Shown: one piece after another, positions 1 through 64,000 of the stretch
How positions within the stretch are numbered: the stretch's first letter is position 1
Layout: every line of letters starts with the position of its first letter
Assembly: GCA_965223545.1 (NCBI GenBank)
Contig: OZ245006.1
Span: 7,360,001 to 7,424,000, forward strand
Length of the DNA: 64,000 nt
Direction of reading: 5' to 3'
DNA from: Planctomycetota bacterium
Lineage (GTDB): Bacteria > Planctomycetota > UBA1135 > UBA2386
Notes under the pieces: model-generated
Seen by the model: the letters and a program-made list of their open reading frames with translations, nothing else
Database searches by the model: none
Told to the model about the DNA's origin: nothing
Made by a program: the position numbers and the translations under genes

Positions 1-17
1 GAACGTTGCGCGGCTCA

Positions 18-1250
18 CTAGAACACTGTCTCGAGCCACAGGGCGATCGGCAGCTCGAGCAGCCACCAGTGCTGCGACGAGCCGAAGTGGTCGACGTGTG
101 CGAACTGCTCGATCGACTGGAAGGTCACGTCCGCCGAGCTCAGCTGGGCGGGCAGCTCGTCCATGACGGAGCCGAAGCCGAGTCCGGCTTTGATGACGAG
201 GACCTTGCCGGTGAAGGCCGCCAGGTTGTCGCCGTACTGCGGGACCACGCCGGCGAGGCCGCCGTACAGGTCGCGCAGGATGCCGATGGAGATCGAGTCG
301 TTGAAGACGGCGACGTTGGCGAGCAAGCGCTCCTCGTCCGAGTAGACGAGCTCACCGGCCGGAACGTCGCCGACGGCGGAGATGAAGCCGGGGCGGGGTG
401 ACGGGGCGAGTGGGTTGGGTACTGACATCACCGCGACGAACGCCTGCATGTTCGTGAGGCCGGGCGGGAAGCCGGGAACCGGCAGCGCGAAGGGATCGTT
501 GGGCGCGATCGTCGCGAGCTGGCCGACCTGTTTGACCAGGGGCAACGACTGGTCCTCGAAGGCGATCCCCGCCGCGAGCATCGCATCGAGCTGCTGGTAG
601 AAGCCCAATGCATGGGTTTGCACCGCGACGTCGGTCGTCGTCACCGCGCCCTCCCACGCGAGCACGCCGGCGTAGTCGTTGGGGGAGGCATCCACCACGG
701 CGAGCCCGGTGGTCGCGCCCATCGACAGGCCGCCGACGACCGGCAGGCAGCCCGGCTGGGCCGCGGCGATCTGTGTCCGAATGTAGGCGACGTCGTCGAG
801 CACGGTCTGCAGCGTCCAGCCGAGGGCCGCTGAGCAGTCGACGCCACCGAAGCACGCACCGGCAGCCACGTTGGCGCTGCGCGGTGAGTAGCCCCACACG
901 TCGTAGCCGATGCGGGCGAAGAACCCGGCGAACGACCAGCTTGGGTCGCCGCTCTCGTGCACGAGGTACTGTTCGAAACGGTTGCCGAGCGGCGGCAGCA
1001 GTAGGAGCACGCCCCGCGTGCCGGCCCCGGCGCGCTGGACGCGGTGCATGGTGAAGCGGTTGAGGGGATTGGCGCCCTCTTGAACCACGGTGTCCGTCAG
1101 TTGGAGGCTGCCGAACGCCAGCGGCTGTAGCTGCGTGTTCTGGCTGACGACTGCGTACTGGGCCGTGCCCGCGTCGGCGAGCGTGAAGCACGACAGGAGG
1201 CCGGAGAGCAGCCAGGGGAAGGCGCGAGTGCGCGAGTGCGAACGGAACAT
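18..1250 (-). CDS. Secreted alpha/beta-hydrolase fold protein
   Basis: C-terminal part of ORF 18..1946, starting at ATG 1250 (MFRSHS) with a signal-peptide-like N-terminus. Has a GLSMG nucleophile elbow, an 'RIGYDVWG' segment and a C-terminal AHVDH His motif. Confidence 0.75.
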   Translation of the reverse strand: MFRSHSRTRAFPWLLSGLLSCFTLADAGTAQYAVVSQNTQLQPLAFGSLQLTDTVVQEGANPLNRFTMHRVQRAGAGTRGVLLLLPPLGNRFEQYLVHESGDPSWSFAGFFARIGYDVWGYSPRSANVAAGACFGGVDCSAALGWTLQTVLDDVAYIRTQIAAAQPGCLPVVGGLSMGATTGLAVVDASPNDYAGVLAWEGAVTTTDVAVQTHALGFYQQLDAMLAAGIAFEDQSLPLVKQVGQLATIAPNDPFALPVPGFPPGLTNMQAFVAVMSVPNPLAPSPRPGFISAVGDVPAGELVYSDEERLLANVAVFNDSISIGILRDLYGGLAGVVPQYGDNLAAFTGKVLVIKAGLGFGSVMDELPAQLSSADVTFQSIEQFAHVDHFGSSQHWWLLELPIALWLETVF

Positions 1251-1439
1251 GGGTCCTCTCGGATCAAGGAGTCTGTGGTCGGGATGTCGCGAGCTGCGAT
1301 CCCAGTAGTTCGTCCACCCGCGGTCAGACGCCGCTGTCACGCGCGGTTCGAGGAATTTTGGCGACCCGAGATTCGTGCGGCATGTGGCGGATGCGTCCGC
1401 ACTGGTGCGTTGTTCGTGTGTTTCCCAAACGAGACTGTC

Positions 1440-2165
1440 ATGCAAACGCAGCAACGGGTCTCTGCATCGTTGCAAGCCAACGCCACGCAGCGGTTGCGCC
1501 ACGACGCGCCCACCTCTGGGCGACGACCGAGCACCGGCGCGGCGCCTCCGCAATTGGCACCAGAGTCGGTGGATCCGGAGGAACGTCGCGCCACCGAGCG
1601 CTACCTGGAGCGGCAGTTCGCCGTGCTGCGCCGGCGGCACAGCGCACAGAACGCGATCCTGCTGCGTGTCGTCGCCGACCACTGTGCGCACGCCGTGGCT
1701 CTGGCCAAGCGCGGGGCGTTGGCCGATGCCCGCACCCAACTGACGACCCTCGATGGGTTGGCGCCGTGCCACGATGTGGAACTCCGGGCCGTGCATGGCA
1801 TCGTGGCACTGCCGGCCTGGGCCCTCGTCGAATGGCGGGAGCAACAGCACGCCCGCGCGCAAGGGTTGCTGCGCCAAGCGATCGAGCTCTGTGGTTGGCT
1901 CGCGGGTGATCGCGGCCACGATTATCTGACGGGCAAACGGATCCACCTCGCCGCCAATACGGGTCGCGTTCTGGTCTCACAGCGACAGTTCGGGGAGGCG
2001 CGCGCATGCGTGCGCGCGCTGCGTGCGGTGTTGGCCGGGGATCGCAGCGCCTGGTGCTTCGCATCGCCGGAGAGCCTGGTCCTTCCGCTGGTAACGGGGC
2101 AGGCGACGGGGCTCGCCCGACAGCTGGACCGAGTCGCGGCGCTTTGTCGGGAGGGCGGGCGATGA
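1440..2165 (+). CDS. Hypothetical alpha-helical (TPR-like) protein, first gene of the lanthipeptide operon
   Basis: From ATG 1440 within ORF 1236..2165; start uncertain. Ala/Leu/Arg-rich helical pattern. Its TGA overlaps the lanL ATG (ATGA 2162-2165). Confidence 0.6.
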   Translation: MQTQQRVSASLQANATQRLRHDAPTSGRRPSTGAAPPQLAPESVDPEERRATERYLERQFAVLRRRHSAQNAILLRVVADHCAHAVALAKRGALADARTQLTTLDGLAPCHDVELRAVHGIVALPAWALVEWREQQHARAQGLLRQAIELCGWLAGDRGHDYLTGKRIHLAANTGRVLVSQRQFGEARACVRALRAVLAGDRSAWCFASPESLVLPLVTGQATGLARQLDRVAALCREGGR

Positions 2166-4912
2166 CCGGCGCCGACCCCGTACGGGCGGCGGCGCGCCGA
2201 CTCGCGGCTGAGGACTTCCTGCGCGGCTGGACGGTGCGTGCGCAACCCGCGTCTTCGGCTCTTCACGCCGGCGCCGCCGGCGCCGACTTCTGGACCAGCT
2301 ACAGCGCGCCGAACGCTCGGGAAGCGAGCAGCGGATTCAAGATCCACGTATCTGCCAGCATCGCGTCGGCAGCCGACGTCCTGTTGCGCGCCGCGCCCGC
2401 GTTCGGACGCATGGGCGTGCCTTTCAAGCACGCCAGCTCACTGGACCGCCTGGCGACGTTGTCCAGCGGCGCGGGTGGCGCCACCCAGGTCGGCAAGTTC
2501 TTGACCGCGTATCCGCCGGACCCGGAGACCGCGCGCCGTCTCGCCGACCGACTCCACGAGCTGACGCAGGGGTTGCCCGGTCCGCGCATCGCGTCGGAGC
2601 AGCAGTTGTGTCCCGGCAGTCTGGTGCACTACCGCTATGGTGCATTCGTCGAGCAGTGGTTGCAGCTACCGACCGGGCGGATCGCGCCGGCGCGGCTCGG
2701 GCCGCGCGGGCTCGAGCCCGACGAGCGCGGCGCTGGCCCCGGCGATGGCGCGCCGCCGAGTCCGTTCGGCGCTCCGACGGATGGCGTCGATGGCGAGACG
2801 CGCACCCTGCTGGCGGAACGCTACGTCCGCATGCGCCCCTTGCACGAGAGTCCCAAGGGCAACACTTGGCTGGGGTTCGATCAAGACTCCGCGCCTGCCG
2901 AGGACCCGGAACGCCGCGCGATGGTCGTGATCAAGGAGGCGTTCGCGTTCGTGATGGAGGCGAGCGATGGCCTCGACGCGGTGCGCCGCTTGGAGCGGGA
3001 GGCGCTGCGCATCCGCGCGCTCCAGGACAGCGGGCTGACGCCTGTGTTCGTCGACTACTGGCGTGAAGTGGACCGGGCGTTCTTGGTCTATCGACTGGTC
3101 GAGGGTCCGACTCTGGCCTCGATCATCAACTCCCTGCGCGATGAGGGACTTTCGCCACCCGCGACTCTGTTGCGCGATTGGGCCCAGCGCCTGGCGGACG
3201 CCGTCGCCGAGGTCCACGGCCGCGGCTTCGTGCTCGGCGACATCAAGCCGTCGAACATCGTGTTTGCCGATGGGGGGTTTCGTTTCATCGACCTGGAGCT
3301 CGCCGGCACACCGACCACGGCGCCGTGCGGCGGGATGGGGACACCCGGCTACTGCTCCCCGGAGCAGGCCGATCCCGACGTGGGCCGCAGCTTCCAGCAA
3401 GACGTCTACAGCATCGGCGCGACCTTGTTGGCGGCGTCGACTCTCACTGATGCATCGTCGCTGCCGGACCTCTCGGCGGTCGCCGCCGCCGAGTCGCGCC
3501 GCCACGGTGCGCCGATCCACGCGTTGATTCGGCAATGCCTGGCGCGTGACCCCGGGAGCCGGCCGGAGTCTGCCGTCGATCTCGCTGCCCGCTGTCGCGC
3601 GCTCGATGGAGTGCCGGCCGCGGTGCGCGATACCGTCGTTGACGCCCAACCGGGTGTCGACTTCGGTCAGCTGGCCGCGGACGTCGGTGACCTCCTTCTC
3701 CACGCCGCGCGGAGCGACGGGAGCTACACGTGGTGGGAGTCCGGTCACGCGACGGTGGGGCTGCGCGCGGTGCGCGATTTGTACGCAGGCTCGTGTGGGA
3801 CCGCCTTGTTCCTGTGGGAGCTCTACGAGCAGGGCGGCGACGAGCGCTACTTGGACGCGGCCCGCCGCTGCGGTGAGTGGCTGTGGCGCACCGATCCCGA
3901 GGTGCCTCGACAAGTGGAGATGCCGGGCCTGTACTTCGGCGAGGCCGGTCCCGGGCTGCTGTACCTGCGCCTTCACGAGGCGACTGACGAGCCCGTGTGG
4001 CTGACCCGCGCTCGGCGCGCGAGCGCACGCGTGGCGGCCATGCCGCACCACTCGCCGGACCTGATGACCGGTGCCGCCGGCAGCGGCCTGTTCCACCTGG
4101 CGCTGTGGAGTACTGCGGGTGATACGGATGCCCTGGACCGCGCGCGGTGGGACGCTGCTTGGCTGCTCGACCGGCGGGTCGGCGGGCGTCCCTCGTGGGC
4201 GATCCCGCCCGAGCACGAGACCTTGAGCGACACCGAGTACTTGGGCTTCGCGCACGGTTCCGCCGGGATCGGCCATTTCCTCGCCGAGTTGTGTGCGGCA
4301 GCGCCGGACCCGGCGTTGCGGCAAGCGTGCGCGGAGACCGCAGATTGGCTGCTCGAGCACGCGCAGCCGTGCCTCCCCGATCAACGCGGGTTGCGGTGGC
4401 CGAACTCGCCTGGCGACAGCGCTGGAATCGGCGTCTACTGGTGTCACGGCGCCGCTGGAGTGGCGCGCTTCCTGGCGCACGCCGGTGTGGTCCTGAACGA
4501 CGCACGGTATCTCGACGCCGCCATTGGTGCCGCACGCAGCATCGCCGCGGCGCGCTGGAGCGGCACCACGCAGTGTCACGGTTTGGCTGGCAACATCGAT
4601 GTGTTGGTCGACGTTTGGCAGTGTGTAGGCGGCCGGTGGCTGGACGTTGCGCGGAATCTCGGCCAGGACCTCTTGCTCTATCGGACCGAGCGCGGCTGGC
4701 CGTCCGAGTCGTCCCTCGTCTACAGCCCGGACCTGGTCGTCGGTCAGGCCGGCGTCGGTGCCGCGTTTGCGCGCTTGGCGGCGCCTCACCGACAACACGT
4801 CGTGACGGCAAGAGTGTCCCGCGGTTGCGGACCGGCTGAAGGTCAGTCGGTTGCGCCACCGCTCACCGCAAGAGAGTTCGCTCTCCAAAGGAGTAGCCAT
4901 GCCAAACTGTGA
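2162..4912 (+). CDS. lanL: Class IV lanthipeptide synthetase (lyase - Ser/Thr kinase - LanC-like zinc cyclase)
   Basis: Lyase motifs GFKIHVSA, GKFLTAYP, VHYRYGAF. Kinase motifs VVIKEA, GDIKPSN, FIDLELA, GTPGYCSPE. Cyclase GxxG repeats DLYAGSCG, GLYFGEAG, DLMTGAAG, GFAHGSAG, WCHGAAG, QCHGLAG, with the Cys/Cys/His zinc ligands intact. Confidence 0.93.
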   Translation: MTGADPVRAAARRLAAEDFLRGWTVRAQPASSALHAGAAGADFWTSYSAPNAREASSGFKIHVSASIASAADVLLRAAPAFGRMGVPFKHASSLDRLATLSSGAGGATQVGKFLTAYPPDPETARRLADRLHELTQGLPGPRIASEQQLCPGSLVHYRYGAFVEQWLQLPTGRIAPARLGPRGLEPDERGAGPGDGAPPSPFGAPTDGVDGETRTLLAERYVRMRPLHESPKGNTWLGFDQDSAPAEDPERRAMVVIKEAFAFVMEASDGLDAVRRLEREALRIRALQDSGLTPVFVDYWREVDRAFLVYRLVEGPTLASIINSLRDEGLSPPATLLRDWAQRLADAVAEVHGRGFVLGDIKPSNIVFADGGFRFIDLELAGTPTTAPCGGMGTPGYCSPEQADPDVGRSFQQDVYSIGATLLAASTLTDASSLPDLSAVAAAESRRHGAPIHALIRQCLARDPGSRPESAVDLAARCRALDGVPAAVRDTVVDAQPGVDFGQLAADVGDLLLHAARSDGSYTWWESGHATVGLRAVRDLYAGSCGTALFLWELYEQGGDERYLDAARRCGEWLWRTDPEVPRQVEMPGLYFGEAGPGLLYLRLHEATDEPVWLTRARRASARVAAMPHHSPDLMTGAAGSGLFHLALWSTAGDTDALDRARWDAAWLLDRRVGGRPSWAIPPEHETLSDTEYLGFAHGSAGIGHFLAELCAAAPDPALRQACAETADWLLEHAQPCLPDQRGLRWPNSPGDSAGIGVYWCHGAAGVARFLAHAGVVLNDARYLDAAIGAARSIAAARWSGTTQCHGLAGNIDVLVDVWQCVGGRWLDVARNLGQDLLLYRTERGWPSESSLVYSPDLVVGQAGVGAAFARLAAPHRQHVVTARVSRGCGPAEGQSVAPPLTAREFALQRSSHAKL
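4888..4893 (+). promoter_or_regulatory. Shine-Dalgarno site for the precursor gene
   Basis: AAGGAG lies 5 nt upstream of ATG 4899, inside the 3' end of lanL. Confidence 0.75.
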
Positions 4913-5297
4913 TCCGGAAAAGCGTCCGGAAGATGATCTAGACCTCGTCGCGCGCGTCATGGAGACCGTGCACCGCCAAGTCGGTAGCTACATGACGTCG
5001 CTGCAACAGCTGCGCACCGTGCGTCGCGAGATCGAAGTCAATCCCAACCTTCGCAAACGCGTGACCTCGGGATCGAGGGAGATGGTCAAGGTGCTGGTGG
5101 AGCGTGGTGTGCCGGAGCCGTTGGCCGCCGGCATGTCCGCCGAAGACTGGCGCGACCTCGATCTCGCCGGCAGCCTGGGTCTGTGGACCTGGGACTGCTG
5201 CTGCACCGGGTGTTGTCTGACGTGCATCTGCACGCAGAACACCTCGGCCGTCGCCAATCCCGGCGAAAGCGTGATCAATCCTCAGATCGGGCGCTAG
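4899..5297 (+). CDS. lanA: Putative lanthipeptide precursor (132 aa; long leader, Cys/Thr-rich core)
   Basis: Strong RBS and a 14-nt overlap with lanL. C-terminal region DLDLAGSLGLWTWDCCCTGCCLTCICTQNTSAVANPGESVINPQIGR has 7 clustered Cys and several Thr/Ser. Confidence 0.85.
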   Translation: MPNCDPEKRPEDDLDLVARVMETVHRQVGSYMTSLQQLRTVRREIEVNPNLRKRVTSGSREMVKVLVERGVPEPLAAGMSAEDWRDLDLAGSLGLWTWDCCCTGCCLTCICTQNTSAVANPGESVINPQIGR

Positions 5298-5307
5298 CGC
5301 CCGGCGG

Positions 5308-5346
5308 CGGTGGTGCGTGCCAGCCAGCTTGTGGCGCGCACCGCCG
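5308..5346 (+). terminator. Stem-loop downstream of the precursor (terminator or mRNA stabiliser)
   Basis: CGGTGGTGCGTGCCA (5308-5322) pairs with TGGCGCGCACCGCCG (5332-5346): 15 bp with 2 G-U pairs and a 9-nt loop. Only a weak U-tail follows. Confidence 0.55.
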
Positions 5347-5456
5347 GCCCTGTTGCGTGATCTCGGGCTCACCCCTCGAGAAGCGGCGCTCTTCTGCCAC
5401 AATGGAGGTGTCGGGCCGCGGGCACGACGAGTCGCCCGGCGCCGCGAGGACGATGC

Positions 5457-8015
5457 ATGACGGAATCAGGGACGTGGCGCAAGAGCGTCATCGGCTTGGC
5501 GGCGACGCTTTTTGTCACCGTGGGTTGGGTTCTCGTGCGCCCGGAGGGCCCGGCTCCGGCCCGTGCACCAGCATCACCGGAAACGAACGATTCCGCGCCG
5601 GCTCGACCAGAGCGCCGTTCTGGTCCAGGCGCGAAGCGCTCGTGGCGGGGGCGTGCGCTGGAGGCTCGCCGCTGGCTGCGGGTCGTCGATGCGACCTCGG
5701 GTCGGCCGGTGCCTGGTGCCACCGTGCGCTTCGGAGTGCTGGGCGCGCTCGACGAGCTCGATCCAGACCGGTGGCGGGCGGCGCAAGAGCTGCGTCGGCG
5801 TGACGTCGAGGAGTTCTTGCGCGTTCACGGCGCATCCTCGACGGCCGACCCCGACGGGTGGCTCGTGTCTACTCGGGAGCCGGGGTGGCCGCGCACGGCC
5901 CGCCTGGGATCGCGCTACGGGGAAGCGGATCCCGACGGCTCCGGCGACATCGCGATCGCGCCGGACCGGTCGTTGCGCGTGCGCGTGCTCGATGTCGAGG
6001 GAGCTCCGGTCTCGGGGATCGACGTCGCGCTCGGTATCGATCGGTCTTCGGATGTTCCTCCCGGAGGGTTGAACGCGTCGGTGGCGGTGACAAACGAGGC
6101 GGGCGAGGCAAGCCTGCCCCACGTCGGGCTGCTCGCCGCGCGGGCGCGCGGACACGGCGTTGGCACTCTGTTGCTGGCGCCGGGGATCGCTGGCTCGGCC
6201 AGCGTGGGGCTCGGGCTGGTCATTCGCCCGCCGGCTTGGCCATCGGAGCCGGTCGTCCTGCGGCTGCCCGCCTGCCGCACGGTGATCGTGACGCTCCGCG
6301 GCCCGGATGGCACACGCTTCCCGATGTCCGGCCGCGGGGACGAGTTCGTCTCCCTGCGCGTCGAAACGACACCGCAGGGGTACGACACGGCCGACCTGGT
6401 CGGCGGAGTCGCGCGGTTTGCTCGAGTGCCCCTCGGCGTCGGGCTCACCCTGTCCGCACACGTCGCGGGGTTCGAGGCCGAGCGCCGGTTGCCGCCGTCG
6501 ACGGGCCGGGCCATGGCGGAGTACGTCGAGCTGCAGTTGCGATCTTCCGCCCCGGTCTACGCGGTCCGCGCGGTGGGGGCCGACCGTCAGCCCTTGGCGG
6601 ATCGGTTGCTCTCCGTCGCGGTGCCGGGGTTCGTGGCGAGTCTCCGGCGGAGGACCGACGCCGCGGGGAGGCTGCTTGTTCCCCTGCCGCGTGACGAGGA
6701 CAATGACTTCGAGGACGCAGTGCTGCGACTGACGACGCTGGCGTTGCGGCACGACACCAATGGCCGGGAACTCGCGCCGGAGCTCGGTACCGAGCGGGCG
6801 GCGGTGCGATTGCCCCCGGCAGCGCATGGCTCGGTCACGGAACTCGGCGACGTTGCCCTCCTACCGCTTCCGCTGCTCGCCTCCGGCGTGATCCACGCCG
6901 CGCCATCCGCGCTGGCGGACGACTGGTCGCGCCACGCGATCGCGACGGGGATCGCGGTCGATGAGCTCCGCCTCACCGAGCAGGGCCGTTCATGGCATCG
7001 GCGGGAAGACGTGGTCGTGCGCGTCGCGCCAACCGGCGCGTTCGCGGTGCACGGAAGCCGAGGCCGCGCCGCACTCCGGCTGAGAGACGTTCGCCGGCGA
7101 GTCGCTCCGTTCGCTCCGGTACCGTTTGTTCCCGGCGCCGCCGGACTCGAGTTGCAGCTCCCGACGCCCGGCAGCCTCGAGATCGACGTGGTCCCCGCCG
7201 CGCGCGACGAACTCGCGCTCCAGCTCGAGCCGCTCGATCGTTGTTGGCCGGAGCACGATTCCCGCGACCTGCGTCGAGTGCGCCCATCGTCCCGCGTCCG
7301 GCGTCCCGAGCGGCCACACCGCGACGTGCACGTGCTGCCGTGGCTGTGGCCTGGGTCGTATCGAGTCAGCGCCCATCTGCGCGGGCTCGCCGCGCCCTTG
7401 ACGATTCTGGACCGCGTCGAGATCCGCGCCGGAGAGCGCACCCGCCCGTGGCTTTCGTCGCCGTTGGATCCGGCCGCGGTCGCGCGGCGGGTGGACGTGC
7501 AGCTCGCCGACGCGAGTCGCCGTTCCTCGTCCCGGGCAACCCTCCGGTTGTGGGTGCGGGATCCGACACCCCGCGCGATCTCGTTGGCGGCAGGGAATCG
7601 GCAATGCTGGCTGCCCTTCACCGTCGATGAGGGCGTGCTCGACGTCCGCGGCCGCTGCCTCACGATCTGGCGGCCCGAGGCCCAACCCGTCGCCGTGCCT
7701 TCGCTGTTCGAGGTCGAACTGCGTCTTCCCGCGGACGTGACCAGCGCGCGGCTCGAGGTTGTTCGCGACCATCCGTTGTATTCGTGGCGGGATGTTCCGC
7801 AGCTCCGCACAGCGTTACGGCTCGACGTGGTGCGCGGCACCCAGAGAGTCCGATGCCGCGCACCAGGCCCTTGGGTGTTGACTTTGGCCCGCGGTGGCGG
7901 GCAACCGACATCCGTCGACGTCGTTCTGGCGCCCGCACACGCCGGGCGAGTTCTTGATCTGACGAGTACCGCTCCGACGCTTCGAGTATCATCGGGGCAG
8001 GTAGGAAGATCATGA
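5457..8015 (+). CDS. Membrane-anchored hypothetical protein with carboxypeptidase-regulatory-like beta-sandwich repeats
   Basis: N-terminal TM segment. Repeats LRVVDATSGRPVPGATV, VRVLDVEGAPVSGIDV and VRAVGADRQPL. ATGA overlap with the next gene. Confidence 0.6.
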   Translation: MTESGTWRKSVIGLAATLFVTVGWVLVRPEGPAPARAPASPETNDSAPARPERRSGPGAKRSWRGRALEARRWLRVVDATSGRPVPGATVRFGVLGALDELDPDRWRAAQELRRRDVEEFLRVHGASSTADPDGWLVSTREPGWPRTARLGSRYGEADPDGSGDIAIAPDRSLRVRVLDVEGAPVSGIDVALGIDRSSDVPPGGLNASVAVTNEAGEASLPHVGLLAARARGHGVGTLLLAPGIAGSASVGLGLVIRPPAWPSEPVVLRLPACRTVIVTLRGPDGTRFPMSGRGDEFVSLRVETTPQGYDTADLVGGVARFARVPLGVGLTLSAHVAGFEAERRLPPSTGRAMAEYVELQLRSSAPVYAVRAVGADRQPLADRLLSVAVPGFVASLRRRTDAAGRLLVPLPRDEDNDFEDAVLRLTTLALRHDTNGRELAPELGTERAAVRLPPAAHGSVTELGDVALLPLPLLASGVIHAAPSALADDWSRHAIATGIAVDELRLTEQGRSWHRREDVVVRVAPTGAFAVHGSRGRAALRLRDVRRRVAPFAPVPFVPGAAGLELQLPTPGSLEIDVVPAARDELALQLEPLDRCWPEHDSRDLRRVRPSSRVRRPERPHRDVHVLPWLWPGSYRVSAHLRGLAAPLTILDRVEIRAGERTRPWLSSPLDPAAVARRVDVQLADASRRSSSRATLRLWVRDPTPRAISLAAGNRQCWLPFTVDEGVLDVRGRCLTIWRPEAQPVAVPSLFEVELRLPADVTSARLEVVRDHPLYSWRDVPQLRTALRLDVVRGTQRVRCRAPGPWVLTLARGGGQPTSVDVVLAPAHAGRVLDLTSTAPTLRVSSGQVGRS

Positions 8016-10576
8016 ATCCGAGTCGAAACTGGAGTGCGAGCAGCCTCGGCGGCCTCGCGGTTCTCTTGGTTCTCGTGCATGCCCGCGCGCAAGATCCGTT
8101 CGCGCAGCTCAGCACCCGGCCCTTGCCCTTTGGCCAGCCTGGCATCGGAGCGACGGGAGACATCGACGGCGACGGCGACCTCGATTTGCTCCTCCCTCTG
8201 CCGCGCGGTCAGGACCGGCTGTTGCTCAACGACGGCGACGGTGTCTTCACCGAAGTCACCGCCACGCACATGCCGCCCGACACGCGTGGGACGCGTTCGG
8301 CGACCTTCGTCGACGTCGATGGCGACGGCGACCTCGATCTGGCGCTGGCCGGCGATACCACGGGGTTGTTCGGCGAACAGAACCGGCTGCTGCTCAACGA
8401 CGGTGCGGGCAGCTTCACCGACGTCACCTCAGCCCAGCTGCCCGCCGACAGCGATGCGACGCCACAAATCGTCGCGTTCGACGTCGACGCCGACGGCGAC
8501 CCGGACTTGCTGTGCTGCAGCAGCGAGACCGGCATCAGTACCCCCGGCCAGAACCGGCTGTACCTCAACGACGGCGCCGGGTCGTTCACCGACGCGACCG
8601 CGACCCACTTACCCGCGGAGCCCAGCGACTGCCGTCACGCGAAGGTTGGCGACCTCGACGGTGACGGCGACCTCGATTTCGTCACCGCGACGGGGGAGTA
8701 CAACGAGCCCTTGCGCGTCCACATCAACGACGGCACGGGTCGATTCGTCGTATCTCGTGCGGGCGCACTGCCAGCGCTCACGTCTCTCGGTGCTCGCTCG
8801 TTGTTCCTGGCCGATATCGAGAGCGACGGTGACCTCGACATTCTGACGCGCGCGGGTCGGTTGACGGTGCTGGTCAATGACGGAACGGCGCGGTTTCGGG
8901 ACGAGACCGCGGCTCGGTTGCCCAGCGATGGGTCGCTCTACGTTCAGGGCGACTTCGACCGCGACGGGGACGTCGATTTCACCGCGTTCGCATACCCGTC
9001 GACCGGGGCTTTCTCGTTCCTCGAGAACGACGGTAACGGCTTCTTTCAGTTCACTGGCGCGCTTCCGACCGGCGGCGAAGTCGCGGCCGACTTCGATGGT
9101 GATGCCGATCTGGACCTACTCTGGGCGAGCTCCTTCGACATCCTCCTGAACGACGGGAGTGGCAGCTTCTTCGACCGCCGGCAGGCCGAGCGCCGGGGGC
9201 CGGATTTCGTCGGTTGGCCACGGCGGGCGGCCTTGGCGGACGTGGATGGCGATGGCGACCGTGATGCCTTCTTGACGAGTCAGACCCTCGACAGCGATCG
9301 GCTTCTGCTGAACGACGGCCGCGGCGTGTTCACCGACGCGCCGCAGCCCCTGCCGCAGAATGGTCGTTCGCACACTGTCGCGCTCGGTGATGTCGACGGG
9401 GATGGCGACGTCGATGCGGCGATTGCCGCCAATGGCGTGACCCGGCTCCTGCTGGGCGATGGTGCGGGTGGGTTTACGGAAGTCACCGCCACGCACATGC
9501 CGCCGTTGTCGACGAACACCCAGGATCTGGAGCTGGCCGACTTCGATGGGGACGGTGACCTCGACTTGGTGGAGGCCAACTGGTTCTCCTCCAGCGCGCT
9601 TCTGCTGAACGACGGCAGTGGTCGGTTCAGCCTGGGGGCCAACCTGTCGAGCACCTCCCGCCGCACACGAGCTGTGGCTTCGGTCGACATCGACGGAGAT
9701 GGCGACTTGGATTTGGTCTTCGGCAACGACTGGGATCCTGCGACCTTGTTTCGCAACGACGGTCCCGCGGGCTTCGTCGACGTAACCACAACCCAGCTCC
9801 CTGGGGCCGCGGCGAACGCGTTCGATCTCGTCGCCGCAGATGTGGATGGCGACGGTGATTCCGATCTCGTCTTCGTGGTGTTTGCCTACCAGGCGCAGAG
9901 CTCGACGCTGTTCGTCAACGACGGTGCCGGGACGTTTGTCGATGCTACGGCGGGGCGGTTGCCGGCGACGATGTCGGGTTGGCACGTGCACGCCCTGGAT
10001 TACGACGGCGACGGCGACCTCGACTTGGTGTCCGGCGGCTCCGATGGGCTGTCCGTACTCGAGAACGACGGCCAGGGCCGCTTCACAACAGCGCAGTCGC
10101 TGGCCGTGCTCACCTGGCAGAGTTTCGCGCCCGAGCTCCACCCGGTGGCCGCTGGCGACGTCGACGACGATGGCGATGCCGACCTGCTGCTCGCGATCAC
10201 GGACGGCCCCATCGACGTGGCGACCAACCTGCGCCGTCAGCTGCACTTCGCGCGGTTGGTTCGCCCGGGTCGCGTTGCCCAGCTCGACATCTACGCGGTT
10301 GGCCGGCCAGCGGTTTCGGCGATGGCGCTCCCGTTCCTGTCGGCCGGTGCCGGCCGACTGCCGCTCGCGGGCCTCGGCGTCCTCGGTCTCAACCCGATCC
10401 AGCTCTTGCCCCTGTCCGCGGCCCAGATTCCCGCGGCAAACCACGTGGGCTCGGCGGTGTTCGGTGTGCCAGCGACCTCGAGCTTGATCGGCGCGGAGGT
10501 GTTTGCCCAGGCCGTGCTGGTCGAGGGCAGTCGCATGTGGCTGACCAACACGCAAGGCCAGCGCGTGATCCAGTAG
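8012..10576 (+). CDS. Secreted FG-GAP/VCBS repeat protein
   Basis: Signal peptide (ARA-Q), many GDxDGDGDLD...LLLNDG repeats and the shared C-terminal domain. Confidence 0.9.
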   Translation: MNPSRNWSASSLGGLAVLLVLVHARAQDPFAQLSTRPLPFGQPGIGATGDIDGDGDLDLLLPLPRGQDRLLLNDGDGVFTEVTATHMPPDTRGTRSATFVDVDGDGDLDLALAGDTTGLFGEQNRLLLNDGAGSFTDVTSAQLPADSDATPQIVAFDVDADGDPDLLCCSSETGISTPGQNRLYLNDGAGSFTDATATHLPAEPSDCRHAKVGDLDGDGDLDFVTATGEYNEPLRVHINDGTGRFVVSRAGALPALTSLGARSLFLADIESDGDLDILTRAGRLTVLVNDGTARFRDETAARLPSDGSLYVQGDFDRDGDVDFTAFAYPSTGAFSFLENDGNGFFQFTGALPTGGEVAADFDGDADLDLLWASSFDILLNDGSGSFFDRRQAERRGPDFVGWPRRAALADVDGDGDRDAFLTSQTLDSDRLLLNDGRGVFTDAPQPLPQNGRSHTVALGDVDGDGDVDAAIAANGVTRLLLGDGAGGFTEVTATHMPPLSTNTQDLELADFDGDGDLDLVEANWFSSSALLLNDGSGRFSLGANLSSTSRRTRAVASVDIDGDGDLDLVFGNDWDPATLFRNDGPAGFVDVTTTQLPGAAANAFDLVAADVDGDGDSDLVFVVFAYQAQSSTLFVNDGAGTFVDATAGRLPATMSGWHVHALDYDGDGDLDLVSGGSDGLSVLENDGQGRFTTAQSLAVLTWQSFAPELHPVAAGDVDDDGDADLLLAITDGPIDVATNLRRQLHFARLVRPGRVAQLDIYAVGRPAVSAMALPFLSAGAGRLPLAGLGVLGLNPIQLLPLSAAQIPAANHVGSAVFGVPATSSLIGAEVFAQAVLVEGSRMWLTNTQGQRVIQ

Positions 10577-10647
10577 ACGCGCAGGTTGATCAAGCGAGCC
10601 GACCAGACCACAGCGCCGGCTGCGGGCTCACGGTGACGCCTGCTGGG

Positions 10648-11460
10648 TCACTTCCCGAATGCGTAGCACAGCTCGCGTCGAACTTCGCCGTCGTAGACCT
10701 CGGTGGAGATCGTCGTCGCCCTCAGGGACAGGCTGCGTTTGGAGTACGCTTCGCCGGCGCTCTCACTCAGCCCCGCGGCGAACGCGCGGAACGAGGTGCG
10801 CACGTCGGACCAATCCGTTGGAAAGGCAACCTGTAGGGCGGTGCCGGGCGCGCCCGCGAGAGTGACAAAGCCCTCGATCGGAAAGGGATACCCGTTCTCG
10901 CCCAGGAAGGCGGTACGTGCCGCGAGCGCTTGCTTGAAGGCTGCTTCCTCGCCGGGTCGAACGGTGTGTACCATCATGCCGGCCACTTTGAACTCGGCCG
11001 AGTTCATCGAGCTCACGGTGCTCCACGCGGTCTTTTGGCGATGGAGCGCGTGCCACTCGATGTGGTAGTCGAGAGTGGCCAACGCTTCAGGGACCTGAGA
11101 GCCGTCGTCATGGCGTGCGATCTCGTTGACGAATCCGACCAACGGGTCCGGAACTGCCGGGGCGGCGAAGCCACTCGGGGTCTCGCTGAACCACAGCAGC
11201 CAGTAGCGGGTCGGCGGCTCGAAATAGCACAGCCACTCGTGCTCCTCGGGGAGAGCGGCCGCGGTCGCGACCCGAACGCATTCGGCCATCATCGACTCGA
11301 ACGTCGTCGAGTGGGACGGCGCCACCTGGATACGGACGTGCCGCACGTGGACGCCCTCGGCGTCGTAAGCGTCGGATGCGGCGGGCGACAGAGCACACGC
11401 CGACGCGAACAACGCTCCAGTGAGAGAGGGGGCCGCCAGGCACGGGCGCGGAGCAGGCAT
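10648..11460 (-). CDS. Hypothetical putative lipoprotein
   Basis: From ATG 11460 (MPAPRP). Lipobox-like LFASAC, then two similar ferredoxin-like/NIPSNAP-like halves (VAPSHSTTFE; VRPGEEAAFK). Confidence 0.55.
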   Translation of the reverse strand: MPAPRPCLAAPSLTGALFASACALSPAASDAYDAEGVHVRHVRIQVAPSHSTTFESMMAECVRVATAAALPEEHEWLCYFEPPTRYWLLWFSETPSGFAAPAVPDPLVGFVNEIARHDDGSQVPEALATLDYHIEWHALHRQKTAWSTVSSMNSAEFKVAGMMVHTVRPGEEAAFKQALAARTAFLGENGYPFPIEGFVTLAGAPGTALQVAFPTDWSDVRTSFRAFAAGLSESAGEAYSKRSLSLRATTISTEVYDGEVRRELCYAFGK

Positions 11461-11576
11461 CGCGCCATCGTATGCACCTGCGAGCTGGTTGCGGACCCGA
11501 TCGCGGACATCTCCTTTTGGCTTCTCCGCCTGAGCCGTGCTTGCAAGGAGAGAGCGTGCAAGCGAGCCTGAAGGGC

Positions 11577-13130
11577 ATGACATCGCAACCTCCGGACTCG
11601 GCACAGATGGCGCCGAGCGGGATCGTCGGCAAGTTTCTCGATCTGGTCGAGCGGGTGGGCAACAAGTTGCCGGATCCGGCGATGCTGTTCTTCCTGGCGT
11701 TGGTGCTGACCTGGATCGCTTCGTGGATGTTTGCGGGCGCATCGTTCGATACCGCGCAGGGCCCCCGGGAGGTGACCGACCAGCTGACCGGGGTGGCGCT
11801 GGTCGCGTTCTTGACCGGCATGGTCCACACGTTTATGGACTTCCACCCGGTGGGGGTTGTCCTGGTGGCGATGCTCGGGTTCGGCGTCGCCGAGAGAACC
11901 GGGTTCATCAACGCGGGGTTGAAGCTTCTGTTGGCGATCACGCCGGTCAAGTTGCTCACCCCCGCGTTGGCGATGGTCGCGATCGTCAGCCACACCGCGG
12001 TCGACGCGGGCTACGTGCTGGTGATCCCGATCGGCGGAGTGCTGTTCTACGCCGCCGGCCGGCACCCGATCGCCGGCATCTGTGCGGCGTTCGCGGGGGT
12101 GTCGGGCGGCTTCTCCGCGAACTTCATCCCGTCGGCGATCGACGCGATCTTGCAGGGCTTGACGCAGTCCGCGGCGCAGGTGATCGACGCCGAGTATGAA
12201 GTCGCGGTCCTGTGCAATTGGTACTTCGCCGCAGCATCGTCGCTGGTCATCGTGGCGATCATCTGGTTCTTGACCGACAAGATCGTCGAGCCGCGCCTCA
12301 ACGCGCGCTGTGCGATCGATGCGGATGCCAAGGTCGAGCCGATGGAGGCGCTGACTCCGGCCGAACGCAGGGGCTTCATCGCCGGCACCGCGGCGACGGT
12401 CTTCATGTTGGGGTTGTTGCTGTGGCTGTGCCTACCGGAAGACTCGCTGCTGCGGTCGCCGGACGGTGAGCTGGGGTCTTTCCAGGCACCGCTCATGCAG
12501 ATGATCGTCCCGTTGATCTTCCTGCTCGCGCTCGTGCCGGGCCTGGTCCACGGACTCGTGGCCGGCACGGCCAAGTCGAGCGCCGACGTGGTCGGCGGGA
12601 TGGTCGACGCGATGAAGGGCATGGGGCACTACATGGTGATCATGTTCTTCGCCGCCCAGTTCGTGTACGTGTTCAACGCCTCGAACTTGGGCGCGTGGCT
12701 GGCGATCTCCGGAGCCGACACCCTGAAGGGCTTCGGTCTGCCGGCGCCGGTGACGATCGTCGGTGCCATCTTCTTGACGGCATCGGTCAATTTGCTGCTG
12801 GGTTCGGCCTCCGCGAAGTGGGGCATGCTGTCGGTGATCCTGGTGCCGCTGCTGATGCAGCTCGGCATCTCGCCGGCGCTGACGCAGGCCGCCTACCGGG
12901 TGGGGGACTCGACCACGAACATCATCACGCCGTTGATGCCGTACTTCCCGTTGGTCGTGGTGTACTGCCAGCGCTACGTGAAGAGCACGGGCCTGGGCAC
13001 GCTGCTGTCGCTGATGCTGCCGTTCTCGTTGACCTTGCTGATCGGCTGGACCCTGTTCTTGATCCTCTACTGGCAGCTCGGAATCCCGCTCGGCATCGAG
13101 GGCGGCTACGTCTACCCGCGCGCGGGTTGA
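11577..13130 (+). CDS. abgT: AbgT-family transporter
   Basis: Motifs ERVGNKLPDP, GVAERTG, FAGVSGGFSAN, SASAKW and YRVGDSTTNIITPLMPYF; many TM segments. Confidence 0.92.
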   Translation: MTSQPPDSAQMAPSGIVGKFLDLVERVGNKLPDPAMLFFLALVLTWIASWMFAGASFDTAQGPREVTDQLTGVALVAFLTGMVHTFMDFHPVGVVLVAMLGFGVAERTGFINAGLKLLLAITPVKLLTPALAMVAIVSHTAVDAGYVLVIPIGGVLFYAAGRHPIAGICAAFAGVSGGFSANFIPSAIDAILQGLTQSAAQVIDAEYEVAVLCNWYFAAASSLVIVAIIWFLTDKIVEPRLNARCAIDADAKVEPMEALTPAERRGFIAGTAATVFMLGLLLWLCLPEDSLLRSPDGELGSFQAPLMQMIVPLIFLLALVPGLVHGLVAGTAKSSADVVGGMVDAMKGMGHYMVIMFFAAQFVYVFNASNLGAWLAISGADTLKGFGLPAPVTIVGAIFLTASVNLLLGSASAKWGMLSVILVPLLMQLGISPALTQAAYRVGDSTTNIITPLMPYFPLVVVYCQRYVKSTGLGTLLSLMLPFSLTLLIGWTLFLILYWQLGIPLGIEGGYVYPRAG

Positions 13131-13164
13131 TGGCGTCACCGCGGTTTCGTGATGCACGCCGTGC

Positions 13165-15822
13165 TTACCGGATCGCGACGTCTACCGTGGTGTTGGTGAG
13201 TCGTGGCTGGTAGGGATACGGCAGGATGAGCGCCTGCGCGTGCCCCGACAGGCCTGCGAGGGCCGGCCCGCGGGGCACCTGGAGGTCCAGCCTCGCCACT
13301 CCCGCGGCTTTGGGAATCACGACGGGAGGCAGCTGCACCATCTGCGTGGGAGCGAGGCCGAACACACCGAACGGCGGCACCGAGAACGAGGCGGTGGCCG
13401 CGGCGAAGAAAGGGACGGCAGCGTCGATCAGGCTGGGTGCGCCCCTGCGGGCATAGATGTCGAGCTGAAACGCCTGGCCGGGGCGGAGCAGGTGGGGAGT
13501 GTCGATCTGGCGGAGCAGGTTTGTGTAGAGGCGGTTGGGCGCGTCGAGATTGCCGACCACGATGTCCACGTCGCCATCGCCGTCGAAGTCGCCGAGTGCG
13601 ACGGCGTTCGTGGCATCGCGGTCGTCCGGAATGAGGGCGCCGGTCGGGTCTCGGAAGGTGCCGGTCCCATCGTTCAGCGAGATGAAGGTCTGCGCCCAGG
13701 TCGCCCGGACCAGGTCGAAGTCGCCATCGCCGTCCACATCGCCGAGCGCCACGCTCGTCGTGGCGAAGTTGGTTTGTGGGAGTGCGGTGGGACTCGCCGC
13801 CGAAAACGTGCCCGCGCCGTCGTTGAGGTAGAGGTGATCGCTGGCTGCGGCGCCGAGCGCGATGTCGAGGTCGCCGTCACCGTCGACATCTCCGAGCGCG
13901 CCGGCGTGGGTGACGAAGGCGCTGGCTGGCATCTGGGCTGCAGTCGCATCCGAGAACGTACCAGCACCGTTGTTCAGGTAGAGCCGCACGGGGCCCGGGG
14001 CAACACCGTCGGAGCCCAGAATCATGTCGAGATCGCCGTCCCGGTCCACGTCTCCCAGCACGACGAACGAGGTCTCCTCCTGGTCGACCGGCATGCGCCC
14101 CACGCTCACGTCCGCGAAGAAACCGGTTCCGCTGTTGGCGAGGAGCTGGTCTTGCTGGAAAGAGTTGCCGACGACGAGGTCGAGGTCGCCGTCACGATCG
14201 ACGTCCCCGAGAGCGACGGATCGGGTGTTGCTGCAAGTGTTGGGGAGCGCTGCCCTCCCCGCGGCCGAGAAAGCGCCGGTGCCATCATTCAACAGCAAGC
14301 CGTTTTGGCCGGTTCCGAAGCCGTAGAGGCACGACACTGCGCTGTGCCCGATCACCAGGTCGAGGTCGCCGTCGCCGTCGATGTCTCCGAGGGTCAACGC
14401 GTGCGCGGTCACCGTCGACACCACACTGTCGGTGAACGTTCCGTTGCCGTCGTTGCGGCACAGCCGGTTGCCCGGCTGGCCCCCGGCCGAGTCGTTGCCA
14501 AACAGCAAATCCAGGTCTCCGTCGCCATCGACATCGCCGGCCGCCATCGACAACGTGACGTCGGACAGGCGCTCGATGCTGTGCGCGGTTGCATCGATGA
14601 GCCCGCCGGAGCCATCGTTGATGCACAGCTGGTTTGGCCCCGGGCCGTTGGCGGCGACGAGGTCGAGGTCTCCGTCGGCGTCGACGTCGGCGAAGACCGC
14701 TGCCCGCGAATGCGCGTCGTCGAACGGCAGACCGGCCGTGTCGGCGTAGTTCCCACTGCCGTCGTTGGCGAGCAGGCGGTTCTGGCCGCTGCCACCCCCC
14801 GTGGCCCTGCCGTTCGCCATGAACAAGTCGAGGTCGCGGTCGCCGTCGACGTCGGCGAGGACGACTGCGCCGGTGAACCCAGCGCGGCCGCGGGGCAGGC
14901 GCGCCGCGGTTGCATCGCTGAAAACGCCGAGCCCGGTGTTGAGCAGCAGCATGTTCTCGCCAAAGCTCCCGACGACGACGTCGAAGTCGCCGTCCTGGTC
15001 GGCGTCTCCGACCGTGATGGAGAAGACCCAAGGCCACCACTGCGTCAGGTCGGGCGCACGCCCAGCGGTGCCATCGACGAACGTGCGATTGCCGTTGTTG
15101 AAGTACAGCCGAATCGGTCGCATGCCTCCGCCGAGCACGAGGTCGAGGTCGCCGTCGGCGTCGATGTCGGCAGCCGCCAGCGCCGGCGTGTCGTCCGACT
15201 CCGTCGGCATCCAGGTTGCCGTCGCGTCCGAGAAGCGCCCGGTGCCGTCGTTGAGGTAGAGTCTGTCCTGCCCGCGGAAGTCGTTGCCCAGCGCGATGTC
15301 TAGGTCGCCGTCTGCGTCGAAGTCCGCAGCCGTGAGGGCACGCGTCGGGTCTCGATCTGGCGGAAACTGCAGTAGGGTGGCGTCGGCGAATGCACCCGTG
15401 CCGTCATTGAGGAGCAGTCGATTCTGGCCGAAGTTGGCGAGGACGAGATCCAGGTCACCATCGGCGTCGACGTCGCACAACGCCGCCGCCGTCGTGTCGT
15501 CCGGGTGGCTGGGCAATCGGCCAGCGCTCGCGTCGGAGAACACCCCTGCGCCGTCGTTGAGGTAGAGCCGATTGGGGCTACCGACGTTCGTGACCACCAG
15601 ATCGACGTCGCCGTCGCCATCGATGTCGCCCCGCGCGACGCCGCGCGAGTTGTCGTCGTCCCGCGGCAGTCCACGTCCGGCGAGCTCGGCGAACTGGTGC
15701 TGGGCGGCAGCAGTTGCGGTGACGACGAGGGCGATGGTTGCCGCCCGGACAGCACCCACACCGATCTCTGCGCGGCCGTGGCCGCAACCAGAGATCCCGA
15801 TTGGGTTGGTCGGCGTGATCAA
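13165..15822 (-). CDS. Secreted FG-GAP/VCBS repeat protein (tandem paralog B)
   Basis: GDVDGDGDLD repeats and an AAA-QHQF signal cleavage site. Start may be TTG 15822 or GTG 15759. Confidence 0.9.
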   Translation of the reverse strand: MITPTNPIGISGCGHGRAEIGVGAVRAATIALVVTATAAAQHQFAELAGRGLPRDDDNSRGVARGDIDGDGDVDLVVTNVGSPNRLYLNDGAGVFSDASAGRLPSHPDDTTAAALCDVDADGDLDLVLANFGQNRLLLNDGTGAFADATLLQFPPDRDPTRALTAADFDADGDLDIALGNDFRGQDRLYLNDGTGRFSDATATWMPTESDDTPALAAADIDADGDLDLVLGGGMRPIRLYFNNGNRTFVDGTAGRAPDLTQWWPWVFSITVGDADQDGDFDVVVGSFGENMLLLNTGLGVFSDATAARLPRGRAGFTGAVVLADVDGDRDLDLFMANGRATGGGSGQNRLLANDGSGNYADTAGLPFDDAHSRAAVFADVDADGDLDLVAANGPGPNQLCINDGSGGLIDATAHSIERLSDVTLSMAAGDVDGDGDLDLLFGNDSAGGQPGNRLCRNDGNGTFTDSVVSTVTAHALTLGDIDGDGDLDLVIGHSAVSCLYGFGTGQNGLLLNDGTGAFSAAGRAALPNTCSNTRSVALGDVDRDGDLDLVVGNSFQQDQLLANSGTGFFADVSVGRMPVDQEETSFVVLGDVDRDGDLDMILGSDGVAPGPVRLYLNNGAGTFSDATAAQMPASAFVTHAGALGDVDGDGDLDIALGAAASDHLYLNDGAGTFSAASPTALPQTNFATTSVALGDVDGDGDFDLVRATWAQTFISLNDGTGTFRDPTGALIPDDRDATNAVALGDFDGDGDVDIVVGNLDAPNRLYTNLLRQIDTPHLLRPGQAFQLDIYARRGAPSLIDAAVPFFAAATASFSVPPFGVFGLAPTQMVQLPPVVIPKAAGVARLDLQVPRGPALAGLSGHAQALILPYPYQPRLTNTTVDVAIR

Positions 15823-18446
15823 CGGATCAGGACGTCGGTGGTCGCGTGGGTGAGGCGCGCTGAGTAGGGATACGGAATGATCAGCGCCTGAGCGTGACCG
15901 GACAGGCCGGTGAGCACCGGGACGTTGGGCACGCGCAGCTGCAGTGACGTCAGCCCGGCGGGTTGGGGGATCACCACCGGGGGCAGTTGCACCATCTGCG
16001 TCGGAGCGAGACCGAGCACTCCGAATGGCGGTACGGGCAACGACGCCGGCGCCGTGGCGAAGAAGGGGGCGGCGACGTCGAGCAGGTTTGGCCGGCCCTG
16101 CCGGGCGTAGAGGTCGAGCTGGAACGCGTGGCCGGGGCGCAGGAGGTAGGGAGTGTCGATCTGTCGGAGCAGGTTCGAGTAGATGCGGTTGTGGGTATTG
16201 AAATTGCCTACCGTGATGTCGAGGTCGCCATCCCCATCGAAATCACCGAGCGCAACGCCGGTCGTGCCGTCGTTGTGGTCGCCGAGGAGCGTGTCGGTCG
16301 CGTCTTGATAGACGCCAGTGCCGTCGTTCAGGTAGATGTACGTCTTCGTCCAGGTTGCCCGCACGATGTCGAGATCGCCATCGTCGTCGAGGTCACCGAG
16401 CGCCATGCTCATGGGACTTCCGCGGGCTGGTGGAAGTGCAGCGGGACCCGCCACCGAGAAAGTGCCGGCGCCGTCGTTCAAGTAGATGCGATCGGTGCGT
16501 GCGTTGCAGAGGACGATGTCGAGGTCGCCGTCACTGTCGACGTCTCCGAGTTCGCCGTCGCAGGTGAGCGATGCGATCGCTGGCATCCGGGTTGCTGTTG
16601 CATCCGAGAAGACGCCGGTGCCGTCGTTCAAGTAGAGCCGAATCGCGCGAGCGACATACCCGTTGGCGCCGAGAACCAGGTCGAGGTCGCCGTCTCGGTC
16701 GACGTCGCCGAACGTTGCGAACGATGTCTCCTGGACGTCGACCGGCATGTGCGTCGTGGTGGCATCCGTGAACGTCCCGGTGCCGTCATTGCAGAGGAGT
16801 CGGTCTTGCTCGTAGTAGTTGCCGACTACCAGATCGAGATCCCCGTCACGATCGACGTCGCCGAAAGCAACCGATCTCGTGTTATCGCAGATCGCCGGCA
16901 ACTGCCCACTGCTGGCGGGAACGAACCCGCCGGTCCCGTCGTTGAGCATCAGGCTGTTCTGTCCGTAGCTTGGGCCATACACGCAGTACCAGCCATCCTG
17001 CCCGATCGCCAAGTCGAGATCGCCATCACCGTCGACGTCCCCTGCTGCAAGCGCATGTGCATCCCCGCCGATGGCCGTCCAGTTCGTGAACACGCCGCTG
17101 CCGTCGTTAATGCAGAGACGGGTCCGCGGTAGAAGGCCCTTGTACGTGTCGTTGCCGAAGACGATGTCGAGGTCTCCATCGCCATCCATGTCGGCCGTTG
17201 CCAGCGACAAGGTGGTGTCGAATAGCCGGTCGAGTCGCGGTGCCGTCGCGTCGAAGAACCGGCCGGTGCCGTCGTTGATGTTCAGCTGGTTCAGGCCGAT
17301 GCCGTTGGCGGCCGCGAGGTCGAGGTCGCCGTCGGCATCGACGTCGGCGAAGACGGCGCTTGCCGTAGCTGCATCGTCGAACGGGAGGAGGCTGGTGCCA
17401 TCGGTGTAGCCGCTGGGTCCCTGGTTGATCAAGAGCTGGTCTTGACCACGACCCGAACTCTCAGCCGTCGCGAGGAACAGATCGAGGTCGCGGTCTCCGT
17501 CGATGTCGCCGAGGAGGACCGCGCTGGTAAGCCAAGTTCTGCCTCCCGGCAGCAGCGTTGCGGTCGCGTCAGTGAAGGTGGCCGTGCCGTTGTTCAGCAA
17601 CAGCATCGTCTGGCAGAAGCTGCCGATCACGAGATCGAGATCGGCGTCCTGGTCGACATCGCCGATCGCGAAGGAGGAGACGTAGGGCCACCATTGGCTC
17701 AGGTTCGGCACGCGCCCCGACGTCGTGTCGACAAACGTGCGATTGCCGTTGTTGATGTACAGTCGAACCGGCCGCGTGGCGCCGCCGAGCACCAGGTCCA
17801 GGTCACCGTCCGCGTCGAGATCTGCGGCGGCCACCGCAGGCGTGTCGTCCGATTCGGTCGGCATCCAAGTGGTCGTTGCGTCCGAGTATCGACCGGTGCC
17901 GTCGTTGAGATAGAGCCGGTCCTGCCGGCCTGCGTCGTTGCCGAGGGCGAGATCGAGGTCGCCGTCGCCGTCGAAGTCCGCGAGCGCGATCGCCTTGGTC
18001 TTGTCTCGATCGCCTGGCAGCCGCGCCGCGGTGACGTCCGTGAACGTGCCCGAGCCGTCGTTCACGAGGAGGCGGTTCTGACCATCGCTGGCAAACACCA
18101 CGTCGAGGTCGCCATCGGAGTCGAGGTCGCCCAGTGCCACGGCCAGGGTGGAGTGCGCGGCGACTGGCATGCGGGTAGCAGTGCCATCGGAGAAGACCCC
18201 TGCACCGTCGTTGAGGTAGAGCCGATCTTGGCTGTTGCGGTTGGCGAGGATCAGGTCGACGTCACCGTCGCCGTCGACGTCGCCCTGCGCGATGGCGGTC
18301 GATGCGTCGTCGATCGTCGGCAGCCCCCGCTTGGCCAGCTCCACGAACTGGTGCTGCGCGGCGGCGGACACGGCGATCGAGACGAGGGCGAGCAGGGCGT
18401 GCACAGCGCCCGTGCAATGAATCTCGGGGCTGGTCGGTGATGCCAT
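15819..18446 (-). CDS. Secreted FG-GAP/VCBS repeat protein (tandem paralog A)
   Basis: From ATG 18446. AAA-QHQF cleavage site; colinear with the 13165..15822 paralog. Confidence 0.9.
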   Translation of the reverse strand: MASPTSPEIHCTGAVHALLALVSIAVSAAAQHQFVELAKRGLPTIDDASTAIAQGDVDGDGDVDLILANRNSQDRLYLNDGAGVFSDGTATRMPVAAHSTLAVALGDLDSDGDLDVVFASDGQNRLLVNDGSGTFTDVTAARLPGDRDKTKAIALADFDGDGDLDLALGNDAGRQDRLYLNDGTGRYSDATTTWMPTESDDTPAVAAADLDADGDLDLVLGGATRPVRLYINNGNRTFVDTTSGRVPNLSQWWPYVSSFAIGDVDQDADLDLVIGSFCQTMLLLNNGTATFTDATATLLPGGRTWLTSAVLLGDIDGDRDLDLFLATAESSGRGQDQLLINQGPSGYTDGTSLLPFDDAATASAVFADVDADGDLDLAAANGIGLNQLNINDGTGRFFDATAPRLDRLFDTTLSLATADMDGDGDLDIVFGNDTYKGLLPRTRLCINDGSGVFTNWTAIGGDAHALAAGDVDGDGDLDLAIGQDGWYCVYGPSYGQNSLMLNDGTGGFVPASSGQLPAICDNTRSVAFGDVDRDGDLDLVVGNYYEQDRLLCNDGTGTFTDATTTHMPVDVQETSFATFGDVDRDGDLDLVLGANGYVARAIRLYLNDGTGVFSDATATRMPAIASLTCDGELGDVDSDGDLDIVLCNARTDRIYLNDGAGTFSVAGPAALPPARGSPMSMALGDLDDDGDLDIVRATWTKTYIYLNDGTGVYQDATDTLLGDHNDGTTGVALGDFDGDGDLDITVGNFNTHNRIYSNLLRQIDTPYLLRPGHAFQLDLYARQGRPNLLDVAAPFFATAPASLPVPPFGVLGLAPTQMVQLPPVVIPQPAGLTSLQLRVPNVPVLTGLSGHAQALIIPYPYSARLTHATTDVLIR

Positions 18447-18785
18447 GCTTGGGGGCGGTTCCTGTACTCGATCATACGGGTTCTGGTTCCGCACTGCCCC
18501 TTGTGGCAAAGCAGCAGGCCGCCGGAAGCGCTCCAGACTCAACAGCTCTCGCGCTGCGATTGCTCGGTGACTGGCAAGGCGGAGCCATCGACGGACGTCA
18601 GCGGGTGGGACTAGGCCTTCAAACCGCTCCGGCAGAATCGGCATCTGAGTTTGGTTGCGGCCGTGGCCGCGCTGAGCGCTGTAAGTCCGAGATGCGGACG
18701 TCGAGATCGTAGTCCTCGCCGTCGGTTACGGGCACGGCGAGCGCATGACTAGCATCACCGCCTGATGGGCCGCTGGGCCCGGCGA

Positions 18786-21700
18786 TCAGAGGCCGAGCGA
18801 CGAGAGCAGCCCGTTGCTCAAGCCGAAACCGCTACTGCCGGGGGGCGGCCCGAGCACGGTCTGCCAGACGACGCGCGCGCCGCGGAGCGCTGCGATCGCG
18901 GGGATGCGAACCGGTGCGGTCCAGCGCGACTGGGCCACCGGCTGGGACAGCACGATCGCAGCCGTCGCGCCGTCGAGGTGGGTCACACAACCGCGGCCGA
19001 GGCGGCGCGCTGTGCCCGGCAGGCTCAGCAGGACGACCGCCAGCGAGCCCGGCGCGGCGCCGCTGCCGCGCAGCTGCATGGTGCTGCCCAGGACCGGATC
19101 GCTGGCCGACAACCGCGCTCCCGCACCGGCGCCGCCGCACGGTTGGCCGAGCACCTGGTTTGCGGCGCCGGGATCCAGCGTGAACGGCTCGACGCCGGCC
19201 GATGGGTCGCGCGCGCTGAAGTGCAGGCGGCCGCCGAACAGCTGGAACGTGCCGCGCTGCTGGGCGCCATAGCCGAGCACCTGGCCCGGCGTTGTCACCG
19301 GTTGCGTGCCCGCCGGTGTGCCATCGGTGCGCCACACGTCCACGGCGGTCCGGAACCAGACGAAGCGCGAGCCGGTGGCGAAGAAGTCGGTCGGATCGCT
19401 GCCGCCCGAGCCGGGGATGAGATCTCCCAACGCGATCGTGCCCGCCGCGGTCCCGTCGGACAGCCACGGCTCCTGGCCGAGACCGTCGTCGGCGGAGAAC
19501 ACCAGTCCTGCATCGATGATCGCCGCCGATGGCGTCGTGCGACCGGCGCCGCCGAACGGTCGGATGGAGGACGTTCCAGCCACCGTGCCATCCGTGCGCC
19601 ACAGGTCGCCGTCGATCGTGAAGAAGACCAGGCCGTTCGCCGACGTGACCACCGAAGTCGTCGTCGCGCCGGTGCCGGGAACCGCGTCGACCAACCGCAC
19701 GGTGCCGCCGGGAGTACCGTCGGTGACCCAAGGCTCACGCCCCACGATGCCGTCGTCGGCGAAGAAGAACACGAAGCCGTCGCCCTCGGTCAGCCACGCG
19801 ACGTCGGAGCGCGGTGCACCGGGATAGATGTCCGCCAGCTGCACCGTGCCGGCGGCGGTGCCGTCGGTGACCCAGGGCTCGCGACCGGTGCTGCCGTCGT
19901 CGGCGACAAACACCATGCGGGCACCGACCACGGCGCCATAGCGCGCCGAGCTGTCGCCGTTGGGGTTGATGTCCGCCACCAGTCCGGTTCCGACGGCGGT
20001 GCCGTCGGTCGCCCACAGCTCCGTGCCGTGCGCTGCGGTGTGGCACCGGTAGAGGATCCGATCGCCGAGCCGACCGAGCTCGAACGGTTGCGACGATGCG
20101 CCGCCGGGCATCGCGTCCAGCAGCATGCGCGTTCCCGTTGTGGTCCCGTCGGTGGCCCACAGCTCTTCACCCGCATTGGGCGTCCTTGCGGTGAACAGTG
20201 CCACATCGCCGAGCGTCGCGTCGAAGTACAACGGCACCGACGAACCACCGGGGTCGAGGTCGCCGAGGATGCGGGTGCCCGCGCCGGTGCCGTCCGACAC
20301 CCAGGGCTCGCTGCCGTTCCGGGCCGTCGTCGCGCGAAACACGACGCGATCGCCGAGCAGCCGAAAGTCGAGCGGCGACCCGCTGGCGCTGCCGGGATCG
20401 AGATCACGCACCAGACGAGTTCCCGCCGTCGTGCCGTCAGTGGCCCACAGCTCGCGTCCGGCCGATGGTTCGGCCGCGGCGAAGAAGGCCAATCCGGTGG
20501 TGCCGATCAGGCCCGTCGGATTGGAGTTGCCGGTCAACCCCGGGATGACCGGCGTCGGATCCGCGAGCAGGGTGGTACCGGCCGAAGTCCCGTCCGTCCG
20601 CCACAGCTCGTAGCCGTTGAGGGGGTCGTTGGCGGTGAACGCGGCGGCGGTGCCGAGCGCGACCGCGCGGTCGGGATTGGACCCAGTCGGTCCCGGCCAC
20701 AGGTCGGCGAGCGGTCGCGCGCTGCCCGGCGTCCCGTCGGTCCACCAAGGCTCTCTGCCGATGGCCGGCGTCGTCGCGGCGAACAGGACGCCACCGGCCA
20801 GCGCCGCCAGCGGCTCGGCAAGGCTGCCGCCGCCACCCGGTACGAGATCCTCGAGCTGCCGGGTGCCGCCACTGGTTCCGTCGGAGACCCACAGCTCGCG
20901 GCCGCTGGTACCGTCGTCCGCGCTGAAATAGACCCGGTTGTCGGCGGCGACCAGCAGATCGTCGGGCTGGCTGCCGCCGCTGGGATTCAGGTCCGCCACG
21001 CGATAGGTCCCGGCAACACTGCCGTCGCTGCGCCACAGCTCCTCGTCACTGCCCTGTGCTCCGGCGGCGAAGAACAGCGCGCTGGCGGCGACGGTCAGCG
21101 AGCTGGGGTCGAGCAACCCCGAGGCGACGAAGTCGGGGTGCACGAGCGCGGTGCCCGCGGCGGTGCCGTCACTGCGCCACAGCGAGAAGCCCCTGCCGTC
21201 GTGCGCGCGGAAGAACGCGAGCCCGCCGAACCGCACGAACTCGGTCGGCGCTGAGTTGAGGGGGCCGGCGCGCAGGTCGCCGACCAGCTGGGTACCGCTC
21301 GAGGTGCCATCGGTCCGCCACAGCTCCGAACCGATGCCGGCCGCTCTGGCGGCGATCAGCGCGATGCCGCCGAGATCCAGGATCTGCGTCCAGCGACTGT
21401 ACGAGCTCGGGCTGCCCGGGTTGATGTCCTGCACCAGCGACGTCCCCGTCGCCGTGCCGTCGCTGCGCCAGAGCTCGCTGCCGGTGGCACCGTCGTCGGC
21501 GTAGAACAGGAGCAACGAGCCGAACGCTGCCAGCGCCTTCGGCGACGAGCTGCCGCGCGCGTTGATGTCGCGCACCAAGCGCGTGCCCGCCGCCGTGCCG
21601 TCGGTGACCCAGAGTTCGAGACCGGCAGTGACGTCGTGGGCGGCGAAGAACAGCAGATTGCCGACCACCGTGAGCTGGCTCGGGAACGACGACACCGGGC

Positions 21701-21941
21701 CCGGAAAGATGTCGTCCACCAAGCGCACCGGACCGCCGGCGAGGGGGACGGCGAACAGCTCGTTGCCCTCGGCCGGAGTCGTCGCCGAGAACACGAGCTC
21801 TTGGCCGAGCACGACGCGCTCACCGGGAAACGACGATGGCGAAGGCAGCGGCTGTTGGTTGATGTCGGTGAGAAGAGTGGGCGGCTGCTGTGCCGTCAAA
21901 GAGACGGTGAGCATCGCCAGCGCGCAAAAGGAAGCGTTCAC
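18786..21941 (-). CDS. Secreted ELWxxDGT repeat protein
   Basis: Many G-x-E-[LP]-W-x-[ST]-D-G-T repeats, GTG start with GGAG RBS, signal peptide and the shared C-terminal domain. Confidence 0.92.
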   Translation of the reverse strand: MNASFCALAMLTVSLTAQQPPTLLTDINQQPLPSPSSFPGERVVLGQELVFSATTPAEGNELFAVPLAGGPVRLVDDIFPGPVSSFPSQLTVVGNLLFFAAHDVTAGLELWVTDGTAAGTRLVRDINARGSSSPKALAAFGSLLLFYADDGATGSELWRSDGTATGTSLVQDINPGSPSSYSRWTQILDLGGIALIAARAAGIGSELWRTDGTSSGTQLVGDLRAGPLNSAPTEFVRFGGLAFFRAHDGRGFSLWRSDGTAAGTALVHPDFVASGLLDPSSLTVAASALFFAAGAQGSDEELWRSDGSVAGTYRVADLNPSGGSQPDDLLVAADNRVYFSADDGTSGRELWVSDGTSGGTRQLEDLVPGGGGSLAEPLAALAGGVLFAATTPAIGREPWWTDGTPGSARPLADLWPGPTGSNPDRAVALGTAAAFTANDPLNGYELWRTDGTSAGTTLLADPTPVIPGLTGNSNPTGLIGTTGLAFFAAAEPSAGRELWATDGTTAGTRLVRDLDPGSASGSPLDFRLLGDRVVFRATTARNGSEPWVSDGTGAGTRILGDLDPGGSSVPLYFDATLGDVALFTARTPNAGEELWATDGTTTGTRMLLDAMPGGASSQPFELGRLGDRILYRCHTAAHGTELWATDGTAVGTGLVADINPNGDSSARYGAVVGARMVFVADDGSTGREPWVTDGTAAGTVQLADIYPGAPRSDVAWLTEGDGFVFFFADDGIVGREPWVTDGTPGGTVRLVDAVPGTGATTTSVVTSANGLVFFTIDGDLWRTDGTVAGTSSIRPFGGAGRTTPSAAIIDAGLVFSADDGLGQEPWLSDGTAAGTIALGDLIPGSGGSDPTDFFATGSRFVWFRTAVDVWRTDGTPAGTQPVTTPGQVLGYGAQQRGTFQLFGGRLHFSARDPSAGVEPFTLDPGAANQVLGQPCGGAGAGARLSASDPVLGSTMQLRGSGAAPGSLAVVLLSLPGTARRLGRGCVTHLDGATAAIVLSQPVAQSRWTAPVRIPAIAALRGARVVWQTVLGPPPGSSGFGLSNGLLSSLGL

Positions 21942-22110
21942 TTGGACTCCTCGGGCTTTGCTCGCGCCACTGTAGCGTCACCTTCGCCGTGCTGCGATCC
22001 GGTCCGCGGTGCGCTGCAACGAGCATCAAATGCCGGGCACGTTGCAGAGATTCTCCGTAACATCACCGCGCCGACCGCGTCGCCGCCGATTCCTGCCGCG
22101 CTGTCAAACC

Positions 22111-23760
22111 ATGACCATGAATGCCGCCGAGCTCTTCGTCCGTTGTCTCGAGGCCGAGGGCGTAGAAGTCATCTTCGGTCTCCCCGGCGAGGAGAACGCG
22201 CACTTCGCCATGGCGCTCGCCGACAGCCCGATCCGCTTCGTGCTCACGCGCCACGAGCAGGGGGCGGCGTTCATGGCCGACGTCTACGGGCGTCTGACGG
22301 GTAAGCCAGGGGTTTGTCTGGGCACGCTGGGCCCCGGCGCCACCAACCTGATCACCGGCGTCGCCAACGCCAACATGGACCGCGCTCCGCTGGTGGTGAT
22401 CACCGGGCAGGCTGCGGTGCAGCGACAGCACAAGGAGAGCCACCAGGCGATGGACGTGGTCGGCATGTTCGCACCGGTGACGAAGTGGGCGACGCCGATC
22501 CTGGATCCAGAAGTGATTCCCGAGGTGGTCGCCAAGGCCTTCAAGCTCGCCGCCGCGGAGAAGCCCGGGGCGTGCCACATCGAGCTCGCCGAGAACATCG
22601 CCGCACTGCCGGTCGACGCCGCGCCGGCGCCGAGTTCCCGCGTGCGCCGGCCCGTGCCGGACGAGCAGGTGATCGGCGAGGCCGTCGACCGGATCCGCGC
22701 GGCGCGGCGGCCGGTCATTCTCGCCGGCAACGGCTGCATCCGGCGCCGGGCGAGCGATCAGCTGCGCCGCTTGGTCGAGGCCACCGGCATCGGGGCGATG
22801 TGCACGTTCATGGGCAAGGGCTCGGTTTCGCGGGAGTCCGAGCAGTGCCTGTTCACGATCGGTCTGCAGGCCAAGGACGTCGTCGCCTGCGCGATCGACG
22901 CCGCCGATCTGGTGATCGCCATCGGCTACGACCTGGTCGAGTATCCGCCCAAGCTGTGGAACCGCGATGCCGACAAGGACATCGTGCACGTCGACTTCGC
23001 GCCGGCCGAGGTCGACCACCACTACCGGCCGTCGATCGAGGTGGTCGGCGACATCGCCCACGCGCTATGGATGCTCAACGAGCGCTGCCCGCGCCTCGAC
23101 CTCTCCGGCTTCGAGCAGCAGCACGCCGTGCGGGCGACGATGCTCGCCGAGTTCGCCGCGCACCGCGACGATGACGGCGACGGGCCGATCCGCCCGCAGA
23201 AGGCGCTCTGGGATCTACGCACCGCCCTCGGACCCGAGGACCTCCTGCTGTCGGACGTCGGCGCACACAAGATGTGGGTGGCGCGCTACTACCAATGTGA
23301 TGAGCCCAACACGTGCTTGATCCCCAACGGCTTCTGCGCCATGGGGTTCGCGGTCCCCGGCGCGATCGCCGCCAAGCTGGTCCACCCGCAGCGCCGCGTC
23401 GCCGCGGTGTGCGGCGACGGGGGCTTTCTGATGAACGTGCAGGAGCTCGAGACCGCTGTGCGGCTGGGAGTGGACCCGGTGTTCGTCGTCTGGGAAGACC
23501 ACGAGTACGGGCTGATCGCTTGGAAGCAGGACAACGAGTTCGGCCGGCACACCGACCTTTCGTTCGGCAACCCGGACTTCGTCGCCCTGGCGGAGGCGTT
23601 CGGCTGTCTCGGGCTGCGCGTCGAACGGCCCGCCGAGCTGGCCCCGGCACTGGAGACCGCGTTCGCCGCCGGGCGGCCGGCGGTCGTCGTCGTACCCATC
23701 GATTACCGGGAGAACGCTCTCCTCACCGCTCGCCTCGGCGAGATCGCTTGCCCCATCTGA
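22111..23760 (+). CDS. ThDP-dependent acetolactate-synthase-like enzyme (probable 2-oxoglutarate decarboxylase type)
   Basis: FGLPGEEN, RHEQGAAFMAD, TLGPGATN and the ThDP motif GDGGFLMN. No regulatory small subunit gene adjacent. Confidence 0.85.
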   Translation: MTMNAAELFVRCLEAEGVEVIFGLPGEENAHFAMALADSPIRFVLTRHEQGAAFMADVYGRLTGKPGVCLGTLGPGATNLITGVANANMDRAPLVVITGQAAVQRQHKESHQAMDVVGMFAPVTKWATPILDPEVIPEVVAKAFKLAAAEKPGACHIELAENIAALPVDAAPAPSSRVRRPVPDEQVIGEAVDRIRAARRPVILAGNGCIRRRASDQLRRLVEATGIGAMCTFMGKGSVSRESEQCLFTIGLQAKDVVACAIDAADLVIAIGYDLVEYPPKLWNRDADKDIVHVDFAPAEVDHHYRPSIEVVGDIAHALWMLNERCPRLDLSGFEQQHAVRATMLAEFAAHRDDDGDGPIRPQKALWDLRTALGPEDLLLSDVGAHKMWVARYYQCDEPNTCLIPNGFCAMGFAVPGAIAAKLVHPQRRVAAVCGDGGFLMNVQELETAVRLGVDPVFVVWEDHEYGLIAWKQDNEFGRHTDLSFGNPDFVALAEAFGCLGLRVERPAELAPALETAFAAGRPAVVVVPIDYRENALLTARLGEIACPI

Positions 23761-23763
23761 GCC

Positions 23764-25197
23764 GTGTTGCAGTCCCGCTATCCGTACTATCTCGCCAACC
23801 GCGCCCACACTCCCAACACCGATCTGGAGGTGACCGACAAGTTCTCCGGCGAGGTGGCAACCCGCGCGGCGATGGCCGACGGCGCGGCGATCGACGCGGC
23901 CATCGCCGCTGCAGTCGACGCCGCCGCGGCGATGCGCAGGATGAAGCCGTACGAGCGGCAAGCCGTGCTCGAGCACTGCGTCGAGCGGTTCGTGGAGCGC
24001 CGGGAAGAGCTGGCGTCGGCGTTGTGTGTCGAGGCCGGCAAGCCGATCCGCGACGCCCGCGGCGAAGTCGCCCGGCTGATCGACACGTTCAAAGTCGCCG
24101 CCGGCGAGTCGGTGCGCGAGACCGGTGAGGTCATGACCCTCGAGATCTCGGCCCGCGCCCGGGGCTACCGCGGAATGTGGAAGCGCGTGCCGATCGGGCC
24201 GTGCTCGTTCATCAGCCCGTTCAACTTTCCACTCAACCTGGTGGCGCACAAGGTGGCGCCGGCGCTGGCAGTCGGCTGTCCCTTCGTGCTCAAGCCGGCC
24301 AGTCTGACGCCGGTGGGAGCGCTGATCATCGGCGAGGTGTTGGCCGAGACCGATCTACCCGAGGGCGCGTTCTCGATCTTGCCGTGCCGGCGAGACGCGG
24401 CGGCGCCATTCACCGAGGACCCGCGACTCAAGCTGCTCAGCTTCACCGGATCGCCACAGGTCGGCTGGGACCTGAAGGCGCGCGCCGGCAAGAAGAAGGT
24501 CGTGCTCGAGCTGGGTGGCAACGCCGCCTGCGTCGTCGACCGGGACGCCGACCTCGAGGACGCGGTCGAGCGCTTGGTGGTCGGCGCCTTCTACCAATCT
24601 GGGCAGAGCTGCATCGGTGTACAGCGAATCCTCGCGCACGAGGAGATCTACGACGAGCTCGAGGAACGGCTGGTGTCCGCCACCCGAGAGCTGGTCGCCG
24701 GGGATCCAAAGGACGAGGCGACGTTTCTGGGGCCGATGATCAGCGAGAAGGAAGCAGAACGGTTGGCGGGATGGATCGCGGAGGCGGTGGACCGCGGCGC
24801 GACCCTGCTGTGCGGTGGCGGACGGGACGGCGCCATGTTGGAGGCGACCTTGCTGCGCGACGTTCCGGCGGAGCTCGACGTGGTGTGCAAGGAGGCGTTC
24901 GGCCCGGTGGCCGTGCTGTCGCGCTTCACCGACTTCGATGCTGCTCTGGCGCAGGTCAACGACAGTGCGTTCGGCCTGCAAGCCGGCGTGTTCACCCGCG
25001 ACTTGTACAAGATGCACCGGGCCTGGGACGAGCTGGAGGTCGGCGGCGTGATCGTCGGCGACGTGCCGTCGTGGCGGGTCGACAACATGCCGTACGGAGG
25101 CGTCAAGGACAGTGGCCTGGGGCGCGAGGGCGTGCGCTTTGCCATGGACGACATGACCGAGCCGCGGCTGTTGGTCGTGCGCGAGCCGGGCGGGTAG
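23764..25197 (+). CDS. Aldehyde dehydrogenase (ALDH21-like; possible succinate-semialdehyde dehydrogenase)
   Basis: SPFNFPL, FTGS, LELGGN, catalytic GQSC, EAFGP and MPYGGVKDSG. Starts 3 nt after the upstream gene. Confidence 0.9.
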   Translation: MLQSRYPYYLANRAHTPNTDLEVTDKFSGEVATRAAMADGAAIDAAIAAAVDAAAAMRRMKPYERQAVLEHCVERFVERREELASALCVEAGKPIRDARGEVARLIDTFKVAAGESVRETGEVMTLEISARARGYRGMWKRVPIGPCSFISPFNFPLNLVAHKVAPALAVGCPFVLKPASLTPVGALIIGEVLAETDLPEGAFSILPCRRDAAAPFTEDPRLKLLSFTGSPQVGWDLKARAGKKKVVLELGGNAACVVDRDADLEDAVERLVVGAFYQSGQSCIGVQRILAHEEIYDELEERLVSATRELVAGDPKDEATFLGPMISEKEAERLAGWIAEAVDRGATLLCGGGRDGAMLEATLLRDVPAELDVVCKEAFGPVAVLSRFTDFDAALAQVNDSAFGLQAGVFTRDLYKMHRAWDELEVGGVIVGDVPSWRVDNMPYGGVKDSGLGREGVRFAMDDMTEPRLLVVREPGG

Positions 25198-25216
25198 ATC
25201 CCGCTGCTACGGCGCG

Positions 25217-26611
25217 TCAGCGTTGCCGCGGGTCGAGAAACCACGCCTGCACGGCGGGCGACTCGGCGTCGATGAAGGCGTAGCGCTCTTCGAACCACGC
25301 CGCGATCTCGGGACGGGCGCGGGTGAGGGCGTCGCGGGCCGTCGCCGTCATGCAGAGGCGCATGCCGCGCTCCTCGAGAAAGCCGAGAGTTGCGATCAAT
25401 CGCGCCTCGACCTCGGCGTTGGTCGTCACCGACTGCGTCACCTGGTGCATGTTGAACACCGGCACGTGCGGTGCGGTGCGAATCAAGTCGTCGCACTCCG
25501 CCGCGCTGCCGATGGCGAACAGGGTCGGTCGGTCGCCGGCGAGCTCGAGGAAGACCGAGGCCGGGATCTCCTCGTCCCGATGGTCGTGTTGCCAGATCAG
25601 CCCCAGCCCGAGCACGAAGCCGACGGCCGCCAGGGCGGCCAGGGCGCGGGGCCGCAGCGCCTCGGTTGCGAGCAGGGCCAGCGGCAACGCCAACGGCAAG
25701 ATGTACGTGCCGCGCTCCCAGAGGGCGGGCAGCAGGATGTAGGACAGGGTGACGTAGCCGAGCGCCAGCGCGTTGACGGCCAGCGCGTTGACGCGGTGTC
25801 GCGCGTCGCCGAGCAGCCAGAGGACGAGTAGCGACGCCGGCGCGTAGGGCAGCAGATACTCCCGCGCCGCGCACACGAACGCGATCCACCAAGGCGCGAA
25901 GTTGAAGGCGAGCACTGCCGCCGCCGAATCGCTCGGGCTGGGCGTCAGCGCGGGTCCGAGCTGCAGCTTGGTGACGGCGAAGGCGATCCCGTGACCGGCG
26001 GCGAACGCCGCGCAGTGGAGCGTGCGCTTTTCTGTGAAGCGGGGCCACCAGGTGAGGATCAACACCGGCACGCAGAGGTGGCCGGTGGAGTGCACCATCG
26101 CACCGATGGCGGTGCACACGCCCGCGCCGCTGCTCTTCCAAAGGGCGGGTCGGACCGAACAGGAGGCCAGCGCCCAGAACGCGAACCCCGTGCAGCCGAG
26201 CAGCAGGGCCGGTGCCTCGACGACGGTGGCAAAGAACAGCACGGCCGGAGTCGCCGCGAGCAGCGCCGCGCCGGCGAGGCAGCGCCCTCGCCCGAGCGCG
26301 CGGGCGCTCAGGCCGGCGTGGAAGCACCAGGCCGCGATGGCGGTCGCCACTGCCGATCCGGCCTCGAGGCTCTTGAACCACGACGCACCGAGCCAGCGCG
26401 CGGGCGCCCCCAGCGCAACCGCAAGATCGGCATACCACGGGTGCAGGACCGACGCGACGTCGCCGCGCGCGCTGTTCTGCACGAAGGCCCGCGCGTCCTC
26501 GTTGACGAAGCTCTCCTGCAGCAAGAGCAAGTAGGCGATCAGTGCGATGGCACTGAGCAGGATCCCGTCGAGCCAGGAGCGGCGCGCGGCGACGGCGGCA
26601 GGAGTCGGCAT
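25217..26611 (-). CDS. Polytopic membrane protein, possibly GT-C glycosyltransferase-like
   Basis: Roughly ten hydrophobic segments with an acidic first loop (ESFVNED). The family assignment is inference. Confidence 0.55.
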   Translation of the reverse strand: MPTPAAVAARRSWLDGILLSAIALIAYLLLLQESFVNEDARAFVQNSARGDVASVLHPWYADLAVALGAPARWLGASWFKSLEAGSAVATAIAAWCFHAGLSARALGRGRCLAGAALLAATPAVLFFATVVEAPALLLGCTGFAFWALASCSVRPALWKSSGAGVCTAIGAMVHSTGHLCVPVLILTWWPRFTEKRTLHCAAFAAGHGIAFAVTKLQLGPALTPSPSDSAAAVLAFNFAPWWIAFVCAAREYLLPYAPASLLVLWLLGDARHRVNALAVNALALGYVTLSYILLPALWERGTYILPLALPLALLATEALRPRALAALAAVGFVLGLGLIWQHDHRDEEIPASVFLELAGDRPTLFAIGSAAECDDLIRTAPHVPVFNMHQVTQSVTTNAEVEARLIATLGFLEERGMRLCMTATARDALTRARPEIAAWFEERYAFIDAESPAVQAWFLDPRQR

Positions 26612-26723
26612 GCGTGGCCGGCAGAGGATAGCAGCACGCCGGGTCGCAACGATCCGTGGTTTCCGCGTAACACCGTGGTGGCAAACGCGCCCATAAGGCC
26701 TGAGACCTCATGTGGAGCGCGCC

Positions 26724-27890
26724 ATGAGAACTGCTAGCCAAGTTCGTCAGATGCCACTTGCCCTGGTTCTCGCCAGTGCGCCCGTGGTGGCCCAGCAGAC
26801 TTGGGTCGTCGACGCGGCGGGCGGGCCGGGGGCCAACTTCACGGATGTCCCGCCGGCGGTGGCCGCGGCCGCGCCGGGGGACACGCTGCTGATTCGCAGC
26901 GGCACCTATACGCCCCCGATCGCCATCTCCAAGGGACTCACGCTTTCGCCCGAGAGCAGCGGTGATGTCGCGGTGTTCTCGCCGGCGACGCTCGACATCG
27001 CGGGCTTGCCGATGGGGCAGCGGTGCGCGCTCAAGTCGCTGCACGGCGTGGGCGGAAACCCGCTTCTGTTGCGCTGTGCAGACAATCTCGGTTCAGTACA
27101 CGTTGAAGACTTGCGGTGGTTCCGGCCGTGGATCAATCGCTGCAGTCAGGTGACGCTGGCCTCCTGCCGCGGTCCGACGGGCTACATCAAGGACAGCGTC
27201 GTGTCGATCAGCACCAGCGAGTTCATCGGTGGTGTGGGTGTCTACGGAATGGGAGCTAGCCCTGGGCTCTACATCGAGAATTCGCGCCTCACTCTGCAGG
27301 AGACGGATGCGCAGGGCGAAGACTGCATTTCCTACTGCTACTCCTACTGCTGCAGGGCCGCCCCGGGAGTGTTCCTGCGAAACAGCGAGGTCCTGCTCAT
27401 CGGGGGAGTCCTGCGCGGCGGAACCGCCTACCATCTTTTCTATGGTTCGTTTCGTACTTGGTCTGCAAACGGAACTGGCACGCTGACGAACTCCGGCGGT
27501 GCGTTGCCGGACGGGACCCTTGGCGTCCAGTTGCGCGCCGCGAGCGTTGCCAGTCTGAGTGCGCGCGTGGGGCGTCCGGCCGGCACCTTGACCACGACCT
27601 TGGCCGTTGCTCCGAACGCACCGGTCGCGTTGTTGGCGAGCTTGCCGCGCGCTGGAGGACCGATCCCGTTCGGGGCGGTGTCGGGGTGGCCCGGCGTCTG
27701 GATCGATGAGCTGGCTTTCCTCGTGCTGTTTCAGGGCATGGCGCCATCAGCTGGCCCGCTGACCCGAACGTATTCACTGTCGAAGCCACCGGAGATCTAC
27801 AACATCCCGCTCATGCTGCAGGCCGTCTACCTGGACCCCGGGGTGCAGCTCTCCAACGGAGTCGCGGTCGTGCTGGCGCCGGCGTCGTAG
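26724..27890 (+). CDS. Secreted hypothetical protein (beta-helix-like) with the shared C-terminal domain
   Basis: Signal peptide, QTWVVDAAGGPGANFTD...GDTLLIRSGTY N-terminus, and C-terminal LQAVYLDPGVQLSNG. Confidence 0.7.
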   Translation: MRTASQVRQMPLALVLASAPVVAQQTWVVDAAGGPGANFTDVPPAVAAAAPGDTLLIRSGTYTPPIAISKGLTLSPESSGDVAVFSPATLDIAGLPMGQRCALKSLHGVGGNPLLLRCADNLGSVHVEDLRWFRPWINRCSQVTLASCRGPTGYIKDSVVSISTSEFIGGVGVYGMGASPGLYIENSRLTLQETDAQGEDCISYCYSYCCRAAPGVFLRNSEVLLIGGVLRGGTAYHLFYGSFRTWSANGTGTLTNSGGALPDGTLGVQLRAASVASLSARVGRPAGTLTTTLAVAPNAPVALLASLPRAGGPIPFGAVSGWPGVWIDELAFLVLFQGMAPSAGPLTRTYSLSKPPEIYNIPLMLQAVYLDPGVQLSNGVAVVLAPAS

Positions 27891-27921
27891 CGTGCAGAAG
27901 CGACCCTGCGCGCCCCGCGAA

Positions 27922-30090
27922 TCAGCTCATGCGCCAGTGGTGCAGGAAGTTGAGCAGGCTGCGCGTCGCCCACTCGCCCAGCGTCTCCGACGAGGCCGGA
28001 ATCCGCACGGTCGCGGTGAGGCCGCTGCCGACGTGCTCGAGCGGGGCATCGTCGGCGATCAAGAAGACGTGGAGGTAGGGCTGGGTTGCTTCGATCTCGC
28101 TGCCATCGGCGCGGGCGATGATCTCGCCGCCACCGGCCACGGTCAGCTCGATCGGCACGTGCCGGCGCGAGGCGGAGCGGCGGATCTCGCAGACCACCGC
28201 GCGCGTTGCGCGTCCCGGCGCACAGGTCCAGCGCAGCTGCACCTCGCTGCCGATGTCGAGCCGCGTGCGCGTGATCTGTTGGTCGGTGAGCACGATGCGC
28301 ACGAACCGGTGCTCGGAGTGCAGCTGCAGCAGCTCGTCGCCGCGGCGGACGAACTGTCCGGGCCGCAGACCGCGGCTGCCGACCACGGTGCCGTCGTCCG
28401 GCACGGTGACGCTCAACGCCGCCGCCTGGGCGTCCAGCTCGGCGACGCGTTTGCGCAGATAGTCGATGCGTGCCGCCGCCGAGGCCGCCAGGGTGGGCTC
28501 GGTCAGCTCGGTGGCGTCGAACTGCGCCTGCAGGGCGTCGAGCTCGCTCTGCGTGGTGATACGGCGCTCCTCGATGAGCGGGTCGCGCAGCTGACACACG
28601 ACGGCACCGCGGTCGACGTGGTCGCCATCGCGCACGTGCAGCGTCTCCAGATACGAGCTGTTGGGGGCGCGGATCGAACGCCGGACACCGGGGTCGAGCA
28701 CGCCTGGGGCGAACACCGCCCGCGACACCGGCGCCAGCGTCGCGGCCAGCAGGGCGACGACGACCGCGCCGACGGCGACGCAGCGCGCCCTCAGGCGCAC
28801 CGTCGCGGAGCGCTCGCCGCGCCATAGATAGGCAAACAGCCGCCACAGCGGCTGGCCGATCAGCAACCAGCCGAACGCGAGCCCGAGCATGACCCCGACC
28901 GCCGGCCATTGGGTCAGCATCAGGCCGGTGATCCAGAATGCGAGCAGGATGCGGTACGCCAGCGCGGCGGGGGCGTACAGCCAGATCAGCACGCGCTCGC
29001 TGCGCGTGTGCTCATCATCGGGCCGCGGCAGGCCGAGGAAGATCCACTCGGCGAGGCCGCGCAAGTAACGGGTCGCGCGTTCTTGCAGATTGACGGCGCC
29101 GAGCAGGTCGGACAGCACGTAGTAGCCGTCGAACTTGATCAGCGGATTGATGTTGATCAACACCGTGGTGGCGGTCGCCAGCACGACGACGTTGTGCGCG
29201 AACTCGTGCAGCAGGCCGTCGCCGGTGCCGGCCCAGATCAGCGCGAAGACCGCGGCCACCATCGACTCGACGTACATGCCGCCCATGCCGACCACGACGC
29301 GCGGCCAACGGCCGCTGAAGGTCCACGACGCGTTCGCGTCGACGTAGGCGCACGGCGTCAGCATGATGAACACCACGCCGAAGTCGGGCACCGTGCCGCC
29401 GTAGCGCTTGATGGCGTAGCCGTGGCCGAGCTCGTGCAGCGCCTTCAGACCGACCAGGGCGCACCACAGCAGGGGCAGGTTGTGCAGCGCCAGCAGGCCG
29501 GCGGCGTCGCCGTACAGCTCGCCGAGCCGTCCTCCGCACTGCCACAAGGCGGCCGCCAGCAGCGCCACCCACAGCAGGAAGCCAGAGCGCGTGAACAACC
29601 AGCGCACGAACGGCAGCGTGCGCTCGAGCCAGCGGTCCGGATCTCCCAGCGGCACCCGCCAGCTCAGCAGCGCGCGCAGCCGCGGGCCGCGGCGGGCCTG
29701 TTGCCGCTCCAGGTGCCGGGCCCAGATGCCGTCGACCGGCATGCCCGGCACGATGAGCAGCCCCATGCCGTGCAGGTTGGCGACGAAGCGGTAGTAGTCC
29801 TCGGTGTCGTCGGCGTCGAGCGTGCCGTTGGCGACCAACCGCTCCAGCAGCTCGCCGAGCGTCTGGTGGCTGACGATGCTGCACAAAATGCGATACTCGA
29901 GCGGCGACAGGATGTGGTTGCGAAAGCCGACCGGGTCGTGCAAGACGTAGCGCGGGCTCTGCCGGACGAACTGCCGGGTGACGACGAGATCGCGGCGCAC
30001 GCCGACGCGGACGTCGGCGAGCCGGCTCTCCAGGCTGTCGGCCCGCGGCGAGGGCGCGGGCCTCGCGGTCGTGTCGTTCGTGCCGGTCAC
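27922..30090 (-). CDS. M50 (site-2-protease-like) membrane peptidase domain fused to a HlyD-type adaptor
   Basis: GTG 30090 overlaps the upstream stop (GTGA). HELGHG zinc motif and NINPLIKFDGYY, then a lipoyl-like VRDGDHV hairpin. Confidence 0.88.
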   Translation of the reverse strand: MTGTNDTTARPAPSPRADSLESRLADVRVGVRRDLVVTRQFVRQSPRYVLHDPVGFRNHILSPLEYRILCSIVSHQTLGELLERLVANGTLDADDTEDYYRFVANLHGMGLLIVPGMPVDGIWARHLERQQARRGPRLRALLSWRVPLGDPDRWLERTLPFVRWLFTRSGFLLWVALLAAALWQCGGRLGELYGDAAGLLALHNLPLLWCALVGLKALHELGHGYAIKRYGGTVPDFGVVFIMLTPCAYVDANASWTFSGRWPRVVVGMGGMYVESMVAAVFALIWAGTGDGLLHEFAHNVVVLATATTVLININPLIKFDGYYVLSDLLGAVNLQERATRYLRGLAEWIFLGLPRPDDEHTRSERVLIWLYAPAALAYRILLAFWITGLMLTQWPAVGVMLGLAFGWLLIGQPLWRLFAYLWRGERSATVRLRARCVAVGAVVVALLAATLAPVSRAVFAPGVLDPGVRRSIRAPNSSYLETLHVRDGDHVDRGAVVCQLRDPLIEERRITTQSELDALQAQFDATELTEPTLAASAAARIDYLRKRVAELDAQAAALSVTVPDDGTVVGSRGLRPGQFVRRGDELLQLHSEHRFVRIVLTDQQITRTRLDIGSEVQLRWTCAPGRATRAVVCEIRRSASRRHVPIELTVAGGGEIIARADGSEIEATQPYLHVFLIADDAPLEHVGSGLTATVRIPASSETLGEWATRSLLNFLHHWRMS

Positions 30091-31922
30091 AGCCAGAAGT
30101 TGAGCCGAAGCCAATCGAGCAACCGGTGGCCCAGCACCCAGCCGGCGGCGCGGGGGCCGACCTCGAGAATGGCGAACCCCTCGAGGCCCGGTGGCAGGTC
30201 GGCGAGCGAACGGCTGGCCTCCGCCTCGCCCAAGAACACGTTCTTGCCGTCGTGCACCGAGCTCGCGGGTGCCAAGCGCAGTCCCTCGAGGTCGTGGACG
30301 ACATCGGGGGCGGCGGCGGCGACGAAGCTCGCGGCGCTGGCGCGGCGGGCGTCGATGACGACGCGTTCCGGCACGCGCAGCTCGATCCGGGCGCCGTCGA
30401 AGCGCGCGATCTCGAACAGCGCATCGCCCATCGCCAGCCGAGCGCCGAGCTTCTCGCGCAGCTCGCCGGAGACCACGATGCCGTCGCCGGTGGCGCGCAC
30501 CCGGGCTTGCTCGATGCGCCGCGCGACGATCTGCATCCGCGCCAGTACACCGCGCCGCTGCGCCTCCAGGACCTTGAGCGCGCCACTGTCGTGTTCGCCC
30601 AACGCCTGGTCGACCTGCGCCTGGAGGGAGGCGGCCTCGGCCTCGAGCTCGGCCAGGGCGAGCTGGTCGTCGTGACTGTCGAGCTCGGCCAAGAGTTGGC
30701 CCGAGTGCACCTGATCGCCGGGCCGGACGTAGAGCTCGGCGAGGATGCCGTCGCGCGGCGCCGACACGACGCGCACGCCGGCGGGGGCGACGGTCCCCGG
30801 CACGGTGACGCGGTATGTCATGGTGCCGAAGATCAGCCAGAGCAGGGTGGCAACCACGAGCGCCAGGCCGAGTGCGGTACGCTGCAGCCGGCTGCCGAGG
30901 CGAGCGAACGTCGCGTCGACCGAGTCCATGGCGTGGCGCCGGAGGCTGCGGGTCGCCAGCCGGGAGACCGGCAACAAGGAGGCGTACACCGAGATCTCCT
31001 GGGCGATCGCCGCCAGCAGCTGATCGCGCAGCCCGTCGGCCTCGGCGCTGGCGACGGCGACCACCGCGACGGTGCTGCCCTCGACCTCGAGCGGCACGGT
31101 GGCCACCGTGCCGCAGCCACGATGCCGGAGCCACGCGGCGTGCAGCCGGAACTCCTCGCTCGGCTTGCTGCCGCCGAGGCGGATCGGCTCGCCGAGGTCC
31201 AGGCACTCGGTCATCGCGTCGCGCAGCACGCGCACGCCGGGGTTGGAAGCGCGCAGATCGAGCTCGCCGTTGACCAGTGCGACCCGGACGCGGTGCTCCT
31301 CGACGACTCCGACCGCAACCTGTTCGAGGTGGTAGCGGCTGCTGACGTCGGCGACCAGCTGGAGCAGCAGGCGGAGGGGGTCGCCCATCGCGTTGTCGAG
31401 ACCGGTTGCGAGCGGCTGGATGCGACGGCTGCGCTCGGTGATCAGCAGCGCCAAGAAGCCGACCAGCGCCTCGACCTGCACCAACACCTCGTACGCATGC
31501 GCGCGCGAGCAGTCGCGGAACACGAAACCGGCGCAGCCGACCTGGTCGGCGTTGTCGCCGTAGATCACCGCCGCGACGACGGCGAAGTCGCCGACCTCGC
31601 CGGTCAGCCGAACGCACTGCGCCATGTCCGAAGCGCCGGCCTCGATCATCGCCCGGTTGACCTGGTCGCGGAGCGTCTCGCTCAAGTTGAGGTCGCGCCG
31701 GCACCATTCCTCCGACAGGGGCTGGGGGCCGCACCGCGCGTGCGTGACGACGTAGTCTGCCTCGAGCAGCGCGCCGATCTCTTCGAGGCTCTGCGCCAGG
31801 GCCCGGTGCAGAGGCTTGGCGACGAACAAGCTGCGCAGCTGGCACTGGAGCGCGGCCACGCTCACCCAGCGGGGTGGCGGCTCGTCCAGCACGAACAGTT
31901 CGTCGTCGCGCGTTTCCAGCAT
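30087..31922 (-). CDS. GAF-domain-containing HlyD/RND periplasmic adaptor
   Basis: From ATG 31922. Two GAF-like regions (AMTECLD...TVPLEVEG), a TM segment, VSAPRDG..VRPGDQV..GQLL and a C-terminal WLRLNFWL. Confidence 0.85.
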   Translation of the reverse strand: MLETRDDELFVLDEPPPRWVSVAALQCQLRSLFVAKPLHRALAQSLEEIGALLEADYVVTHARCGPQPLSEEWCRRDLNLSETLRDQVNRAMIEAGASDMAQCVRLTGEVGDFAVVAAVIYGDNADQVGCAGFVFRDCSRAHAYEVLVQVEALVGFLALLITERSRRIQPLATGLDNAMGDPLRLLLQLVADVSSRYHLEQVAVGVVEEHRVRVALVNGELDLRASNPGVRVLRDAMTECLDLGEPIRLGGSKPSEEFRLHAAWLRHRGCGTVATVPLEVEGSTVAVVAVASAEADGLRDQLLAAIAQEISVYASLLPVSRLATRSLRRHAMDSVDATFARLGSRLQRTALGLALVVATLLWLIFGTMTYRVTVPGTVAPAGVRVVSAPRDGILAELYVRPGDQVHSGQLLAELDSHDDQLALAELEAEAASLQAQVDQALGEHDSGALKVLEAQRRGVLARMQIVARRIEQARVRATGDGIVVSGELREKLGARLAMGDALFEIARFDGARIELRVPERVVIDARRASAASFVAAAAPDVVHDLEGLRLAPASSVHDGKNVFLGEAEASRSLADLPPGLEGFAILEVGPRAAGWVLGHRLLDWLRLNFWL

Positions 31923-31927
31923 CGCGC

Positions 31928-32326
31928 TCAGTCGGTGTCCGTCTCCGGTCGGCTGGACAGGAAGTAGAACCTGCCCTCGTAGTCGTCTTCGCTCAGCATC
32001 GTGCACCGGTCACAGCGCGCGAGGTAGCGCTCGTGGGCGAGGTCGGCGTTGGTGGGGTCGATGCGCACCGTGTAGAAGCTGCCGACGCCGACCGGAGCGT
32101 CCAGCTGCAGCAGAGCGCCCGTCGAGTGCAGCTCGAGGGTGACGCCGCGCACCGGGTCGGTCGCGGCCATGGCGGGGTCGGCGAGGAGCAGCTCGACCTG
32201 CGTCCCCGAGGACGCCGTCTCGCGCAGGCTGCGGACGGTTGCGCGGTTTACGAGCTGCAGCTCTTCGACGAGCTGGATCGTCGCTTGTGGTTCGCTGGTC
32301 AGGCCTTCGCCAAGCTTCTTCGACAT
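31928..32326 (-). CDS. PilZ-like small protein (degenerate motifs)
   Basis: Pattern GVTLELHSTGALL...VGSFYTV...ARCDRC...YEGRFYF resembles a PilZ barrel. Has a GGAGAG RBS and sits in the operon. Confidence 0.5.
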   Translation of the reverse strand: MSKKLGEGLTSEPQATIQLVEELQLVNRATVRSLRETASSGTQVELLLADPAMAATDPVRGVTLELHSTGALLQLDAPVGVGSFYTVRIDPTNADLAHERYLARCDRCTMLSEDDYEGRFYFLSSRPETDTD

Positions 32327-32338
32327 CGGCTCTCTCCG

Positions 32339-33205
32339 TTACTTCGGCGGTGTGGTTGCGGCGGACCCGAGGCCGGGAGTGACGACCATCTTGAGACCGG
32401 CGCGCCACGAGTAGTCCTCGTTGTCCAAGGCGGCGCGCACCAGGAAGGACTGGCTCGTGGGCGTGGCGCGCAACGAGATGTGGACGATCTCCGCCCGCCG
32501 CGGTTCGTGGTTGCCGGTCGCCGGCCGCACCAGCACGGCGCCACCCGTCCGCACCTCGCTCTCGAGGCTGACGGGGCATTGGAACTCCACCCAGAGCGGG
32601 TGCAGCGCCATGACTTCGACGATCGGCTCGAGCTGGTCCGCGGTCTCGCCGACCTGTTTGAATCGGCGCGTCACGACGCCGGCCAGCGGGCTCTTCAAAG
32701 TGCGCTGGTCGAGGCGGGCCTGGGCTTGCGCGAGCTCGTTGCGCAGCTGAGCGGCCTCGAAGTCGACCCTGCCGACCGCCAGCCGCGCGAGCTCGGACTC
32801 GAGCTGGACCTCCTGCAGCTCGGCGGCGGCCGCGACGTCGCGGTCGGAGAGATGACGCACGCGTTCGACCTTCTTCTGCGCGTAGCTCAGGCTGGCCGCG
32901 GCGCGGTCCTGCTCGATCCTGGACTCGACCAGCGCTTGCAGGCGCAGCACCTCGAGCCGCGGCAGCTCGTCGCTGAGGCGGTAGAGCACCGTGCCGGGCT
33001 CGACCCGACTGCCCTCCAGGGCCGGCATCTCGATGATGGTGCCGCTCTGCTCGGGTGCCACCGCGGCCAGGTGGCTCGGCACGGTGAGACCGACCAGCTC
33101 GAACGTGAGCGGCGTCGACGTCGCCTCCGCCGGTCGGTCCGCGGTGGCGCCGATCGCGATCGCGGTGAGTGCGATCCCGCCCCACAGCCAGTGGTTGCTC
33201 CTCAT
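32339..33205 (-). CDS. Efflux RND/HlyD periplasmic adaptor subunit
   Basis: Signal/TM segment, EGSRVEPG, coiled coil, LKSPLAGVV..VGE and C-terminal AGLKMVV. Confidence 0.88.
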   Translation of the reverse strand: MRSNHWLWGGIALTAIAIGATADRPAEATSTPLTFELVGLTVPSHLAAVAPEQSGTIIEMPALEGSRVEPGTVLYRLSDELPRLEVLRLQALVESRIEQDRAAASLSYAQKKVERVRHLSDRDVAAAAELQEVQLESELARLAVGRVDFEAAQLRNELAQAQARLDQRTLKSPLAGVVTRRFKQVGETADQLEPIVEVMALHPLWVEFQCPVSLESEVRTGGAVLVRPATGNHEPRRAEIVHISLRATPTSQSFLVRAALDNEDYSWRAGLKMVVTPGLGSAATTPPK

Positions 33206-33427
33206 CCCTGCCAGTTCCCCCCAGAAAGTGCCCCGACGACGCGGTGCGCGGCGTCGCCTAGGACGCTGTTTCGACTATCGGAACAGCCGTCGGTGGCGCC
33301 TGAGGGGATCAGGGGATGTGCGGCGGTCGATCGGGATTCGCGGCACTGTCGATTGGGCCGCTGTCGAGGAAGTCGACAGCGCGGCTGGCAGCCCGTCGTT
33401 TTCGTGCTCAGAGAGAGAACGGCTCTC

Positions 33428-36220
33428 TCAGGTCAGCGGAGCCGCCGCGCGGCACCATCGCTCGACGACCGCGAGCAGACCCTTGGGCCGAAACGGCTTG
33501 GTGACGAAGTCGTCCATGCCCGCCGCCAGTGCCTCTTGCCGGTCGCTTTCCTGGGCATTGCCGGTGAGCGCGACGATCGGCAGGCGGTCGCCGGCGTGGC
33601 CTCCCACCGGGCCTGCTGCCTCGAGCTCGCGGATCAAGCGCGTGGCCTGCAAGCCGTCGAGCACCGGCATCTGGCAGTCCATCAGGACCAGCGCCGCCCC
33701 GGTTTCGGCGATGAACTCCACTGCCTGCTGGCCGTCTTCGACCAGAGCGACCTGGTAGCCGGCGCGGCGCAGCACGCTGCTCGCCACCGTGCGGTTGATC
33801 TGGCTGTCGTCGGCGACCAGGATCAAGGGTGCGTCGGTCGCGGCGGACTCTGCGGCAGGCTCCGCGGCGGGCACCGGCTCGAGCAGACGCTCGACGGCGG
33901 CGAGCAGGTCGGCCGGGCGAAACGGCTTGGTCATGAACTCGTCGACGCCCGCCGCGCGACACTCGGCGACGACCTCTTCGCGGGCATTGGCGGTGAGGGC
34001 GAGGATCGGTACGTGGCGCGGCAGAGTCGAGGCCGCCGCGCGGTCGGTCTCCAGCGCACGGATCTTGCGCGTGGCCTCGATGCCGTCCATCACCGGCATC
34101 TGGCAGTCCATCAACACCAGGTCGAAGGTCTGCTCCGCGAACGCGTCCAGCGCCTCGCGGCCGTTCTCGGTAATGGTCACGCGGTGGCCGGCGCGCTCGA
34201 GCACGGTGCGCACCACCTGCTGGTTGACGGTCGTGTCCTCGGCCACCAGGATGTGGCGGCCGGTCCCCGCGGCGTCGGCCGTGCCGGTCGATGGCACTGG
34301 TCGGTTGCTCGCGCTCGCGGTGGCGGGAGCGCCGTCGAGCCAGGCGCGCAGCTGCTCGAAACCGGTCGGTTCGGCCAGCGGGTGGATGCCCGTGGGAGGC
34401 GTGCCCATCTCTGCGGGCCAGTGGCGCAGCCAGTGGTCGAGGACGGCGATGCGCTGTCCGTCGATCCAGGGCACGCCGCGCAACTGCTCGACGGCTTCGA
34501 ACGGCTCCGCGAGCGTGGCATACGGATCGACGATGGCGAGGGCTTGGCCGGTTTGGGGCTCGGTGCCCTGTTGCCAATGCTCCACCACCTGGCATCGCGA
34601 TGCGGGAACGCCGAGGAACCGCAGCTGCGCCTCGAGCCGGGCGCGGACCAGTGGCCTTCGCGATACGACCAGGACACTGTCGGCCGGAGCGGGCGGAGGC
34701 GCTTGTTGCGGCACCGTGCCGAGCCGGGCGGTGAACCAGAACGTCGAGCCACGGCCGACCTCGCTGTCGACGCCGATGTCGCCGCCCATGAGCGCCGACA
34801 GCTCCTTGCAGATGGCGAGGCCCAGGCCGGTGCCGCCGTACTTGCGCGTCGTCGATGCGTCGACCTGCTCGAAGGCGGTGAACAGCGAGGCGCGTCGCTC
34901 GGGCGGAATGCCGATGCCGGTGTCCCGCACCTCGAAACGAAGCGTGGTGCCGTCGTTGGCCTCGTCGGTGCTATCGACATCGACGTGGATGCTGACGCTG
35001 CCTTCGGCGGTGAACTTCAGCGCGTTGTTCAAGAAGTTGATCAACACCTGCCGCAGTCGGGTGGGGTCGCCTTGCACCTTGGCCGGCACCGACGGGGCGA
35101 CGACGGCGTGCAGCTCGAGGCCCTTGGAGTCGGCGAGGCCGGCGAGGATCTCCACCGCCCCATCCGTCAGTTGGCGCAGGTCGACCTCGACCAGCTCCAG
35201 AGTGAGTTTGCGGGCCTCGATCTTGGAGAAGTCGAGGATGTCGTTGATCAGGCCGAGCAGCGCCTCGGCAGCGTTCTTGGCGGTCCTGGCAAAGCTCTCC
35301 TGCTCGCGGTCGAGCGGCGTCTCCAGGATGAGCTCGTTCATGTTGATGATGCCGTTCAGCGGTGTGCGCAGCTCGTGGGACATCGTCGCCAAGAACTGGG
35401 CCTTTGCCTGGTTGGCCTCCACCAACTGCGCGGTGCGCTCCTTCACCTGCTGCTCGGTGTGCGCCTTGGCCGACTGCAGCTTGTCGACGAAGCTGCCGAT
35501 GTTGCGCGTCAGCAGGCGGACTTCGTCGGGGCCCCGCTGGGACAGCTCGAACTCGGCGTCGTCGCGGGCTGCCCGTTCGGCGGCGTCGCTCAGGCCCTCG
35601 ATCGGAGCGACGATCTTGTGCACCGTCCACAGCCAGCACAGCGCCACGACGCCCAGATAGAGGACCGCTGCCGCCAGCGACAGCAGGGCGAGGAAGCGGC
35701 GCTGATCGTTGAGGTCGGCGCTCAAGAAGCCGGCGCGCCGCCGCATCCGGTGCTGCAGGTCTTCGATGCGCGCCACCGCCGACTTGCCCAAGCGGTCGGC
35801 TTCGCTGGCGAGCGCGGCCAGTCTGCTATCGCGCTGCTCGCCGCGCAGGTCACGGGCTTGGTCGATCAGCTCGCGCGTCTGCTCGATGTCGTCCGCCAAG
35901 CGCAACAGTGCGGGCCGCTGATCGGCGACCAGCGGTGTCTCGCCGATGTCGTCGAGCAGCTCCTGCAGGCGATCCGCCTGGGTGAGCGACGACGACGCCA
36001 TGAAGGTCTCTCCCTGGTAGAGCACCAGGTCGTTGACCAGGAGCCATTGGCCCAGGGACTCGCCGAACAGCTCGACGTTGCGCATCGCCACCGAGGCCGG
36101 GCCCAGCTCGCGGATGCGGTCGTCGATGCCGCGGAATCGGTCGACCAGGAAGCTGCCCAGCGCGACCCCTGTCGCGGTGCAGGCCGCCAGCGTCAGGGTG
36201 GTGTGGACCTTGATGTTCAC
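33428..36220 (-). CDS. Hybrid sensor histidine kinase (TM-HAMP-HisKA-HATPase-pseudoREC-REC-REC)
   Basis: FLATMSHELRTPLN, NFLNNALKFT, DTGIGI, GGTGLGL and two LVLMDCQMP receiver domains. Confidence 0.95.
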   Translation of the reverse strand: MNIKVHTTLTLAACTATGVALGSFLVDRFRGIDDRIRELGPASVAMRNVELFGESLGQWLLVNDLVLYQGETFMASSSLTQADRLQELLDDIGETPLVADQRPALLRLADDIEQTRELIDQARDLRGEQRDSRLAALASEADRLGKSAVARIEDLQHRMRRRAGFLSADLNDQRRFLALLSLAAAVLYLGVVALCWLWTVHKIVAPIEGLSDAAERAARDDAEFELSQRGPDEVRLLTRNIGSFVDKLQSAKAHTEQQVKERTAQLVEANQAKAQFLATMSHELRTPLNGIINMNELILETPLDREQESFARTAKNAAEALLGLINDILDFSKIEARKLTLELVEVDLRQLTDGAVEILAGLADSKGLELHAVVAPSVPAKVQGDPTRLRQVLINFLNNALKFTAEGSVSIHVDVDSTDEANDGTTLRFEVRDTGIGIPPERRASLFTAFEQVDASTTRKYGGTGLGLAICKELSALMGGDIGVDSEVGRGSTFWFTARLGTVPQQAPPPAPADSVLVVSRRPLVRARLEAQLRFLGVPASRCQVVEHWQQGTEPQTGQALAIVDPYATLAEPFEAVEQLRGVPWIDGQRIAVLDHWLRHWPAEMGTPPTGIHPLAEPTGFEQLRAWLDGAPATASASNRPVPSTGTADAAGTGRHILVAEDTTVNQQVVRTVLERAGHRVTITENGREALDAFAEQTFDLVLMDCQMPVMDGIEATRKIRALETDRAAASTLPRHVPILALTANAREEVVAECRAAGVDEFMTKPFRPADLLAAVERLLEPVPAAEPAAESAATDAPLILVADDSQINRTVASSVLRRAGYQVALVEDGQQAVEFIAETGAALVLMDCQMPVLDGLQATRLIRELEAAGPVGGHAGDRLPIVALTGNAQESDRQEALAAGMDDFVTKPFRPKGLLAVVERWCRAAAPLT

Positions 36221-36221
36221 G

Positions 36222-37238
36222 TCAGCGCGCCTCCGGCCGCAGCGTGCCGAGCACGTGGCGAACGCGGCGCGCGGCCGCGCCGCTCACGCCGTCGGCGGCG
36301 CAGAGCTCGGCGAGACCGAGGTCGCGCGTCGATTGCCACTGGGCGCGCAGCGGCGCGGCCGCCGACGGCGAAGTCTCCGCTGCGGTGACGACGGCTTCGG
36401 CGTCGAGGGTCCAGCGCAGTGGCTGCGGTTCGTGCGGCGTGCGGACATCGATCACCCAGCCCAACGTCCGCGACTCCGCGCCGAGCACGCGCAGCGCCAA
36501 CGCCACCTCGACCACTGGACCGTCGGCGGCCGGCAGCGGTGGCCCGGGCCGACCCGCCGGTCGCGGCCAGATGCGTTGGATCCGCCGCGCGTTCGGAAAC
36601 TGCTGCCGGCCGACGGCGAGGTCGTGCAGCTTGGCGGTCTCGCCGGCCCACACGACGTCCAGTACCGCCATCGTCTTGAGTGCCGAGCGGACCAGCGCGG
36701 CGGCCAACGCCTCGGTGCCCGCCGGCACCGCGAAGGCTCCGTCGGCGAGCCCGCCGGCCGGAGTCAGCAGTGGCTCCAGCTGCGGGCGGCTCATGCCGAC
36801 CAGCAGGCGCGTGAAACCGGAGCGCTCCAACGCGTACCAGTGGTTGCTGCGCGTGCGGCGCAGCTTCAACCCCGCCAGCCGTCCGTCCAGGGTCAGGGCC
36901 CACTCGACGGCGGTGAGGCCATAAGGGCTCTCCTCGTCGCGCGCGTACAGCAGACCGAGCGGCAACCGCCCGCGCACGGCGACGTACATCGCGTGCGCGC
37001 CGAGCTCGCTGTAGTGGACTCGAAACGGCAGCCGTTGCTCGATGGCGCGGCGGGCGTTGTCGTCGACCTCGCGGACGATGACCTGATAGCCGTCGGCCTG
37101 TGGGAAGGCCGCGAACACGCTCTGCTGCGGCTGGCTCAGAGTCGAGCGCTGCGCAGCGGCCCGCTCGGCCGGCGACGCGACCACCGTCGCGCCGATCAGC
37201 GCGATGGTGCGGCGTAGACTGGCTTGCGATGCGGCCAC
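36222..37238 (-). CDS. Secreted hypothetical protein, FMN-binding-domain-like N-terminus
   Basis: Signal-like N-terminus and AAFPQADG motif. Ends 1 nt before the kinase start. Exact start uncertain. Confidence 0.5.
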   Translation of the reverse strand: MAASQASLRRTIALIGATVVASPAERAAAQRSTLSQPQQSVFAAFPQADGYQVIVREVDDNARRAIEQRLPFRVHYSELGAHAMYVAVRGRLPLGLLYARDEESPYGLTAVEWALTLDGRLAGLKLRRTRSNHWYALERSGFTRLLVGMSRPQLEPLLTPAGGLADGAFAVPAGTEALAAALVRSALKTMAVLDVVWAGETAKLHDLAVGRQQFPNARRIQRIWPRPAGRPGPPLPAADGPVVEVALALRVLGAESRTLGWVIDVRTPHEPQPLRWTLDAEAVVTAAETSPSAAAPLRAQWQSTRDLGLAELCAADGVSGAAARRVRHVLGTLRPEAR

Positions 37239-37415
37239 GAGGGGCAGTTCGGCCTGGGTTTTGCCTGACTTGAGTGCCGTGCGGGTTCCGCGCCGGCAGC
37301 TCCCGTATCACGCCGCGAGGGCGGTGGTCCCGATTCGAGACGGTGGATTCCCGCGCGCGCCCGAACAGCCGGTATGGTCGTCGGCGAAGTTTGGTCCCGA
37401 TTGGAGCGATCCTCG

Positions 37416-37712
37416 ATGCGCGCCCGTTTCTGTACCCTCCTGCTGCTCGTGCTTCTGTGCTCCACCCCCGCCTGCGTCTACGCCGATGTGCAGGTGCCGC
37501 TCGACGTCGACCTGCACCAGACGCAGCTCGGCGACAAGGTGGGTGAAGCCTCCACCCACAGCGTCCTGTGGGCGGTGGCGTGGGGTGACTCCGGCACCCG
37601 GGCGGCGGCCGAGAGCGCCGGGATTCGCCGGATCCTGCACGCCGACCGCAAGGTGTTCAGCATCCTCTGGGGGCTGTACACCCGCACCACGACAGTGGTC
37701 TACGGCGAGTGA
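37416..37712 (+). CDS. TRL-like family small lipoprotein
   Basis: Lipobox-like TPAC, then KVGEASTHSVLWAVAWGDSG..AAA..AGI and TTVVYGE. Confidence 0.75.
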   Translation: MRARFCTLLLLVLLCSTPACVYADVQVPLDVDLHQTQLGDKVGEASTHSVLWAVAWGDSGTRAAAESAGIRRILHADRKVFSILWGLYTRTTTVVYGE

Positions 37713-38023
37713 TGCGCCGGTGGTGGCTGGCGCTGACGGCGTGCGTGCTGCTCGGCTGCAGCGGGTGCGTTTCCGGTCTGCTGTACACCCACACGATCGA
37801 GCCGCTGTCCACCGACTTCGACCGCACGCCGGTGGGAGAGACCACCGCGGTGGGCGACGTGCGCCAGCTGCGCTACTCGAGCTTCGAGGTGCAATGGAGC
37901 TCGAATGCGATCGGCGAGATCGCGCGCCGGCATGGCATGCAGCAGGTGTACTACGCTGACCTGGAGACGTTGAGCGTGCTCGGCGTCTGGACCCAGAGGT
38001 GGGTGCTGGTCTACGGCCGCTGA
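37709..38023 (+). CDS. TRL-like family small lipoprotein (second copy)
   Basis: LLGC lipobox, GLLYTHT and C-terminal VLVYGR. Overlaps the upstream stop (start 37709 or 37712). Confidence 0.72.
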   Translation: MMRRWWLALTACVLLGCSGCVSGLLYTHTIEPLSTDFDRTPVGETTAVGDVRQLRYSSFEVQWSSNAIGEIARRHGMQQVYYADLETLSVLGVWTQRWVLVYGR

Positions 38024-40581
38024 GGGGGAGGGGTCACGAACTCGACCGCTGCGCGTTCGACCCAGCCGGCTCCATCGGCATGTGCGACGCGCGCCCAATG
38101 GTCCGAGTGCTCGTGCACGACCACCTCGGCTCCGGACGGCACGTGGGTCCAAGCCGGTAGATCCCGGTGCGGCGCCCGCCGCACATCGGCGCGCGGCGCC
38201 GTCACCACCGCCGTCGCCGGCGACGCGGCGAGCCGGTCGTGGACGTGCAGACCGGCGACCAGGGCACCGGCGACGAATGCAGCTCCAGCCAGCTGGCGCG
38301 GGCGCCGCCGTCCGCTGAGGCCAAACGCGCCGAGTGCGCAGAGCTGGACCAGCACGGCGATGAACAGAGCGGGGTCCGTGGCCGCGATTGCGCGCACGCG
38401 CTCGCCGGACCACCGCGGGGCGGGAGGGGCCAACCCCAGCGCCGCGTGCGCTTTGTCGAGGCCGTCGAGCGCGCTGCCGTGCAGTGGTGCCAGAGCGAGC
38501 GCGCGGCGGAAGAACAGGGCGGCGCGGGCGGTGTCGCCGGTCATGGCCGCGCATTGGCCGAGGTTGCACCACAGCGCTGCCGATGCGGCCTCGCGCGTTC
38601 GCGGTTCCAGCAGCCGCGCGGCGGTTTCGTAGTCCGCCGCGCGGTAGGCCGCGGCGGCGGGGTCGCCCTGCTGCGCTGCGGCTGACCAGGCGATGCAGAG
38701 GACGAACGCGGCGACGGTTGCGCCACGGCGTCCGCCCGCCCTGGGCTGCGCCGCGCGGCCGGTGTGTTCGAGCTGGACGACGAGGCGAACGGTGTCCTCC
38801 GCAGGGGGAACGGCTGCGCCTGGTTGTGCGCCGCGGTAGGCCGGCGCGAGGAGCGCCTGCAGATGCGCGGCGGCATCGGTCGCCAGCGTGCGGTCGATTC
38901 CGTGCCGCGCCAACTGCTCGGCCAAGTCCGGCCGGCGGATCGCCGCCGGCGCGCAACCGGTGCGCGCCGCCAGATAATCGGTCAGTGCCGCGGCCCGATC
39001 GATCGCGGCGTCGCGAGTGCTCCGTCGCAGGCGGCGGAGCGCGCGGCGGGCGCGCACCGCGTCGGGGTCGGTGTCGCGCCGCCGGCGCAGGGCGGCGGTG
39101 AGCAGCATGATCGCGGCCGCGATCCACGGCAGGGCGAAGAGCGCGGCGCGGATCGGTGGCGCGACCGGCGTGCGCGGCGTGGAGCTGTCTGCCAGTGGTT
39201 GCCATGGCGGCGCCGCTACCGTTGTCCGTGCGGTCGCCGGTTCGGCCGTGGCAGCGGCATCGCCGACCGTGCCGGCCGGGGGCGGTGCCGGCACCTCGGT
39301 GCGCGCCGGCGCGCCGGTCGCGGCTGCCGCCGGTGCTCCCGTAATCCGCAGCGGCAGCCGCGCGCTCCGCGCCACCTCGTAGCGCTCGGTGTCGGGATCG
39401 AAGAACGCGATCTCGACCGGCGGCACCGCGTCCACGTCCGATCCAGTCGGTGCCAAGTCGTAGATCAGACGGCGCACGCCCGGCTCCGCTTCGGCCTCGA
39501 GATGGCCGCGCAGGTGCAGGCCGGGTAGATCGTCCAGCAGGGGTGGACGCAGCGCCGACAGCCCGCTTGCGCCGCGCACCTCGAGCGTCAGCCGCAGGCT
39601 CTCGCCGACCTCGAGCTCGGTGGGCTCCGCCGTCGCGGTGACCGTCAGCCGTCCCACCACCCCGGCGAAGTCGGCGGGTCGACCGGCGGTCGGCAGCGCG
39701 CGGATTTGCAGCAGCAGTGGGTCGCCGTAGACGAATGCCTCGTGCAGATCGGTGGCGACGCGGTCGGCGAACAGACCGGTGTCGAAGCGCGAGGTGTAGG
39801 AATAGCGCAGCAGCGGGCCTGCCAGCCGGAGGGGGCCCGACTCGGTGGCGCGGAGCCGGCACGACCACTCGAGCACCGCGAATTCGCGGCCGTCGCGCTC
39901 GATCGCCGCCTGCGGCCGGGCCTCGGCTTCGGCATCGTTGAGCACGAAGCTGGCGCCACGGTTGACGGCGGGGTCCACCGGCAGTCCCTGCGTGCCCGGC
40001 GGGGCTGGCAACCACGGCGCGCGCAGGCGCACGGGCACGTCGAGTTGGCGGCGGAACGGCTGCACGACGTGATCGGCCAGCTGGTCTTTGGCGATGCCGA
40101 AGCGCACGCGGACTTCGATCGTCTCGCCGAGCCAGTAGCGCGGGGCGTCGGCGTGGAGCGCGACGAAGGCGTGGGCATCGGCGGTGCCGGCGGCGACCGC
40201 CTCCAGCTGCAGCGGGCCGGTGGCGAGGGTCGCGCCGCGGTGGGCGACGCGCAGGCCGGGCAGGGTGAAGGAGCCGGCGCGCTGCGGCTCGAGCCATACG
40301 CTCCAGTGGGCGACGGCGCGCGCCGCCGGCGCGCCGGCGGCGACGTGCTGCACCTGCTCGATGCGGGTGGCGGAGGCGTGCAGCGCGAGCCCGTCGACGC
40401 GCGGCAGCGGCAGCAGCTCGGCGCCGCCGCCGGTGTCGGCCAGCTCGAGCCGCAGCGCGACCTCGGCGCGTTCGCCGAGCTGCACGACCGGCGGCGACGG
40501 CCCGACCGCGTCGAGCCGCTGTGCCGCGGGCGCGCCGCACAGCAGCAGGACGGCAGCGGTCTGCACCTGTGCTCCGCGCAT
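38011..40581 (-). CDS. BatD-like protein fused to a BatE-like TPR-SH3 region
   Basis: From ATG 40581. BatD motifs FAGVVG, VGESLRLTL and IAFFDP, then a TPR (LWCNLGQC..ARAALFFRRA) and a C-terminal SH3b-like WARV..GWV. Confidence 0.8.
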   Translation of the reverse strand: MRGAQVQTAAVLLLCGAPAAQRLDAVGPSPPVVQLGERAEVALRLELADTGGGAELLPLPRVDGLALHASATRIEQVQHVAAGAPAARAVAHWSVWLEPQRAGSFTLPGLRVAHRGATLATGPLQLEAVAAGTADAHAFVALHADAPRYWLGETIEVRVRFGIAKDQLADHVVQPFRRQLDVPVRLRAPWLPAPPGTQGLPVDPAVNRGASFVLNDAEAEARPQAAIERDGREFAVLEWSCRLRATESGPLRLAGPLLRYSYTSRFDTGLFADRVATDLHEAFVYGDPLLLQIRALPTAGRPADFAGVVGRLTVTATAEPTELEVGESLRLTLEVRGASGLSALRPPLLDDLPGLHLRGHLEAEAEPGVRRLIYDLAPTGSDVDAVPPVEIAFFDPDTERYEVARSARLPLRITGAPAAAATGAPARTEVPAPPPAGTVGDAAATAEPATARTTVAAPPWQPLADSSTPRTPVAPPIRAALFALPWIAAAIMLLTAALRRRRDTDPDAVRARRALRRLRRSTRDAAIDRAAALTDYLAARTGCAPAAIRRPDLAEQLARHGIDRTLATDAAAHLQALLAPAYRGAQPGAAVPPAEDTVRLVVQLEHTGRAAQPRAGGRRGATVAAFVLCIAWSAAAQQGDPAAAAYRAADYETAARLLEPRTREAASAALWCNLGQCAAMTGDTARAALFFRRALALAPLHGSALDGLDKAHAALGLAPPAPRWSGERVRAIAATDPALFIAVLVQLCALGAFGLSGRRRPRQLAGAAFVAGALVAGLHVHDRLAASPATAVVTAPRADVRRAPHRDLPAWTHVPSGAEVVVHEHSDHWARVAHADGAGWVERAAVEFVTPPPQRP

Positions 40582-41300
40582 CACCAGTCCTTGTCGACCA
40601 CCACGCGGGTGGCCGCCTCGCGCCGGCGGCGCAGCGCGCGCTTCTCGGCGTCGCGTTGGTTGAGCTTGTCGAGCAGGCGCTGCACCAGGTCGTCCATCGT
40701 GGCGGCCGGCGGTGGCGGAGCGGTGCCGGTGGTGTCGGCGCGCGGCTCGGGCGGGCGTTCGGAGGCGTCGCGTTGGCTCCCCCCGGTCTGCGCGCGCATC
40801 CGCTCGCGCAGCGCGGCGGCCAGGCGCAGGGCGCGCTCGGCATTGCGGCGCGCGGCCGGCCAGTCGGCGCCCCTGGTGGCGGCGCGCCGCCAGTGCGCCG
40901 CGGCGCGCTCGGCCTCCAGCAGCGCCAGGGCCAACACCGCCGGGCCCGCCTCGGGTCCCTCGGCCTGCCGCGCCGCGCGTCGGCTGCGGGCGAACGCCGC
41001 GTTGCCGAGCACGAAGTCGCGCTCGCGGTACTGCGCGGGACCGCTGCGCGCCGCGGCGATCTCGGCGGCGATCTCGGCGTCGCGGGTCGCGTCGCACTGC
41101 AGCGCCGCCAGAGCGATGTTGTGCCACAGAGCGGCGGGTGCGTCGTCACCGGCGGCGTCGGCGGCGCGGCGGAACGCCGCGAGGGCGTCGGCGAAGCGTC
41201 CCTCGGCATACGCCTCGATCCCGTCCACCAGCGGATCGTCTCCGCCGGGGAGCAGGACCGCGAGCAGCAGCGGCGTGGTCAGGTGCGACGGGCGAGGCAC
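40581..41300 (-). CDS. BatC-like TPR protein
   Basis: GTG 41300 with GGAG RBS. TPR motifs, AARRNAE and a C-terminal DKDW typical of BatC. Confidence 0.75.
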   Translation of the reverse strand: MPRPSHLTTPLLLAVLLPGGDDPLVDGIEAYAEGRFADALAAFRRAADAAGDDAPAALWHNIALAALQCDATRDAEIAAEIAAARSGPAQYRERDFVLGNAAFARSRRAARQAEGPEAGPAVLALALLEAERAAAHWRRAATRGADWPAARRNAERALRLAAALRERMRAQTGGSQRDASERPPEPRADTTGTAPPPPAATMDDLVQRLLDKLNQRDAEKRALRRRREAATRVVVDKDW

Positions 41301-42268
41301 AGCTCCACGATCCAAAGCAAGAACGCGGCCAGCAAGGGCCACTGGAAACGCTCCCCGGCCGCGCCGGGCCGCGCGGTCGGCTCGACCGGTCGGCCGCGCG
41401 GCAGAATCTCGGTGGCGAACAGGGTCGCCAAGCCGTCGTCGTCGCCACCCAGCGCGACCAGGCGCCCGCCGCCGGCGGTGGCCAGCGCCTGCAATCCTTC
41501 CCGCTCGAAGCTGGAGATGACCTCTGCGCCGCTCGCGTCGGTGAGAAAGCGCACGCCGCCGGCGTCGTCGACGGCGATCTTGGCGCCGCGCTCCGAGCCG
41601 ATGCCCGCGCAGTGCACGACGATTGCCTGCGCATGGCACGCCGCCGCGGCGCGGCGGCCGCTTTCGCCGTGGTCTTCGCCGTCGGTGATCAGCACGATGC
41701 AAGCACCGTCCGCCGCCGCTGCGGTCAATGCGCCGGCGGCGGTCTGCAGCGCGGTGCCGAGATCGGTGCCGCCGCGCCGCAGGCTGCGGGGGTCGACCAG
41801 CTCGAGCAGCTGGGCGAAGGCGTCGAGGTCATCGGTCAGCGGGATCACCGTGCGCGCCTCGCCGGCGAAGGCGACCAGGCCGAGGCGGCTGCCGGCGGCG
41901 CGTTCCGCCAAGACACCGATCGCCCGCTTGGCGGCGGCCAGCCGCGAGGGCCGGACGTCGGCGGCGAGCATCGAGCGCGACACGTCGAGACAGAGCAGCA
42001 CATCGGCGCGGCGCGGCAGCGCCGCGCCATCTCCGGCACCCCACTGCGGGCGGGCCAGCGCCAGCACGGCACAGCCCAGTGCGGCGGCGAACGCCGCCCG
42101 ACGCAGCCGGTCCGCGGTCTGGGTTGGTGCCGGCGCGCCGGCGCCCAGCGCGCGGCTGAGTCGGTGTTGCCGCCGGCGCGCGTGGCGCCGCTGCAGCCAC
42201 CACAGCGCCGGCACGGCGCCGAGCAGGACGAGGGCCAACGGCGTGGCAAACAGCGGCCCGCCGGTCAC
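41279..42268 (-). CDS. batB: BatB-like VWA protein
   Basis: ALARPQWG, MIDAS motif DVSRSM, PSRL, GGTD and LITDGED. Confidence 0.85.
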   Translation of the reverse strand: MTGGPLFATPLALVLLGAVPALWWLQRRHARRRQHRLSRALGAGAPAPTQTADRLRRAAFAAALGCAVLALARPQWGAGDGAALPRRADVLLCLDVSRSMLAADVRPSRLAAAKRAIGVLAERAAGSRLGLVAFAGEARTVIPLTDDLDAFAQLLELVDPRSLRRGGTDLGTALQTAAGALTAAAADGACIVLITDGEDHGESGRRAAAACHAQAIVVHCAGIGSERGAKIAVDDAGGVRFLTDASGAEVISSFEREGLQALATAGGGRLVALGGDDDGLATLFATEILPRGRPVEPTARPGAAGERFQWPLLAAFLLWIVELCLARRT

Positions 42269-43281
42269 GGCAGCACCTCCAGGTGTGTCGCCGCGAGCAG
42301 TCGGGCGAGGAGGAGCGCGCCCAGGCCCAGAGCCAGCAGTGGGGCGAAGCGCTCGACTGCGTCGAAGCGCGGTTGCTCGAGCGGCGCGACCTCCAGGGCG
42401 TCGATGGCTTCGTAGACCGCGGCGATCGCCGCGGCATCGCGCGCGCGGTAGAACCGGCCGCCGGTGTCGGCGGCCAGCCGCTCGATCTGTGCGGTGTCGA
42501 GCGGCGCCAGCGCGCCGTCGGCGGTGCGCTGCCCGGTGCCGACGGCGATGCTGTACACCGCGACGCCGAGCTCGCCACACAACACCGCTGCCTGTGCCGG
42601 GCCGATCTCGTCGGGCGTCTGCGCGGTGGCGACGTTTTCTTCGCCGTCGGTGAGCAGGATGACCACCTTGGAGGCGGCGCGGCTGTCGCGCAGCGCCACC
42701 GCCGCGCGCGCCACCGCGTTGCCGATGCCGGTGAGGTCTTCGGCGGAATCCGCCTCGGCCACCGCCATCTCGTCGAGCAGCGCTGCCGCGGTGTCGTGGT
42801 CGAGGGTGAGTGGGCAGAGGACGTCGGCGTAGGCGGCAAACCCCAGAAGGGCGATGCGATCGCGCGTGCGGTCGGCGATGAAGCGCCGCGCCGCGTCGAC
42901 CGACACCTCGAGTCTGGTGCGGTCGCCGTCCATGTCGGTCGCCGCCATCGACGACGACCGGTCCAGGCACAGGACGATGTCGATGCCGAGGCTTCGCTGT
43001 GGCACTGGCACGCGTTCGATCGGCCGGGCCAGGGCGACGACGAGCGCCGCGAGGCCCAGGCCGGTCAGGGCCGGCGGCAGCCACAGCAGCCGTTGGCGGG
43101 GGGTGTCGGGTAGCGGAGCCACGGGCGGTGCCCCGGCGTTCGCCGGCGGCGACTGCCGCAGGAACAGCGCGGGTGCGAAGGCCGCTGCCGCCGCCCGGCG
43201 CCGGAACAGCCAGAGGGCGAGCGGCAGGAGGGCGAGCCCGAGCCACAGCATGCCCGGCTGCAACAGCGCGAAGCGGCTCAC
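42265..43281 (-). CDS. batA: BatA-like VWA protein
   Basis: ALARP, DRSSSM, PLTLDH, LLTDGEEN and TGGRFYRA. Confidence 0.87.
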   Translation of the reverse strand: MSRFALLQPGMLWLGLALLPLALWLFRRRAAAAAFAPALFLRQSPPANAGAPPVAPLPDTPRQRLLWLPPALTGLGLAALVVALARPIERVPVPQRSLGIDIVLCLDRSSSMAATDMDGDRTRLEVSVDAARRFIADRTRDRIALLGFAAYADVLCPLTLDHDTAAALLDEMAVAEADSAEDLTGIGNAVARAAVALRDSRAASKVVILLTDGEENVATAQTPDEIGPAQAAVLCGELGVAVYSIAVGTGQRTADGALAPLDTAQIERLAADTGGRFYRARDAAAIAAVYEAIDALEVAPLEQPRFDAVERFAPLLALGLGALLLARLLAATHLEVLP

Positions 43282-44168
43282 GCCGCGTCGCTCCCGGCGC
43301 GTTGGTCGATGGCGGCGGCGAGGTCCTCGAGCAGGGCGCGGCCCTCGGCGTCGCTCAGCTGTCGCCGCGCAAAGCGCACCGCGTCGGCGCGCTGCAGCAG
43401 CGACACCAAGGGGCGCAGCCGCGGCGTGGCGTCGGCCGCGGCCGTCAGCTCGGCGGTGGTCGCCGCGCGGTCCGTCGGCGCCGCGGCCAGCAGTTCGTCG
43501 CGCACGATGGCGGCGATCTCGACGGCGATCTCGTCGGCCGAGCAGTGGGCGGCGCGCGTCACCAGCTGCTGTTGCCGCGCCCGGGCCCGGTCGATGGGTG
43601 AGGGATGCCGCGCGGGGCGCCGGCGGCGGGCCAGGAACAAGCCGGCGGCGAGGGCCACCGCCGCGGCCAGCGCGGCGGGCCACCAGCGGCGCGGTGCCGG
43701 CAGCGCGCGCAGCGGGCCGGGCAGCTCGGCGCGCCCGTCGTCGGCTTTCGTCAGGATCGAGTGCACGCGCACGGTTCGCGGCGGCGCGCTCGCTGTCAGC
43801 TGGCGGCCGTCGGCGGTGGTGACGATCAGCGGTGCCGGCTGCACTTCGACGTCGCCCAGAGCGAATGCGCGGCACTGAAAGACCACGGTCTCGACGATCG
43901 CGTCGCCGTCCGCGCGCTGCGCGGACGACTGCCGCCGGCTGTCGAGCGGCGGCAGTGGTGTTGTGGGCAGCGCGTCCGGCCGCGCGGACGCCGGGTAGCG
44001 GCGGGTCACCGTCGCCGTGAACGCGGCGCCGAACTCGACTGCGTCGCTGTCGAGATCGACGGTCAGCTGCGGCGCGTCCGTCCGGGGTGTCGCGGCTTGC
44101 CCGCGCGGGCTGTCCGTCGCGCAGCAGAGGCCGGCGCCCAGCGCCAGCAGCGTCCGCAGGGCATTCAT
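43278..44168 (-). CDS. Bat-operon membrane-anchored hypothetical protein
   Basis: Lies between DUF58 and batA with 4-nt overlaps. Signal peptide, TM segment, TTAEL and ADAVRFA motifs. Confidence 0.7.
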   Translation of the reverse strand: MNALRTLLALGAGLCCATDSPRGQAATPRTDAPQLTVDLDSDAVEFGAAFTATVTRRYPASARPDALPTTPLPPLDSRRQSSAQRADGDAIVETVVFQCRAFALGDVEVQPAPLIVTTADGRQLTASAPPRTVRVHSILTKADDGRAELPGPLRALPAPRRWWPAALAAAVALAAGLFLARRRRPARHPSPIDRARARQQQLVTRAAHCSADEIAVEIAAIVRDELLAAAPTDRAATTAELTAAADATPRLRPLVSLLQRADAVRFARRQLSDAEGRALLEDLAAAIDQRAGSDAA

Positions 44169-45079
44169 CGCTTGATGGCGCGGGCGCTGCGCATGCGGAA
44201 GAAGTCGAGGATCGGCCCCGCCACGGCGTCGATGTCCGGCGCGGTCGGCACCGCGATGTCGATGCAGTCGACGCGCGCCCGCCGCAGCGCGCGGTCGGTG
44301 TGCGCCTGCCACGCGGCGACGCGGTCGGAGTACGCCGCGCGCACCGCGGTGCTGCGCCAGTCGATGATGCGCGCGAACCCCGATTCGGGGTCGCGGACCC
44401 GCAGCATGCCGACGTCGGCCGGCGGCGGTGTCAGCTCGGGGGGCGCCAACCGCACCGCGACGATGTCGTGGCGGCGCGCGCACAGGGGCAGCGTGGCCTC
44501 GTAGCCGGTGGCGATGAAATCGGAGACGACGAACACGATCGCGCGCCGGCGGCGCAGCGCGGTGAGCCGCTCCAGCGCGGGGCCGAGTGCCGTGCCCTCA
44601 CCGCTGCCGGCAAGAGCCAGGCAGTCGCGCACGATGCGCATCGCGTGGTGCGCTCCCTTGCCCGGTGGCAGATAGCGATCGACCCCGCCCGAGAAGGCGA
44701 GCATGCCGACCTTGTCGTCGTTGTCGACCGCCGACAGGGCCAGGCAGGCGACCGCGCGAGCGGCGGTCTGCCGCAGCGACCAGGCGCCGCTGCCGGCGCG
44801 CATCGAGGCCGACAGATCGATGGCGAACAAGACCGTGAGCTCGCGTTCCTCGACGAACTTCTTCACGTAGGGGCGGCCGGTGCGGGCGGTGACGTTCCAA
44901 TCGACCGAACGCGGGTCGTCGCCGGGGACGTACTCGCGGACCTCGTCGAACTCGATGCCCGCACCGCGGAACACCGAGCTGTAGCCGCCGGCCATCACGT
45001 CGGTGACCAGCGACAGACTCTGCATCTCGATGCGCCGGACCTCGGCGAGCAGCTGTTCGAGCTCCTTGGCCTCCTGCAT
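44165..45079 (-). CDS. DUF58 domain protein
   Basis: GIEFDEVREYVPGDDPRSVDWNVTAR, EERE and DLSASM. Confidence 0.92.
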   Translation of the reverse strand: MQEAKELEQLLAEVRRIEMQSLSLVTDVMAGGYSSVFRGAGIEFDEVREYVPGDDPRSVDWNVTARTGRPYVKKFVEERELTVLFAIDLSASMRAGSGAWSLRQTAARAVACLALSAVDNDDKVGMLAFSGGVDRYLPPGKGAHHAMRIVRDCLALAGSGEGTALGPALERLTALRRRRAIVFVVSDFIATGYEATLPLCARRHDIVAVRLAPPELTPPPADVGMLRVRDPESGFARIIDWRSTAVRAAYSDRVAAWQAHTDRALRRARVDCIDIAVPTAPDIDAVAGPILDFFRMRSARAIKR

Positions 45080-45105
45080 CGCGGTTCTCGTCGGTGGCCT
45101 TCGCC

Positions 45106-46101
45106 TCAGGGCACGGGCACGGTGTCGAACACGCGCCGCACGACGTCCTCGGCGCGGACGCCCTCGGCCTCGGCCTCGAAGGTGGTGATCACCCGGTGCC
45201 GCAGCACCGCGATGCCCACTTGCTTGACGTCCTCCGGCGTGACGAACCCCCGGCCGGCGAGGAACGCCTGTGCCCGGGCCGCCTGGGTCCAGGCGATCGC
45301 CGCCCGCGGCGAGGCGCCGTACAGGATCAAGGGCTCGAGGTCGGTCAGGCCGTGCTCGGCGGGGTGTCGCGTCGTGCGCACCAGGTCGACGATGTAGCCC
45401 CGCACTTGTGCGTCGACGTAGACGTCGTCGAGCACTGCCCGCGCCGCGAGGATCTGCGCCGGGCTCGCCACCGTGTCGGCGGTGGGACGCCGCGTGTTGG
45501 AGGCCATGCGCTCGACCATAGCGTCTTCTTCTTCGCGCGACGGGTACTCGACGACGACCTTGAGCATGAAGCGGTCGAGCTGCGCCTCCGGCAGCGCGTA
45601 GGTGCCCTCTTGCTCGACCGGGTTCTGGGTCGCCAGCACCAAAAACGGCGACGGCAGGGCATGCGACTCGCCGGCCAGCGTCACCTGCCGTTCCTGCATG
45701 GCCTCGAGGAGGGCCGACTGCACCTTGGCCGGCGCGCGGTTGATCTCGTCGGCGAGGACGAAGTGGCCGAAGACGGGACCCAGGTGGACGGTCCAGTCGC
45801 CGGTCTTGGGGTTGTAGACCTGGGTGCCGAGCAGGTCCGAAGGCAGGAGATCGGGGGTGAATTGGAGGCGTTGGAAGGTGCCGCCGAGGGCGCGGGCCAG
45901 GGTCTGCACCGCCAGGGTCTTGGCCAGGCCGGGGACGCCCTCGAGCAGGACGTGGCCGTCGGCGAGCAGGCCGATCAGCATGCCGTCGATCAGCGCGCGC
46001 TGGCCGACGATGACGCGCTCGACCTCGCGGCGCACGTCGGTCAAAAATGCGCTCTCTTTGGCGATGCGGTCGGCGACGGCGGTGGGATCGGCGTGTGGCA
46101 T
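45106..46101 (-). CDS. moxR: MoxR-family AAA+ ATPase
   Basis: LEGVPGLAKT, QFTPDLLPSD, DEINRAPAKVQSALLE and LPEAQLDRF. Confidence 0.96.
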   Translation of the reverse strand: MPHADPTAVADRIAKESAFLTDVRREVERVIVGQRALIDGMLIGLLADGHVLLEGVPGLAKTLAVQTLARALGGTFQRLQFTPDLLPSDLLGTQVYNPKTGDWTVHLGPVFGHFVLADEINRAPAKVQSALLEAMQERQVTLAGESHALPSPFLVLATQNPVEQEGTYALPEAQLDRFMLKVVVEYPSREEEDAMVERMASNTRRPTADTVASPAQILAARAVLDDVYVDAQVRGYIVDLVRTTRHPAEHGLTDLEPLILYGASPRAAIAWTQAARAQAFLAGRGFVTPEDVKQVGIAVLRHRVITTFEAEAEGVRAEDVVRRVFDTVPVP

Positions 46102-46226
46102 GCGCTCTGGGCCGGTCTACGGGGCGGCTGGGGCGGCGCGAGTGTAGTGCGGCGACTGGGCAGCGCCCAGGGCACGGGTTACCTTCGTCGGCGTCCCGCG
46201 TTCCCGCCGAGGCCTTCGATCCAAAC

Positions 46227-48431
46227 ATGACTCTCCTCTCCGTGCCGGTTCGCGCGCCCCTCGCGGTTCTCGTTCTGTCCGTGTTGCCGTTGGCGGCGCA
46301 GGGCGGTCCACCGCCCGGCAGCCGCGAAGCGATGTGGCCGGCGCCGACCGACGAGGACTGGGCGCGTCCGTGCTTGGTCCAGTGGCAGCGCACCTGGGAC
46401 GACGCGGTCGCGGTGTCGCAGGAGACCGGCAAGGCGATTTTGGTGTGCGTCAATATGGACGGCGAGATCGCCAGCGAGCACTACGCCGGCATCCGCTACC
46501 GGCAGCCGGAGATCGCCTCGCTGTACGAGCCCTACGTGACGGTGATCGCCTCGGTGTACCGACACACTCCCCGCGACCACGACGAACACGGCAACCGCAT
46601 CCCGTGTCCGCGGTTCGGCGGGGTGACCTGTGGTGAGCACATCTCCATCGAGCCGCTGCTGTACGAGAAGTTCATGGACGGCCGGCGCATCGCGCCGCGG
46701 CACATCATGGTCGAGCTCGACGGCAGCGAGACGTACGACGTGTTCTACGCCTTCGACACCGACTCGGTGTTCCAGGCGATCCGCGAGGGCATCGCCAACC
46801 GCGAGCACGAGCCGACCAACATCACGCGCGGCGACCGCACCATCACCGAGCGGGTGGCAGGGCGCGACTACAGCGACCGGCTGGCGGTCGAAGAGGCCTA
46901 CCAACAGGGCGACGCCGCGCAGCGCCGCTCGCTGCTCGAGGCGGCGATCGCGGCGGGCGATGCCGCATCGGTCGATCTGCTGCGGCTGGCGGTGTTCGGC
47001 GTCGATCCCGAGCTTGCCGCGCTGGCGCGGCAGGCGTTGGCCAAGGCGGAGGGCGCGGGGGCTGCCGATCTGATCAACGAGGCGCTGCGCGCGCCGATGG
47101 CGGCGGCTGAGCGCGACCAGCTGGTCGGCGCGCTGGGCCGCATCGGCGAGCAATCGCCGCGGGCGCGGACGCTGGCGGTGGTGCACCGCGGGCTGGGTGG
47201 GCGCTCGCGGGCGGTCGATCTCGACGGCTGGGCGCAGTCGCTGCGGGGCGCCGAGTACCCGGCGCAGCCGGCCGGGTTCGATGAGCTGGCGACGCGGATC
47301 GACGAGCGCGAGCAGGCCAGCACTGCGCGGCCGCAAGACGCCGCCGCGCAGCTCGACTTGGCGGTGGCTTCCCTGGCGCTGGCGCTCGACCCCGAGACTG
47401 CCGAGGTGCTGCCCGCCGACCGCCGCAACGCGGGGCGTTACCTGCAGCTGATGTTCGAAGACGCGCGTCGCGCAGCGGAGGACGCCGAGCGGCTGGGGGC
47501 CGAGGGCTGGAAGCTGGATGCGGTGTTCGCCGTGGTGGCGCACAACACCGGTGATGCCGCCGAGGCCTACCGGCGGGCAGAAGCAGCGGTCGCGGCGCTG
47601 CCAGCCGGTGTCACCGATCGCGAGGCTGCCGCCGTGCTCGAGCTGTTCGCGCACGGCAGGCAGCGGGCGATCTCGGCAGCGGTGGTCGACAAGGAGCGCT
47701 GGCCGCCGGAGTGGCTCAGCGATCTGGACGCCGCTTACTCGGTGCTCAGCGAGCACCCGCTCGGCACCGAGCAGCACATCGTCGACCACTACGACTTCAT
47801 GGCGTGGCTGCGGGCGCGCGGCCGGGCCTCGCGCGTCCTGGACCGCGGCCTCGCCCGCTATCCGGACTCCGCCGCGATCCACGAGCGGTTGCGCAAGAAG
47901 GTGTTGCGCGAGCGCGGCGTCGAGGGGCTGCAGCGGGTCTACGACGACATGCTGGCGGCGCCGGACGCGACCGCCAGCACGCGGTGGTTCGCCGGCTACG
48001 CCGCGATGGTCGCCGGTGAGTTCCACCGCCGCGCCAGCGACGGCCCGCCGGCCGCCGCGGCCTACGACCGGGCCATCGCGCACTTCGAGGCCTGCGCCGC
48101 GCAGGAGGAGTCGTTTCGCGACAGCGCCGAGCACCAGATCGCCATGGCGATGGCTGGCCAGGCCCGAGTCGCGCTCGACGCCGGCAATCTGGATGCGGCC
48201 CTGGCGCTGCTTCTGGCCACGTTCGAAAGGCGGCCCGAGTCGGCGGCGACGTTGGACGGCATGAACCTGTCGGCGGTGGCGACCGCGCAGATGCTGCGCG
48301 CCGTGCTGCGCCAAGCCGGTCGCGACGAGCAGGCCGCGACGCTGCAGGCCGCGCTCGACGGCCTCGACCCCGAGTTGCTGGAGATGCCCGCGTTCGAGCG
48401 CGAGGCGCCGTTGCCCGGCAACGGCGGCTGA
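46227..48431 (+). CDS. Secreted hypothetical protein: thioredoxin-like N-domain plus HEAT/TPR helices
   Basis: Signal peptide and WQRTWDDAVAVSQETGKAILVCVN thioredoxin-like start. CPRFGGVTCGEH motif, then an Ala-rich helical remainder. Confidence 0.65.
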   Translation: MTLLSVPVRAPLAVLVLSVLPLAAQGGPPPGSREAMWPAPTDEDWARPCLVQWQRTWDDAVAVSQETGKAILVCVNMDGEIASEHYAGIRYRQPEIASLYEPYVTVIASVYRHTPRDHDEHGNRIPCPRFGGVTCGEHISIEPLLYEKFMDGRRIAPRHIMVELDGSETYDVFYAFDTDSVFQAIREGIANREHEPTNITRGDRTITERVAGRDYSDRLAVEEAYQQGDAAQRRSLLEAAIAAGDAASVDLLRLAVFGVDPELAALARQALAKAEGAGAADLINEALRAPMAAAERDQLVGALGRIGEQSPRARTLAVVHRGLGGRSRAVDLDGWAQSLRGAEYPAQPAGFDELATRIDEREQASTARPQDAAAQLDLAVASLALALDPETAEVLPADRRNAGRYLQLMFEDARRAAEDAERLGAEGWKLDAVFAVVAHNTGDAAEAYRRAEAAVAALPAGVTDREAAAVLELFAHGRQRAISAAVVDKERWPPEWLSDLDAAYSVLSEHPLGTEQHIVDHYDFMAWLRARGRASRVLDRGLARYPDSAAIHERLRKKVLRERGVEGLQRVYDDMLAAPDATASTRWFAGYAAMVAGEFHRRASDGPPAAAAYDRAIAHFEACAAQEESFRDSAEHQIAMAMAGQARVALDAGNLDAALALLLATFERRPESAATLDGMNLSAVATAQMLRAVLRQAGRDEQAATLQAALDGLDPELLEMPAFEREAPLPGNGG

Positions 48432-48437
48432 GTCGCT

Positions 48438-49010
48438 CTACTCTTTGGCGCGGCCGAGGAACTCGGCCGTCCGCGTGTCGACCGAGACGCGCGTGCCCTG
48501 ATCGAGGTGCTCCGGCACCTGAATGACGAGTCCCGTCGACACCGTCGCCGGCTTGGTGCGGCCGGTGGCGGAGTTGCCCTTGACCGCGGGATTGGTCTCG
48601 GTGATCTCGAGCGCCACGGTGTTGGGCAGCTCGAGCCCGATCGGGCTCTCGTTGTGGTACATCGCGCGCACGTCCTCGATGCCCTCGAACAAGAACTGCG
48701 CCTCCCACTCGAGGTCGTCGCGCGTCATCGCGAACTGCTCGTAGGTCTCGTTGTCCATGAAGTGGAACCCGCTCGGGTCGGCGTACAAGAACTGCACCGG
48801 CCGCCGTGCCACGTCGGCGACGCCGAAGGTGTCGCCGCCCTTGAACGACTTGTCGACGCGCTGCTTGGTGATCAGGTTGCGCAGCCGCACGCGGTGGATG
48901 GTGTTGCCGCCGCGCGCGGTGGGGGAGCTGGTCTGCGTCGACTCGACGGTGTACGGCGTGCCCTCGTGTTCGATGAGCAGGCCGCGCTTGAGATCGGAGG
49001 TCGTGTACAT
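48438..49010 (-). CDS. efpL: Elongation factor P-like protein EfpL (YeiP)
   Basis: EF-P motifs FMDNETYEQ and KPATVSTGLVIQVP. The tip loop is SPTARG, matching YeiP/EfpL rather than the canonical PGKG. Confidence 0.88.
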   Translation of the reverse strand: MYTTSDLKRGLLIEHEGTPYTVESTQTSSPTARGGNTIHRVRLRNLITKQRVDKSFKGGDTFGVADVARRPVQFLYADPSGFHFMDNETYEQFAMTRDDLEWEAQFLFEGIEDVRAMYHNESPIGLELPNTVALEITETNPAVKGNSATGRTKPATVSTGLVIQVPEHLDQGTRVSVDTRTAEFLGRAKE

Positions 49011-49133
49011 GGCGGAGAGAGGGGACCGGACCGGTGAGCTGCAGAGCATCGCCCGGCGGGCGGGCGGCGCCAAGGGGGCGCTTGGCCGAGCGGTGGCTTC
49101 GGTGGCGGGCATCGATCGGGTCCGGGCGCGGTT

Positions 49134-50732
49134 ATGGTAGCCGGCGTGGTCGCCTCTCGCCGGCACGTGTTGCTGCGGTTCGTGCTCGCCGTCGCCGGAG
49201 TGGTGCTGGCGGTGCTGCTGGTCGAGGGCGCCCACTCGGCGTGGACCGGAGTGTCGCTGCTGCGCCGCGCGCTGGGTGTGCGCGCAGTGCAGTTGGCAGT
49301 GCTCGACGACGCCGCGCGGATCGCCGCCGCCGGCCTGACCAAGGGCCCGTTCGCACTGGCGCGCGATCCCGCCGTCGGCGTGGTGATGAAGCCCGCGCAC
49401 GTGCACGCGTTCCTCGGCGTGGCGGCACACACCGACGCGTATGGCCAGCGGCGGCGGCCGGGACCGCCACCGCAAGCCGGCGCGCAGCGCATCGTCGTGC
49501 TCGGGGATTCGGTGGCCTTCGGGCTCGGCGTCGGCGACGAGGAGACCTACGGCCACCAGCTCGAGCGCGCGCTGGCGGCGGCGGTGGGGGCCGCGCCGCC
49601 GCCGGTCGTGCATACGGTGGCCTGCCCCGGCTGGAACACGCAGGACGCGGTGCGCTATCTGCAGGCGCACCTGGAGCGGCTGGCTCCCGACCTGGTGGTC
49701 TACTTGCCGGTCGACAACGACCTCGACGACGGCAGCATGGTGAGCGAGATCGGTCAGCGCGTGCCGCGTGGAGGGCCGGCCAGCTGGACCGCTCCCGGTG
49801 TCCCGGCGCGCGTGCCCTTCAACGCCGAGGGCTACTTGCAGCTCTACCTGGCTTGGGCACCGCGGGCCGGGCTCGACCTGGTGCGCCGCGTGGTCGCGTC
49901 CGGCAGCGAGTCGGCGGTGCAGCACGTGTTGCGCACCGGCGTGACGCCCGAGTCGAAGCGTCGCTGGGGTTGGTTTGCCGCGACGCTGGCTGACTTGGCC
50001 GCGCAGCTGGAGCGGCGCGGCGCGCGGCTCTTGGTGTGCTGTCCCTGGGATGGTGACTTCCACCAGTTGGTGAGAGCGACCTTGGCCCGCCGCGCACCGG
50101 CGGTGCCGTGTGCGCTGCTGTTCCGCGACCGGTCGCCGGCCGACAGCCTGGACGGCGATCCCCACCCGAATGCGGAGTGCGTCGCCGCCGGCGCGCAGCG
50201 GATCGCGACGCTGCTGGTCGAGCGCGGCTGGGTGGCGGGCGTTTCCGTCAGTCGGTTGCCACCGTTGCCCGCGGTCTACCGCGGGCGGCTGGCGGAGGAC
50301 CGTTGGGCCGGCGCCGCGCAGTATGCCGAGACCGTCGGCGGATTCGTCGGCGCGTCGGTGGAGCTCGAACGCGCGGCCGGGATCCACCAGGTCTACGGCG
50401 GGCTGGCCGCCGATGGCACCGTCGGGCGCGGGGTCGTGCTCGCGCTCCGTTGTGACGGTGCCGAGAACCTCGTGCTGGATGCCGATCCGGTGGTCACCGC
50501 CGACGGGCCGCTGCTCTTAGACGTTGCCGTGCGCGCGGAGGACGGCCAATGGATGCCGCTGCCGGAGCCGTTGCGCCTGACGGGCGGCCGGTGTGCGGTG
50601 GCGCTGCCGGCGGCAGTGCGCACCGCGCCGATCCTCGACGTGCGCATCGCGCCGCGGGCGTGGCGCGTCGAGGAACGCGAGGGTCGCAGCCGGTTGGCTG
50701 CGTTTCGCCTGCGCCGCGCGGCATTGCAGTAG
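49134..50732 (+). CDS. Membrane-anchored SGNH/GDSL hydrolase-like protein
   Basis: N-terminal TM segment, VVLGDSVAFG, PGWNT, DND and DPHPN. Confidence 0.8.
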   Translation: MVAGVVASRRHVLLRFVLAVAGVVLAVLLVEGAHSAWTGVSLLRRALGVRAVQLAVLDDAARIAAAGLTKGPFALARDPAVGVVMKPAHVHAFLGVAAHTDAYGQRRRPGPPPQAGAQRIVVLGDSVAFGLGVGDEETYGHQLERALAAAVGAAPPPVVHTVACPGWNTQDAVRYLQAHLERLAPDLVVYLPVDNDLDDGSMVSEIGQRVPRGGPASWTAPGVPARVPFNAEGYLQLYLAWAPRAGLDLVRRVVASGSESAVQHVLRTGVTPESKRRWGWFAATLADLAAQLERRGARLLVCCPWDGDFHQLVRATLARRAPAVPCALLFRDRSPADSLDGDPHPNAECVAAGAQRIATLLVERGWVAGVSVSRLPPLPAVYRGRLAEDRWAGAAQYAETVGGFVGASVELERAAGIHQVYGGLAADGTVGRGVVLALRCDGAENLVLDADPVVTADGPLLLDVAVRAEDGQWMPLPEPLRLTGGRCAVALPAAVRTAPILDVRIAPRAWRVEEREGRSRLAAFRLRRAALQ

Positions 50733-50759
50733 CATGGCCGGCGGCGGTCGCCGCTCAGA

Positions 50760-51311
50760 TCACTGCAGCGGCTTGAACTTGAACTTCTGGCCGGAGACGG
50801 CGGCCTCGGCCATCAGCCCCTTGTCGGCGAGGGTGAACACCGCCAGCCCGTTGTCGAAGGACGCTTCGCGGGCGGCGCCGCTGGTCGCGGCGACGGCGCT
50901 CACCTGTGCGCCGAACTCGTAGGTGCCGCTCTTGAAGCTGTCCAGATCCTGCTGGCCCTGGAAGAAGATCACCTCACTGAAGCGCTGGCCGCCGATCTGC
51001 GCGCCGAACGACACCTGAGTCATCGCCGCGGTGCCGATCAGCCGGGTGCCCTCGAAGACGTAGCCGGTCCCGCCGCCGCCGCCGACGATCAGGCCGCCCT
51101 TGCCCAGCTTGGGAAAGATCGCGTAGCCGACCGAGCTGTCGATGAAGCGTTGGATGTCGGGATCGCGCTCGAGGAAAGCGGCCAGGGCGGCGTCGGCCTC
51201 GGCGCGCGCGCCGGCGGCATCCTCGGTCTTCAGCGTGGGGGCTTGGCAGGCGCCCAAGATCAGGGCGCCGATCATCAGGGACGGAAGGAAGGGCAGTCGG
51301 GAGTTCATCAT
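50760..51311 (-). CDS. YSC84/SYLF-related lipoprotein
   Basis: ILGAC lipobox, IFP..GKGGLIVGG..G.G, SFGAQIGGQ and GLMAEAAVSGQKF. Confidence 0.85.
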   Translation of the reverse strand: MMNSRLPFLPSLMIGALILGACQAPTLKTEDAAGARAEADAALAAFLERDPDIQRFIDSSVGYAIFPKLGKGGLIVGGGGGTGYVFEGTRLIGTAAMTQVSFGAQIGGQRFSEVIFFQGQQDLDSFKSGTYEFGAQVSAVAATSGAAREASFDNGLAVFTLADKGLMAEAAVSGQKFKFKPLQ

Positions 51312-51481
51312 CGATTCGTCTTTCAGTTGGGGACAGTCCCCCAGGATTTGATCCTCATCTGTGTCTCCGCGCCGCAAGTCTTGCCAGCGACAATCGCGAG
51401 AACTCGGCCGGCCGCGTGCAAATCCGGCGCTGGAGGAGGTCTTTCTGCGGGAAGTTCCGGACGTGGCGGCGGGTGGACGTC

Positions 51482-53707
51482 TCAGCGCCCGGCCTCCGCC
51501 TGGGCTGCCGCCGGCAGCTCCAAGCGAACCTCGGCGCACCACATGCCGACCGGGTCTCCGCGTTCGGTCAACGTGCGCGCCAGCACCGACGGCTGCCTTG
51601 CCAGCACTCCATCGAACAGCACGCGCGCGCGGTGACGGACCACGACGGGGCGATCGAGATCGAGCATCGCGTCGTCCAAGCGAACGCTGACGGAAGCGAC
51701 ACCGGTGGCTTCGAGAATCGCGATCTCCTGTCCGCGGCGCTCGACGACGAGCCGGCTGCCCGCGACGGGCTCATCCACCGACAGCCAGTAGAAGCGGCGG
51801 TGCGTGCGGCGCCCCTGCTGCCAAACCACGCGCGTCGGCCGCAGCTCTCGACGGCGCTCGGCCATCCAGGGCAATGCAGTCGCGTCGTCGCCGTCCATCC
51901 AGTGGCCCTTGCCCGCGTGGATCTCGACCCAGTGGTCGTATCCCTCGGGATCGGCGGCACGCAGCTGCGCCAGCTGGTCGCGCCACTGCGCCGCCACCGC
52001 GTTGCGCTTGTAGGCGCTGTCGTCGGCGCCCATGTGCAGAGTGAAGGCCGTGTTGCGCAAGGACGCGGGCCGGGCGTCGTTGGGATGGCCGGCCATCATC
52101 GCTGCCGCGGCCCAGCGATCGGCCATGCGCGGCGCCAGCTGGTAGACGCCGTCGCCGCCCGCCGAGTAGCCCATCAGATAGACGCGGTCGGGGTCGACGC
52201 CGTGCAGGGCGACCATGTTCTCGATCAAGCGGTCGAACAGGACGTCGATGTGGTCGCGGTGCCAGAGGTTCCAGGTGTCGGTCGGTGCGCGGGGCGCGAC
52301 GTAGATGCCTTCGGGCGGGGCGTACAGCTTCTGTTGGTTGGCCCACTGGCGGTCGTTCACCGCCGCCGGAGCGCCGCCGCCACCGTGCAGGGACAGCCAC
52401 AGGCTGCGCCCGTTGGGTCCGGGCTCGCCGCGCGTGGTGAACCAGAACGGCATCCGGTGCTCGCCGTGCGTCAGCGCGCCGGCCTCCATCTCGGCCTGGC
52501 GCTCGCGCCGCAGCCGCGCGACGTGGTCGGTCCACAGCGACTCCTTCTCGGTCTCGGCCTCGGCGCGCGTCAGCCCGGGTTTCAGCCGCAACGCGACCAG
52601 CTGTTGGTCCGACTCGACGACCACGGTCTGCGCCGCGGCCACGCCCGGACCGCTCGCCTCGATCATGACCTCTGCGCCGAGCGGCAGCGTCGTCTCGACG
52701 TGGTCGTTGGCGTCGAATCGCTCGTCCTTGCTCTCGCCGGCGAACAGCAGACGGCCGTCGCCGGCGGAGTGCACGGTCACCGGTACCCGGCGGCGGCGCC
52801 CGTCCGCCGGGTCGGTGACGACCACGCGCACCCGCGCGTGACCGTCGGCAACCGCCGCCGCGTCCCTGGTGTAGCGCTCGGTGACGTTGATTCCGTACAC
52901 CTCGCTGGCGCCGCGCCGCCACACCAGGGGGAAGCGCTGCGGCGTCGGCACGTAGCTCGTGGCGAAGATCCCGTAGCGCTCGGAGTCGGCGCGCGCGTCG
53001 GCGGCGCGGCTGACGAACCACGCGCGGTCGAGTTCGTCGCCGGTCGGTTCCGCCGCGCCGGTGAAGTGCCAGCCACGGTCCCAGATCTCCACCCAGGAGT
53101 GGTTGCCGCTGTCGTCCGACCACCGCGGCGTGCCGACGAAGCGCGCCGGAACGCCGACCGCGCGGCAGGCGCTGATCAGCAGCACCGACAGACCGGTGCA
53201 GGATGCCATGCCGGCTTCGATCGATTCGTACGGACTCTGGTCGGCCTTCGGCCGTTTCGTCGAGTAGTGCACGCCGAGCTCGTCGAAGATCCGCTGGTTG
53301 AGCAGCACGGCCGCGGCGGCCGGCGTCTCGGCCTCGGCGACCAGCGGGTGAAAGCGCTCGTAGAAGTCGCGGCGCCAGGCGTCGCGCCGCTCGCCGATGT
53401 TGGCGTAGGGCAGCACGTACTCGAAGAAGTAACGCTCGGGCACCTCGTCGGACCACGGCGCCGCCCGCCACGCGCGGTAGGCGAACTGCACGTGCTCGAC
53501 GAGGAAGTCCGCGGTGAGCGTGCGCAGGTCGGTCTCCGGCATGTGCCGCAGCAAGAACTCGAGCCCGGGGCGCTCGTCATCGGCGACGCGCTCCAGCGCC
53601 GCGCGCAGCGCGGGGAGGTTGTCACCGGCGCGCTCGAGGGTCTGCTCGAGCGCGGTGGGGGACTGCGGCAGGGCGAGCGCGAGCGCGGTGAGGCTGAGCG
53701 GAAGCAT
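51482..53707 (-). CDS. Secreted transglutaminase-like domain fused to an alpha/beta hydrolase (esterase/PHB-depolymerase-like)
   Basis: From ATG 53707. SCTGLS and NHSWVE in the first domain; LHGGG, GYSAGG and KGHWM in the second. Confidence 0.85.
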   Translation of the reverse strand: MLPLSLTALALALPQSPTALEQTLERAGDNLPALRAALERVADDERPGLEFLLRHMPETDLRTLTADFLVEHVQFAYRAWRAAPWSDEVPERYFFEYVLPYANIGERRDAWRRDFYERFHPLVAEAETPAAAAVLLNQRIFDELGVHYSTKRPKADQSPYESIEAGMASCTGLSVLLISACRAVGVPARFVGTPRWSDDSGNHSWVEIWDRGWHFTGAAEPTGDELDRAWFVSRAADARADSERYGIFATSYVPTPQRFPLVWRRGASEVYGINVTERYTRDAAAVADGHARVRVVVTDPADGRRRRVPVTVHSAGDGRLLFAGESKDERFDANDHVETTLPLGAEVMIEASGPGVAAAQTVVVESDQQLVALRLKPGLTRAEAETEKESLWTDHVARLRRERQAEMEAGALTHGEHRMPFWFTTRGEPGPNGRSLWLSLHGGGGAPAAVNDRQWANQQKLYAPPEGIYVAPRAPTDTWNLWHRDHIDVLFDRLIENMVALHGVDPDRVYLMGYSAGGDGVYQLAPRMADRWAAAAMMAGHPNDARPASLRNTAFTLHMGADDSAYKRNAVAAQWRDQLAQLRAADPEGYDHWVEIHAGKGHWMDGDDATALPWMAERRRELRPTRVVWQQGRRTHRRFYWLSVDEPVAGSRLVVERRGQEIAILEATGVASVSVRLDDAMLDLDRPVVVRHRARVLFDGVLARQPSVLARTLTERGDPVGMWCAEVRLELPAAAQAEAGR

Positions 53708-53789
53708 GCGGGACCGAGGATACCCGAGGCTCGGATGCGTCCGTCGCTCCGCTCGGCTATCTTGGCGCGCTGTCGTCTCGCGATCGCCC

Positions 53790-54140
53790 ATGGATGCACA
53801 AGACCTGGACCAACCCGTCGTAATCGCCGAGGGCAGCGCGCCCGAGATGGGGCGGCTCTGCGGCTTGCTGCGCGCGCAGTCGATCGCGGCGGCGCTGGTG
53901 CCCTCGAGGCGCGGATCGGGTTGAGGCACACGGGCCGGGCTCGCGGTCGCGGGCTCGTCGGCGGCCGAGGCTCTGCAGTGCCTGCGCAGCGACGAGCAGC
54001 GTGGAATGTCCGAGATCGAGCGCCTCGCCTCGGAGGTCAACGTCGACTTCGACGCCGACGAGGCGGTGTGTCCGGCGTGCGCGACGATTTTCTCGACCGC
54101 GCTGCGCCGCTGCCCCGAGTGCGACCTCAACTTCGGCTGA
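53790..54140 (+). CDS. Putative selenoprotein (116 aa; Sec at codon 45, GSG-U-G) with C-terminal zinc ribbon
   Basis: The frame from ATG 53790 hits TGA 53922-53924 and continues open to 54140, giving ...AVCPACATIFSTALRRCPECDLNFG. A SECIS-like hairpin follows the TGA. Confidence 0.75.
53936..53957 (+). promoter_or_regulatory. Putative bacterial SECIS element
   Basis: CGGGCTCGC-GGTC-GCGGGCTCG forms a 9-bp stem with a GGUC loop, starting 11 nt after the in-frame TGA. Confidence 0.7.
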
Positions 54141-54160
54141 GCGTTCGGGGGCCGAGAGTC

Positions 54161-55528
54161 TTAGCGCGGCGACGACATTCCCGAAGGCCGGTTGCCTGCC
54201 GGAGTTCGATCCCGCAACTCCCGGGCGCTGAGCTGGTCCTTCGCGATCGCCGCGCGCAAACCCCATGGACTCTTGTGCACTCGCGCCGCCAACACCCAGG
54301 TGATCGCGAAGCCGGCGAGGTAGGACAGAGCCGTGGCCTGCGCCGCGCCGACGATCCCCATGCGCGGGATCAGCACGGCGTTGGCGCCGATGTTGATCGC
54401 GGCGATCAGCATCGAGGTCAGCGACAGCAGATGGGTCTTGCGCTCGTAGAACAGGTAGCCGCTGCGCATCTTGTACATGCCGTTGAAGGCAAGGCCGAGT
54501 CCGACCCAGAGCACACAATCGGCGCCGCCGCGGAAGTCCGCGCCGATGAACCACTGATAGATCCACGGCACGACCGCCGCCAGCAGCAGGGCGGCGCCGA
54601 CGATGGCGAGGTCGTAGGCGTAGATGATCAGTACGATGCGCCGATTCTGCTCGGCATCCCGGCGGCGGATCTGCTCGCAGAACCATGGCAGCCAGCCGCG
54701 GTGGAAGGAGTCTTGCAGCAGCCCGATCACCAGGCCGATCTGCGCGGCGACCACGAACACCCCGGTCTGCTGCGAGCCGAGCAGGTTCTCGACCAGCACG
54801 CGGTCGGCGGTGCTGACCGCGAGGCCGGCCAGCGCGACCGGCAGCAGCGGCACGCCGAAGCCGAGGGCGTGGCGCATGGCGGCCGGGTCCGGCCGCCGGC
54901 GCAGGAATCCCAAGCGCTGCAGGATGCCGAGGCCCAGGGCGCAGAAGATCGCGTAGGTCGTCAGCTGCGCGACGACCCGTCCCTGCCAGCCCGTGGTGAA
55001 GCCGACGACGAGCAGCAGAGTCAGCGCCGCGTTGCAGATCGCGATGCCGATCTGGAACGCCGCGTAGCGCGTGGGCTGCACGCGCACTTGCCAGATCGCC
55101 AGCACGATGCGCGTGATCACCTGGGCGCTCGCGCACCACACGACCAACCACAGCCAGTCGGCCGTGATCTTGGTCCAGCGCTCGATCGCCGGCGCGGCCA
55201 GCCACAGGGCGGCGGCCACCAACGCCGTGCCGGCCGCCCAAAGCCAGACGCAGCTGCCGACGTAGGCGGGGAAGTCGCACTGCTCGCGGTCGTAGTAGCG
55301 CCGGGCGATCGCGTTCTGCACGCTCACCCCCGCGAAGGTCGCCGCCAAGCCGATCAGCACTTGGAACATGGCGACCGCCGCCATGTCCTCGGTGGTGAGG
55401 CAACGCGTCAGCACCGGCAGCAGCAGGAACGGCACCGCCGCGGCGATCACGTTGCTCGCGGTGTACACCCCGACGGTCTTCGAGAACCGAGAGGTCGCCC
55501 ACTGCAGCAGTACTTGTCGGTGGCTCAC
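54161..55528 (-). CDS. Wzx-like oligosaccharide flippase (PST family)
   Basis: VPFLLLPVLTR, ALGFGVPL, ADRVLV and LIPRMGIVGAA; many TM segments. Confidence 0.85.
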   Translation of the reverse strand: MSHRQVLLQWATSRFSKTVGVYTASNVIAAAVPFLLLPVLTRCLTTEDMAAVAMFQVLIGLAATFAGVSVQNAIARRYYDREQCDFPAYVGSCVWLWAAGTALVAAALWLAAPAIERWTKITADWLWLVVWCASAQVITRIVLAIWQVRVQPTRYAAFQIGIAICNAALTLLLVVGFTTGWQGRVVAQLTTYAIFCALGLGILQRLGFLRRRPDPAAMRHALGFGVPLLPVALAGLAVSTADRVLVENLLGSQQTGVFVVAAQIGLVIGLLQDSFHRGWLPWFCEQIRRRDAEQNRRIVLIIYAYDLAIVGAALLLAAVVPWIYQWFIGADFRGGADCVLWVGLGLAFNGMYKMRSGYLFYERKTHLLSLTSMLIAAINIGANAVLIPRMGIVGAAQATALSYLAGFAITWVLAARVHKSPWGLRAAIAKDQLSARELRDRTPAGNRPSGMSSPR

Positions 55529-55618
55529 GATCGGGCGGGGGGATCCCGCTGGTTCATCGGCCGAGGCAGGCGCCCCGGTGTAGCCAATCCGCCCCCGCGA
55601 TGGGCAGTTCGCGCGATC

Positions 55619-56056
55619 CTAGTCCGCTTCCGCCACCTCGAGCAGAGCATCGAGCGCGCCCGGGATCGTCACCGCCCGCATCCGCCCACCGTCCGCGTCC
55701 TTGCGCACGCACACCGCCGTCATCGTGCCCTGCGCAGTGCGCCGCGGGCCATCCTCACCGGCAACCGTGAAGTCGATCTCGTAGGTCACCGACGTGCGCC
55801 GCTTCGCGCGCACGCGCAAGCGCAGCTCGACCTCGTCCTCGTAGTGCAGTGGTGCCTCGTAGTGGCAGCTGGCGCTGCCGCGCGCCCAACCGACGAAGCC
55901 GTCGCCGTCGGCGTGGTGCACGCGGTGGCCGAGGGAGCGGAAGAAGGCGTGCTCGACCTCTTCCATGTAGCGGAAGTAGTTGGAGAAGTGCAGGATGCCG
56001 GCCATGTCGGTCTCGGCGAACTCGACGCGGCGGCGCATGGTGAACTCGGTCGGCAC
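55619..56056 (-). CDS. Acyl-CoA thioesterase (4HBT hotdog family)
   Basis: VEFAETDMAGILHFSNYFRYME. Confidence 0.9.
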   Translation of the reverse strand: MPTEFTMRRRVEFAETDMAGILHFSNYFRYMEEVEHAFFRSLGHRVHHADGDGFVGWARGSASCHYEAPLHYEDEVELRLRVRAKRRTSVTYEIDFTVAGEDGPRRTAQGTMTAVCVRKDADGGRMRAVTIPGALDALLEVAEAD

Positions 56057-56063
56057 GGCGGGG

Positions 56064-57404
56064 TCAGGCGTACCGCGCGTTCCGGTGCCGGTCGAGGAAG
56101 AAGCCCTGGAGTAGCGGATCCACCTGCAGCAGGCCCTGCCGGGTCAGCACCACCGCGCCCTCTTCGAGCTCGAGATGACCGCGGCTCTGGTAGTCGCGCA
56201 GCACACCGGCGAAGCGCTGCTGGGGGTCGACCCCGAACTTGTCGACGAACGGCCGGGTCTCGACGCGGCCCAGCTTCAGCTGCAGCACGAACTCGCGGAT
56301 CATCCGTTCTTCGTCGGTGAGCTGCAGGGCGCGGCGCAGCGGGAACGCGCCGGCCTCGACCGCTTGCAGGTAGTCGTCGAGGTGGTGCGCGTTCTGCACG
56401 TGGAAGCCGCCGAGGTGCGAGAACGAGGCGACGCCGATGCCGAGCATGTCGGCGCCGTGCCACAGCGCGTCGCGGTAGCGGAAGTGGACCTCGTCGCCGC
56501 GCACGGCCGTGTAGGCGCTGCCGATGCGATAGCCGTCGCGCTCCAAGGCGGCGAACGCTTCGCCGACCCAGCGGCGCTTGGTCGGCCAGTCCGCCACCGG
56601 CGCGACCTGTTGGCCGCCGTCGCGCATGCGCCGGTAGAGCGTCGTGTTGTACGGCACCTCCATCTGGTAGATGGTGATGCTCTCCGGCGCCAGCGCGCGG
56701 GCGCGCTCGACGCTGCGCGTCCAACCTTCATCCGACTCGCCGACCATGCCGGCGATCAGGTCGAGATTGCGCTGGTCGAAGCCCGCCTCGCCGGCCCACC
56801 CATAGGCGCGATCGATCTCGGCGGCGCGGTGGGCGCGGTTGTTGAGCGCCAGCAGCTCCGCATCGAAGCTCTCCACGCCCAGGCTGAGGCGGGTGACGCC
56901 GAGCTCGGCCAAGGCGTGCACCTTGCGCTCCTGCAAGGTCCCGGGTTCGCACTCGAAGGTCACTTCGCGCACCGCGTCCCACGGCATCAGCGCGCGCAGC
57001 TGCTCGAACAGCGAGCGCAGCTGGTCGACCGACAGATACGACGGCGTGCCGCCGCCGAAGTAGACGAACTCCGGCGGCCGGTCGCGCAGGTAGGGGGTCG
57101 CCGCCAGCAGGCGCAGCTCGGCGACCAAGGCGTCGACGTAGCGGTGGACGCGCGCCGAGTCGTTGTCGGTATAGACCCGGAAGTAGCAAAAATCGCAGCG
57201 CTTGCGGCAGAACGGGATGTGGACGTAGAGGCCGAACGGCGGCGGCTTCTCCGGCGCCAGCGCGAGCCGTTGGGTGGCCGCCGGCAGGGTTTCGGCGCTC
57301 CACGCCGAGAACGGCGGGTAGTTGGCGACGAAGTAGTTGCCGGCGGCGGTGGCGTCGGGCCGCGGCTGGGCCGTGTCGTGGTCGTTTTGGCTGGCTTCGG
57401 ACAT
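56064..57404 (-). CDS. HemN-like radical SAM enzyme
   Basis: YVHIPFCRKRCDFC, YFGGGTPS, RLSLGVESF and a HemN-type C-terminal domain. Confidence 0.9.
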   Translation of the reverse strand: MSEASQNDHDTAQPRPDATAAGNYFVANYPPFSAWSAETLPAATQRLALAPEKPPPFGLYVHIPFCRKRCDFCYFRVYTDNDSARVHRYVDALVAELRLLAATPYLRDRPPEFVYFGGGTPSYLSVDQLRSLFEQLRALMPWDAVREVTFECEPGTLQERKVHALAELGVTRLSLGVESFDAELLALNNRAHRAAEIDRAYGWAGEAGFDQRNLDLIAGMVGESDEGWTRSVERARALAPESITIYQMEVPYNTTLYRRMRDGGQQVAPVADWPTKRRWVGEAFAALERDGYRIGSAYTAVRGDEVHFRYRDALWHGADMLGIGVASFSHLGGFHVQNAHHLDDYLQAVEAGAFPLRRALQLTDEERMIREFVLQLKLGRVETRPFVDKFGVDPQQRFAGVLRDYQSRGHLELEEGAVVLTRQGLLQVDPLLQGFFLDRHRNARYA

Positions 57405-57545
57405 CGCGGCGCGCTGGATCTTAGCGTCGGTGGTACGGTTCCGGGACTCGCAGTGCGAGGCCGGCGCGCGTATCTTCCGGCGCGGCTACAGCATGCGCGC
57501 GCCCCGCGAACGGCGCGGCGCGCGTGCCAAACATACCGAAAGTTC

Positions 57546-58778
57546 GTGAATCGCTACGACGCGGCAATCATCGGCGGCGGCCCGGCGGGGGCTGCGGCAG
57601 CGCTCCTGTTGGCGCGGTCCGGGCATCGCGTCGTCGTGCTCGAGCGCGAGCGGTTCCCGCGGGTACACGTCGGCGAGTCGTTGGTGCCGGCGGTCAATCT
57701 CAGCCTGGATCGGCTCGGCGTGACCGCGGCGATGGAGAGCCTGCGCTGTCCGGCGAAGCACGGCGTGCAGTTCTTCACCCAGCGCGGCGCGGCCCGGCCG
57801 TTCTACTTTTCCGAGGTCGACGATCCCCGCATGCACACGACCTGGCAGGTCGAACGCGCTGGATTCGACGCGATGCTGCTGGACGCCGCCCGCGACGCCG
57901 GTGCCGAGGTGCGGCATGGCGTCGAGGTCGTCGCCGTGGCCGGCGCCGATGGCCGGGTCGAGGGCGTCCGCGTACGCGCGCCGGATGGCGAGCAGGAGGT
58001 CCGCGCCGGCGTCGTGGTCGACGCATCGGGTGCCTCGGGGGTCGTGGCGCGGCGGCTGGGCCAGCGCGTGCCGATCCCCGAGCTGCGCAACGCGGCGGTC
58101 TGGGCACACTACCGCGGAGCTCGCCTGGACCCGGGCATCGATGCGGGGTCGACCTTGATCTTCCGGCTCGACACCGCCGCGTGGCTGTGGTGGATCCCGT
58201 TGCCGGACGCGGTCAGCATCGGTCTGGTCGCGCCGGCGGACCGGCTGACCGAGTTCGGCAGCGAGCCGATCGCCATCCTCGAAGAGGCCATCGGCCGGAG
58301 TCCACAACTGACGGAGCGGTTGCGCACCGCCGAGCGCTGCACCGCGGCGCGGCCGGTGCGCGATTTCTCCTACGTCTCCGAGCGAGAGGGCGGACCCGGG
58401 TGGCTACTGGTCGGCGACGCCCTCGCCTTCCTCGATCCGATCTACTCGACCGGGTTGTTCCTGTCGCTGTACTCGGCGGAGCTGGCGGCGGAAGCGATCG
58501 ACGGCGCGCTGCGCACGGGCCAGCCGCTGGACTTCGACGGCTACGCGGCCGACTACCGGCGCGCGTATCGACGGTTCGAGGCGCTGGTGCGTGCCTACTA
58601 TCAAGAAGAGTTCCACTTCGGCGAGTTCGCCCGCGACGCGGAGCGGCGCCGGGGTCTGGTCGACTTGCTCAGTGGCCTGTGGGACACCGAGGCGGCGGCC
58701 GGGGTCGAGCGCGCGCTGTGGGCGCGGCACGGCACCCGGTTGGCAGCGCGGCGGCCCACCGGCACCGAGGGGTCCTGA
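57546..58778 (+). CDS. Flavin-dependent halogenase-like oxidoreductase
   Basis: GTG 57546. IIGGGPAG, FPRVHVGESL, KHG, VER..FD, WLWWIP and GDA..FLDPIYSTG. Confidence 0.85.
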   Translation: MNRYDAAIIGGGPAGAAAALLLARSGHRVVVLERERFPRVHVGESLVPAVNLSLDRLGVTAAMESLRCPAKHGVQFFTQRGAARPFYFSEVDDPRMHTTWQVERAGFDAMLLDAARDAGAEVRHGVEVVAVAGADGRVEGVRVRAPDGEQEVRAGVVVDASGASGVVARRLGQRVPIPELRNAAVWAHYRGARLDPGIDAGSTLIFRLDTAAWLWWIPLPDAVSIGLVAPADRLTEFGSEPIAILEEAIGRSPQLTERLRTAERCTAARPVRDFSYVSEREGGPGWLLVGDALAFLDPIYSTGLFLSLYSAELAAEAIDGALRTGQPLDFDGYAADYRRAYRRFEALVRAYYQEEFHFGEFARDAERRRGLVDLLSGLWDTEAAAGVERALWARHGTRLAARRPTGTEGS

Positions 58779-58803
58779 CGTTTCGTTGACTTGGAGTCGT
58801 GCG

Positions 58804-60189
58804 ATGAACGGTGATTGCCGCGCTGGCGCAGCCTTGCTGCCCATCCTCTGTCTGTCGGTCCTGCCGGTCGCGAACGCTCAAGACTGGCCGCACTGGCGCG
58901 GGCCGCGCTACGACGGTTGGTCGCCGGCGACTGGCCTGCCGGCCAAGTTCGATGCCGAGACCAACCTGGCGTGGCGTTGCGCCATGCCCGGCCCCGCCGC
59001 GTGCACGCCGATCGTGGTGGGCGACGCGATCTTCCTCAGCTCCGTCGATACCGAGCGCGAGCGGCTCGTCGCGATGCGGGTCGACGCGGCCACCGGCGAG
59101 ATCGTCTGGCAGCGCGATGCCGACTCGGGCTATCGGCCCGGGGAGGTGGGCAGCCGAGTCGCCGGCGGGCGGCGCAGCAACTACGCGTCGCCGTCGCCGA
59201 CGACGGATGGCGAGCGGGTCGTGTTCTTCTTCGGCAACGGCGACCTGGTGAGCTACGACTTCGACGGCGAGGAGCAGTGGCGGCGCAACGTCTGCGAGGA
59301 CTACGGCGACTTCGCGTTCCAGTGGACCTTCTCGGCGAGCCCGACGCTCTGGCGGGACATGCTGGTGCTGCCGGTGCTGCAGCGCGACGTCGAGGTGCAG
59401 CGGCGGCGGCAGCGGGGCGGTCCGCAGGCCGAGCCCGGCCGCGAGGGCATCGAGTCGTTCTTGCTCGGCTTGGATCCCGCGACGGGCGAGACCCGCTACC
59501 GGCATTTGCGCCCCTCGGATGCCCGCGTCGAGTCGCGCGAGAGCTACGCCACGCCGATCCCCTACGTCGGCGACGACGATCGCGCCGAGCTGCTCATCGT
59601 CGGCGGCGACGTGATCACCGGCCACGTGCCGGAGACCGGTGAAGAGCTGTGGCGGTGGGGGACCTGGAACGAGGCCCACCGCGAACGCTGGTGGCGCTTG
59701 GTACCCTCGCCGGTCGTCGGCGATGGCGTGGCGCTGGTGTGCGCGCCGAAGCGCGCGCCGGTGTTCGCCGTCAGGCTCGGCGGCGAGGGCTTGCAGATGC
59801 CCACCGCCAACCTGTGGCGCAGCAGCGGCCGACCCAACCCGGTGAGCAGCGACGTGCCCACGCCGGCATTCGCCGACGGACACTTCTACGTCCTGAGCGA
59901 CGTGCAGAGCGCCCTCTCCAAGGTGTCGTCCGTCGACGGAGAGGTCGTGTGGACCACCGAGCTGAGCAAGGACACCCTGTGGCGCGCGTCACCGACCATC
60001 GCGGACGGCCACGTCTACTGCATGAACCACGGCGGTGAGGTGGTGGTGGTCGACGCCGAGACCGGCGACATCACCCACCACACGGCACTCGGCGAGCCCG
60101 ACGACGATCTCACTCGATCATCGATCGTCGCCGCCCGCGGCGGCCTGTTCGTGCGCACCAACCAGGCCTTGTTCCACTTCGCCGAGTAG
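58804..60189 (+). CDS. PQQ-binding-like beta-propeller (BamB-like) protein
   Basis: Signal peptide, QDWPHWRGP, and repeated ASP/SP..DG propeller blades. Confidence 0.88.
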   Translation: MNGDCRAGAALLPILCLSVLPVANAQDWPHWRGPRYDGWSPATGLPAKFDAETNLAWRCAMPGPAACTPIVVGDAIFLSSVDTERERLVAMRVDAATGEIVWQRDADSGYRPGEVGSRVAGGRRSNYASPSPTTDGERVVFFFGNGDLVSYDFDGEEQWRRNVCEDYGDFAFQWTFSASPTLWRDMLVLPVLQRDVEVQRRRQRGGPQAEPGREGIESFLLGLDPATGETRYRHLRPSDARVESRESYATPIPYVGDDDRAELLIVGGDVITGHVPETGEELWRWGTWNEAHRERWWRLVPSPVVGDGVALVCAPKRAPVFAVRLGGEGLQMPTANLWRSSGRPNPVSSDVPTPAFADGHFYVLSDVQSALSKVSSVDGEVVWTTELSKDTLWRASPTIADGHVYCMNHGGEVVVVDAETGDITHHTALGEPDDDLTRSSIVAARGGLFVRTNQALFHFAE

Positions 60190-60230
60190 TACGGAGTCGC
60201 ACTCGATTTTCTCGCTTCGCCGCGCGCCGC

Positions 60231-62888
60231 TCACGGTGTGACGCCGCGCAGCCCGTTGCTCGCCGCAGCGCCCGCGACCGCACTTGCATCGAGCAGCCAC
60301 GCCTGCGCATACAAGCTCAACCCCGCGGGGACGCCCAGCGGCCAGCGCTGTTGCAGGAACGCGCTCCCCCGTGCGTCGGTCGACAGGGGCACCGCGACAT
60401 CCGGTCGCGGCACGAGCACTCCGCCGAGCAGTGGCAGGTCGACGCGGGCGCCGCCCAAGACCAACACCCCGGGTGCGCTCGCTGCGGCACGGTGGACGGC
60501 GAGGGTCAGCGGCGTCGCTGGCTGGAGGATACCGGTGCCGCGCAGCTGCGGTGGGCCCGCGGCGCCGGGCAGCGCGTTGCCAAGGTCGGTCCAGGCGTCG
60601 CCGCCGGTGCCGCGCAGGGTGATCAGCGCCGGATAGTACCAGCGTGCCGGCGAGCGCTCGACCTGAACCAAGACGTCTTGCACCGAGTCGCCGTCGAGGT
60701 CGGCCAGGGCCAGCCCGAACGGGCGCTCGTTGACACCGAGCCGCAGGTGTTCATCGAACGTGCCATCGCCCCGGTTGCGCCAGAACGACACGTCCTGCGC
60801 GCCGAAGTTGCCGGCCAGCAAGTCGACGTCGCCGTCGCCATCCGCGTCGCCGGCGACCAGCATGTTGAAGTTGCTCACCGAGATCGCCGCGCGGCTGGCG
60901 CGGTAGCTGCGCGGCGGCTTCAGCAACCCCGCGATGCCGCGCCCCAGCAGGATCGACATGGTCAGCGAGTTCGCGTCCAGCGTTGCCGCGTCCAGGTTGC
61001 CGTCGCCGTCGTAGTCGGCAAGCGCGATCTCGGTGACCGCGAATCCCGACTGGAAGGTGGCCGGCGTGCCGAACGTGCCGTCGCCGTTGCCCAGGCTGAC
61101 CTCGACCCACCCCTGAATGCCGCTGTTGGTGACCAGGTCGATGGTGCCGTCGTTGTCCATGTCGCCGGCCTCGACCGCGTCGAAGTAGTTGCTGACCTCG
61201 TGTCCGGCGAATGCGGCGAAGGCGCCGCCGTCGCGCCGCGAAACCTGCACCTCGTCGTTGCAGCCGGCGACCAGGGCGTCGAGGTCACCGTCTCGGTCGA
61301 CGTCGGCCAACCGCAGCTCGTCGGCCTCGCATGCCAGGCCCGGCCCCGCGCGCTCGGCGTCCAGCGAGCCGTCGCCCCGGTTCAGGCGCCAGCGGAGCCG
61401 CGTGGGGAAGCGGTCGTCCATCCAGACGACGTCGAGGTCGCCATCGCCGTCGAGGTCTCCCAGCGCGAGCGTCTTGGCCATCATCGGCGCGCGGTAGAAC
61501 GTCGAGGGCGCGAACTGACCACCCCCGATGCCGAGCGCCACGGCGAGGCCCCAGTTGCTGCCGGAGCCGAAGTTCTCGCTGTAGCCGACCACGACGTCGA
61601 GAACGCCGTCGCCGTCGAGGTCGCCGGTGCGCATCTCGCCGTACGAGCAGGGCGCCCAGCTGAGCGGCACGAGGTCGTGGTGCTGCGCCACCGGGTAGGC
61701 GCCGTCGCCAGGGTTCTTGTGCACGCCGACCGTCGTCGAGCCGGTCGACACCGCGGTGATGTCGAGGTCGCCGTCGCCGTCGAGGTCGGCCGGCACCGCG
61801 CCGCTGAGGCCATTGCCCGAGCGATAGGGCTGCGCCGTGCCGAACCCGCCGCTGCCGTCGCCGGCGACGATCGAGAACCCGAACACGCTGCGTTGGCCGA
61901 TGCAGAGGTCCACCCAGCCATCGCCGGTGACGTCCGCGACGTGCAGCGAGGTGCCGGCGTCGCGGCCGGCGACCAACGGGATCACGGTCAGGGGATCGAA
62001 GCTGCCGTCACCGCGGTTGCGCAGCAGGCCGACGTGGCCGGTCGGGCCCTGAAACGCACCGGAGCCGGCGCGCTCGGCGGTGTACAGCAGGTCGGCATCC
62101 CCGTCGCGATCGACGTCGTGCAGCGCCACGGCCGGCAGGTTGTCGAGCTGGATGACCGGTGAGCCCATGTGCACCACCGGCGCGTCGAAGCCACCGCTGC
62201 CGCTGAGCATCACCGACAGGTCGTGCATCTCGCCGGCGATGACCAGGTCGGGCCTTCCATCGCCGTCGAGGTCGCCGGAGGCCGCTGCCGAGGACGAGCT
62301 CGGCAGCGTGCGGATCACCGGTGGCGCGAACGCGCCACCGCCCAGGTTGCGCAAGTACGCCCAGCTGTTGCCGGCACTGATGAGGTTGTCGTGCGCCACC
62401 GCCAGGTCGGCGTCGCCATCGCCGTCGAAGTCGGCCGCGGTGATGCCGGTCGGTCCCGGACCGGCGACATAGACTCCGCCGCGGACGAAGCCCGCGCCGC
62501 CGTCATTGAGCAGCACCGTGACCGTCGTGCCGTCCCACAGCATGCCGGTGTTGGCGACGGCCAGATCCAGATCGCCGTCGCCGTCGAGGTCGGCGGCCAC
62601 CATGCCACCACTCGGCCCGGCGACCGGGTAGAACGACGGCGGGCCAAAGCCACCGCGGCCGTCGCCCCGCAGCACGACGACGTTGGCGCCGGGGCCCCAG
62701 CTGGCGGCGGCGAGGTCGAGGTTGCCGTCGCCGTCGAAGTCGGCCACTTGTGGCGCCGAGGGCACGAGAGCCTCGGTCGAGAGCGATACGTCGAACACGG
62801 TGCTCGGCGCGTCGAACTCGAAGTGCTGCGCGCTCGCGGGGAGGGCCGCCGCACACGCGGCAACCACGGAACAGAGAGCTCGGTTCAT
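60231..62888 (-). CDS. Secreted FG-GAP/VCBS repeat protein
   Basis: From ATG 62888 (MNRALCS). ADLDGDGDLD...NRGDG repeats and the shared C-terminal domain. Confidence 0.9.
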   Translation of the reverse strand: MNRALCSVVAACAAALPASAQHFEFDAPSTVFDVSLSTEALVPSAPQVADFDGDGNLDLAAASWGPGANVVVLRGDGRGGFGPPSFYPVAGPSGGMVAADLDGDGDLDLAVANTGMLWDGTTVTVLLNDGGAGFVRGGVYVAGPGPTGITAADFDGDGDADLAVAHDNLISAGNSWAYLRNLGGGAFAPPVIRTLPSSSSAAASGDLDGDGRPDLVIAGEMHDLSVMLSGSGGFDAPVVHMGSPVIQLDNLPAVALHDVDRDGDADLLYTAERAGSGAFQGPTGHVGLLRNRGDGSFDPLTVIPLVAGRDAGTSLHVADVTGDGWVDLCIGQRSVFGFSIVAGDGSGGFGTAQPYRSGNGLSGAVPADLDGDGDLDITAVSTGSTTVGVHKNPGDGAYPVAQHHDLVPLSWAPCSYGEMRTGDLDGDGVLDVVVGYSENFGSGSNWGLAVALGIGGGQFAPSTFYRAPMMAKTLALGDLDGDGDLDVVWMDDRFPTRLRWRLNRGDGSLDAERAGPGLACEADELRLADVDRDGDLDALVAGCNDEVQVSRRDGGAFAAFAGHEVSNYFDAVEAGDMDNDGTIDLVTNSGIQGWVEVSLGNGDGTFGTPATFQSGFAVTEIALADYDGDGNLDAATLDANSLTMSILLGRGIAGLLKPPRSYRASRAAISVSNFNMLVAGDADGDGDVDLLAGNFGAQDVSFWRNRGDGTFDEHLRLGVNERPFGLALADLDGDSVQDVLVQVERSPARWYYPALITLRGTGGDAWTDLGNALPGAAGPPQLRGTGILQPATPLTLAVHRAAASAPGVLVLGGARVDLPLLGGVLVPRPDVAVPLSTDARGSAFLQQRWPLGVPAGLSLYAQAWLLDASAVAGAAASNGLRGVTP

Positions 62889-62920
62889 GATCGGTGGGAT
62901 TGGGTTGGCGCCGAGGAGGT

Positions 62921-64000
62921 TCAGTACTGCGTGCCCTGCAGGGCGTTGCTGGCGGTGACACCGCTCGGGCCGGTCGGGTCCAGGATCCAGCTCTGCGCGA
63001 ACAGCGAGATGCCGGTGGGGACGCCGACCGGGATCGGCAGAGTCAGGCTCGATGCGCCGAGTGGGTCGGTGGCAAACGGCGTCAACAGATCCGGCCGCGG
63101 CACGAGCAGACCGCCCAGCAGCGGCTGGTCGACGCGCTGCAGGCCGAGGACGTGCACGCCTGCGGCGGCGGCCGCCGCGTTGGCGAGATCGAGTTGCACG
63201 GACTGGCCGCCGACGACCGGCGTCGCGCTCTGCAGGGTCGGTGCTCCCAGCGCGCCGCCGAGCGCACTCCGCAGGTTGCGCCACGCGCTGCCGGCGGTGC
63301 CGGGCAGCACCGCGGCGGCGGGAAAGAAGCTCAGCGATGCGCCGGGCACGATGCCGACGACGAGATCCTCGATCGCGTCGCCGGTGACATCCGCCCAGAC
63401 CAGATCGAACACCTCGTCACCGGTTCCGTAGCGCAGCTGCCGATCGAAGGTGCCGTCGCCGCGGTTGCGGTAGACGGAGACATCGCGCGAGCTCCAGTTG
63501 CCGGTCATCAGGTCGAGATCCCCGTCGCCGTCGATGTCGCCGGCCGTGATCCGGCGCGCGTTGCTGAGCGCGGGGTCATAGGCGCTCTCGTAGTGGACCG
63601 CCGGGAAGAAGCCGCCGTCCCCGAAGCCGATCAGCACCGACACGGTGGATTGGCCCTTGTTCTGCCCGAGGTTGGAGGTCGCGAGGTCGAGGTTGCCGTC
63701 GCGGTTGAAGTCGGCCACGGCGATCGACAGCGGACCGCGCTCGGTCACCGACGTCAGCGGTGTGCCGAACGTGCCGTCGCCGTTGCCGAGGCTGACCTCG
63801 ATGCCGTTGAAGCCGCTGTTGGTGACCAGATCGGCGATGCCGTCGTTGTCGATGTCGGCGTGGGTGACGAAGGTGGTGAAGGTGCTGAGCGTGTGCTGCG
63901 TGACGCGCGCGAACGTGCCGTCGCCGGCGTTGTGCAGCAAGAACAGGGGCTGGCCGTTGCCGCCCCCGCAGAAGGCCGCCGCCGAGACCGCCACGTCCAG
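62921..64000 (-). CDS. FG-GAP/VCBS repeat protein (5'-truncated by the window edge), paralog of 60231..62888
   Basis: DLVTNSG..EVSLGNGDGTFGTP is shared with its neighbour. The frame is open to the window end. Confidence 0.85.
   Translation of the reverse strand: MDVAVSAAAFCGGGNGQPLFLLHNAGDGTFARVTQHTLSTFTTFVTHADIDNDGIADLVTNSGFNGIEVSLGNGDGTFGTPLTSVTERGPLSIAVADFNRDGNLDLATSNLGQNKGQSTVSVLIGFGDGGFFPAVHYESAYDPALSNARRITAGDIDGDGDLDLMTGNWSSRDVSVYRNRGDGTFDRQLRYGTGDEVFDLVWADVTGDAIEDLVVGIVPGASLSFFPAAAVLPGTAGSAWRNLRSALGGALGAPTLQSATPVVGGQSVQLDLANAAAAAAGVHVLGLQRVDQPLLGGLLVPRPDLLTPFATDPLGASSLTLPIPVGVPTGISLFAQSWILDPTGPSGVTASNALQGTQY

Follow-up and report, generated by a model that had tools for sequence, protein, structure and literature searches.

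The locus lies on one strand of a 64,000-nucleotide stretch of DNA (hereafter the window) that probably derives from a member of the Planctomycetota, which agrees with the planctomycete host proposed by the first-pass annotation. Three same-strand genes code for a TPR-like protein, a lanthionine synthetase, and a precursor peptide (Table 1). The TPR and enzyme genes share an ATGA overlap (2162-2165), the enzyme and precursor genes overlap by 14 nucleotides (4899-4912), and a hairpin with a 15-bp stem follows the last gene. The three genes, both overlaps, and the hairpin had been noted earlier and were confirmed in the sequence, as were the enzyme motifs FAHG (aa 696), WCHG (aa 760), and QCHG (aa 804). 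Homologues of each of the three genes are found grouped together, and thus the ORFs represent more than chance. When two close loci are compared, synonymous codon changes outnumber non-synonymous ones in the precursor gene (19 versus 6) as well as in the TPR gene (30 versus 22).

Table 1. Features of the three-gene cassette, in window coordinates unless given as amino acids.
Feature	Position	Strand	Description or basis
TPR-like partner ORF	1440-2165	+	241 aa; conserved part from ~aa 44 (~nt 1569)
Class IV-type lanthionine synthetase, divergent	2162-4912	+	916 aa
Enzyme domains	lyase ~aa 41-190; kinase ~aa 215-480; zinc cyclase ~aa 500-880	+	Pfam and alignments
Lyase catalytic stretch	2333-2641	+	F59, K60, H62, K89, K112, Y117, E146, R158
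Cyclase site	4055-4582	+	catalytic Asp633, His698; zinc ligands Cys761, Cys805, His806
AAGGAG, Shine-Dalgarno-like, of the precursor gene	4888-4893	+	sequence; similar purine-rich sites precede several homologues
Precursor gene	4899-5297	+	132 aa
Precursor leader, aa 1-94	4899-5180	+	38-residue helix, then three short helices; predicted fold
Precursor core, aa 95-112	5181-5234	+	Trp-Thr-Trp-Asp, then three Cys-x-x-Thr units
Variable C-terminal tail, aa 113-132, and stop	5235-5297	+	conservation
Stem-loop 3' of the last gene	5308-5346	+	15-bp stem with two G-U pairs, 9-nt loop

The 14-nucleotide overlap is incidental, because the enzyme tail is not conserved and the spacing varies among relatives. 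Folding of the region surrounding the hairpin (5285-5370) gives a z-score of -2.06, with 5 of 200 shuffled sequences folding equally well. The stem is not followed by a U-tract and a terminator scan reports 0 sites, and thus the hairpin does not qualify as an intrinsic terminator of the canonical type. It is also present as a single copy with no recurrence elsewhere in the genome, and so both an intrinsic terminator and a REP element were ruled out. Possibly, the stem-loop marks a transcript end or serves as a stabiliser.

The window enzyme scores above the cut-off for each of the Pfam models RamC_N, Pkinase, and LANC_like, and its single chain carries the lyase, kinase, and LanC-like cyclase domains in the order that defines class IV. 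It also has the Cys-Cys-His zinc ligands with the catalytic Asp and His, and the lyase residues Lys51, His53, Lys80, Lys103, and Arg149 (VenL numbering). Class III LanKC enzymes are defined by the absence of the zinc ligands and catalytic His, whereas the ligands are present here, and the class III model NF038151 gives 305 bits against a cut-off of 575. The nearest solved relative is PDB 8CAR (E 7.6e-49), which we take to be CuvL. VenL positions were mapped by using the motif list of PMC8341899 and an alignment to PDB 8CAR.

The enzyme had been annotated as a class IV LanL. The architecture and the intact ligands bear this out, but the protein does not qualify as a canonical LanL, because it reaches only 527 bits against the 650-bit cut-off of the equivalog model NF038150. 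All six other clade members tested score 490-557 bits, whereas two relatives from outside the clade score 666 and 703. The clade, which includes 39 homologues at 41-56% identity, forms its own branch with a support of 1.0 (FastTree local values), and its sequences retain D633, H698, C761, C805, and H806 in 39-40 of 40 cases. A chimeric enzyme with a LanM-type cyclase was ruled out, since LanL is the best-scoring model for every domain and single-domain groupings recover the clade with supports of 0.999-1.0. Judged from its sequence, the enzyme is of class IV architecture but belongs to a separate clade and is not a canonical LanL. When species genomes were scanned with the enzyme as query, three canonical LanL loci and nothing else were recovered, and none of the three includes a match to the TPR protein or the precursor.

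Members of the clade differ from other LanL proteins at several otherwise conserved positions. The Trp50 position, which is F59 in the window enzyme, is Trp in 0 of 36 clade sequences versus 79 of 80 others. At the Asp137 position (E146), the clade has Glu in 34 and Asp in 5 of 39 sequences, versus Asp in 80 of 80 others, and the P-x-W motif of the linker is found in 1 of 39 versus 78 of 80. In VenL, the W50D variant is inactive and D137N has reduced activity (PMC8341899). The loss of Trp50 could yield a weak or altered lyase. These changes might even be taken to mean that the lyase is dead or redirected, such that the substrate is merely phosphorylated or its Cys residues are linked to other targets. 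This seems very improbable to us given that the equivalents of K51, H53, K80, K103, Y108, and R149 are invariant where aligned (36-39 of 36-39) across so diverged a clade, and that the cyclase site is intact.

The structure model for the TPR protein (pLDDT 91.9) includes eight helices, arranged as the repeated helical hairpins of a TPR solenoid, and has no DNA-binding or membrane part. In a fold search, the highest-ranking matches are to TPR folds (best Z 13.7, rmsd 3.7, 149 aligned). Foldseek returned nothing at E<=0.001, and an atlas search with a homologue gave unnamed and TPR clusters. Pfam TPR models match weakly in 5 of 9 members, with no single family at cut-off for the window protein. 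Assignment as a BTAD regulator was ruled out, as a profile comparison with the BTAD protein of locus L006 gave no match.

The TPR gene is located immediately 5' of the enzyme gene in all nine loci where this site is on the contig (the window, L017, and seven metagenome loci). The adjacency is kept in both gene orders, and a 4-nt overlap is present in six of the nine. In P0050/P0165, which are identical records and so represent one event, the TPR protein is fused to the enzyme without a linker, although this sequence might have arisen by an assembly slip. Distances among TPR proteins show no significant correlation with those among enzymes (rho 0.28, p 0.13), in a comparison that includes short enzyme fragments. 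The gene arrangement suggests that a functional partnership between the TPR protein and the enzyme is probable. A role for the TPR protein as a leader-binding adaptor is a reasonable candidate, to which we assign slightly less than even confidence.

The precursor family spans 110-150 aa, and the window precursor has a mass of 14.6 kDa. Its leader is modeled with a pLDDT of 87-96 across aa 11-90, with the long first helix at aa 10-47 and short helices at aa 49-56, 59-68, and 73-84, and its column conservation is 0.58-0.63. Mean column conservation is 0.79 in the core versus 0.23 in the tail. The core, with 7 Cys and 4 Thr, carries the units C100-T103, C105-T108, and C109-T112. Two Cys-x-x-Thr/Ser units spaced five residues apart are present in 37 of 37 precursors, and at least three units are present in 31. 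The opposite (forward) register, Thr-x-x-Cys, occurs twice in each of the 37 precursors, and the window peptide has three copies; in this register T97 would pair with C100 or C101, T103 with C106, and T108 with C111. With the zinc ligands and the spacing in place, we somewhat favor a register in which rings would form between C100 and T103, C105 and T108, and C109 and T112. Four units of the Cys-x-x-Thr type also occur in a Tat-signal protein, P0038.

The 37 precursors do not share one conserved cleavage site, and a Gly-Gly/Ala/Ser pair is found within 10 residues N-terminal to the core in 21. In full-length members, residues 1-45 include no hydrophobic stretch, and a signal peptide was accordingly ruled out. 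The family does not match the class IV precursor model NF038157, and the window precursor does not match the NHLP/Nif11 leader models TIGR03793, TIGR03798, or PF07862. Among 33 members, the best E-values for these models are 0.005-0.099 in one to three members, with sub-threshold Nif11 hits at E 0.005 in two. A fold search with the precursor model gave nothing at Z>=5. NHLP/Nif11-type folds score Z 3.7-4.4, and the comparison with the proteusin precursor 8TB1 (Z 3.7, rmsd 3.1, 55 aligned) is within background. An atlas search with a precursor homologue gave no usable match.

Some of these characteristics would also suit a thioether-stapled metal-binding or redox module, wherein the leader stays uncut, the rings pre-organise spare Cys residues, and the whole protein is the product. 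The 27-residue core region holds 5-8 Cys (median 7), which outnumber the conserved Thr, the predicted leader is a conserved folded domain, a common cleavage site is lacking, and the Tat-signal protein P0038 carries four such units. However, in the loci read, no metal-handling genes adjoin the cassette, one family member each has a substitution at C101 and at C102, and folded NHLP/Nif11 leaders are described, in the available part of PMC12537861, as recognition elements of ordinary RiPP precursors. We therefore view this reading as unlikely.

The expectation that homologous enzymes co-occur with this precursor family was borne out. Of 11 metagenome loci, 10 have the enzyme and precursor side by side, and the contig of the eleventh stops inside the precursor. 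A twelfth match (L015) was false and was left out. The loci are partly non-independent, since L004 and L009 share sequence and L011 and L014 are 96% alike. Most are shorter than 5 kb, and the co-occurrence is stated for loci other than those of the five most distant precursor-like proteins. The whole cassette is also present on the plasmid pRB98 of Rhodococcus oxybenzonivorans S2-17, a cultured organism, and in a tRNA island. Its genes are scattered among Actinomycetota, Acidobacteriota, and Pseudomonadota records.

The emphasis that the first-pass annotation placed on an unusual host lineage did not hold up. The precursor is found in 0 of 60 relatives and in 0 of 300 genomes of the host class, many of which are incomplete, and other phyla carry the genes; a planctomycete-specific pathway was ruled out on the basis of the two genome counts. 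PF07596, used as a host marker, gave no matches anywhere and so does not bear on the lineage. No compositional island is evident in the window genome (GC3 0.78-0.82 versus a rough genome median of 0.79). The cassette looks like a horizontally moving lanthipeptide variant rather than a planctomycete speciality.

This patchy, mobile distribution raises the prospect that the cassette is an intracellular anti-phage lanthipeptide system, convergent with the class I lanthiphages. As described in the available part of a preprint (10.1101/2024.06.26.600839), lanthiphages carry a TPR-like accessory gene, mostly lack a transporter, and act intracellularly. Their core motif given there, TxDxCxxxCxxxC, fits the window core and 20 of 37 precursors, but the match was made post hoc, the sequences are Cys-rich and related to one another, and the other 17 precursors lack the motif. 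The window genome has a SIR2-like gene at a distance of 4.7 kb and pRB98 has a YhcG/PDC-S02 nuclease gene at 1.6 kb, although defence-like neighbors are found in just two of three long loci. PADLOC leaves the window TPR protein and precursor unmatched and gives only generic kinase matches for the enzyme, and 0 of 46 pattern matches on viral contigs were confirmed. The same part of the preprint describes lanthiphages as class I systems with a methyltransferase-type gene, restricted to Actinobacteria, and reports that other classes are not enriched near defence genes (4-5%). An anti-phage role is a tentative proposal that would be compatible with the mechanism outlined below.

We consider it likely that the locus is a three-gene lanthipeptide cassette representing an undescribed class IV sub-type with a TPR-assisted synthetase. 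By analogy with VenL and CuvL, whose corresponding residues are present here, the kinase domain would use an NTP to phosphorylate core Thr and Ser residues, after which elimination of the phosphate by the lyase domain would yield dehydrobutyrine. The zinc cyclase would then add Cys thiols to form small, non-overlapping methyllanthionine rings, leaving three or four Cys free for disulfides or metal. The substrate would be presented on a folded leader of ~94 residues, whereas the helical leaders of known class III and IV peptides are short. In ThurKC and PneKC, available descriptions place leader binding at the interface of the kinase, lyase, and linker. The clade has lost conserved residues in and near the leader-binding region of related enzymes and has gained the probable TPR partner. 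No exporter or dedicated protease was observed traveling with the cassette, with transporter absence read from three long loci, and no signal peptide was found; thus, the product is probably retained intracellularly. It might be trimmed by house-keeping M1 aminopeptidases or might still be leader-bound. In its most specific form, this mechanism holds that the TPR protein is a separate leader-recognition subunit that grips the folded leader in place of the built-in site, and that the stapled product acts inside the cell, against phage or in metal binding, and is perhaps leader-bound. We offer this version only as a speculative one.

An alternative view is that the cassette is an ordinary class IV cluster, in which the enzyme alone modifies the peptide and the TPR protein has a role in immunity, regulation, or stability. 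General machinery would then trim and export the product, which would be an antimicrobial or signal. One polypeptide does hold all class-defining residues, and more than half of the precursors have the Gly-containing pair shortly before the core. Nearly all known class III and IV clusters, as far as the available source text describes them, lack a peptidase and borrow aminopeptidases, and the window genome has five M1 peptidase matches. Furthermore, TPR folds include peptide-sensing regulators such as PlcR, which scores Z 13.0 against the TPR model. However, the TPR gene is coupled to the enzyme and not to the precursor in either gene order, with one fusion, and its product lacks a part that would contact DNA or membrane. 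The clade-wide losses near the enzyme leader site and the three long loci without a visible transporter likewise argue against this view, which we find unlikely. The TPR-assisted synthetase remains our preferred reading.

The earlier proposal that the pathway is probably undescribed is in accord with our literature search, which found no published description of the cassette, although supplements to Walker et al. and the lanthiphage preprint could list members. The new parts are the non-canonical LanL clade, its conserved TPR partner, and a protein-sized precursor with a folded leader. Characterised class IV lanthipeptides are few (a 2022 paper counted four), and class IV enzymes, in the accessible portions of the descriptions, work without a partner protein on short leaders. 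Known RiPP substrate recognition would be widened by a clade in which the enzyme is paired with a TPR protein and a folded leader. A large precursor-mining survey dropped ORFs longer than 120 aa, a filter that removes most of this precursor family and thus creates a blind spot. If the proposal is true, the cassette would offer a compact three-gene tool for making tandem small thioether rings. If the most specific form of the mechanism is true, the system would represent a two-subunit class IV synthetase that recognises its RiPP substrate in a new way, and defensive lanthipeptides acting inside the cell would have originated a second time, independently. These possibilities are testable now because R. 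oxybenzonivorans S2-17 is a cultured carrier of the whole cassette.

Three known systems are closest to the cassette. The lanthiphages (class I, LphA-F), as far as the available preprint text goes, share a TPR-like accessory gene (LphF, alike by description), mobility, and the usual lack of a transporter, and their Thr-x-Asp-x-Cys core motif resembles the window core in the post hoc comparison above. They differ in being class I LanB/LanC systems with methyltransferase-type accessories, found in Actinobacteria and many near defence islands, whereas no LanB/LanC with LphD/LphE is present in the cassette. The NHLP/Nif11-leader RiPPs (proteusins and prochlorosins; DprM/DprE, OspM, MppM) resemble it in having a long, helical leader, predicted to be folded here, and a short core, and their enzymes are proposed to have acquired a further element that grips the leader. 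The available part of PMC12537861 links such leaders to class II LanM and other enzymes, and class III and IV go unmentioned. The cassette leader also has an extra 38-residue N-terminal helix, and there is no C39 transporter. The LanL enzymes (VenL, SgbL, SflL, CuvL; NF038150) share the union of a lyase, a Ser/Thr kinase, and a LanC-like cyclase with zinc ligands in a single polypeptide, the catalytic Lys/His/Arg of the lyase, the Asp/His and Cys-Cys-His of the cyclase, and the lack of a dedicated protease in the cluster. According to the available account, SflA also has non-overlapping methyllanthionine rings like those predicted here. In contrast to LanL, the window enzyme belongs to a long-stemmed separate clade that falls below the model cut-off and is altered at Trp50, Asp137, and P-x-W, and the cassette adds a coupled or fused TPR gene, a predicted folded leader of ~94 residues, a core with excess Cys, and a distribution across several phyla.

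The enzyme gene forms a compact cassette with an upstream gene and a precursor gene, and re-reading of the sequence recovers the three same-strand frames, both overlaps and the FAHG, WCHG and QCHG motifs described by the first-pass annotation. The 15-bp hairpin is also present. It occurs once in the genome, and a terminator scan made no call there.

Features of the lanthipeptide cassette (window positions)
Feature	Position	Strand	Description
Upstream gene (TPR-like)	1440-2165	+	open reading frame
Enzyme gene	2162-4912	+	open reading frame
Precursor gene	4899-5297	+	open reading frame
15-bp stem after precursor gene	5308-5346		two G-U pairs, no U-tract

The enzyme has the architecture that defines class IV, with Pfam matches above cut-off to RamC_N (aa 41-190), Pkinase and LANC_like (aa 539-879) supplying lyase, kinase and cyclase domains, together with the cyclase Cys-Cys-His. 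The closest solved structure is PDB 8CAR (E 7.6e-49), which we take to be CuvL. The best NCBIfam model is LanL at 527 bits (LanKC, 305 bits), and LanL is preferred for every domain scored singly. However, 527 bits is below the 650-bit cut-off; six other clade enzymes score 490-557, whereas two relatives outside the clade reach 666 and 703. Of 8000 candidates scored, 216 matched at E<=1e-60, and among the 120 matches listed at least 39 share 41-56% identity with the window enzyme; the next step is at or below 36%, where NCBI-named LanL proteins start. A 69-sequence tree places the 41 clade members together on one long branch (support 1.0), a grouping that recurs for each domain. The proposed LanL identity holds as to class, in that the system fits the class IV lanthipeptide definition and would work like one, but the enzyme falls outside the canonical LanL equivalog. 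Separately, a Kitasatospora genome carries a tandem pair of LanL/LanKC-like genes (L001:873-7469). The second LanC-like gene of the host genome (G000:C1:2292449-2293498, L020) is stand-alone, flanked by ABC transporter and sugar aminotransferase-like genes, and its product has a hydrophobic N-terminal stretch, possibly a signal peptide.

Judged against the residue lists in a review by Hegemann and Sussmuth (PMC8341899), the clade retains six lyase residues (Lys, His, Lys, Lys, Tyr, Arg), five in the kinase (Lys, Glu, Asp, Asn, Asp) and, in the cyclase, Asp and His plus Cys-Cys-His. At other positions, given VenL numbers via motifs rather than by aligning VenL, the clade departs from its relatives: Trp50 is Trp in 0/36 clade enzymes versus 79/80 others, and Asp137 is Glu in 34/39 versus Asp in 80/80. 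The lyase-kinase linker is also shorter, with its P-x-W motif in 1/39 clade members versus 78/80 others. Because ThurKC and PneKC bind the leader at the junction of kinase N-lobe, lyase and this linker, according to the accessible parts of two reports (PMC10604976, PMC11330476), these changes sit near the expected leader site and, by analogy, may be linked to it.

The upstream protein is predicted to form an eight-helix solenoid (pLDDT 91.9) whose best fold matches are TPR proteins, from Z 13.7 downward, although such values are common for helical repeats. Direct search found one homologue and the cassette loci eight more. A metagenome search confirmed 12 of 553 pattern matches, and removal of one false locus (L015) left 11. 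The first-pass annotation had made its proposal depend in part on enzyme and precursor co-occurring, and they are adjacent in 10 of these 11 loci; the remaining contig stops within the precursor. The TPR gene is present in seven, its place lying beyond the contig end in the other four. Counting the window and Rhodococcus plasmid pRB98, it is directly 5' of the enzyme in 9/9 loci, overlapping it by 4 nt in six (with start codons chosen in this analysis). This holds in both gene orders, with the precursor last (window, L006, L007) or first (L008, L010, L011, L012, L014, L017). One Thermoanaerobaculia MAG protein (P0050) is a linker-less TPR-enzyme fusion; a second record is identical and thus represents the same fusion event. 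Over nine loci, precursor distances track TPR distances (rho 0.60, p 0.001), whereas TPR and enzyme-fragment distances show no correlation (rho 0.28, p 0.13), which indicates joint inheritance at most. In the pRB98 enzyme (L017:9005-11614), the RefSeq start at 9701 removes the lyase domain; the full frame begins further 5', with a TTG that overlaps the stop codon of the TPR gene.

The window precursor matched no Pfam or NCBIfam family, and precursors match Nif11/NHLP models under threshold only. One search returned 14 homologues and another 21 profile matches. Among 33 aligned precursors, conservation is highest in the Cys/Thr core (0.79), followed by the leader helices (0.58-0.63) and tail (0.23). 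The model, confident over aa 11-90, has a 38-residue helix followed by three short ones. Fold matches are at background level; the top ten include SonA (Z 4.4) and a proteusin precursor (Z 3.7), and a resemblance to RiPP-leader structures is treated as a lead only.

Motifs were counted in 37 precursor-like sequences, with P0030, P0032 and P0033 (incomplete or core-less) and P0035 excluded; kinship among the 37 means that shuffle controls overstate the pattern. Two Cys-x-x-Thr/Ser units spaced five residues occur in all 37 and at least three units in 31, while three Thr-x-x-Cys units occur in 16 and two in all 37. One member lacks an entire Cys-x-x-Thr unit and another has four. Insertions C-terminal to T108 keep the third Cys-to-Thr spacing and not the Thr-to-Cys spacing. 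Unit counts and insertions favor, at modest odds, rings that would run from an N-terminal Cys to the Thr three residues downstream. The core has 5-8 Cys and only three or four conserved Thr, thus some Cys would remain unbridged by the enzyme. These leftover residues would fit a function in which spare cysteines bind metal or serve redox chemistry.

Two sequences stand apart. P0038 (175 aa) passes the TIGR01409 cut-off for a Tat signal and contains four Cys-x-x-Thr units and a segment weakly resembling the NHLP clan; with a borderline precursor-profile match (E 9.6e-4), it is possibly an exported relative. At L009:581-1597, the L004 precursor sequence continues to the leader end and then in frame into histidine-kinase-like sequence, so that the contig is chimeric or the gene copy is disrupted.

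No exporter or protease common to the three long loci was found: an S8 peptidase lies 1.9 kb 5' of the cassette in pRB98 only, and the nearest transporter gene in the window (AbgT-family) is 6 kb off. Full-length precursors carry no signal peptide, and the genome has five matches to M1 peptidases, a proposed route for class III/IV leader removal in the accessible text of a review. An intracellular product is therefore favored. Phage defense would also fit, by analogy with the class I lanthiphages, which in the accessible text of their description (bioRxiv 10.1101/2024.06.26.600839) likewise have a TPR-like accessory gene and few transporters, and whose core motif fits 20/37 precursors. However, the enzyme class differs, the lanthiphage methyltransferase is missing, the same text saw no enrichment for other classes, and only two defense-like neighbors occur in three loci.

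Several neighbors are recorded here. A SIR2-like gene (G000:C1:7355487-7356785, L021:10487-11785; PF13289 above cut-off, weak PADLOC ThsA/SIR2 matches) lies 4.7 kb left of the cassette, beyond the window edge. Immediately left of the window, the product of G000:C1:7356976-7359627 joins an ECF sigma factor to several copies of a carboxypeptidase-regulatory-like domain. Two genes ahead of another cassette (L011:3-1021) resemble a caspase-type peptidase and a SLOG-type protein by eye, with no Pfam or PADLOC confirmation. A divergent alpha/beta-hydrolase-like gene with a signal-peptide-like start occupies window 18-1250 (-); another alpha/beta hydrolase, seemingly unrelated, also precedes the pRB98 cassette (L017:6053-7360). 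Several large FG-GAP-repeat proteins (8012-10576, 13165-18644, 62921-63994; Pfam on the first only) resemble each other at their C-terminal ends, as do other secreted proteins at 18786-21941, 26712-27890 and 60231-63284.

The host is likely a planctomycete, as first supposed: both 16S genes match two Planctomycetes probes with 0 and 1 mismatch, and ftsZ was not detected in the 91%-complete genome, where 13/14 control genes were. Searches of 60 relatives and of 300 genomes of the class (overlapping sets) did not detect the precursor. By source-record names, the clade enzyme is in Jiangella gansuensis, Streptomyces stelliscabiei and Thermoanaerobaculia, and the precursor in Bradyrhizobium sp. 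B117; Rhodococcus oxybenzonivorans has the whole cassette. Cassette GC3 is 0.65-0.70 versus 0.88-0.93 for surrounding genes in L006, downstream of a tRNA-Arg gene and BTAD regulator, and 0.64-0.72 versus about 0.8 in pRB98, with IS30 close by. The window cassette is not distinct in GC3.

In openly accessible papers without supplements, we found no description of this pathway, of class IV with a tetratricopeptide/TPR accessory protein, or of class IV in Planctomycetes or with the core motif; titles and abstract openings on long leaders and carrier species do not describe the cassette. Walker et al. 2020 restricted precursors to 30-120 aa, according to its accessible part. The earlier emphasis on host lineage is not borne out, as the precursor was not found in the related genomes searched. 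A class IV product is reported from Chondromyces in the accessible text of PMC9576775, thus class IV beyond Actinomycetota is not new per se. What is new, rather than the host, is a TPR partner coupled to the enzyme, a leader that is protein-sized and predicted to fold, and a tandem core with excess Cys. Three canonical LanL loci gave no match to the TPR or precursor gene.

Follow-up and report, generated by a model that had tools for sequence, protein, structure and literature searches.

The open reading frame P0001, in the 64,000-nucleotide stretch of DNA analysed here (the window), probably encodes a substrate dedicated to the class IV lanthipeptide synthetase (LanL) whose gene adjoins it, both genes belonging to a rare, self-contained three-gene cassette whose product is most likely cytoplasmic and lanthivirin-like. 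P0001 is a genuine gene with a conserved core, linked to a LanL whose catalytic motifs are intact. To judge from sequence, the cassette would represent a variant class IV lanthipeptide system pointing to an undescribed cross-linked peptide; the protein encoded by the open reading frame is, very probably, what the enzyme modifies, and the product may act within the cell. The relevant features, by position in the window, are as follows.

1440..2165, + strand: gene for the TPR-fold accessory protein P0043 (241 aa by the protein collection's gene call), its conserved part starting at about residue 45
2162..4912, + strand: gene for LanL, class IV lanthipeptide synthetase of 916 aa with lyase, Ser/Thr kinase and Zn-type cyclase
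4889..4893, + strand: Shine-Dalgarno-like AGGAG, within the LanL 3' end and 5 nt ahead of the precursor ATG
4899..5297, + strand: precursor gene P0001, 132 aa, read from its translation and homologues
4926..5039, + strand: long N-terminal leader helix, residues 10-47, conserved and outside the NHLP/Nif11 models, from the structure model
5007..5126, + strand: NHLP/Nif11/LigA-like helical leader module, residues 37-76, from HHalign
5184..5246, + strand: putative core W96-S116, from the alignment of 40 sequences
5247..5294, + strand: Cys-free C-terminal tail, of low model confidence, variable in length and sequence and missing in several homologues

The sequence-only reading had described an open reading frame comprising a leader of about 90 residues, a Cys-rich core and a Cys-free tail, and the translation of 4899-5297(+) carries all the segments that it quoted. 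There are 95 residues ahead of W96, the W-x-W is W96-x-W98, all seven Cys lie within the 12 residues 100-111, the five Thr are residues 97, 103, 108, 112 and 115 (Ser116 being additional), and the final 21 residues lack Cys. Between the first and last Cys there are only T103 and T108, while the longer span T97-S116 has seven Cys to six Ser/Thr. The start codon is supported by the AGGAG at 4889-4893 and by homologues opening with the same MPN. The existence of 14 close homologues (E 1e-47 to 6e-31) and of 21 proteins at E<=0.001 in a 50%-identity protein library shows that the reading frame is no chance one; the 21 include one unrelated repeat protein, P0027, and four without the core through truncation or frameshift, P0029, P0033, P0034 and P0036. 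Family members are 99-149 aa long, exceeding 120 aa in 29 of 40 cases; typical class IV precursors are of around 50 aa. The precursor matches no known family in Pfam or NCBIfam and Foldseek against the PDB yielded nothing at E<=0.001; Atlas matches of 0.80-0.81 serve as leads only, and the best VIA-align Z was 4.7.

The adjacent enzyme contains the RamC_N (1.7e-35), Pkinase (1.6e-12) and LANC_like (1.3e-43) domains expected of a LanL. With residue roles taken from PMC8341899 and PMC9292228, the lyase retains K60, H62, K89, K112, Y117, E146 and R158 and the kinase K258, E280, D360, K362, N365 and D377. The cyclase holds Cys-Cys-His zinc ligands together with the catalytic His and Asp, positions D633, H698, C761, C805 and H806 being invariant in 9/9 rows. 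Counterparts of VenL K51/H53/K80/K103/Y108/R149 are found at a constant offset of +9 and are invariant in 8/8 rows; that of VenL D137 is Glu in 7/8 rows, and that of VenL W50 is variable and here F59. The protein scores 527 bits with NF038150 (cut-off 650) against 305 with NF038151, in both cases below cut-off. Class IV systems are further recognised by a neighbouring precursor whose Ser/Thr and Cys are conserved, and one is present here. Better-known class IV systems (VenL/venezuelin, SgbL/globisporin, SflL) have the same lyase-kinase-Zn cyclase enzyme with catalytic residues kept and, as here, a Thr/Cys-rich core and no dedicated peptidase. The present system differs from them in its folded leader, precursor of 99-149 aa, three adjacent Cys, variable tail, conserved TPR partner (fused once) and lack of a shared transporter. 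Identity to a named plasmid-borne LanL is only 30%, compared to 43-51% within the cassette family.

In the cassette, the gene for the TPR-fold protein comes first, its stop overlapping the LanL start (ATGA), and the precursor last. Of 17 related loci, 16 have a LanL or LanL-like gene next to the precursor and 13 have the TPR gene, the remaining loci ending too early; none that is informative lacks either gene. This linkage across loci, along with the completeness of the LanL and its intact motifs, bears out the earlier assignment of the open reading frame to a RiPP precursor associated with a class IV LanL. The counts rest on 17 loci, several of them near copies (L007/L012, L005/L017), and most protein-only homologues, including four short distant ones, are without known context. 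A further locus, L018, was excluded as a chance match to the core only. Two gene orders are seen, along with one in-frame TPR-LanL fusion (L002), and the LanL of L004 is frameshifted. Each cassette gene is present as a single copy per genome, where checked, and over nine loci the three genes co-vary in pairwise identity (Mantel 0.46-0.79, p<0.01), as expected of any co-inherited block.

Within the phylum, the precursor was found in 1/401 genomes, namely its own, and the TPR gene in 1/301 (the centre genome), with distant homologues of the latter in 2/401. Cultured strains carrying the cassette are Nocardioides sp. URHA0032 and Rhodococcus oxybenzonivorans, the latter on plasmid pRB98. Sequencing runs included one DNA contig equal to window positions 1-9000 without differences, which may be the source itself; no RNA run with this sequence was listed in that search, nor any joint skipping the cassette. 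Neither a sigma-70 promoter nor a terminator was matched at the cassette. A literature search found no description of it; several supplements (PMC7268733, two preprints) could list the family, and one PMC7268733 supplementary file contains no WDCCC, WTWD, URHA0032 or JIAV01.

The precursor begins with a helix confidently modelled across residues 11-50 (pLDDT 91-95). The module at residues 37-76 resembles NHLP (HHalign 79% over 37 columns, with a score of 33 compared to no more than 15 for 60 shuffles, and above the reversed control also), in agreement with the proposal of a long NHLP/Nif11-like leader. Other signals for this module are each weak, with nitrile hydratase alpha at E 0.05 and structural Z values under 4 (SonA, LigA, DesB, a borosin and a proteusin precursor, Z 3.2-3.8); partial homology to the nitrile hydratase alpha-type helical module is likely. 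The suggested scan against NHLP/Nif11 HMMs gave a divided answer, with weak matches in some homologues, none for P0001 and no family cut-off reached: best E values among 31 sequences were 0.005 for Nif11 (PF07862; 2/31), 0.026 for TIGR03798 (3/31) and 0.099 for TIGR03793 (1/31). NHLP/Nif11 precursors (TIGR03793, TIGR03798; OspA, DprE and MppE with LanM) would share the helical module. Unlike them, the precursor here has an extra 38-residue N-terminal helix, lacks the strand-rich second half and canonical GG end, occurs in single copy, has a conserved rather than hypervariable core, and is partnered by LanL, whereas long leaders are paired with class II LanM in surveyed papers.

The leader end bears on whether the product is simply an exported lanthipeptide of ordinary type (an antimicrobial or a signal), its leader cut at a G-G/A-G site or by aminopeptidases, its export machinery encoded elsewhere and its extra Cys forming extracellular disulfides. 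We consider this rather unlikely. A G-G/A/S pair of some kind does precede the core in 23/40 sequences, class III/IV clusters usually have no dedicated peptidase (PMC8341899), and another genome of the phylum encodes canonical NHLP precursors that combine GG with a comparable W-rich, CCC-T-x-CC core. However, the double-glycine end that had been supposed is not borne out, since the canonical L(-12)/L(-7) arrangement, as defined in PMC2887384, occurs in 0/40, as do hydrophobic residues at -12 and -7 before the core. Across the 40 sequences there is neither a cleavage consensus ahead of the core nor the hypervariable core expected after a canonical double-glycine end. No examined locus has a C39 peptidase-transporter, and the sole one in the genome itself, some 4.5 Mb away, adjoins a GG peptide of its own. 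Among the 50 nearest flanking genes of seven loci, no peptide ABC exporter or peptidase is common to the loci; single loci have an S8 peptidase (two genes upstream, on the Rhodococcus plasmid), an M1 peptidase, a TAP-like hydrolase or an MFS transporter nearby. Since no exporter or peptidase is conserved, the product is most likely cytoplasmic.

The core shows the conserved Cys/Thr pattern that had been anticipated, C100-C-C-[TS]-x-C-C106-x-T108 being near invariant in 40 sequences (C100 and C106 40/40, T/S103 39/40, T108 38/40, T97 37/40 and C109 22/40). Variability is low for a RiPP family, and the leader is conserved as strongly as the core and folds confidently. The excess of Cys over nearby Thr noted in P0001 extends to the family: Cys exceed Ser+Thr in 26/40 cores and some Cys therefore probably stay outside thioether rings. 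The surplus is usually one or two. The tail, suggested to be a follower peptide, varies from 3 to 40 residues without family-wide conservation and fits that role poorly.

These surplus thiols, in C-C-C-[TS]-x-C-C, might bind Zn, Cu or Fe on a LanL-stapled scaffold, making the product a metal-binding or redox device whose leader may never be removed and whose mature form would be a small modified protein. The block of five Cys and two Thr, the oldest conserved element, is retained in short distant members (5 Cys and 2-3 Ser/Thr), and the conserved, folded leader without cleavage consensus is in keeping with such a device; but the surplus is a single Cys in 16/40 cores and none or negative in 14/40, and metal-resistance or metal-uptake genes do not recur in the flanks of the examined loci, so that we judge it unlikely.

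A conserved TPR-fold partner gene and a match of the core to a lanthiphage motif had both been missed by the sequence-only reading. Residues Q59, R66, H67, E114, H160, H169, N173, R176 and W205 of the TPR protein are invariant or nearly so, and two distant homologues (HHalign 97%) likewise adjoin kinase-LanC genes. Fold searches return generic TPR matches, from Z 13.9 downwards, as does the Atlas; a PlcR-like regulator (Z 13.1) was set aside on these grounds. A predicted complex with the precursor scored 0.12 against a mark of 0.32, informative neither way.

The motif, TxDxCxxxCxxxC, occurs in 57% of the cores of lanthiphages, intracellular anti-phage class I lanthipeptides with a TPR-like accessory and mostly without transporters (10.1101/2024.06.26.600839). 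T97-C109 of P0001 fits it exactly, as do 21/40 members and, for comparison, 11/16 FxLD cores; 11 more members have one extra residue, TxDxCxxxC is present in 33/40, and core shuffles produce the full motif in 0.4-0.5% of cases. The accessory of these class I lanthipeptides is reported to form a sulfoxide, CoiH requiring D59, N97, R100 and L332 (10.64898/2026.08.26.747419), residues found at identical numbers in our LanH-like comparison protein. Of these, N97 and R100 align with N173 (24/25) and R176 (25/25) of the TPR family, and D59 has no exact counterpart. The arrangement N-x-x-R is frequent in TPR helices.

One might envisage a class IV parallel to the anti-phage lanthivirins, in which LanL would form a T97-C101 ring enclosing Asp99 and further rings in the TxDxCxxxCxxxC register, and a LanH-like TPR protein would turn that first ring into a sulfoxide by oxidation, with phage replication blocked by the intracellular product. 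The patchy spread across several phyla, the plasmid copy, IS elements adjoining 2/8 long loci and a SIR2-domain gene 4.7 kb upstream of the cassette are consistent with it. We nevertheless find it quite improbable. The motif was matched post hoc and a core rich in Cys comes close to it easily; C100 and C106, the most conserved Cys, lie off it, and TxD is missing from the four most distant members. Profile comparison gives 0.5% for precursor against FxLD and 4-12% for TPR against LanH-like proteins (HHalign), and HMM ranks among 5,637 genome proteins are not significant (best E 0.029; reverse best rank 34). A hand-made pattern matches 13/18 TPR and 10/12 LanH-like proteins against 2/5,637 genome proteins; being derived from the alignment it is no independent test. 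The genome has no FxLD-type methyltransferase or LanH (LphE-type best 148 bits, cut-off 320), and the cassette no LphE-type isoaspartyl methyltransferase. The cassette flanks do not look like defence islands: of 110 flanking proteins at seven loci, few as these are, PADLOC matched 11, nine through generic domains, leaving two plausible defence genes. Among viral contigs, none of 93 pattern stretches was confirmed as a cassette copy, and according to the preprint no clade outside class I in Actinobacteria is linked to defence (10.1101/2024.06.26.600839). Overall, lanthiphages/lanthivirins (FxLD-type class I, e.g. coi, with LanH/CoiH) share with the cassette the motif, a TPR-like accessory and the lack of transporter and protease; they differ in using LanB/LanC rather than a class IV enzyme, in their FxLD leader and methyltransferase, and in a LanH-type protein of about 370 aa compared to about 200 for the TPR protein here, with profile homology not established. 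The cassette, besides, apparently lies outside defence islands and is not confined to Actinobacteria. Doubtful to a like degree is that a class IV system reached or inherited the lanthivirin core register, with a TPR tailoring enzyme distantly related to cofactor-free LanH and an intracellular anti-phage product having a protein-like leader and free thiols, outside class I and Actinobacteria.

Alternatively, P0001 could be no RiPP substrate but a small subunit, structural or regulatory (a Zn-binding partner, for instance), of a kinase-LanC module that serves signalling or protein modification and targets other proteins. This would suit its low core variability, protein-like size and stable predicted fold, but is very improbable given an N-terminal domain related to RiPP leaders, a Thr/Cys-rich C-terminus and strict linkage to a complete LanL.

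We therefore return to P0001 as the dedicated LanL substrate. Its leader, folded like a protein and made up of the long helix and the NHLP-like module, would dock the precursor, the kinase would phosphorylate T97, T/S103, T108 and probably T112/T115, the lyase would form dehydrobutyrines, and the Zn cyclase would close three to five overlapping methyllanthionine rings, with one to three Cys left over, whether as free thiols, as metal ligands or in a disulfide. The TPR protein would serve this biosynthesis specifically, most simply as a subunit that presents the substrate or activates the enzyme. Most likely kept in the cytoplasm, and either trimmed by general peptidases or retaining its leader, the product may act on some target as a lanthivirin-type intracellular modified peptide.

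Few class IV lanthipeptides have been characterised, and one large survey dropped open reading frames above 120 aa (PMC7268733). The compact cassette, available in cultured strains, makes testable how a LanL reads a protein-like leader of the kind otherwise paired with class II enzymes in surveyed papers, how ring formation selects among three adjacent Cys, and what role a lanthipeptide-linked TPR family plays. If true, the lanthivirin parallel would reveal which core features are needed for anti-phage activity.

The 132-residue product of the open reading frame at 4899-5297 is as the sequence-only reading described it, its translation having been checked and a ribosome-binding site being present. 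It belongs to a cassette of three genes.

1440-2165, gene for a helical TPR-fold protein (fold from predicted structure), upstream of and translationally coupled to the next gene
2162-4912, gene for a protein of 916 aa that combines lyase, kinase and LanC domains, its end overlapping the precursor start
4899-5297, + strand, precursor gene; putative core W96-S116

The precursor is without a family in Pfam or NCBIfam. It has 14 close homologues, and a further set reaches down to around 30% identity. Core statistics were based on 40 distinct complete-core sequences (31 proteins plus nine loci), with five core-less library hits and locus L018 excluded. Cys100 and Cys106 are kept in all 40, Cys102 and Cys105 each in 39 and Cys101 in 38, while Thr or Ser occupies position 103 in 39, Thr108 is found in 38, Thr97 in 37, Trp98 and Asp99 in 34 each and Cys109 in 22. 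The tail beyond the last Cys varies from 3 to 40 residues and is not conserved across the family. In one locus (L012:581-1597) the leader passes into histidine-kinase-like sequence and the core is missing; the contig is probably chimeric.

Counted from Thr97 through six residues beyond the last Cys, Cys outnumber Ser+Thr in 26/40 sequences (the excess being one Cys in 16 of them, two in nine and three in one), equal them in nine and fall short in five. The earlier suggestion that Cys exceed the nearby Thr, leaving some for disulfides or free thiols, remains plausible, though the surplus is more modest than an impression of seven against a few. It is clearest in short distant members, known as proteins alone.

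Searches of genomes, metagenomes and plasmids gave 17 usable loci, although the independent cases are nearer twelve since some are near copies. Of these, 16 have a LanL-like sequence next to the precursor and 13 have the TPR gene, loci without one or the other being contigs that end too early. Both TPR-LanL-precursor and precursor-TPR-LanL orders occur, and in L002:4787-8014 TPR and LanL are fused in frame as a single 1075-aa reading frame. Hosts include a Thermoanaerobaculia genome, Actinomycetota genomes, Nocardioides sp. URHA0032 and a Rhodococcus plasmid; Bradyrhizobium sp. B117 also has the precursor, known there alone. The cassette is rare, with five loci in a pattern scan of 185,579 genomes and one in 401 genomes of the window's phylum. 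Flanking genes vary, and the 50 nearest in seven loci include no peptide exporter or peptidase common to the loci, though single loci do have one. On Rhodococcus oxybenzonivorans plasmid pRB98 (L108:11262-21325) a complete cassette has an S8 peptidase and hydrolase-like pair on one side and a PDDEXK nuclease gene on the other; IS5 and IS30 are close by. The annotated LanC-family CDS of this cassette begins past the lyase domain, yet the match continues upstream. Downstream of the cassette in the window (8012-10576, 13165-18644) lie three large FG-GAP repeat proteins sharing a C-terminal domain, with no link to it seen.

The lyase residues of the 916-aa enzyme equal those reported for VenL (available part of PMC8341899) at a constant offset of nine, except for W50 and one D-to-E change, and all five cyclase residues described as essential in SgbL (PMC9292228, in the portion accessible) are present and invariant among the rows compared. 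These retained residues identify the enzyme as a Zn-type class IV LanL, albeit a divergent one, scoring 527 bits against the cut-off of 650 in the NCBIfam class IV model. The LanL of L004:8968-11530 carries a frameshift.

The leader is modelled with high confidence as a long helix (10-47) followed by three short ones (49-84). Residues 37-76 match a profile of 23 NHLP-type segments with 79% probability and a score of 33, compared with 18 for the reversed profile and no more than 15 for 60 column shuffles. Weak matches to Nif11 and nitrile hydratase agree with an NHLP-like module, as do low-Z fold matches to SonA, LigA, DesB, a borosin and a proteusin precursor, although no single one of these matches reaches significance. 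The proposed NHLP/Nif11-type leader is thus likely as regards the helical module but not its end, since the double-glycine end that defines NHLP-type leaders (PMC2887384, accessible text), which had also been proposed, is canonical in 0/40 sequences. The sole C39 transporter of the source genome, moreover, serves a different peptide. Taken together, the leader would work like an NHLP leader yet lies outside that family. The C39 transporter, a C39 peptidase-ABC protein, accompanies a separate double-glycine peptide and an HlyD-like gene (L109:9945-13717), with no modifying enzyme seen. Whereas NHLP and Nif11 precursors, in the available portions of PMC7268733 and PMC12537861, pair with class II enzymes, the cassette precursor pairs with a class IV LanL. 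In genome G047 (85% complete), L115:9760-10902 holds three tandem NHLP precursors with canonical GG ends and an adjacent TolC-like gene; their short cores, W-x-x-G-S-C-x-C-[TS]-P-C-C-x-C, resemble the cassette core. No LanC-family match was obtained in G047, but a control search likewise matched nowhere.

Distant homologues of the TPR protein number only two in 401 genomes of one genus, and each has a Cys/Thr peptide as well as a kinase-LanC gene beside it. Independently of the parallel considered next, this makes the TPR family look specific to lanthipeptide systems. At these loci (L113:9421-14398 in genome G955; L114:5410-10393 in G881) the TPR gene is divergent from a Cys/Thr ORF of 111-115 aa that bears a core-like segment in its N-terminal part, a 350-400-aa ORF without Pfam family and the kinase-LanC gene, an arrangement we read as a split lanthipeptide-type system with the same TPR family.

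That parallel is with lanthivirins, anti-phage class I lanthipeptides which act inside the cell according to the accessible text of 10.1101/2024.06.26.600839. There, 57% of cores carry the motif TXDXCXXXCXXXC, and the clusters have a TPR-like accessory but seldom a transporter. One such accessory, CoiH, converts the first ring to a sulfoxide, for which it requires D59, N97, R100 and L332 (10.64898/2026.08.26.747419, available part). A LanH-like protein from FxLD clusters, retrieved for comparison, has all four residues at identical numbers. T97-C109 matches the motif, as do 21/40 members against 0.4-0.5% of core shuffles, but the best conserved Cys fall outside the motif positions and the cassette and FxLD precursor profiles do not match (0.5%). 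Likewise, N97/R100 of the LanH-like protein align with conserved N173/R176 of the cassette TPR protein, yet the profile match is only 4-12% and ranking by HMM gave no significant result. The lanthivirin methyltransferase is absent and only 2/110 flanking proteins look like defence genes. An anti-phage lanthipeptide with a LanH-like accessory is therefore kept as a lead, but an unlikely one. In the source genome a stand-alone SIR2-like domain protein with weak ThsA matches, possibly a defence gene, is encoded around 4.7 kb before the TPR gene, on its upstream side (L087:13487-14785). Around 4 kb upstream of another cassette, L003, an exonuclease plus TerB-like protein (L080:14611-15765) matches candidate defence model PDC-S48; transposases of the IS110 and IS3 types flank the L003 cassette.

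With the precursor gene, family, linkage and motifs established, class IV chemistry would entail phosphorylation and elimination at T97, T103 and T108, perhaps also T112 and T115, after which Zn-assisted formation of thioethers would yield three to five overlapping rings, with one to three Cys left over. The architecture suggests that the folded leader would dock on LanL assisted by the TPR protein, and that the product may stay inside the cell. Searches of a literature collection with few subscription papers, and of one supplementary file, found no class IV system described as combining a long NHLP-like leader with a TPR partner; the accessible parts of PMC9576775 and PMC12715929 hold nothing on this precursor family. 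The cassette is, by that search, a so far undescribed variant of the class IV lanthipeptide system, easy to test experimentally, and the chance that it is an anti-phage system is modest.

Follow-up and report, generated by a model that had tools for sequence, protein, structure and literature searches.

A predicted DG-like selenoprotein in Planctomycetota, and relatives that keep its SECIS-like hairpin behind a tryptophan codon

The reading frame and decoding of its internal TGA

On the plus strand of a 64,000-nucleotide stretch of a Planctomycetota genome (hereafter the window), a small open reading frame halts in table 11 translation at SRRGSG*, on a TGA at 53922-53924. Does translation end there, or is this TGA, codon 45 of the frame, read as selenocysteine (Sec, U)? 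With TGA read as U, the frame that opens with the ATG at 53790 extends 71 codons further and ends at a TGA at 54138-54140, giving a protein of 116 residues. A preliminary description of this DNA had proposed this continuation, which is confirmed by the translation, as is its remark that the frame fills the gap left by its minus-strand neighbours. These encode a transglutaminase-like/hydrolase protein (51482-53707) and a polysaccharide flippase (54161-55528); the frame is divergent from the former and convergent with the latter. The features of the locus are as follows:

53790..54140, plus strand: predicted selenoprotein coding sequence, 116 residues, short one-ribbon form of the DG / NF049953 family
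53811..54005, plus strand: predicted N-terminal beta-alpha-beta-beta-alpha domain, DUF2007-like, residues about 8-72
53922..53924, plus strand: in-frame TGA, predicted Sec45, in the Gly-rich loop that links strands 2 and 3
53936..53957, plus strand: SECIS hairpin as first described, 9 bp in the window genome, GGUC loop
53939..53954, plus strand: conserved SECIS core, a 6-bp stem with the GGUC loop at 53945-53948, overlapping the L-A-V-A codons
54006..54140, plus strand: 44-residue C-terminal fragment given by standard gene calling in place of the whole gene (P0003, 100% identical)
54069..54122, plus strand: C4 zinc-ribbon motif CPAC-x10-CPEC (C94, C97, C108, C111), invariant in the alignments

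Standard calls give one 44-residue ORF on each side of the TGA, and the sole 100% match among 90 in a protein library search is the C-terminal piece. Since the library holds just this tail at 100% identity, gene callers evidently split the gene, as had been anticipated. A word-index protein search with the selenoprotein returned 30 candidates, none at E≤0.001. A base-call error at the TGA is ruled out by a contig from another sample of the same study (which may be the source study) that is identical over 53600-54300, and by a first search of 61 genomes, in which the gene was found in 33 and carried one internal TGA in 26 of these. Three runs of other studies gave no coverage of the TGA site. 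An Rfam scan of the 64-kb window and a promoter and terminator scan of 53600-54300 each gave no match. In the protein encoded at 51482-53707, a transglutaminase-like domain is joined to one of the alpha/beta hydrolase type and a signal peptide is probable; pieces of the gene occur in runs of three other studies.

The window genome (8.1 Mb, 70% GC) contains the four Sec components that the preliminary description had wished to see, with selA at 464 bits, selB at 318 bits, selD at 346 bits and a tRNA-Sec(UCA), all above cut-off. The selD gene carries an in-frame TGA of its own. A genetic code in which UGA means Trp (tables 4/25-like) is ruled out for this genome, where TGA is the main stop and terminates 2115 of 2772 long ORFs.

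The SECIS of E. coli fdhF has an 11-nt spacing and a GGUC-containing loop. The hairpin at 53936-53957 had been likened to it; its 9 bp, its GGUC loop and its start 11 nt past the TGA all stand, but conservation among relatives is limited to the inner 6 bp (53939-53944 with 53949-53954), so that the match in spacing is partly incidental. Folded alone, the hairpin reaches -14.7 kcal/mol (z -3.29), and three wider windows of 46-79 nt give folding z values of -0.96 to +0.98, no better than shuffles. In DNA of 70% GC, folding energy is thus not by itself evidence for a SECIS; at the level of sequence, that evidence is conservation across relatives. The inner pairs are formed in 97.8% of 408 cells, with two-sided changes in three of the six pairs, compared with 22-52% for slid controls; synonymous compensatory pairs occur in loci L121, L199 and L201. 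Among the 61 TGA genes considered below, all four four-fold degenerate columns of the SECIS are invariant, whereas all ten other four-fold columns vary. The tetrapeptide L-A-V-A is written with the hairpin codons at 11 of 305 places in the long ORFs of the window genome and in 75 of 80 orthologues, three more having a G-U variant. In the passages of PMC10778597 on bacterial SECIS elements, the distance from UGA to apical loop is put at 16-37 nt; in the window gene, a G-bearing loop follows the TGA at a distance of 20 nt, within this range, with covariation. One extra codon stands between TGA and hairpin in L068, L069 and L115-L117, where the loop is 23 nt away, which shows that the spacing tolerates +3 nt.

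The complete machinery, a Cys in register at residue 45 in many homologues and the covariation of the hairpin support the Sec interpretation. At codon 45, SelB on the GGUC hairpin would almost certainly bring Sec-tRNA(UCA) to the UGA.

The window genome is also rich in other genes with an in-frame TGA and a hairpin. Eleven example loci on contig G000:C1 are:

4588144, 4468926, 5604750, 4574140, 4306602 and 1338116, minus strand: in-frame TGA and hairpin
4365069, 6713570, 1874881, 4735540 and 3116011, plus strand: in-frame TGA and hairpin

From their motifs, we presume that they resemble MsrA, peroxiredoxin, two deiodinase-like proteins, AhpD, and thioredoxin-, glutaredoxin-, SelW- and DsbD-like proteins; five of them were found with TGA in relatives. 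Further candidates at 492917 (plus), 7190035 (minus) and 3622532 (minus) of the same contig have the unrecognised motifs NNWUCIG, VNWUPLT and DWLUMCL and are possibly uncatalogued selenoprotein families. The heuristic scan of the selenoproteome gave 33 candidates and missed both the window gene and selD, and its output is therefore neither complete nor clean.

Relation to the DG family, predicted structure and possible role

Positions 54-172 of the NCBIfam profile NF049953 (ribbon_DG_selen) match residues 4-116 of the window protein at 57.9 bits (E 1.2e-15), below the curated cut-off of 130 bits. All eight short forms tested likewise fail, at 44-78 bits, and all eight long forms pass, at 187-266 bits. 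Profile and window protein have in common the Sec or Cys in the same Gly-rich loop and the C-terminal CPxC..CPxC ribbon. In contrast, the N-terminal zinc ribbon of the profile (positions 1-53) is missing from the window protein, the match starting at position 54 and no CxxC pair lying in frame upstream. The loop motif is GUG-T in the window protein and GUxG for DG in the review PMC13188914, in whose DG passages NF049953 is the deep-Sep 'hypothetical protein DG'. According to the corresponding passage of PMC12013277, DG was predicted computationally in Desulfosediminicola and has no known domain. On this comparison, the window gene very probably encodes a DG-like Sec protein. It represents a new short one-ribbon subfamily, which is a DG homologue and not a member by the curated test, and the DG family itself is already catalogued.

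The window protein has no Pfam match at E≤0.01, and at the same threshold DUF2007 (PF09413) matches three and DZR 34 of 49 homologues. Atlas look-alikes of the Cys homologue P0004, at 0.87-0.90, carry DUF2007, and DUF2007 clusters are among them. The window protein shares its small alpha/beta topology with DUF2007, a putative signal-transducing protein, combined with a zinc ribbon (DZR, Zn_ribbon_3). An AlphaFold2 model built with 49 sequences (pLDDT 91, pTM 0.67) displays a beta-alpha-beta-beta-alpha arrangement over residues 9-71, followed by a linker helix and the ribbon, with Sec45 in the loop 39-47. A Foldseek search with this model found no match at E≤0.001. With VIA-align, the first (ring-building) domains of PrgK/EscJ score best (Z 9.4, rmsd 1.6, 57 residues aligned), followed by PDB 2hfv, which we take to be a DUF2007 structure, at Z 6.9, and by ACT and PII-like domains near Z 5. 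As far as the model goes, the likeness to PrgK/EscJ reflects a small fold common to both and does not point to a common function.

None of the 22 largest neighbour clusters is common to the window locus, and 13 of 18 neighbour representatives have no Pfam match. The neighbours not being conserved, genomic context gives no function or pathway. Among homologues, the loop residue is Sec, Cys, Trp or Thr, or is missing, while the four ribbon Cys are invariant, from which we infer a structural zinc site in the C4 ribbon and a selenol that would be modulating and non-catalytic. The protein would be a small soluble two-part adaptor, in which the DUF2007-like domain presents Sec on an exposed Gly-rich loop and helices join it to the zinc ribbon. 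The binding of a partner would change with the state of this loop selenol, which is often accompanied by a Cys a few positions earlier in the chain. With an empty context, a second loop Cys (CxxU-like) in only 11 of the 61 TGA forms and the residue absent from some homologues, a non-catalytic redox or soft-metal sensor-adaptor is a guess that we hold tentatively. An enzyme with a catalytic Sec, either a thiol-disulfide oxidoreductase or a selenium/sulfur carrier, appears unlikely: Sec usually marks catalytic redox sites, and the CxxU-like loops would suit such a role, but no thioredoxin-like or other enzyme fold occurs among the structural matches, and the residue is Trp, Thr or deleted in intact orthologues.

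Codon 45 and the hairpin among the relatives

The gene is present in 74 of 91 genomes of the taxonomic family, in 229 of 339 genomes of the class and in 14 of 151 genomes drawn across the phylum. It thus constitutes a widespread predicted Planctomycetota selenoprotein (229/339 class genomes), with a score below the curated cut-off and with fragments as its database entries. Codon 45 was read in 80 orthologues, namely 73 full-length matches in the taxonomic family and seven from the order; it is TGA in 61, TGG in 18 and TGC in one. Among 40 loci from outside the taxonomic family, TGA occurs in 37 and TGG in none. In total, the alleles read comprise 98 TGA, 18 TGG and four hairpin-less forms; these counts leave out G072 (a fragment), L149 and L159 (spurious) and 83 unlisted matches of the class-wide search, as well as eight metagenome loci with TGG and SECIS, some of which duplicate genomes already used.

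Both residues looked for at position 45 in the preliminary description are found there, TGA in the 61 orthologues just given and Cys in the Sec column of many short and long homologues, several others having neither Cys nor Sec. In line with its statement that similar small zinc-ribbon proteins carry Cys in a Gly-rich loop, Sec and Cys occupy the same Gly-rich loop of the homologues. A Trp at this position had been named as evidence against Sec. It does occur, in the 18 TGG orthologues, but TGG is derived, nested among TGA forms and accompanied by the SECIS, so the Sec reading of the window gene is not refuted. Two library proteins, P0013 and P0027, also have Trp at the Sec position; P0013 is unlike the members of the TGG sub-clade, and its Trp may have arisen independently.

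The exact hairpin codons are kept in all 18 TGG genes, which belong to 10 genera and have a mean pairwise third-position identity of 0.59. As in the TGA genes, the four-fold columns of the SECIS are invariant (4/4), whereas 20 of 23 other four-fold columns vary. Within four TGG-only clades, all 16 SECIS cells are unchanged, while the other four-fold sites are invariant at 24 of 42, 18 of 37, 28 of 47 and 9 of 30 (naive P about 6e-6, if sites are independent and the ancestor of each clade had TGG). The upstream gene shows similar divergence in two of these clades, with 30 of 63 and 34 of 58 sites invariant. By contrast, the hairpin is broken in four of four forms with Cys or another state at the site: L081 (Cys) and, outside the taxonomic family, L184 (site lost), L185 (Thr) and L186 (Cys). 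In L081 and L185 it is broken although L-A-V-A is still coded, so that protein constraint does not explain the conservation of the SECIS. A DsbD-like family behaves in the same way: its Cys form L181 lacks the hairpin sequence common to the TGA forms L179, L180, L182 and L183 and is, judged from sequence, a second example of SECIS loss after a Sec-to-Cys change.

In a gene tree from which the columns of codon 45 and of the hairpin were left out (309 columns, 24 of 77 branches open), the codon state changes seven times (bootstrap 5-7), four of the changes being forced by starred branches. All changes fall inside one sub-clade of 46 genes, where TGA genes are nested among TGG genes. On the tree of the upstream gene, for which four of 32 short rows were left out, there are five changes. 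Starred branches force only two of them, and a count as low is reached in 20-24 of 500 shuffles. Syntenic neighbours in the TGG-containing sub-clade (L072:2-1918, L102:1439-1807, L107:1-2094 and L114:530-1501, at 16-32 loci each) belong to no Pfam family.

Seven of the 18 TGG genomes were checked for Sec decoding, and selA, selB and a TGA-type selD are present in all seven. A tRNA-Sec was found in five, with the anticodon UCA in each case; with one tRNA-Sec match per genome at E≤1e-10, a tRNA-Sec(CCA) is ruled out for these five. Five other selenoprotein queries gave 24 matches in five TGG genomes, 14 with TGA and 10 without (seven TGC, three unread). Genome-wide use of TGG for Sec is rejected as far as tested, because the other selenoprotein homologues have TGA or TGC wherever read, and the TGG effect is accordingly specific to the DG-like gene. 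All 18 TGG sites are preceded by C and followed by G, whereas the TGA sites vary (T before in 36/61); the fixed C-TGG-G context may stem from common descent, or UGG decoding may require it.

Readings of the TGG alleles

The sequence comparison hints at a SECIS under selection behind a Trp codon. This is a surprising lead, and the new part of the analysis lies in these relatives. We tentatively favor the reading that SelB still acts at UGG with the SECIS and that Sec competes there with Trp through wobble, to which we assign a probability of roughly 0.45. The ordinary tRNA-Sec(UCA) would read UGG by wobble; the protein would always be full length and contain Sec only in part, its selenium content following supply. 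Lineages would switch in either direction between UGA and UGG, the return to UGA being free because the SECIS never lapsed, and the window gene would be the UGA state of such a switch.

This reading has a precedent in engineered E. coli. According to the parts of Xu et al. 2013 (PMC3834832) that deal with UGG, this codon together with a SECIS and the native tRNA-Sec(UCA) yields a Sec/Trp mixture and no truncation; the product has about half the specific activity obtained with UGA, and good yields at UGG required overexpressed selABC. The TGG alleles agree with a natural counterpart of this insertion, with the difference that the E. coli system was recombinant with selABC overexpressed, whereas the TGG relatives would be the natural, selected state of one gene. 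In the natural sense-codon Sec recoding of Mukai et al. 2016, as related in passages of PMC10778597 and PMC7609411, the anticodon of tRNA-Sec matches the sense codon. The proposed UGG case is alike in that a SECIS would redirect a sense codon to Sec, and unlike in that the TGG relatives keep the UCA anticodon (5/5 read) and the TGA of selD (7/7).

Our literature searches found no report of a natural UGG gene with a SECIS, although Haft and Tolstoy 2025 and Mukai 2016 could bear on novelty. The DG passages of PMC12013277 and PMC13188914 do not mention Trp-codon forms with a SECIS, and the passages of PMC13326102 mention neither 'ribbon' nor 'tryptophan'. If the SelB reading is true, at least 18 genomes, from 10 genera, naturally give one sense codon two readings, and UGG genes with a SECIS are selenoproteins missed by every UGA-based search, so that a selenoproteome would include genes without any stop codon. 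The exit from Sec to another residue would then not lead only via Cys, and the laboratory curiosity of 2013 would be an evolved fail-safe for scarce selenium.

It is also possible, although we favor it less, that the TGG site is plain Trp and the hairpin is kept for another role, such as tuning or slowing translation with selenium status through a SelB site, mRNA stability or a protein-bound DNA palindrome. The conserved core is indeed a near-perfect inverted repeat, and at natural levels Trp-tRNA on EF-Tu should outcompete SelB, the E. coli system having needed overexpression. The uniform C-TGG-G context (18/18) and the lack of a second loop Cys in any TGG form are likewise consistent with plain Trp. 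However, a codon-independent role does not predict the loss of the hairpin in four of four Cys and other forms, and the G-U and compensatory pairs point to RNA. Moreover, TGA forms nest inside TGG clades, and some of them (L110-L113) still have the Glu found after most TGG sites, as reversions would.

Alternatively, TGG may have arisen recently and many times from TGA, through GC-biased mutation with Trp tolerated, leaving the SECIS as an undecayed fossil. Both states do occur within two genera (g34 and g35), and the gene tree is short, with the open branches noted above and change counts that give no direction. We nevertheless consider this improbable: all sampled members are TGG in genera g2 (3/3), g7 (3/3) and g3 (2/2), where the other four-fold sites have changed at 40-70% and the SECIS core shows zero changes, and TGG is absent from the 40 loci outside the taxonomic family.

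Very unlikely is a reading in which selenium has no part, the window UGA being read as Trp by hairpin-helped near-cognate read-through and TGA and TGG being equivalent. Such an equivalence would suit the presence of TGG in 18 of 80 orthologues versus TGC in one, but Cys, not Trp, dominates among the wider homologues, the family is listed among Sec families and TGG is limited to one sub-clade; a read-through stimulator would also be useless in the TGG genes, yet the hairpin is kept there. Finally, as the two 44-residue calls and the empty word-index search might suggest, the locus could be a pseudogene or two distinct small genes, or its TGA a sequencing error; the chance of this is negligible given the same codon in about a hundred genomes, the identical second contig and one confident fold spanning the site.

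Elsewhere in the window, a 794-residue ORF at 46047-48431 on the plus strand has no Pfam match at E≤0.1, and a thioesterase gene, a gene for a HemN-like radical SAM protein and a divergent flavin-dependent halogenase-like gene are grouped at 55619-58778.
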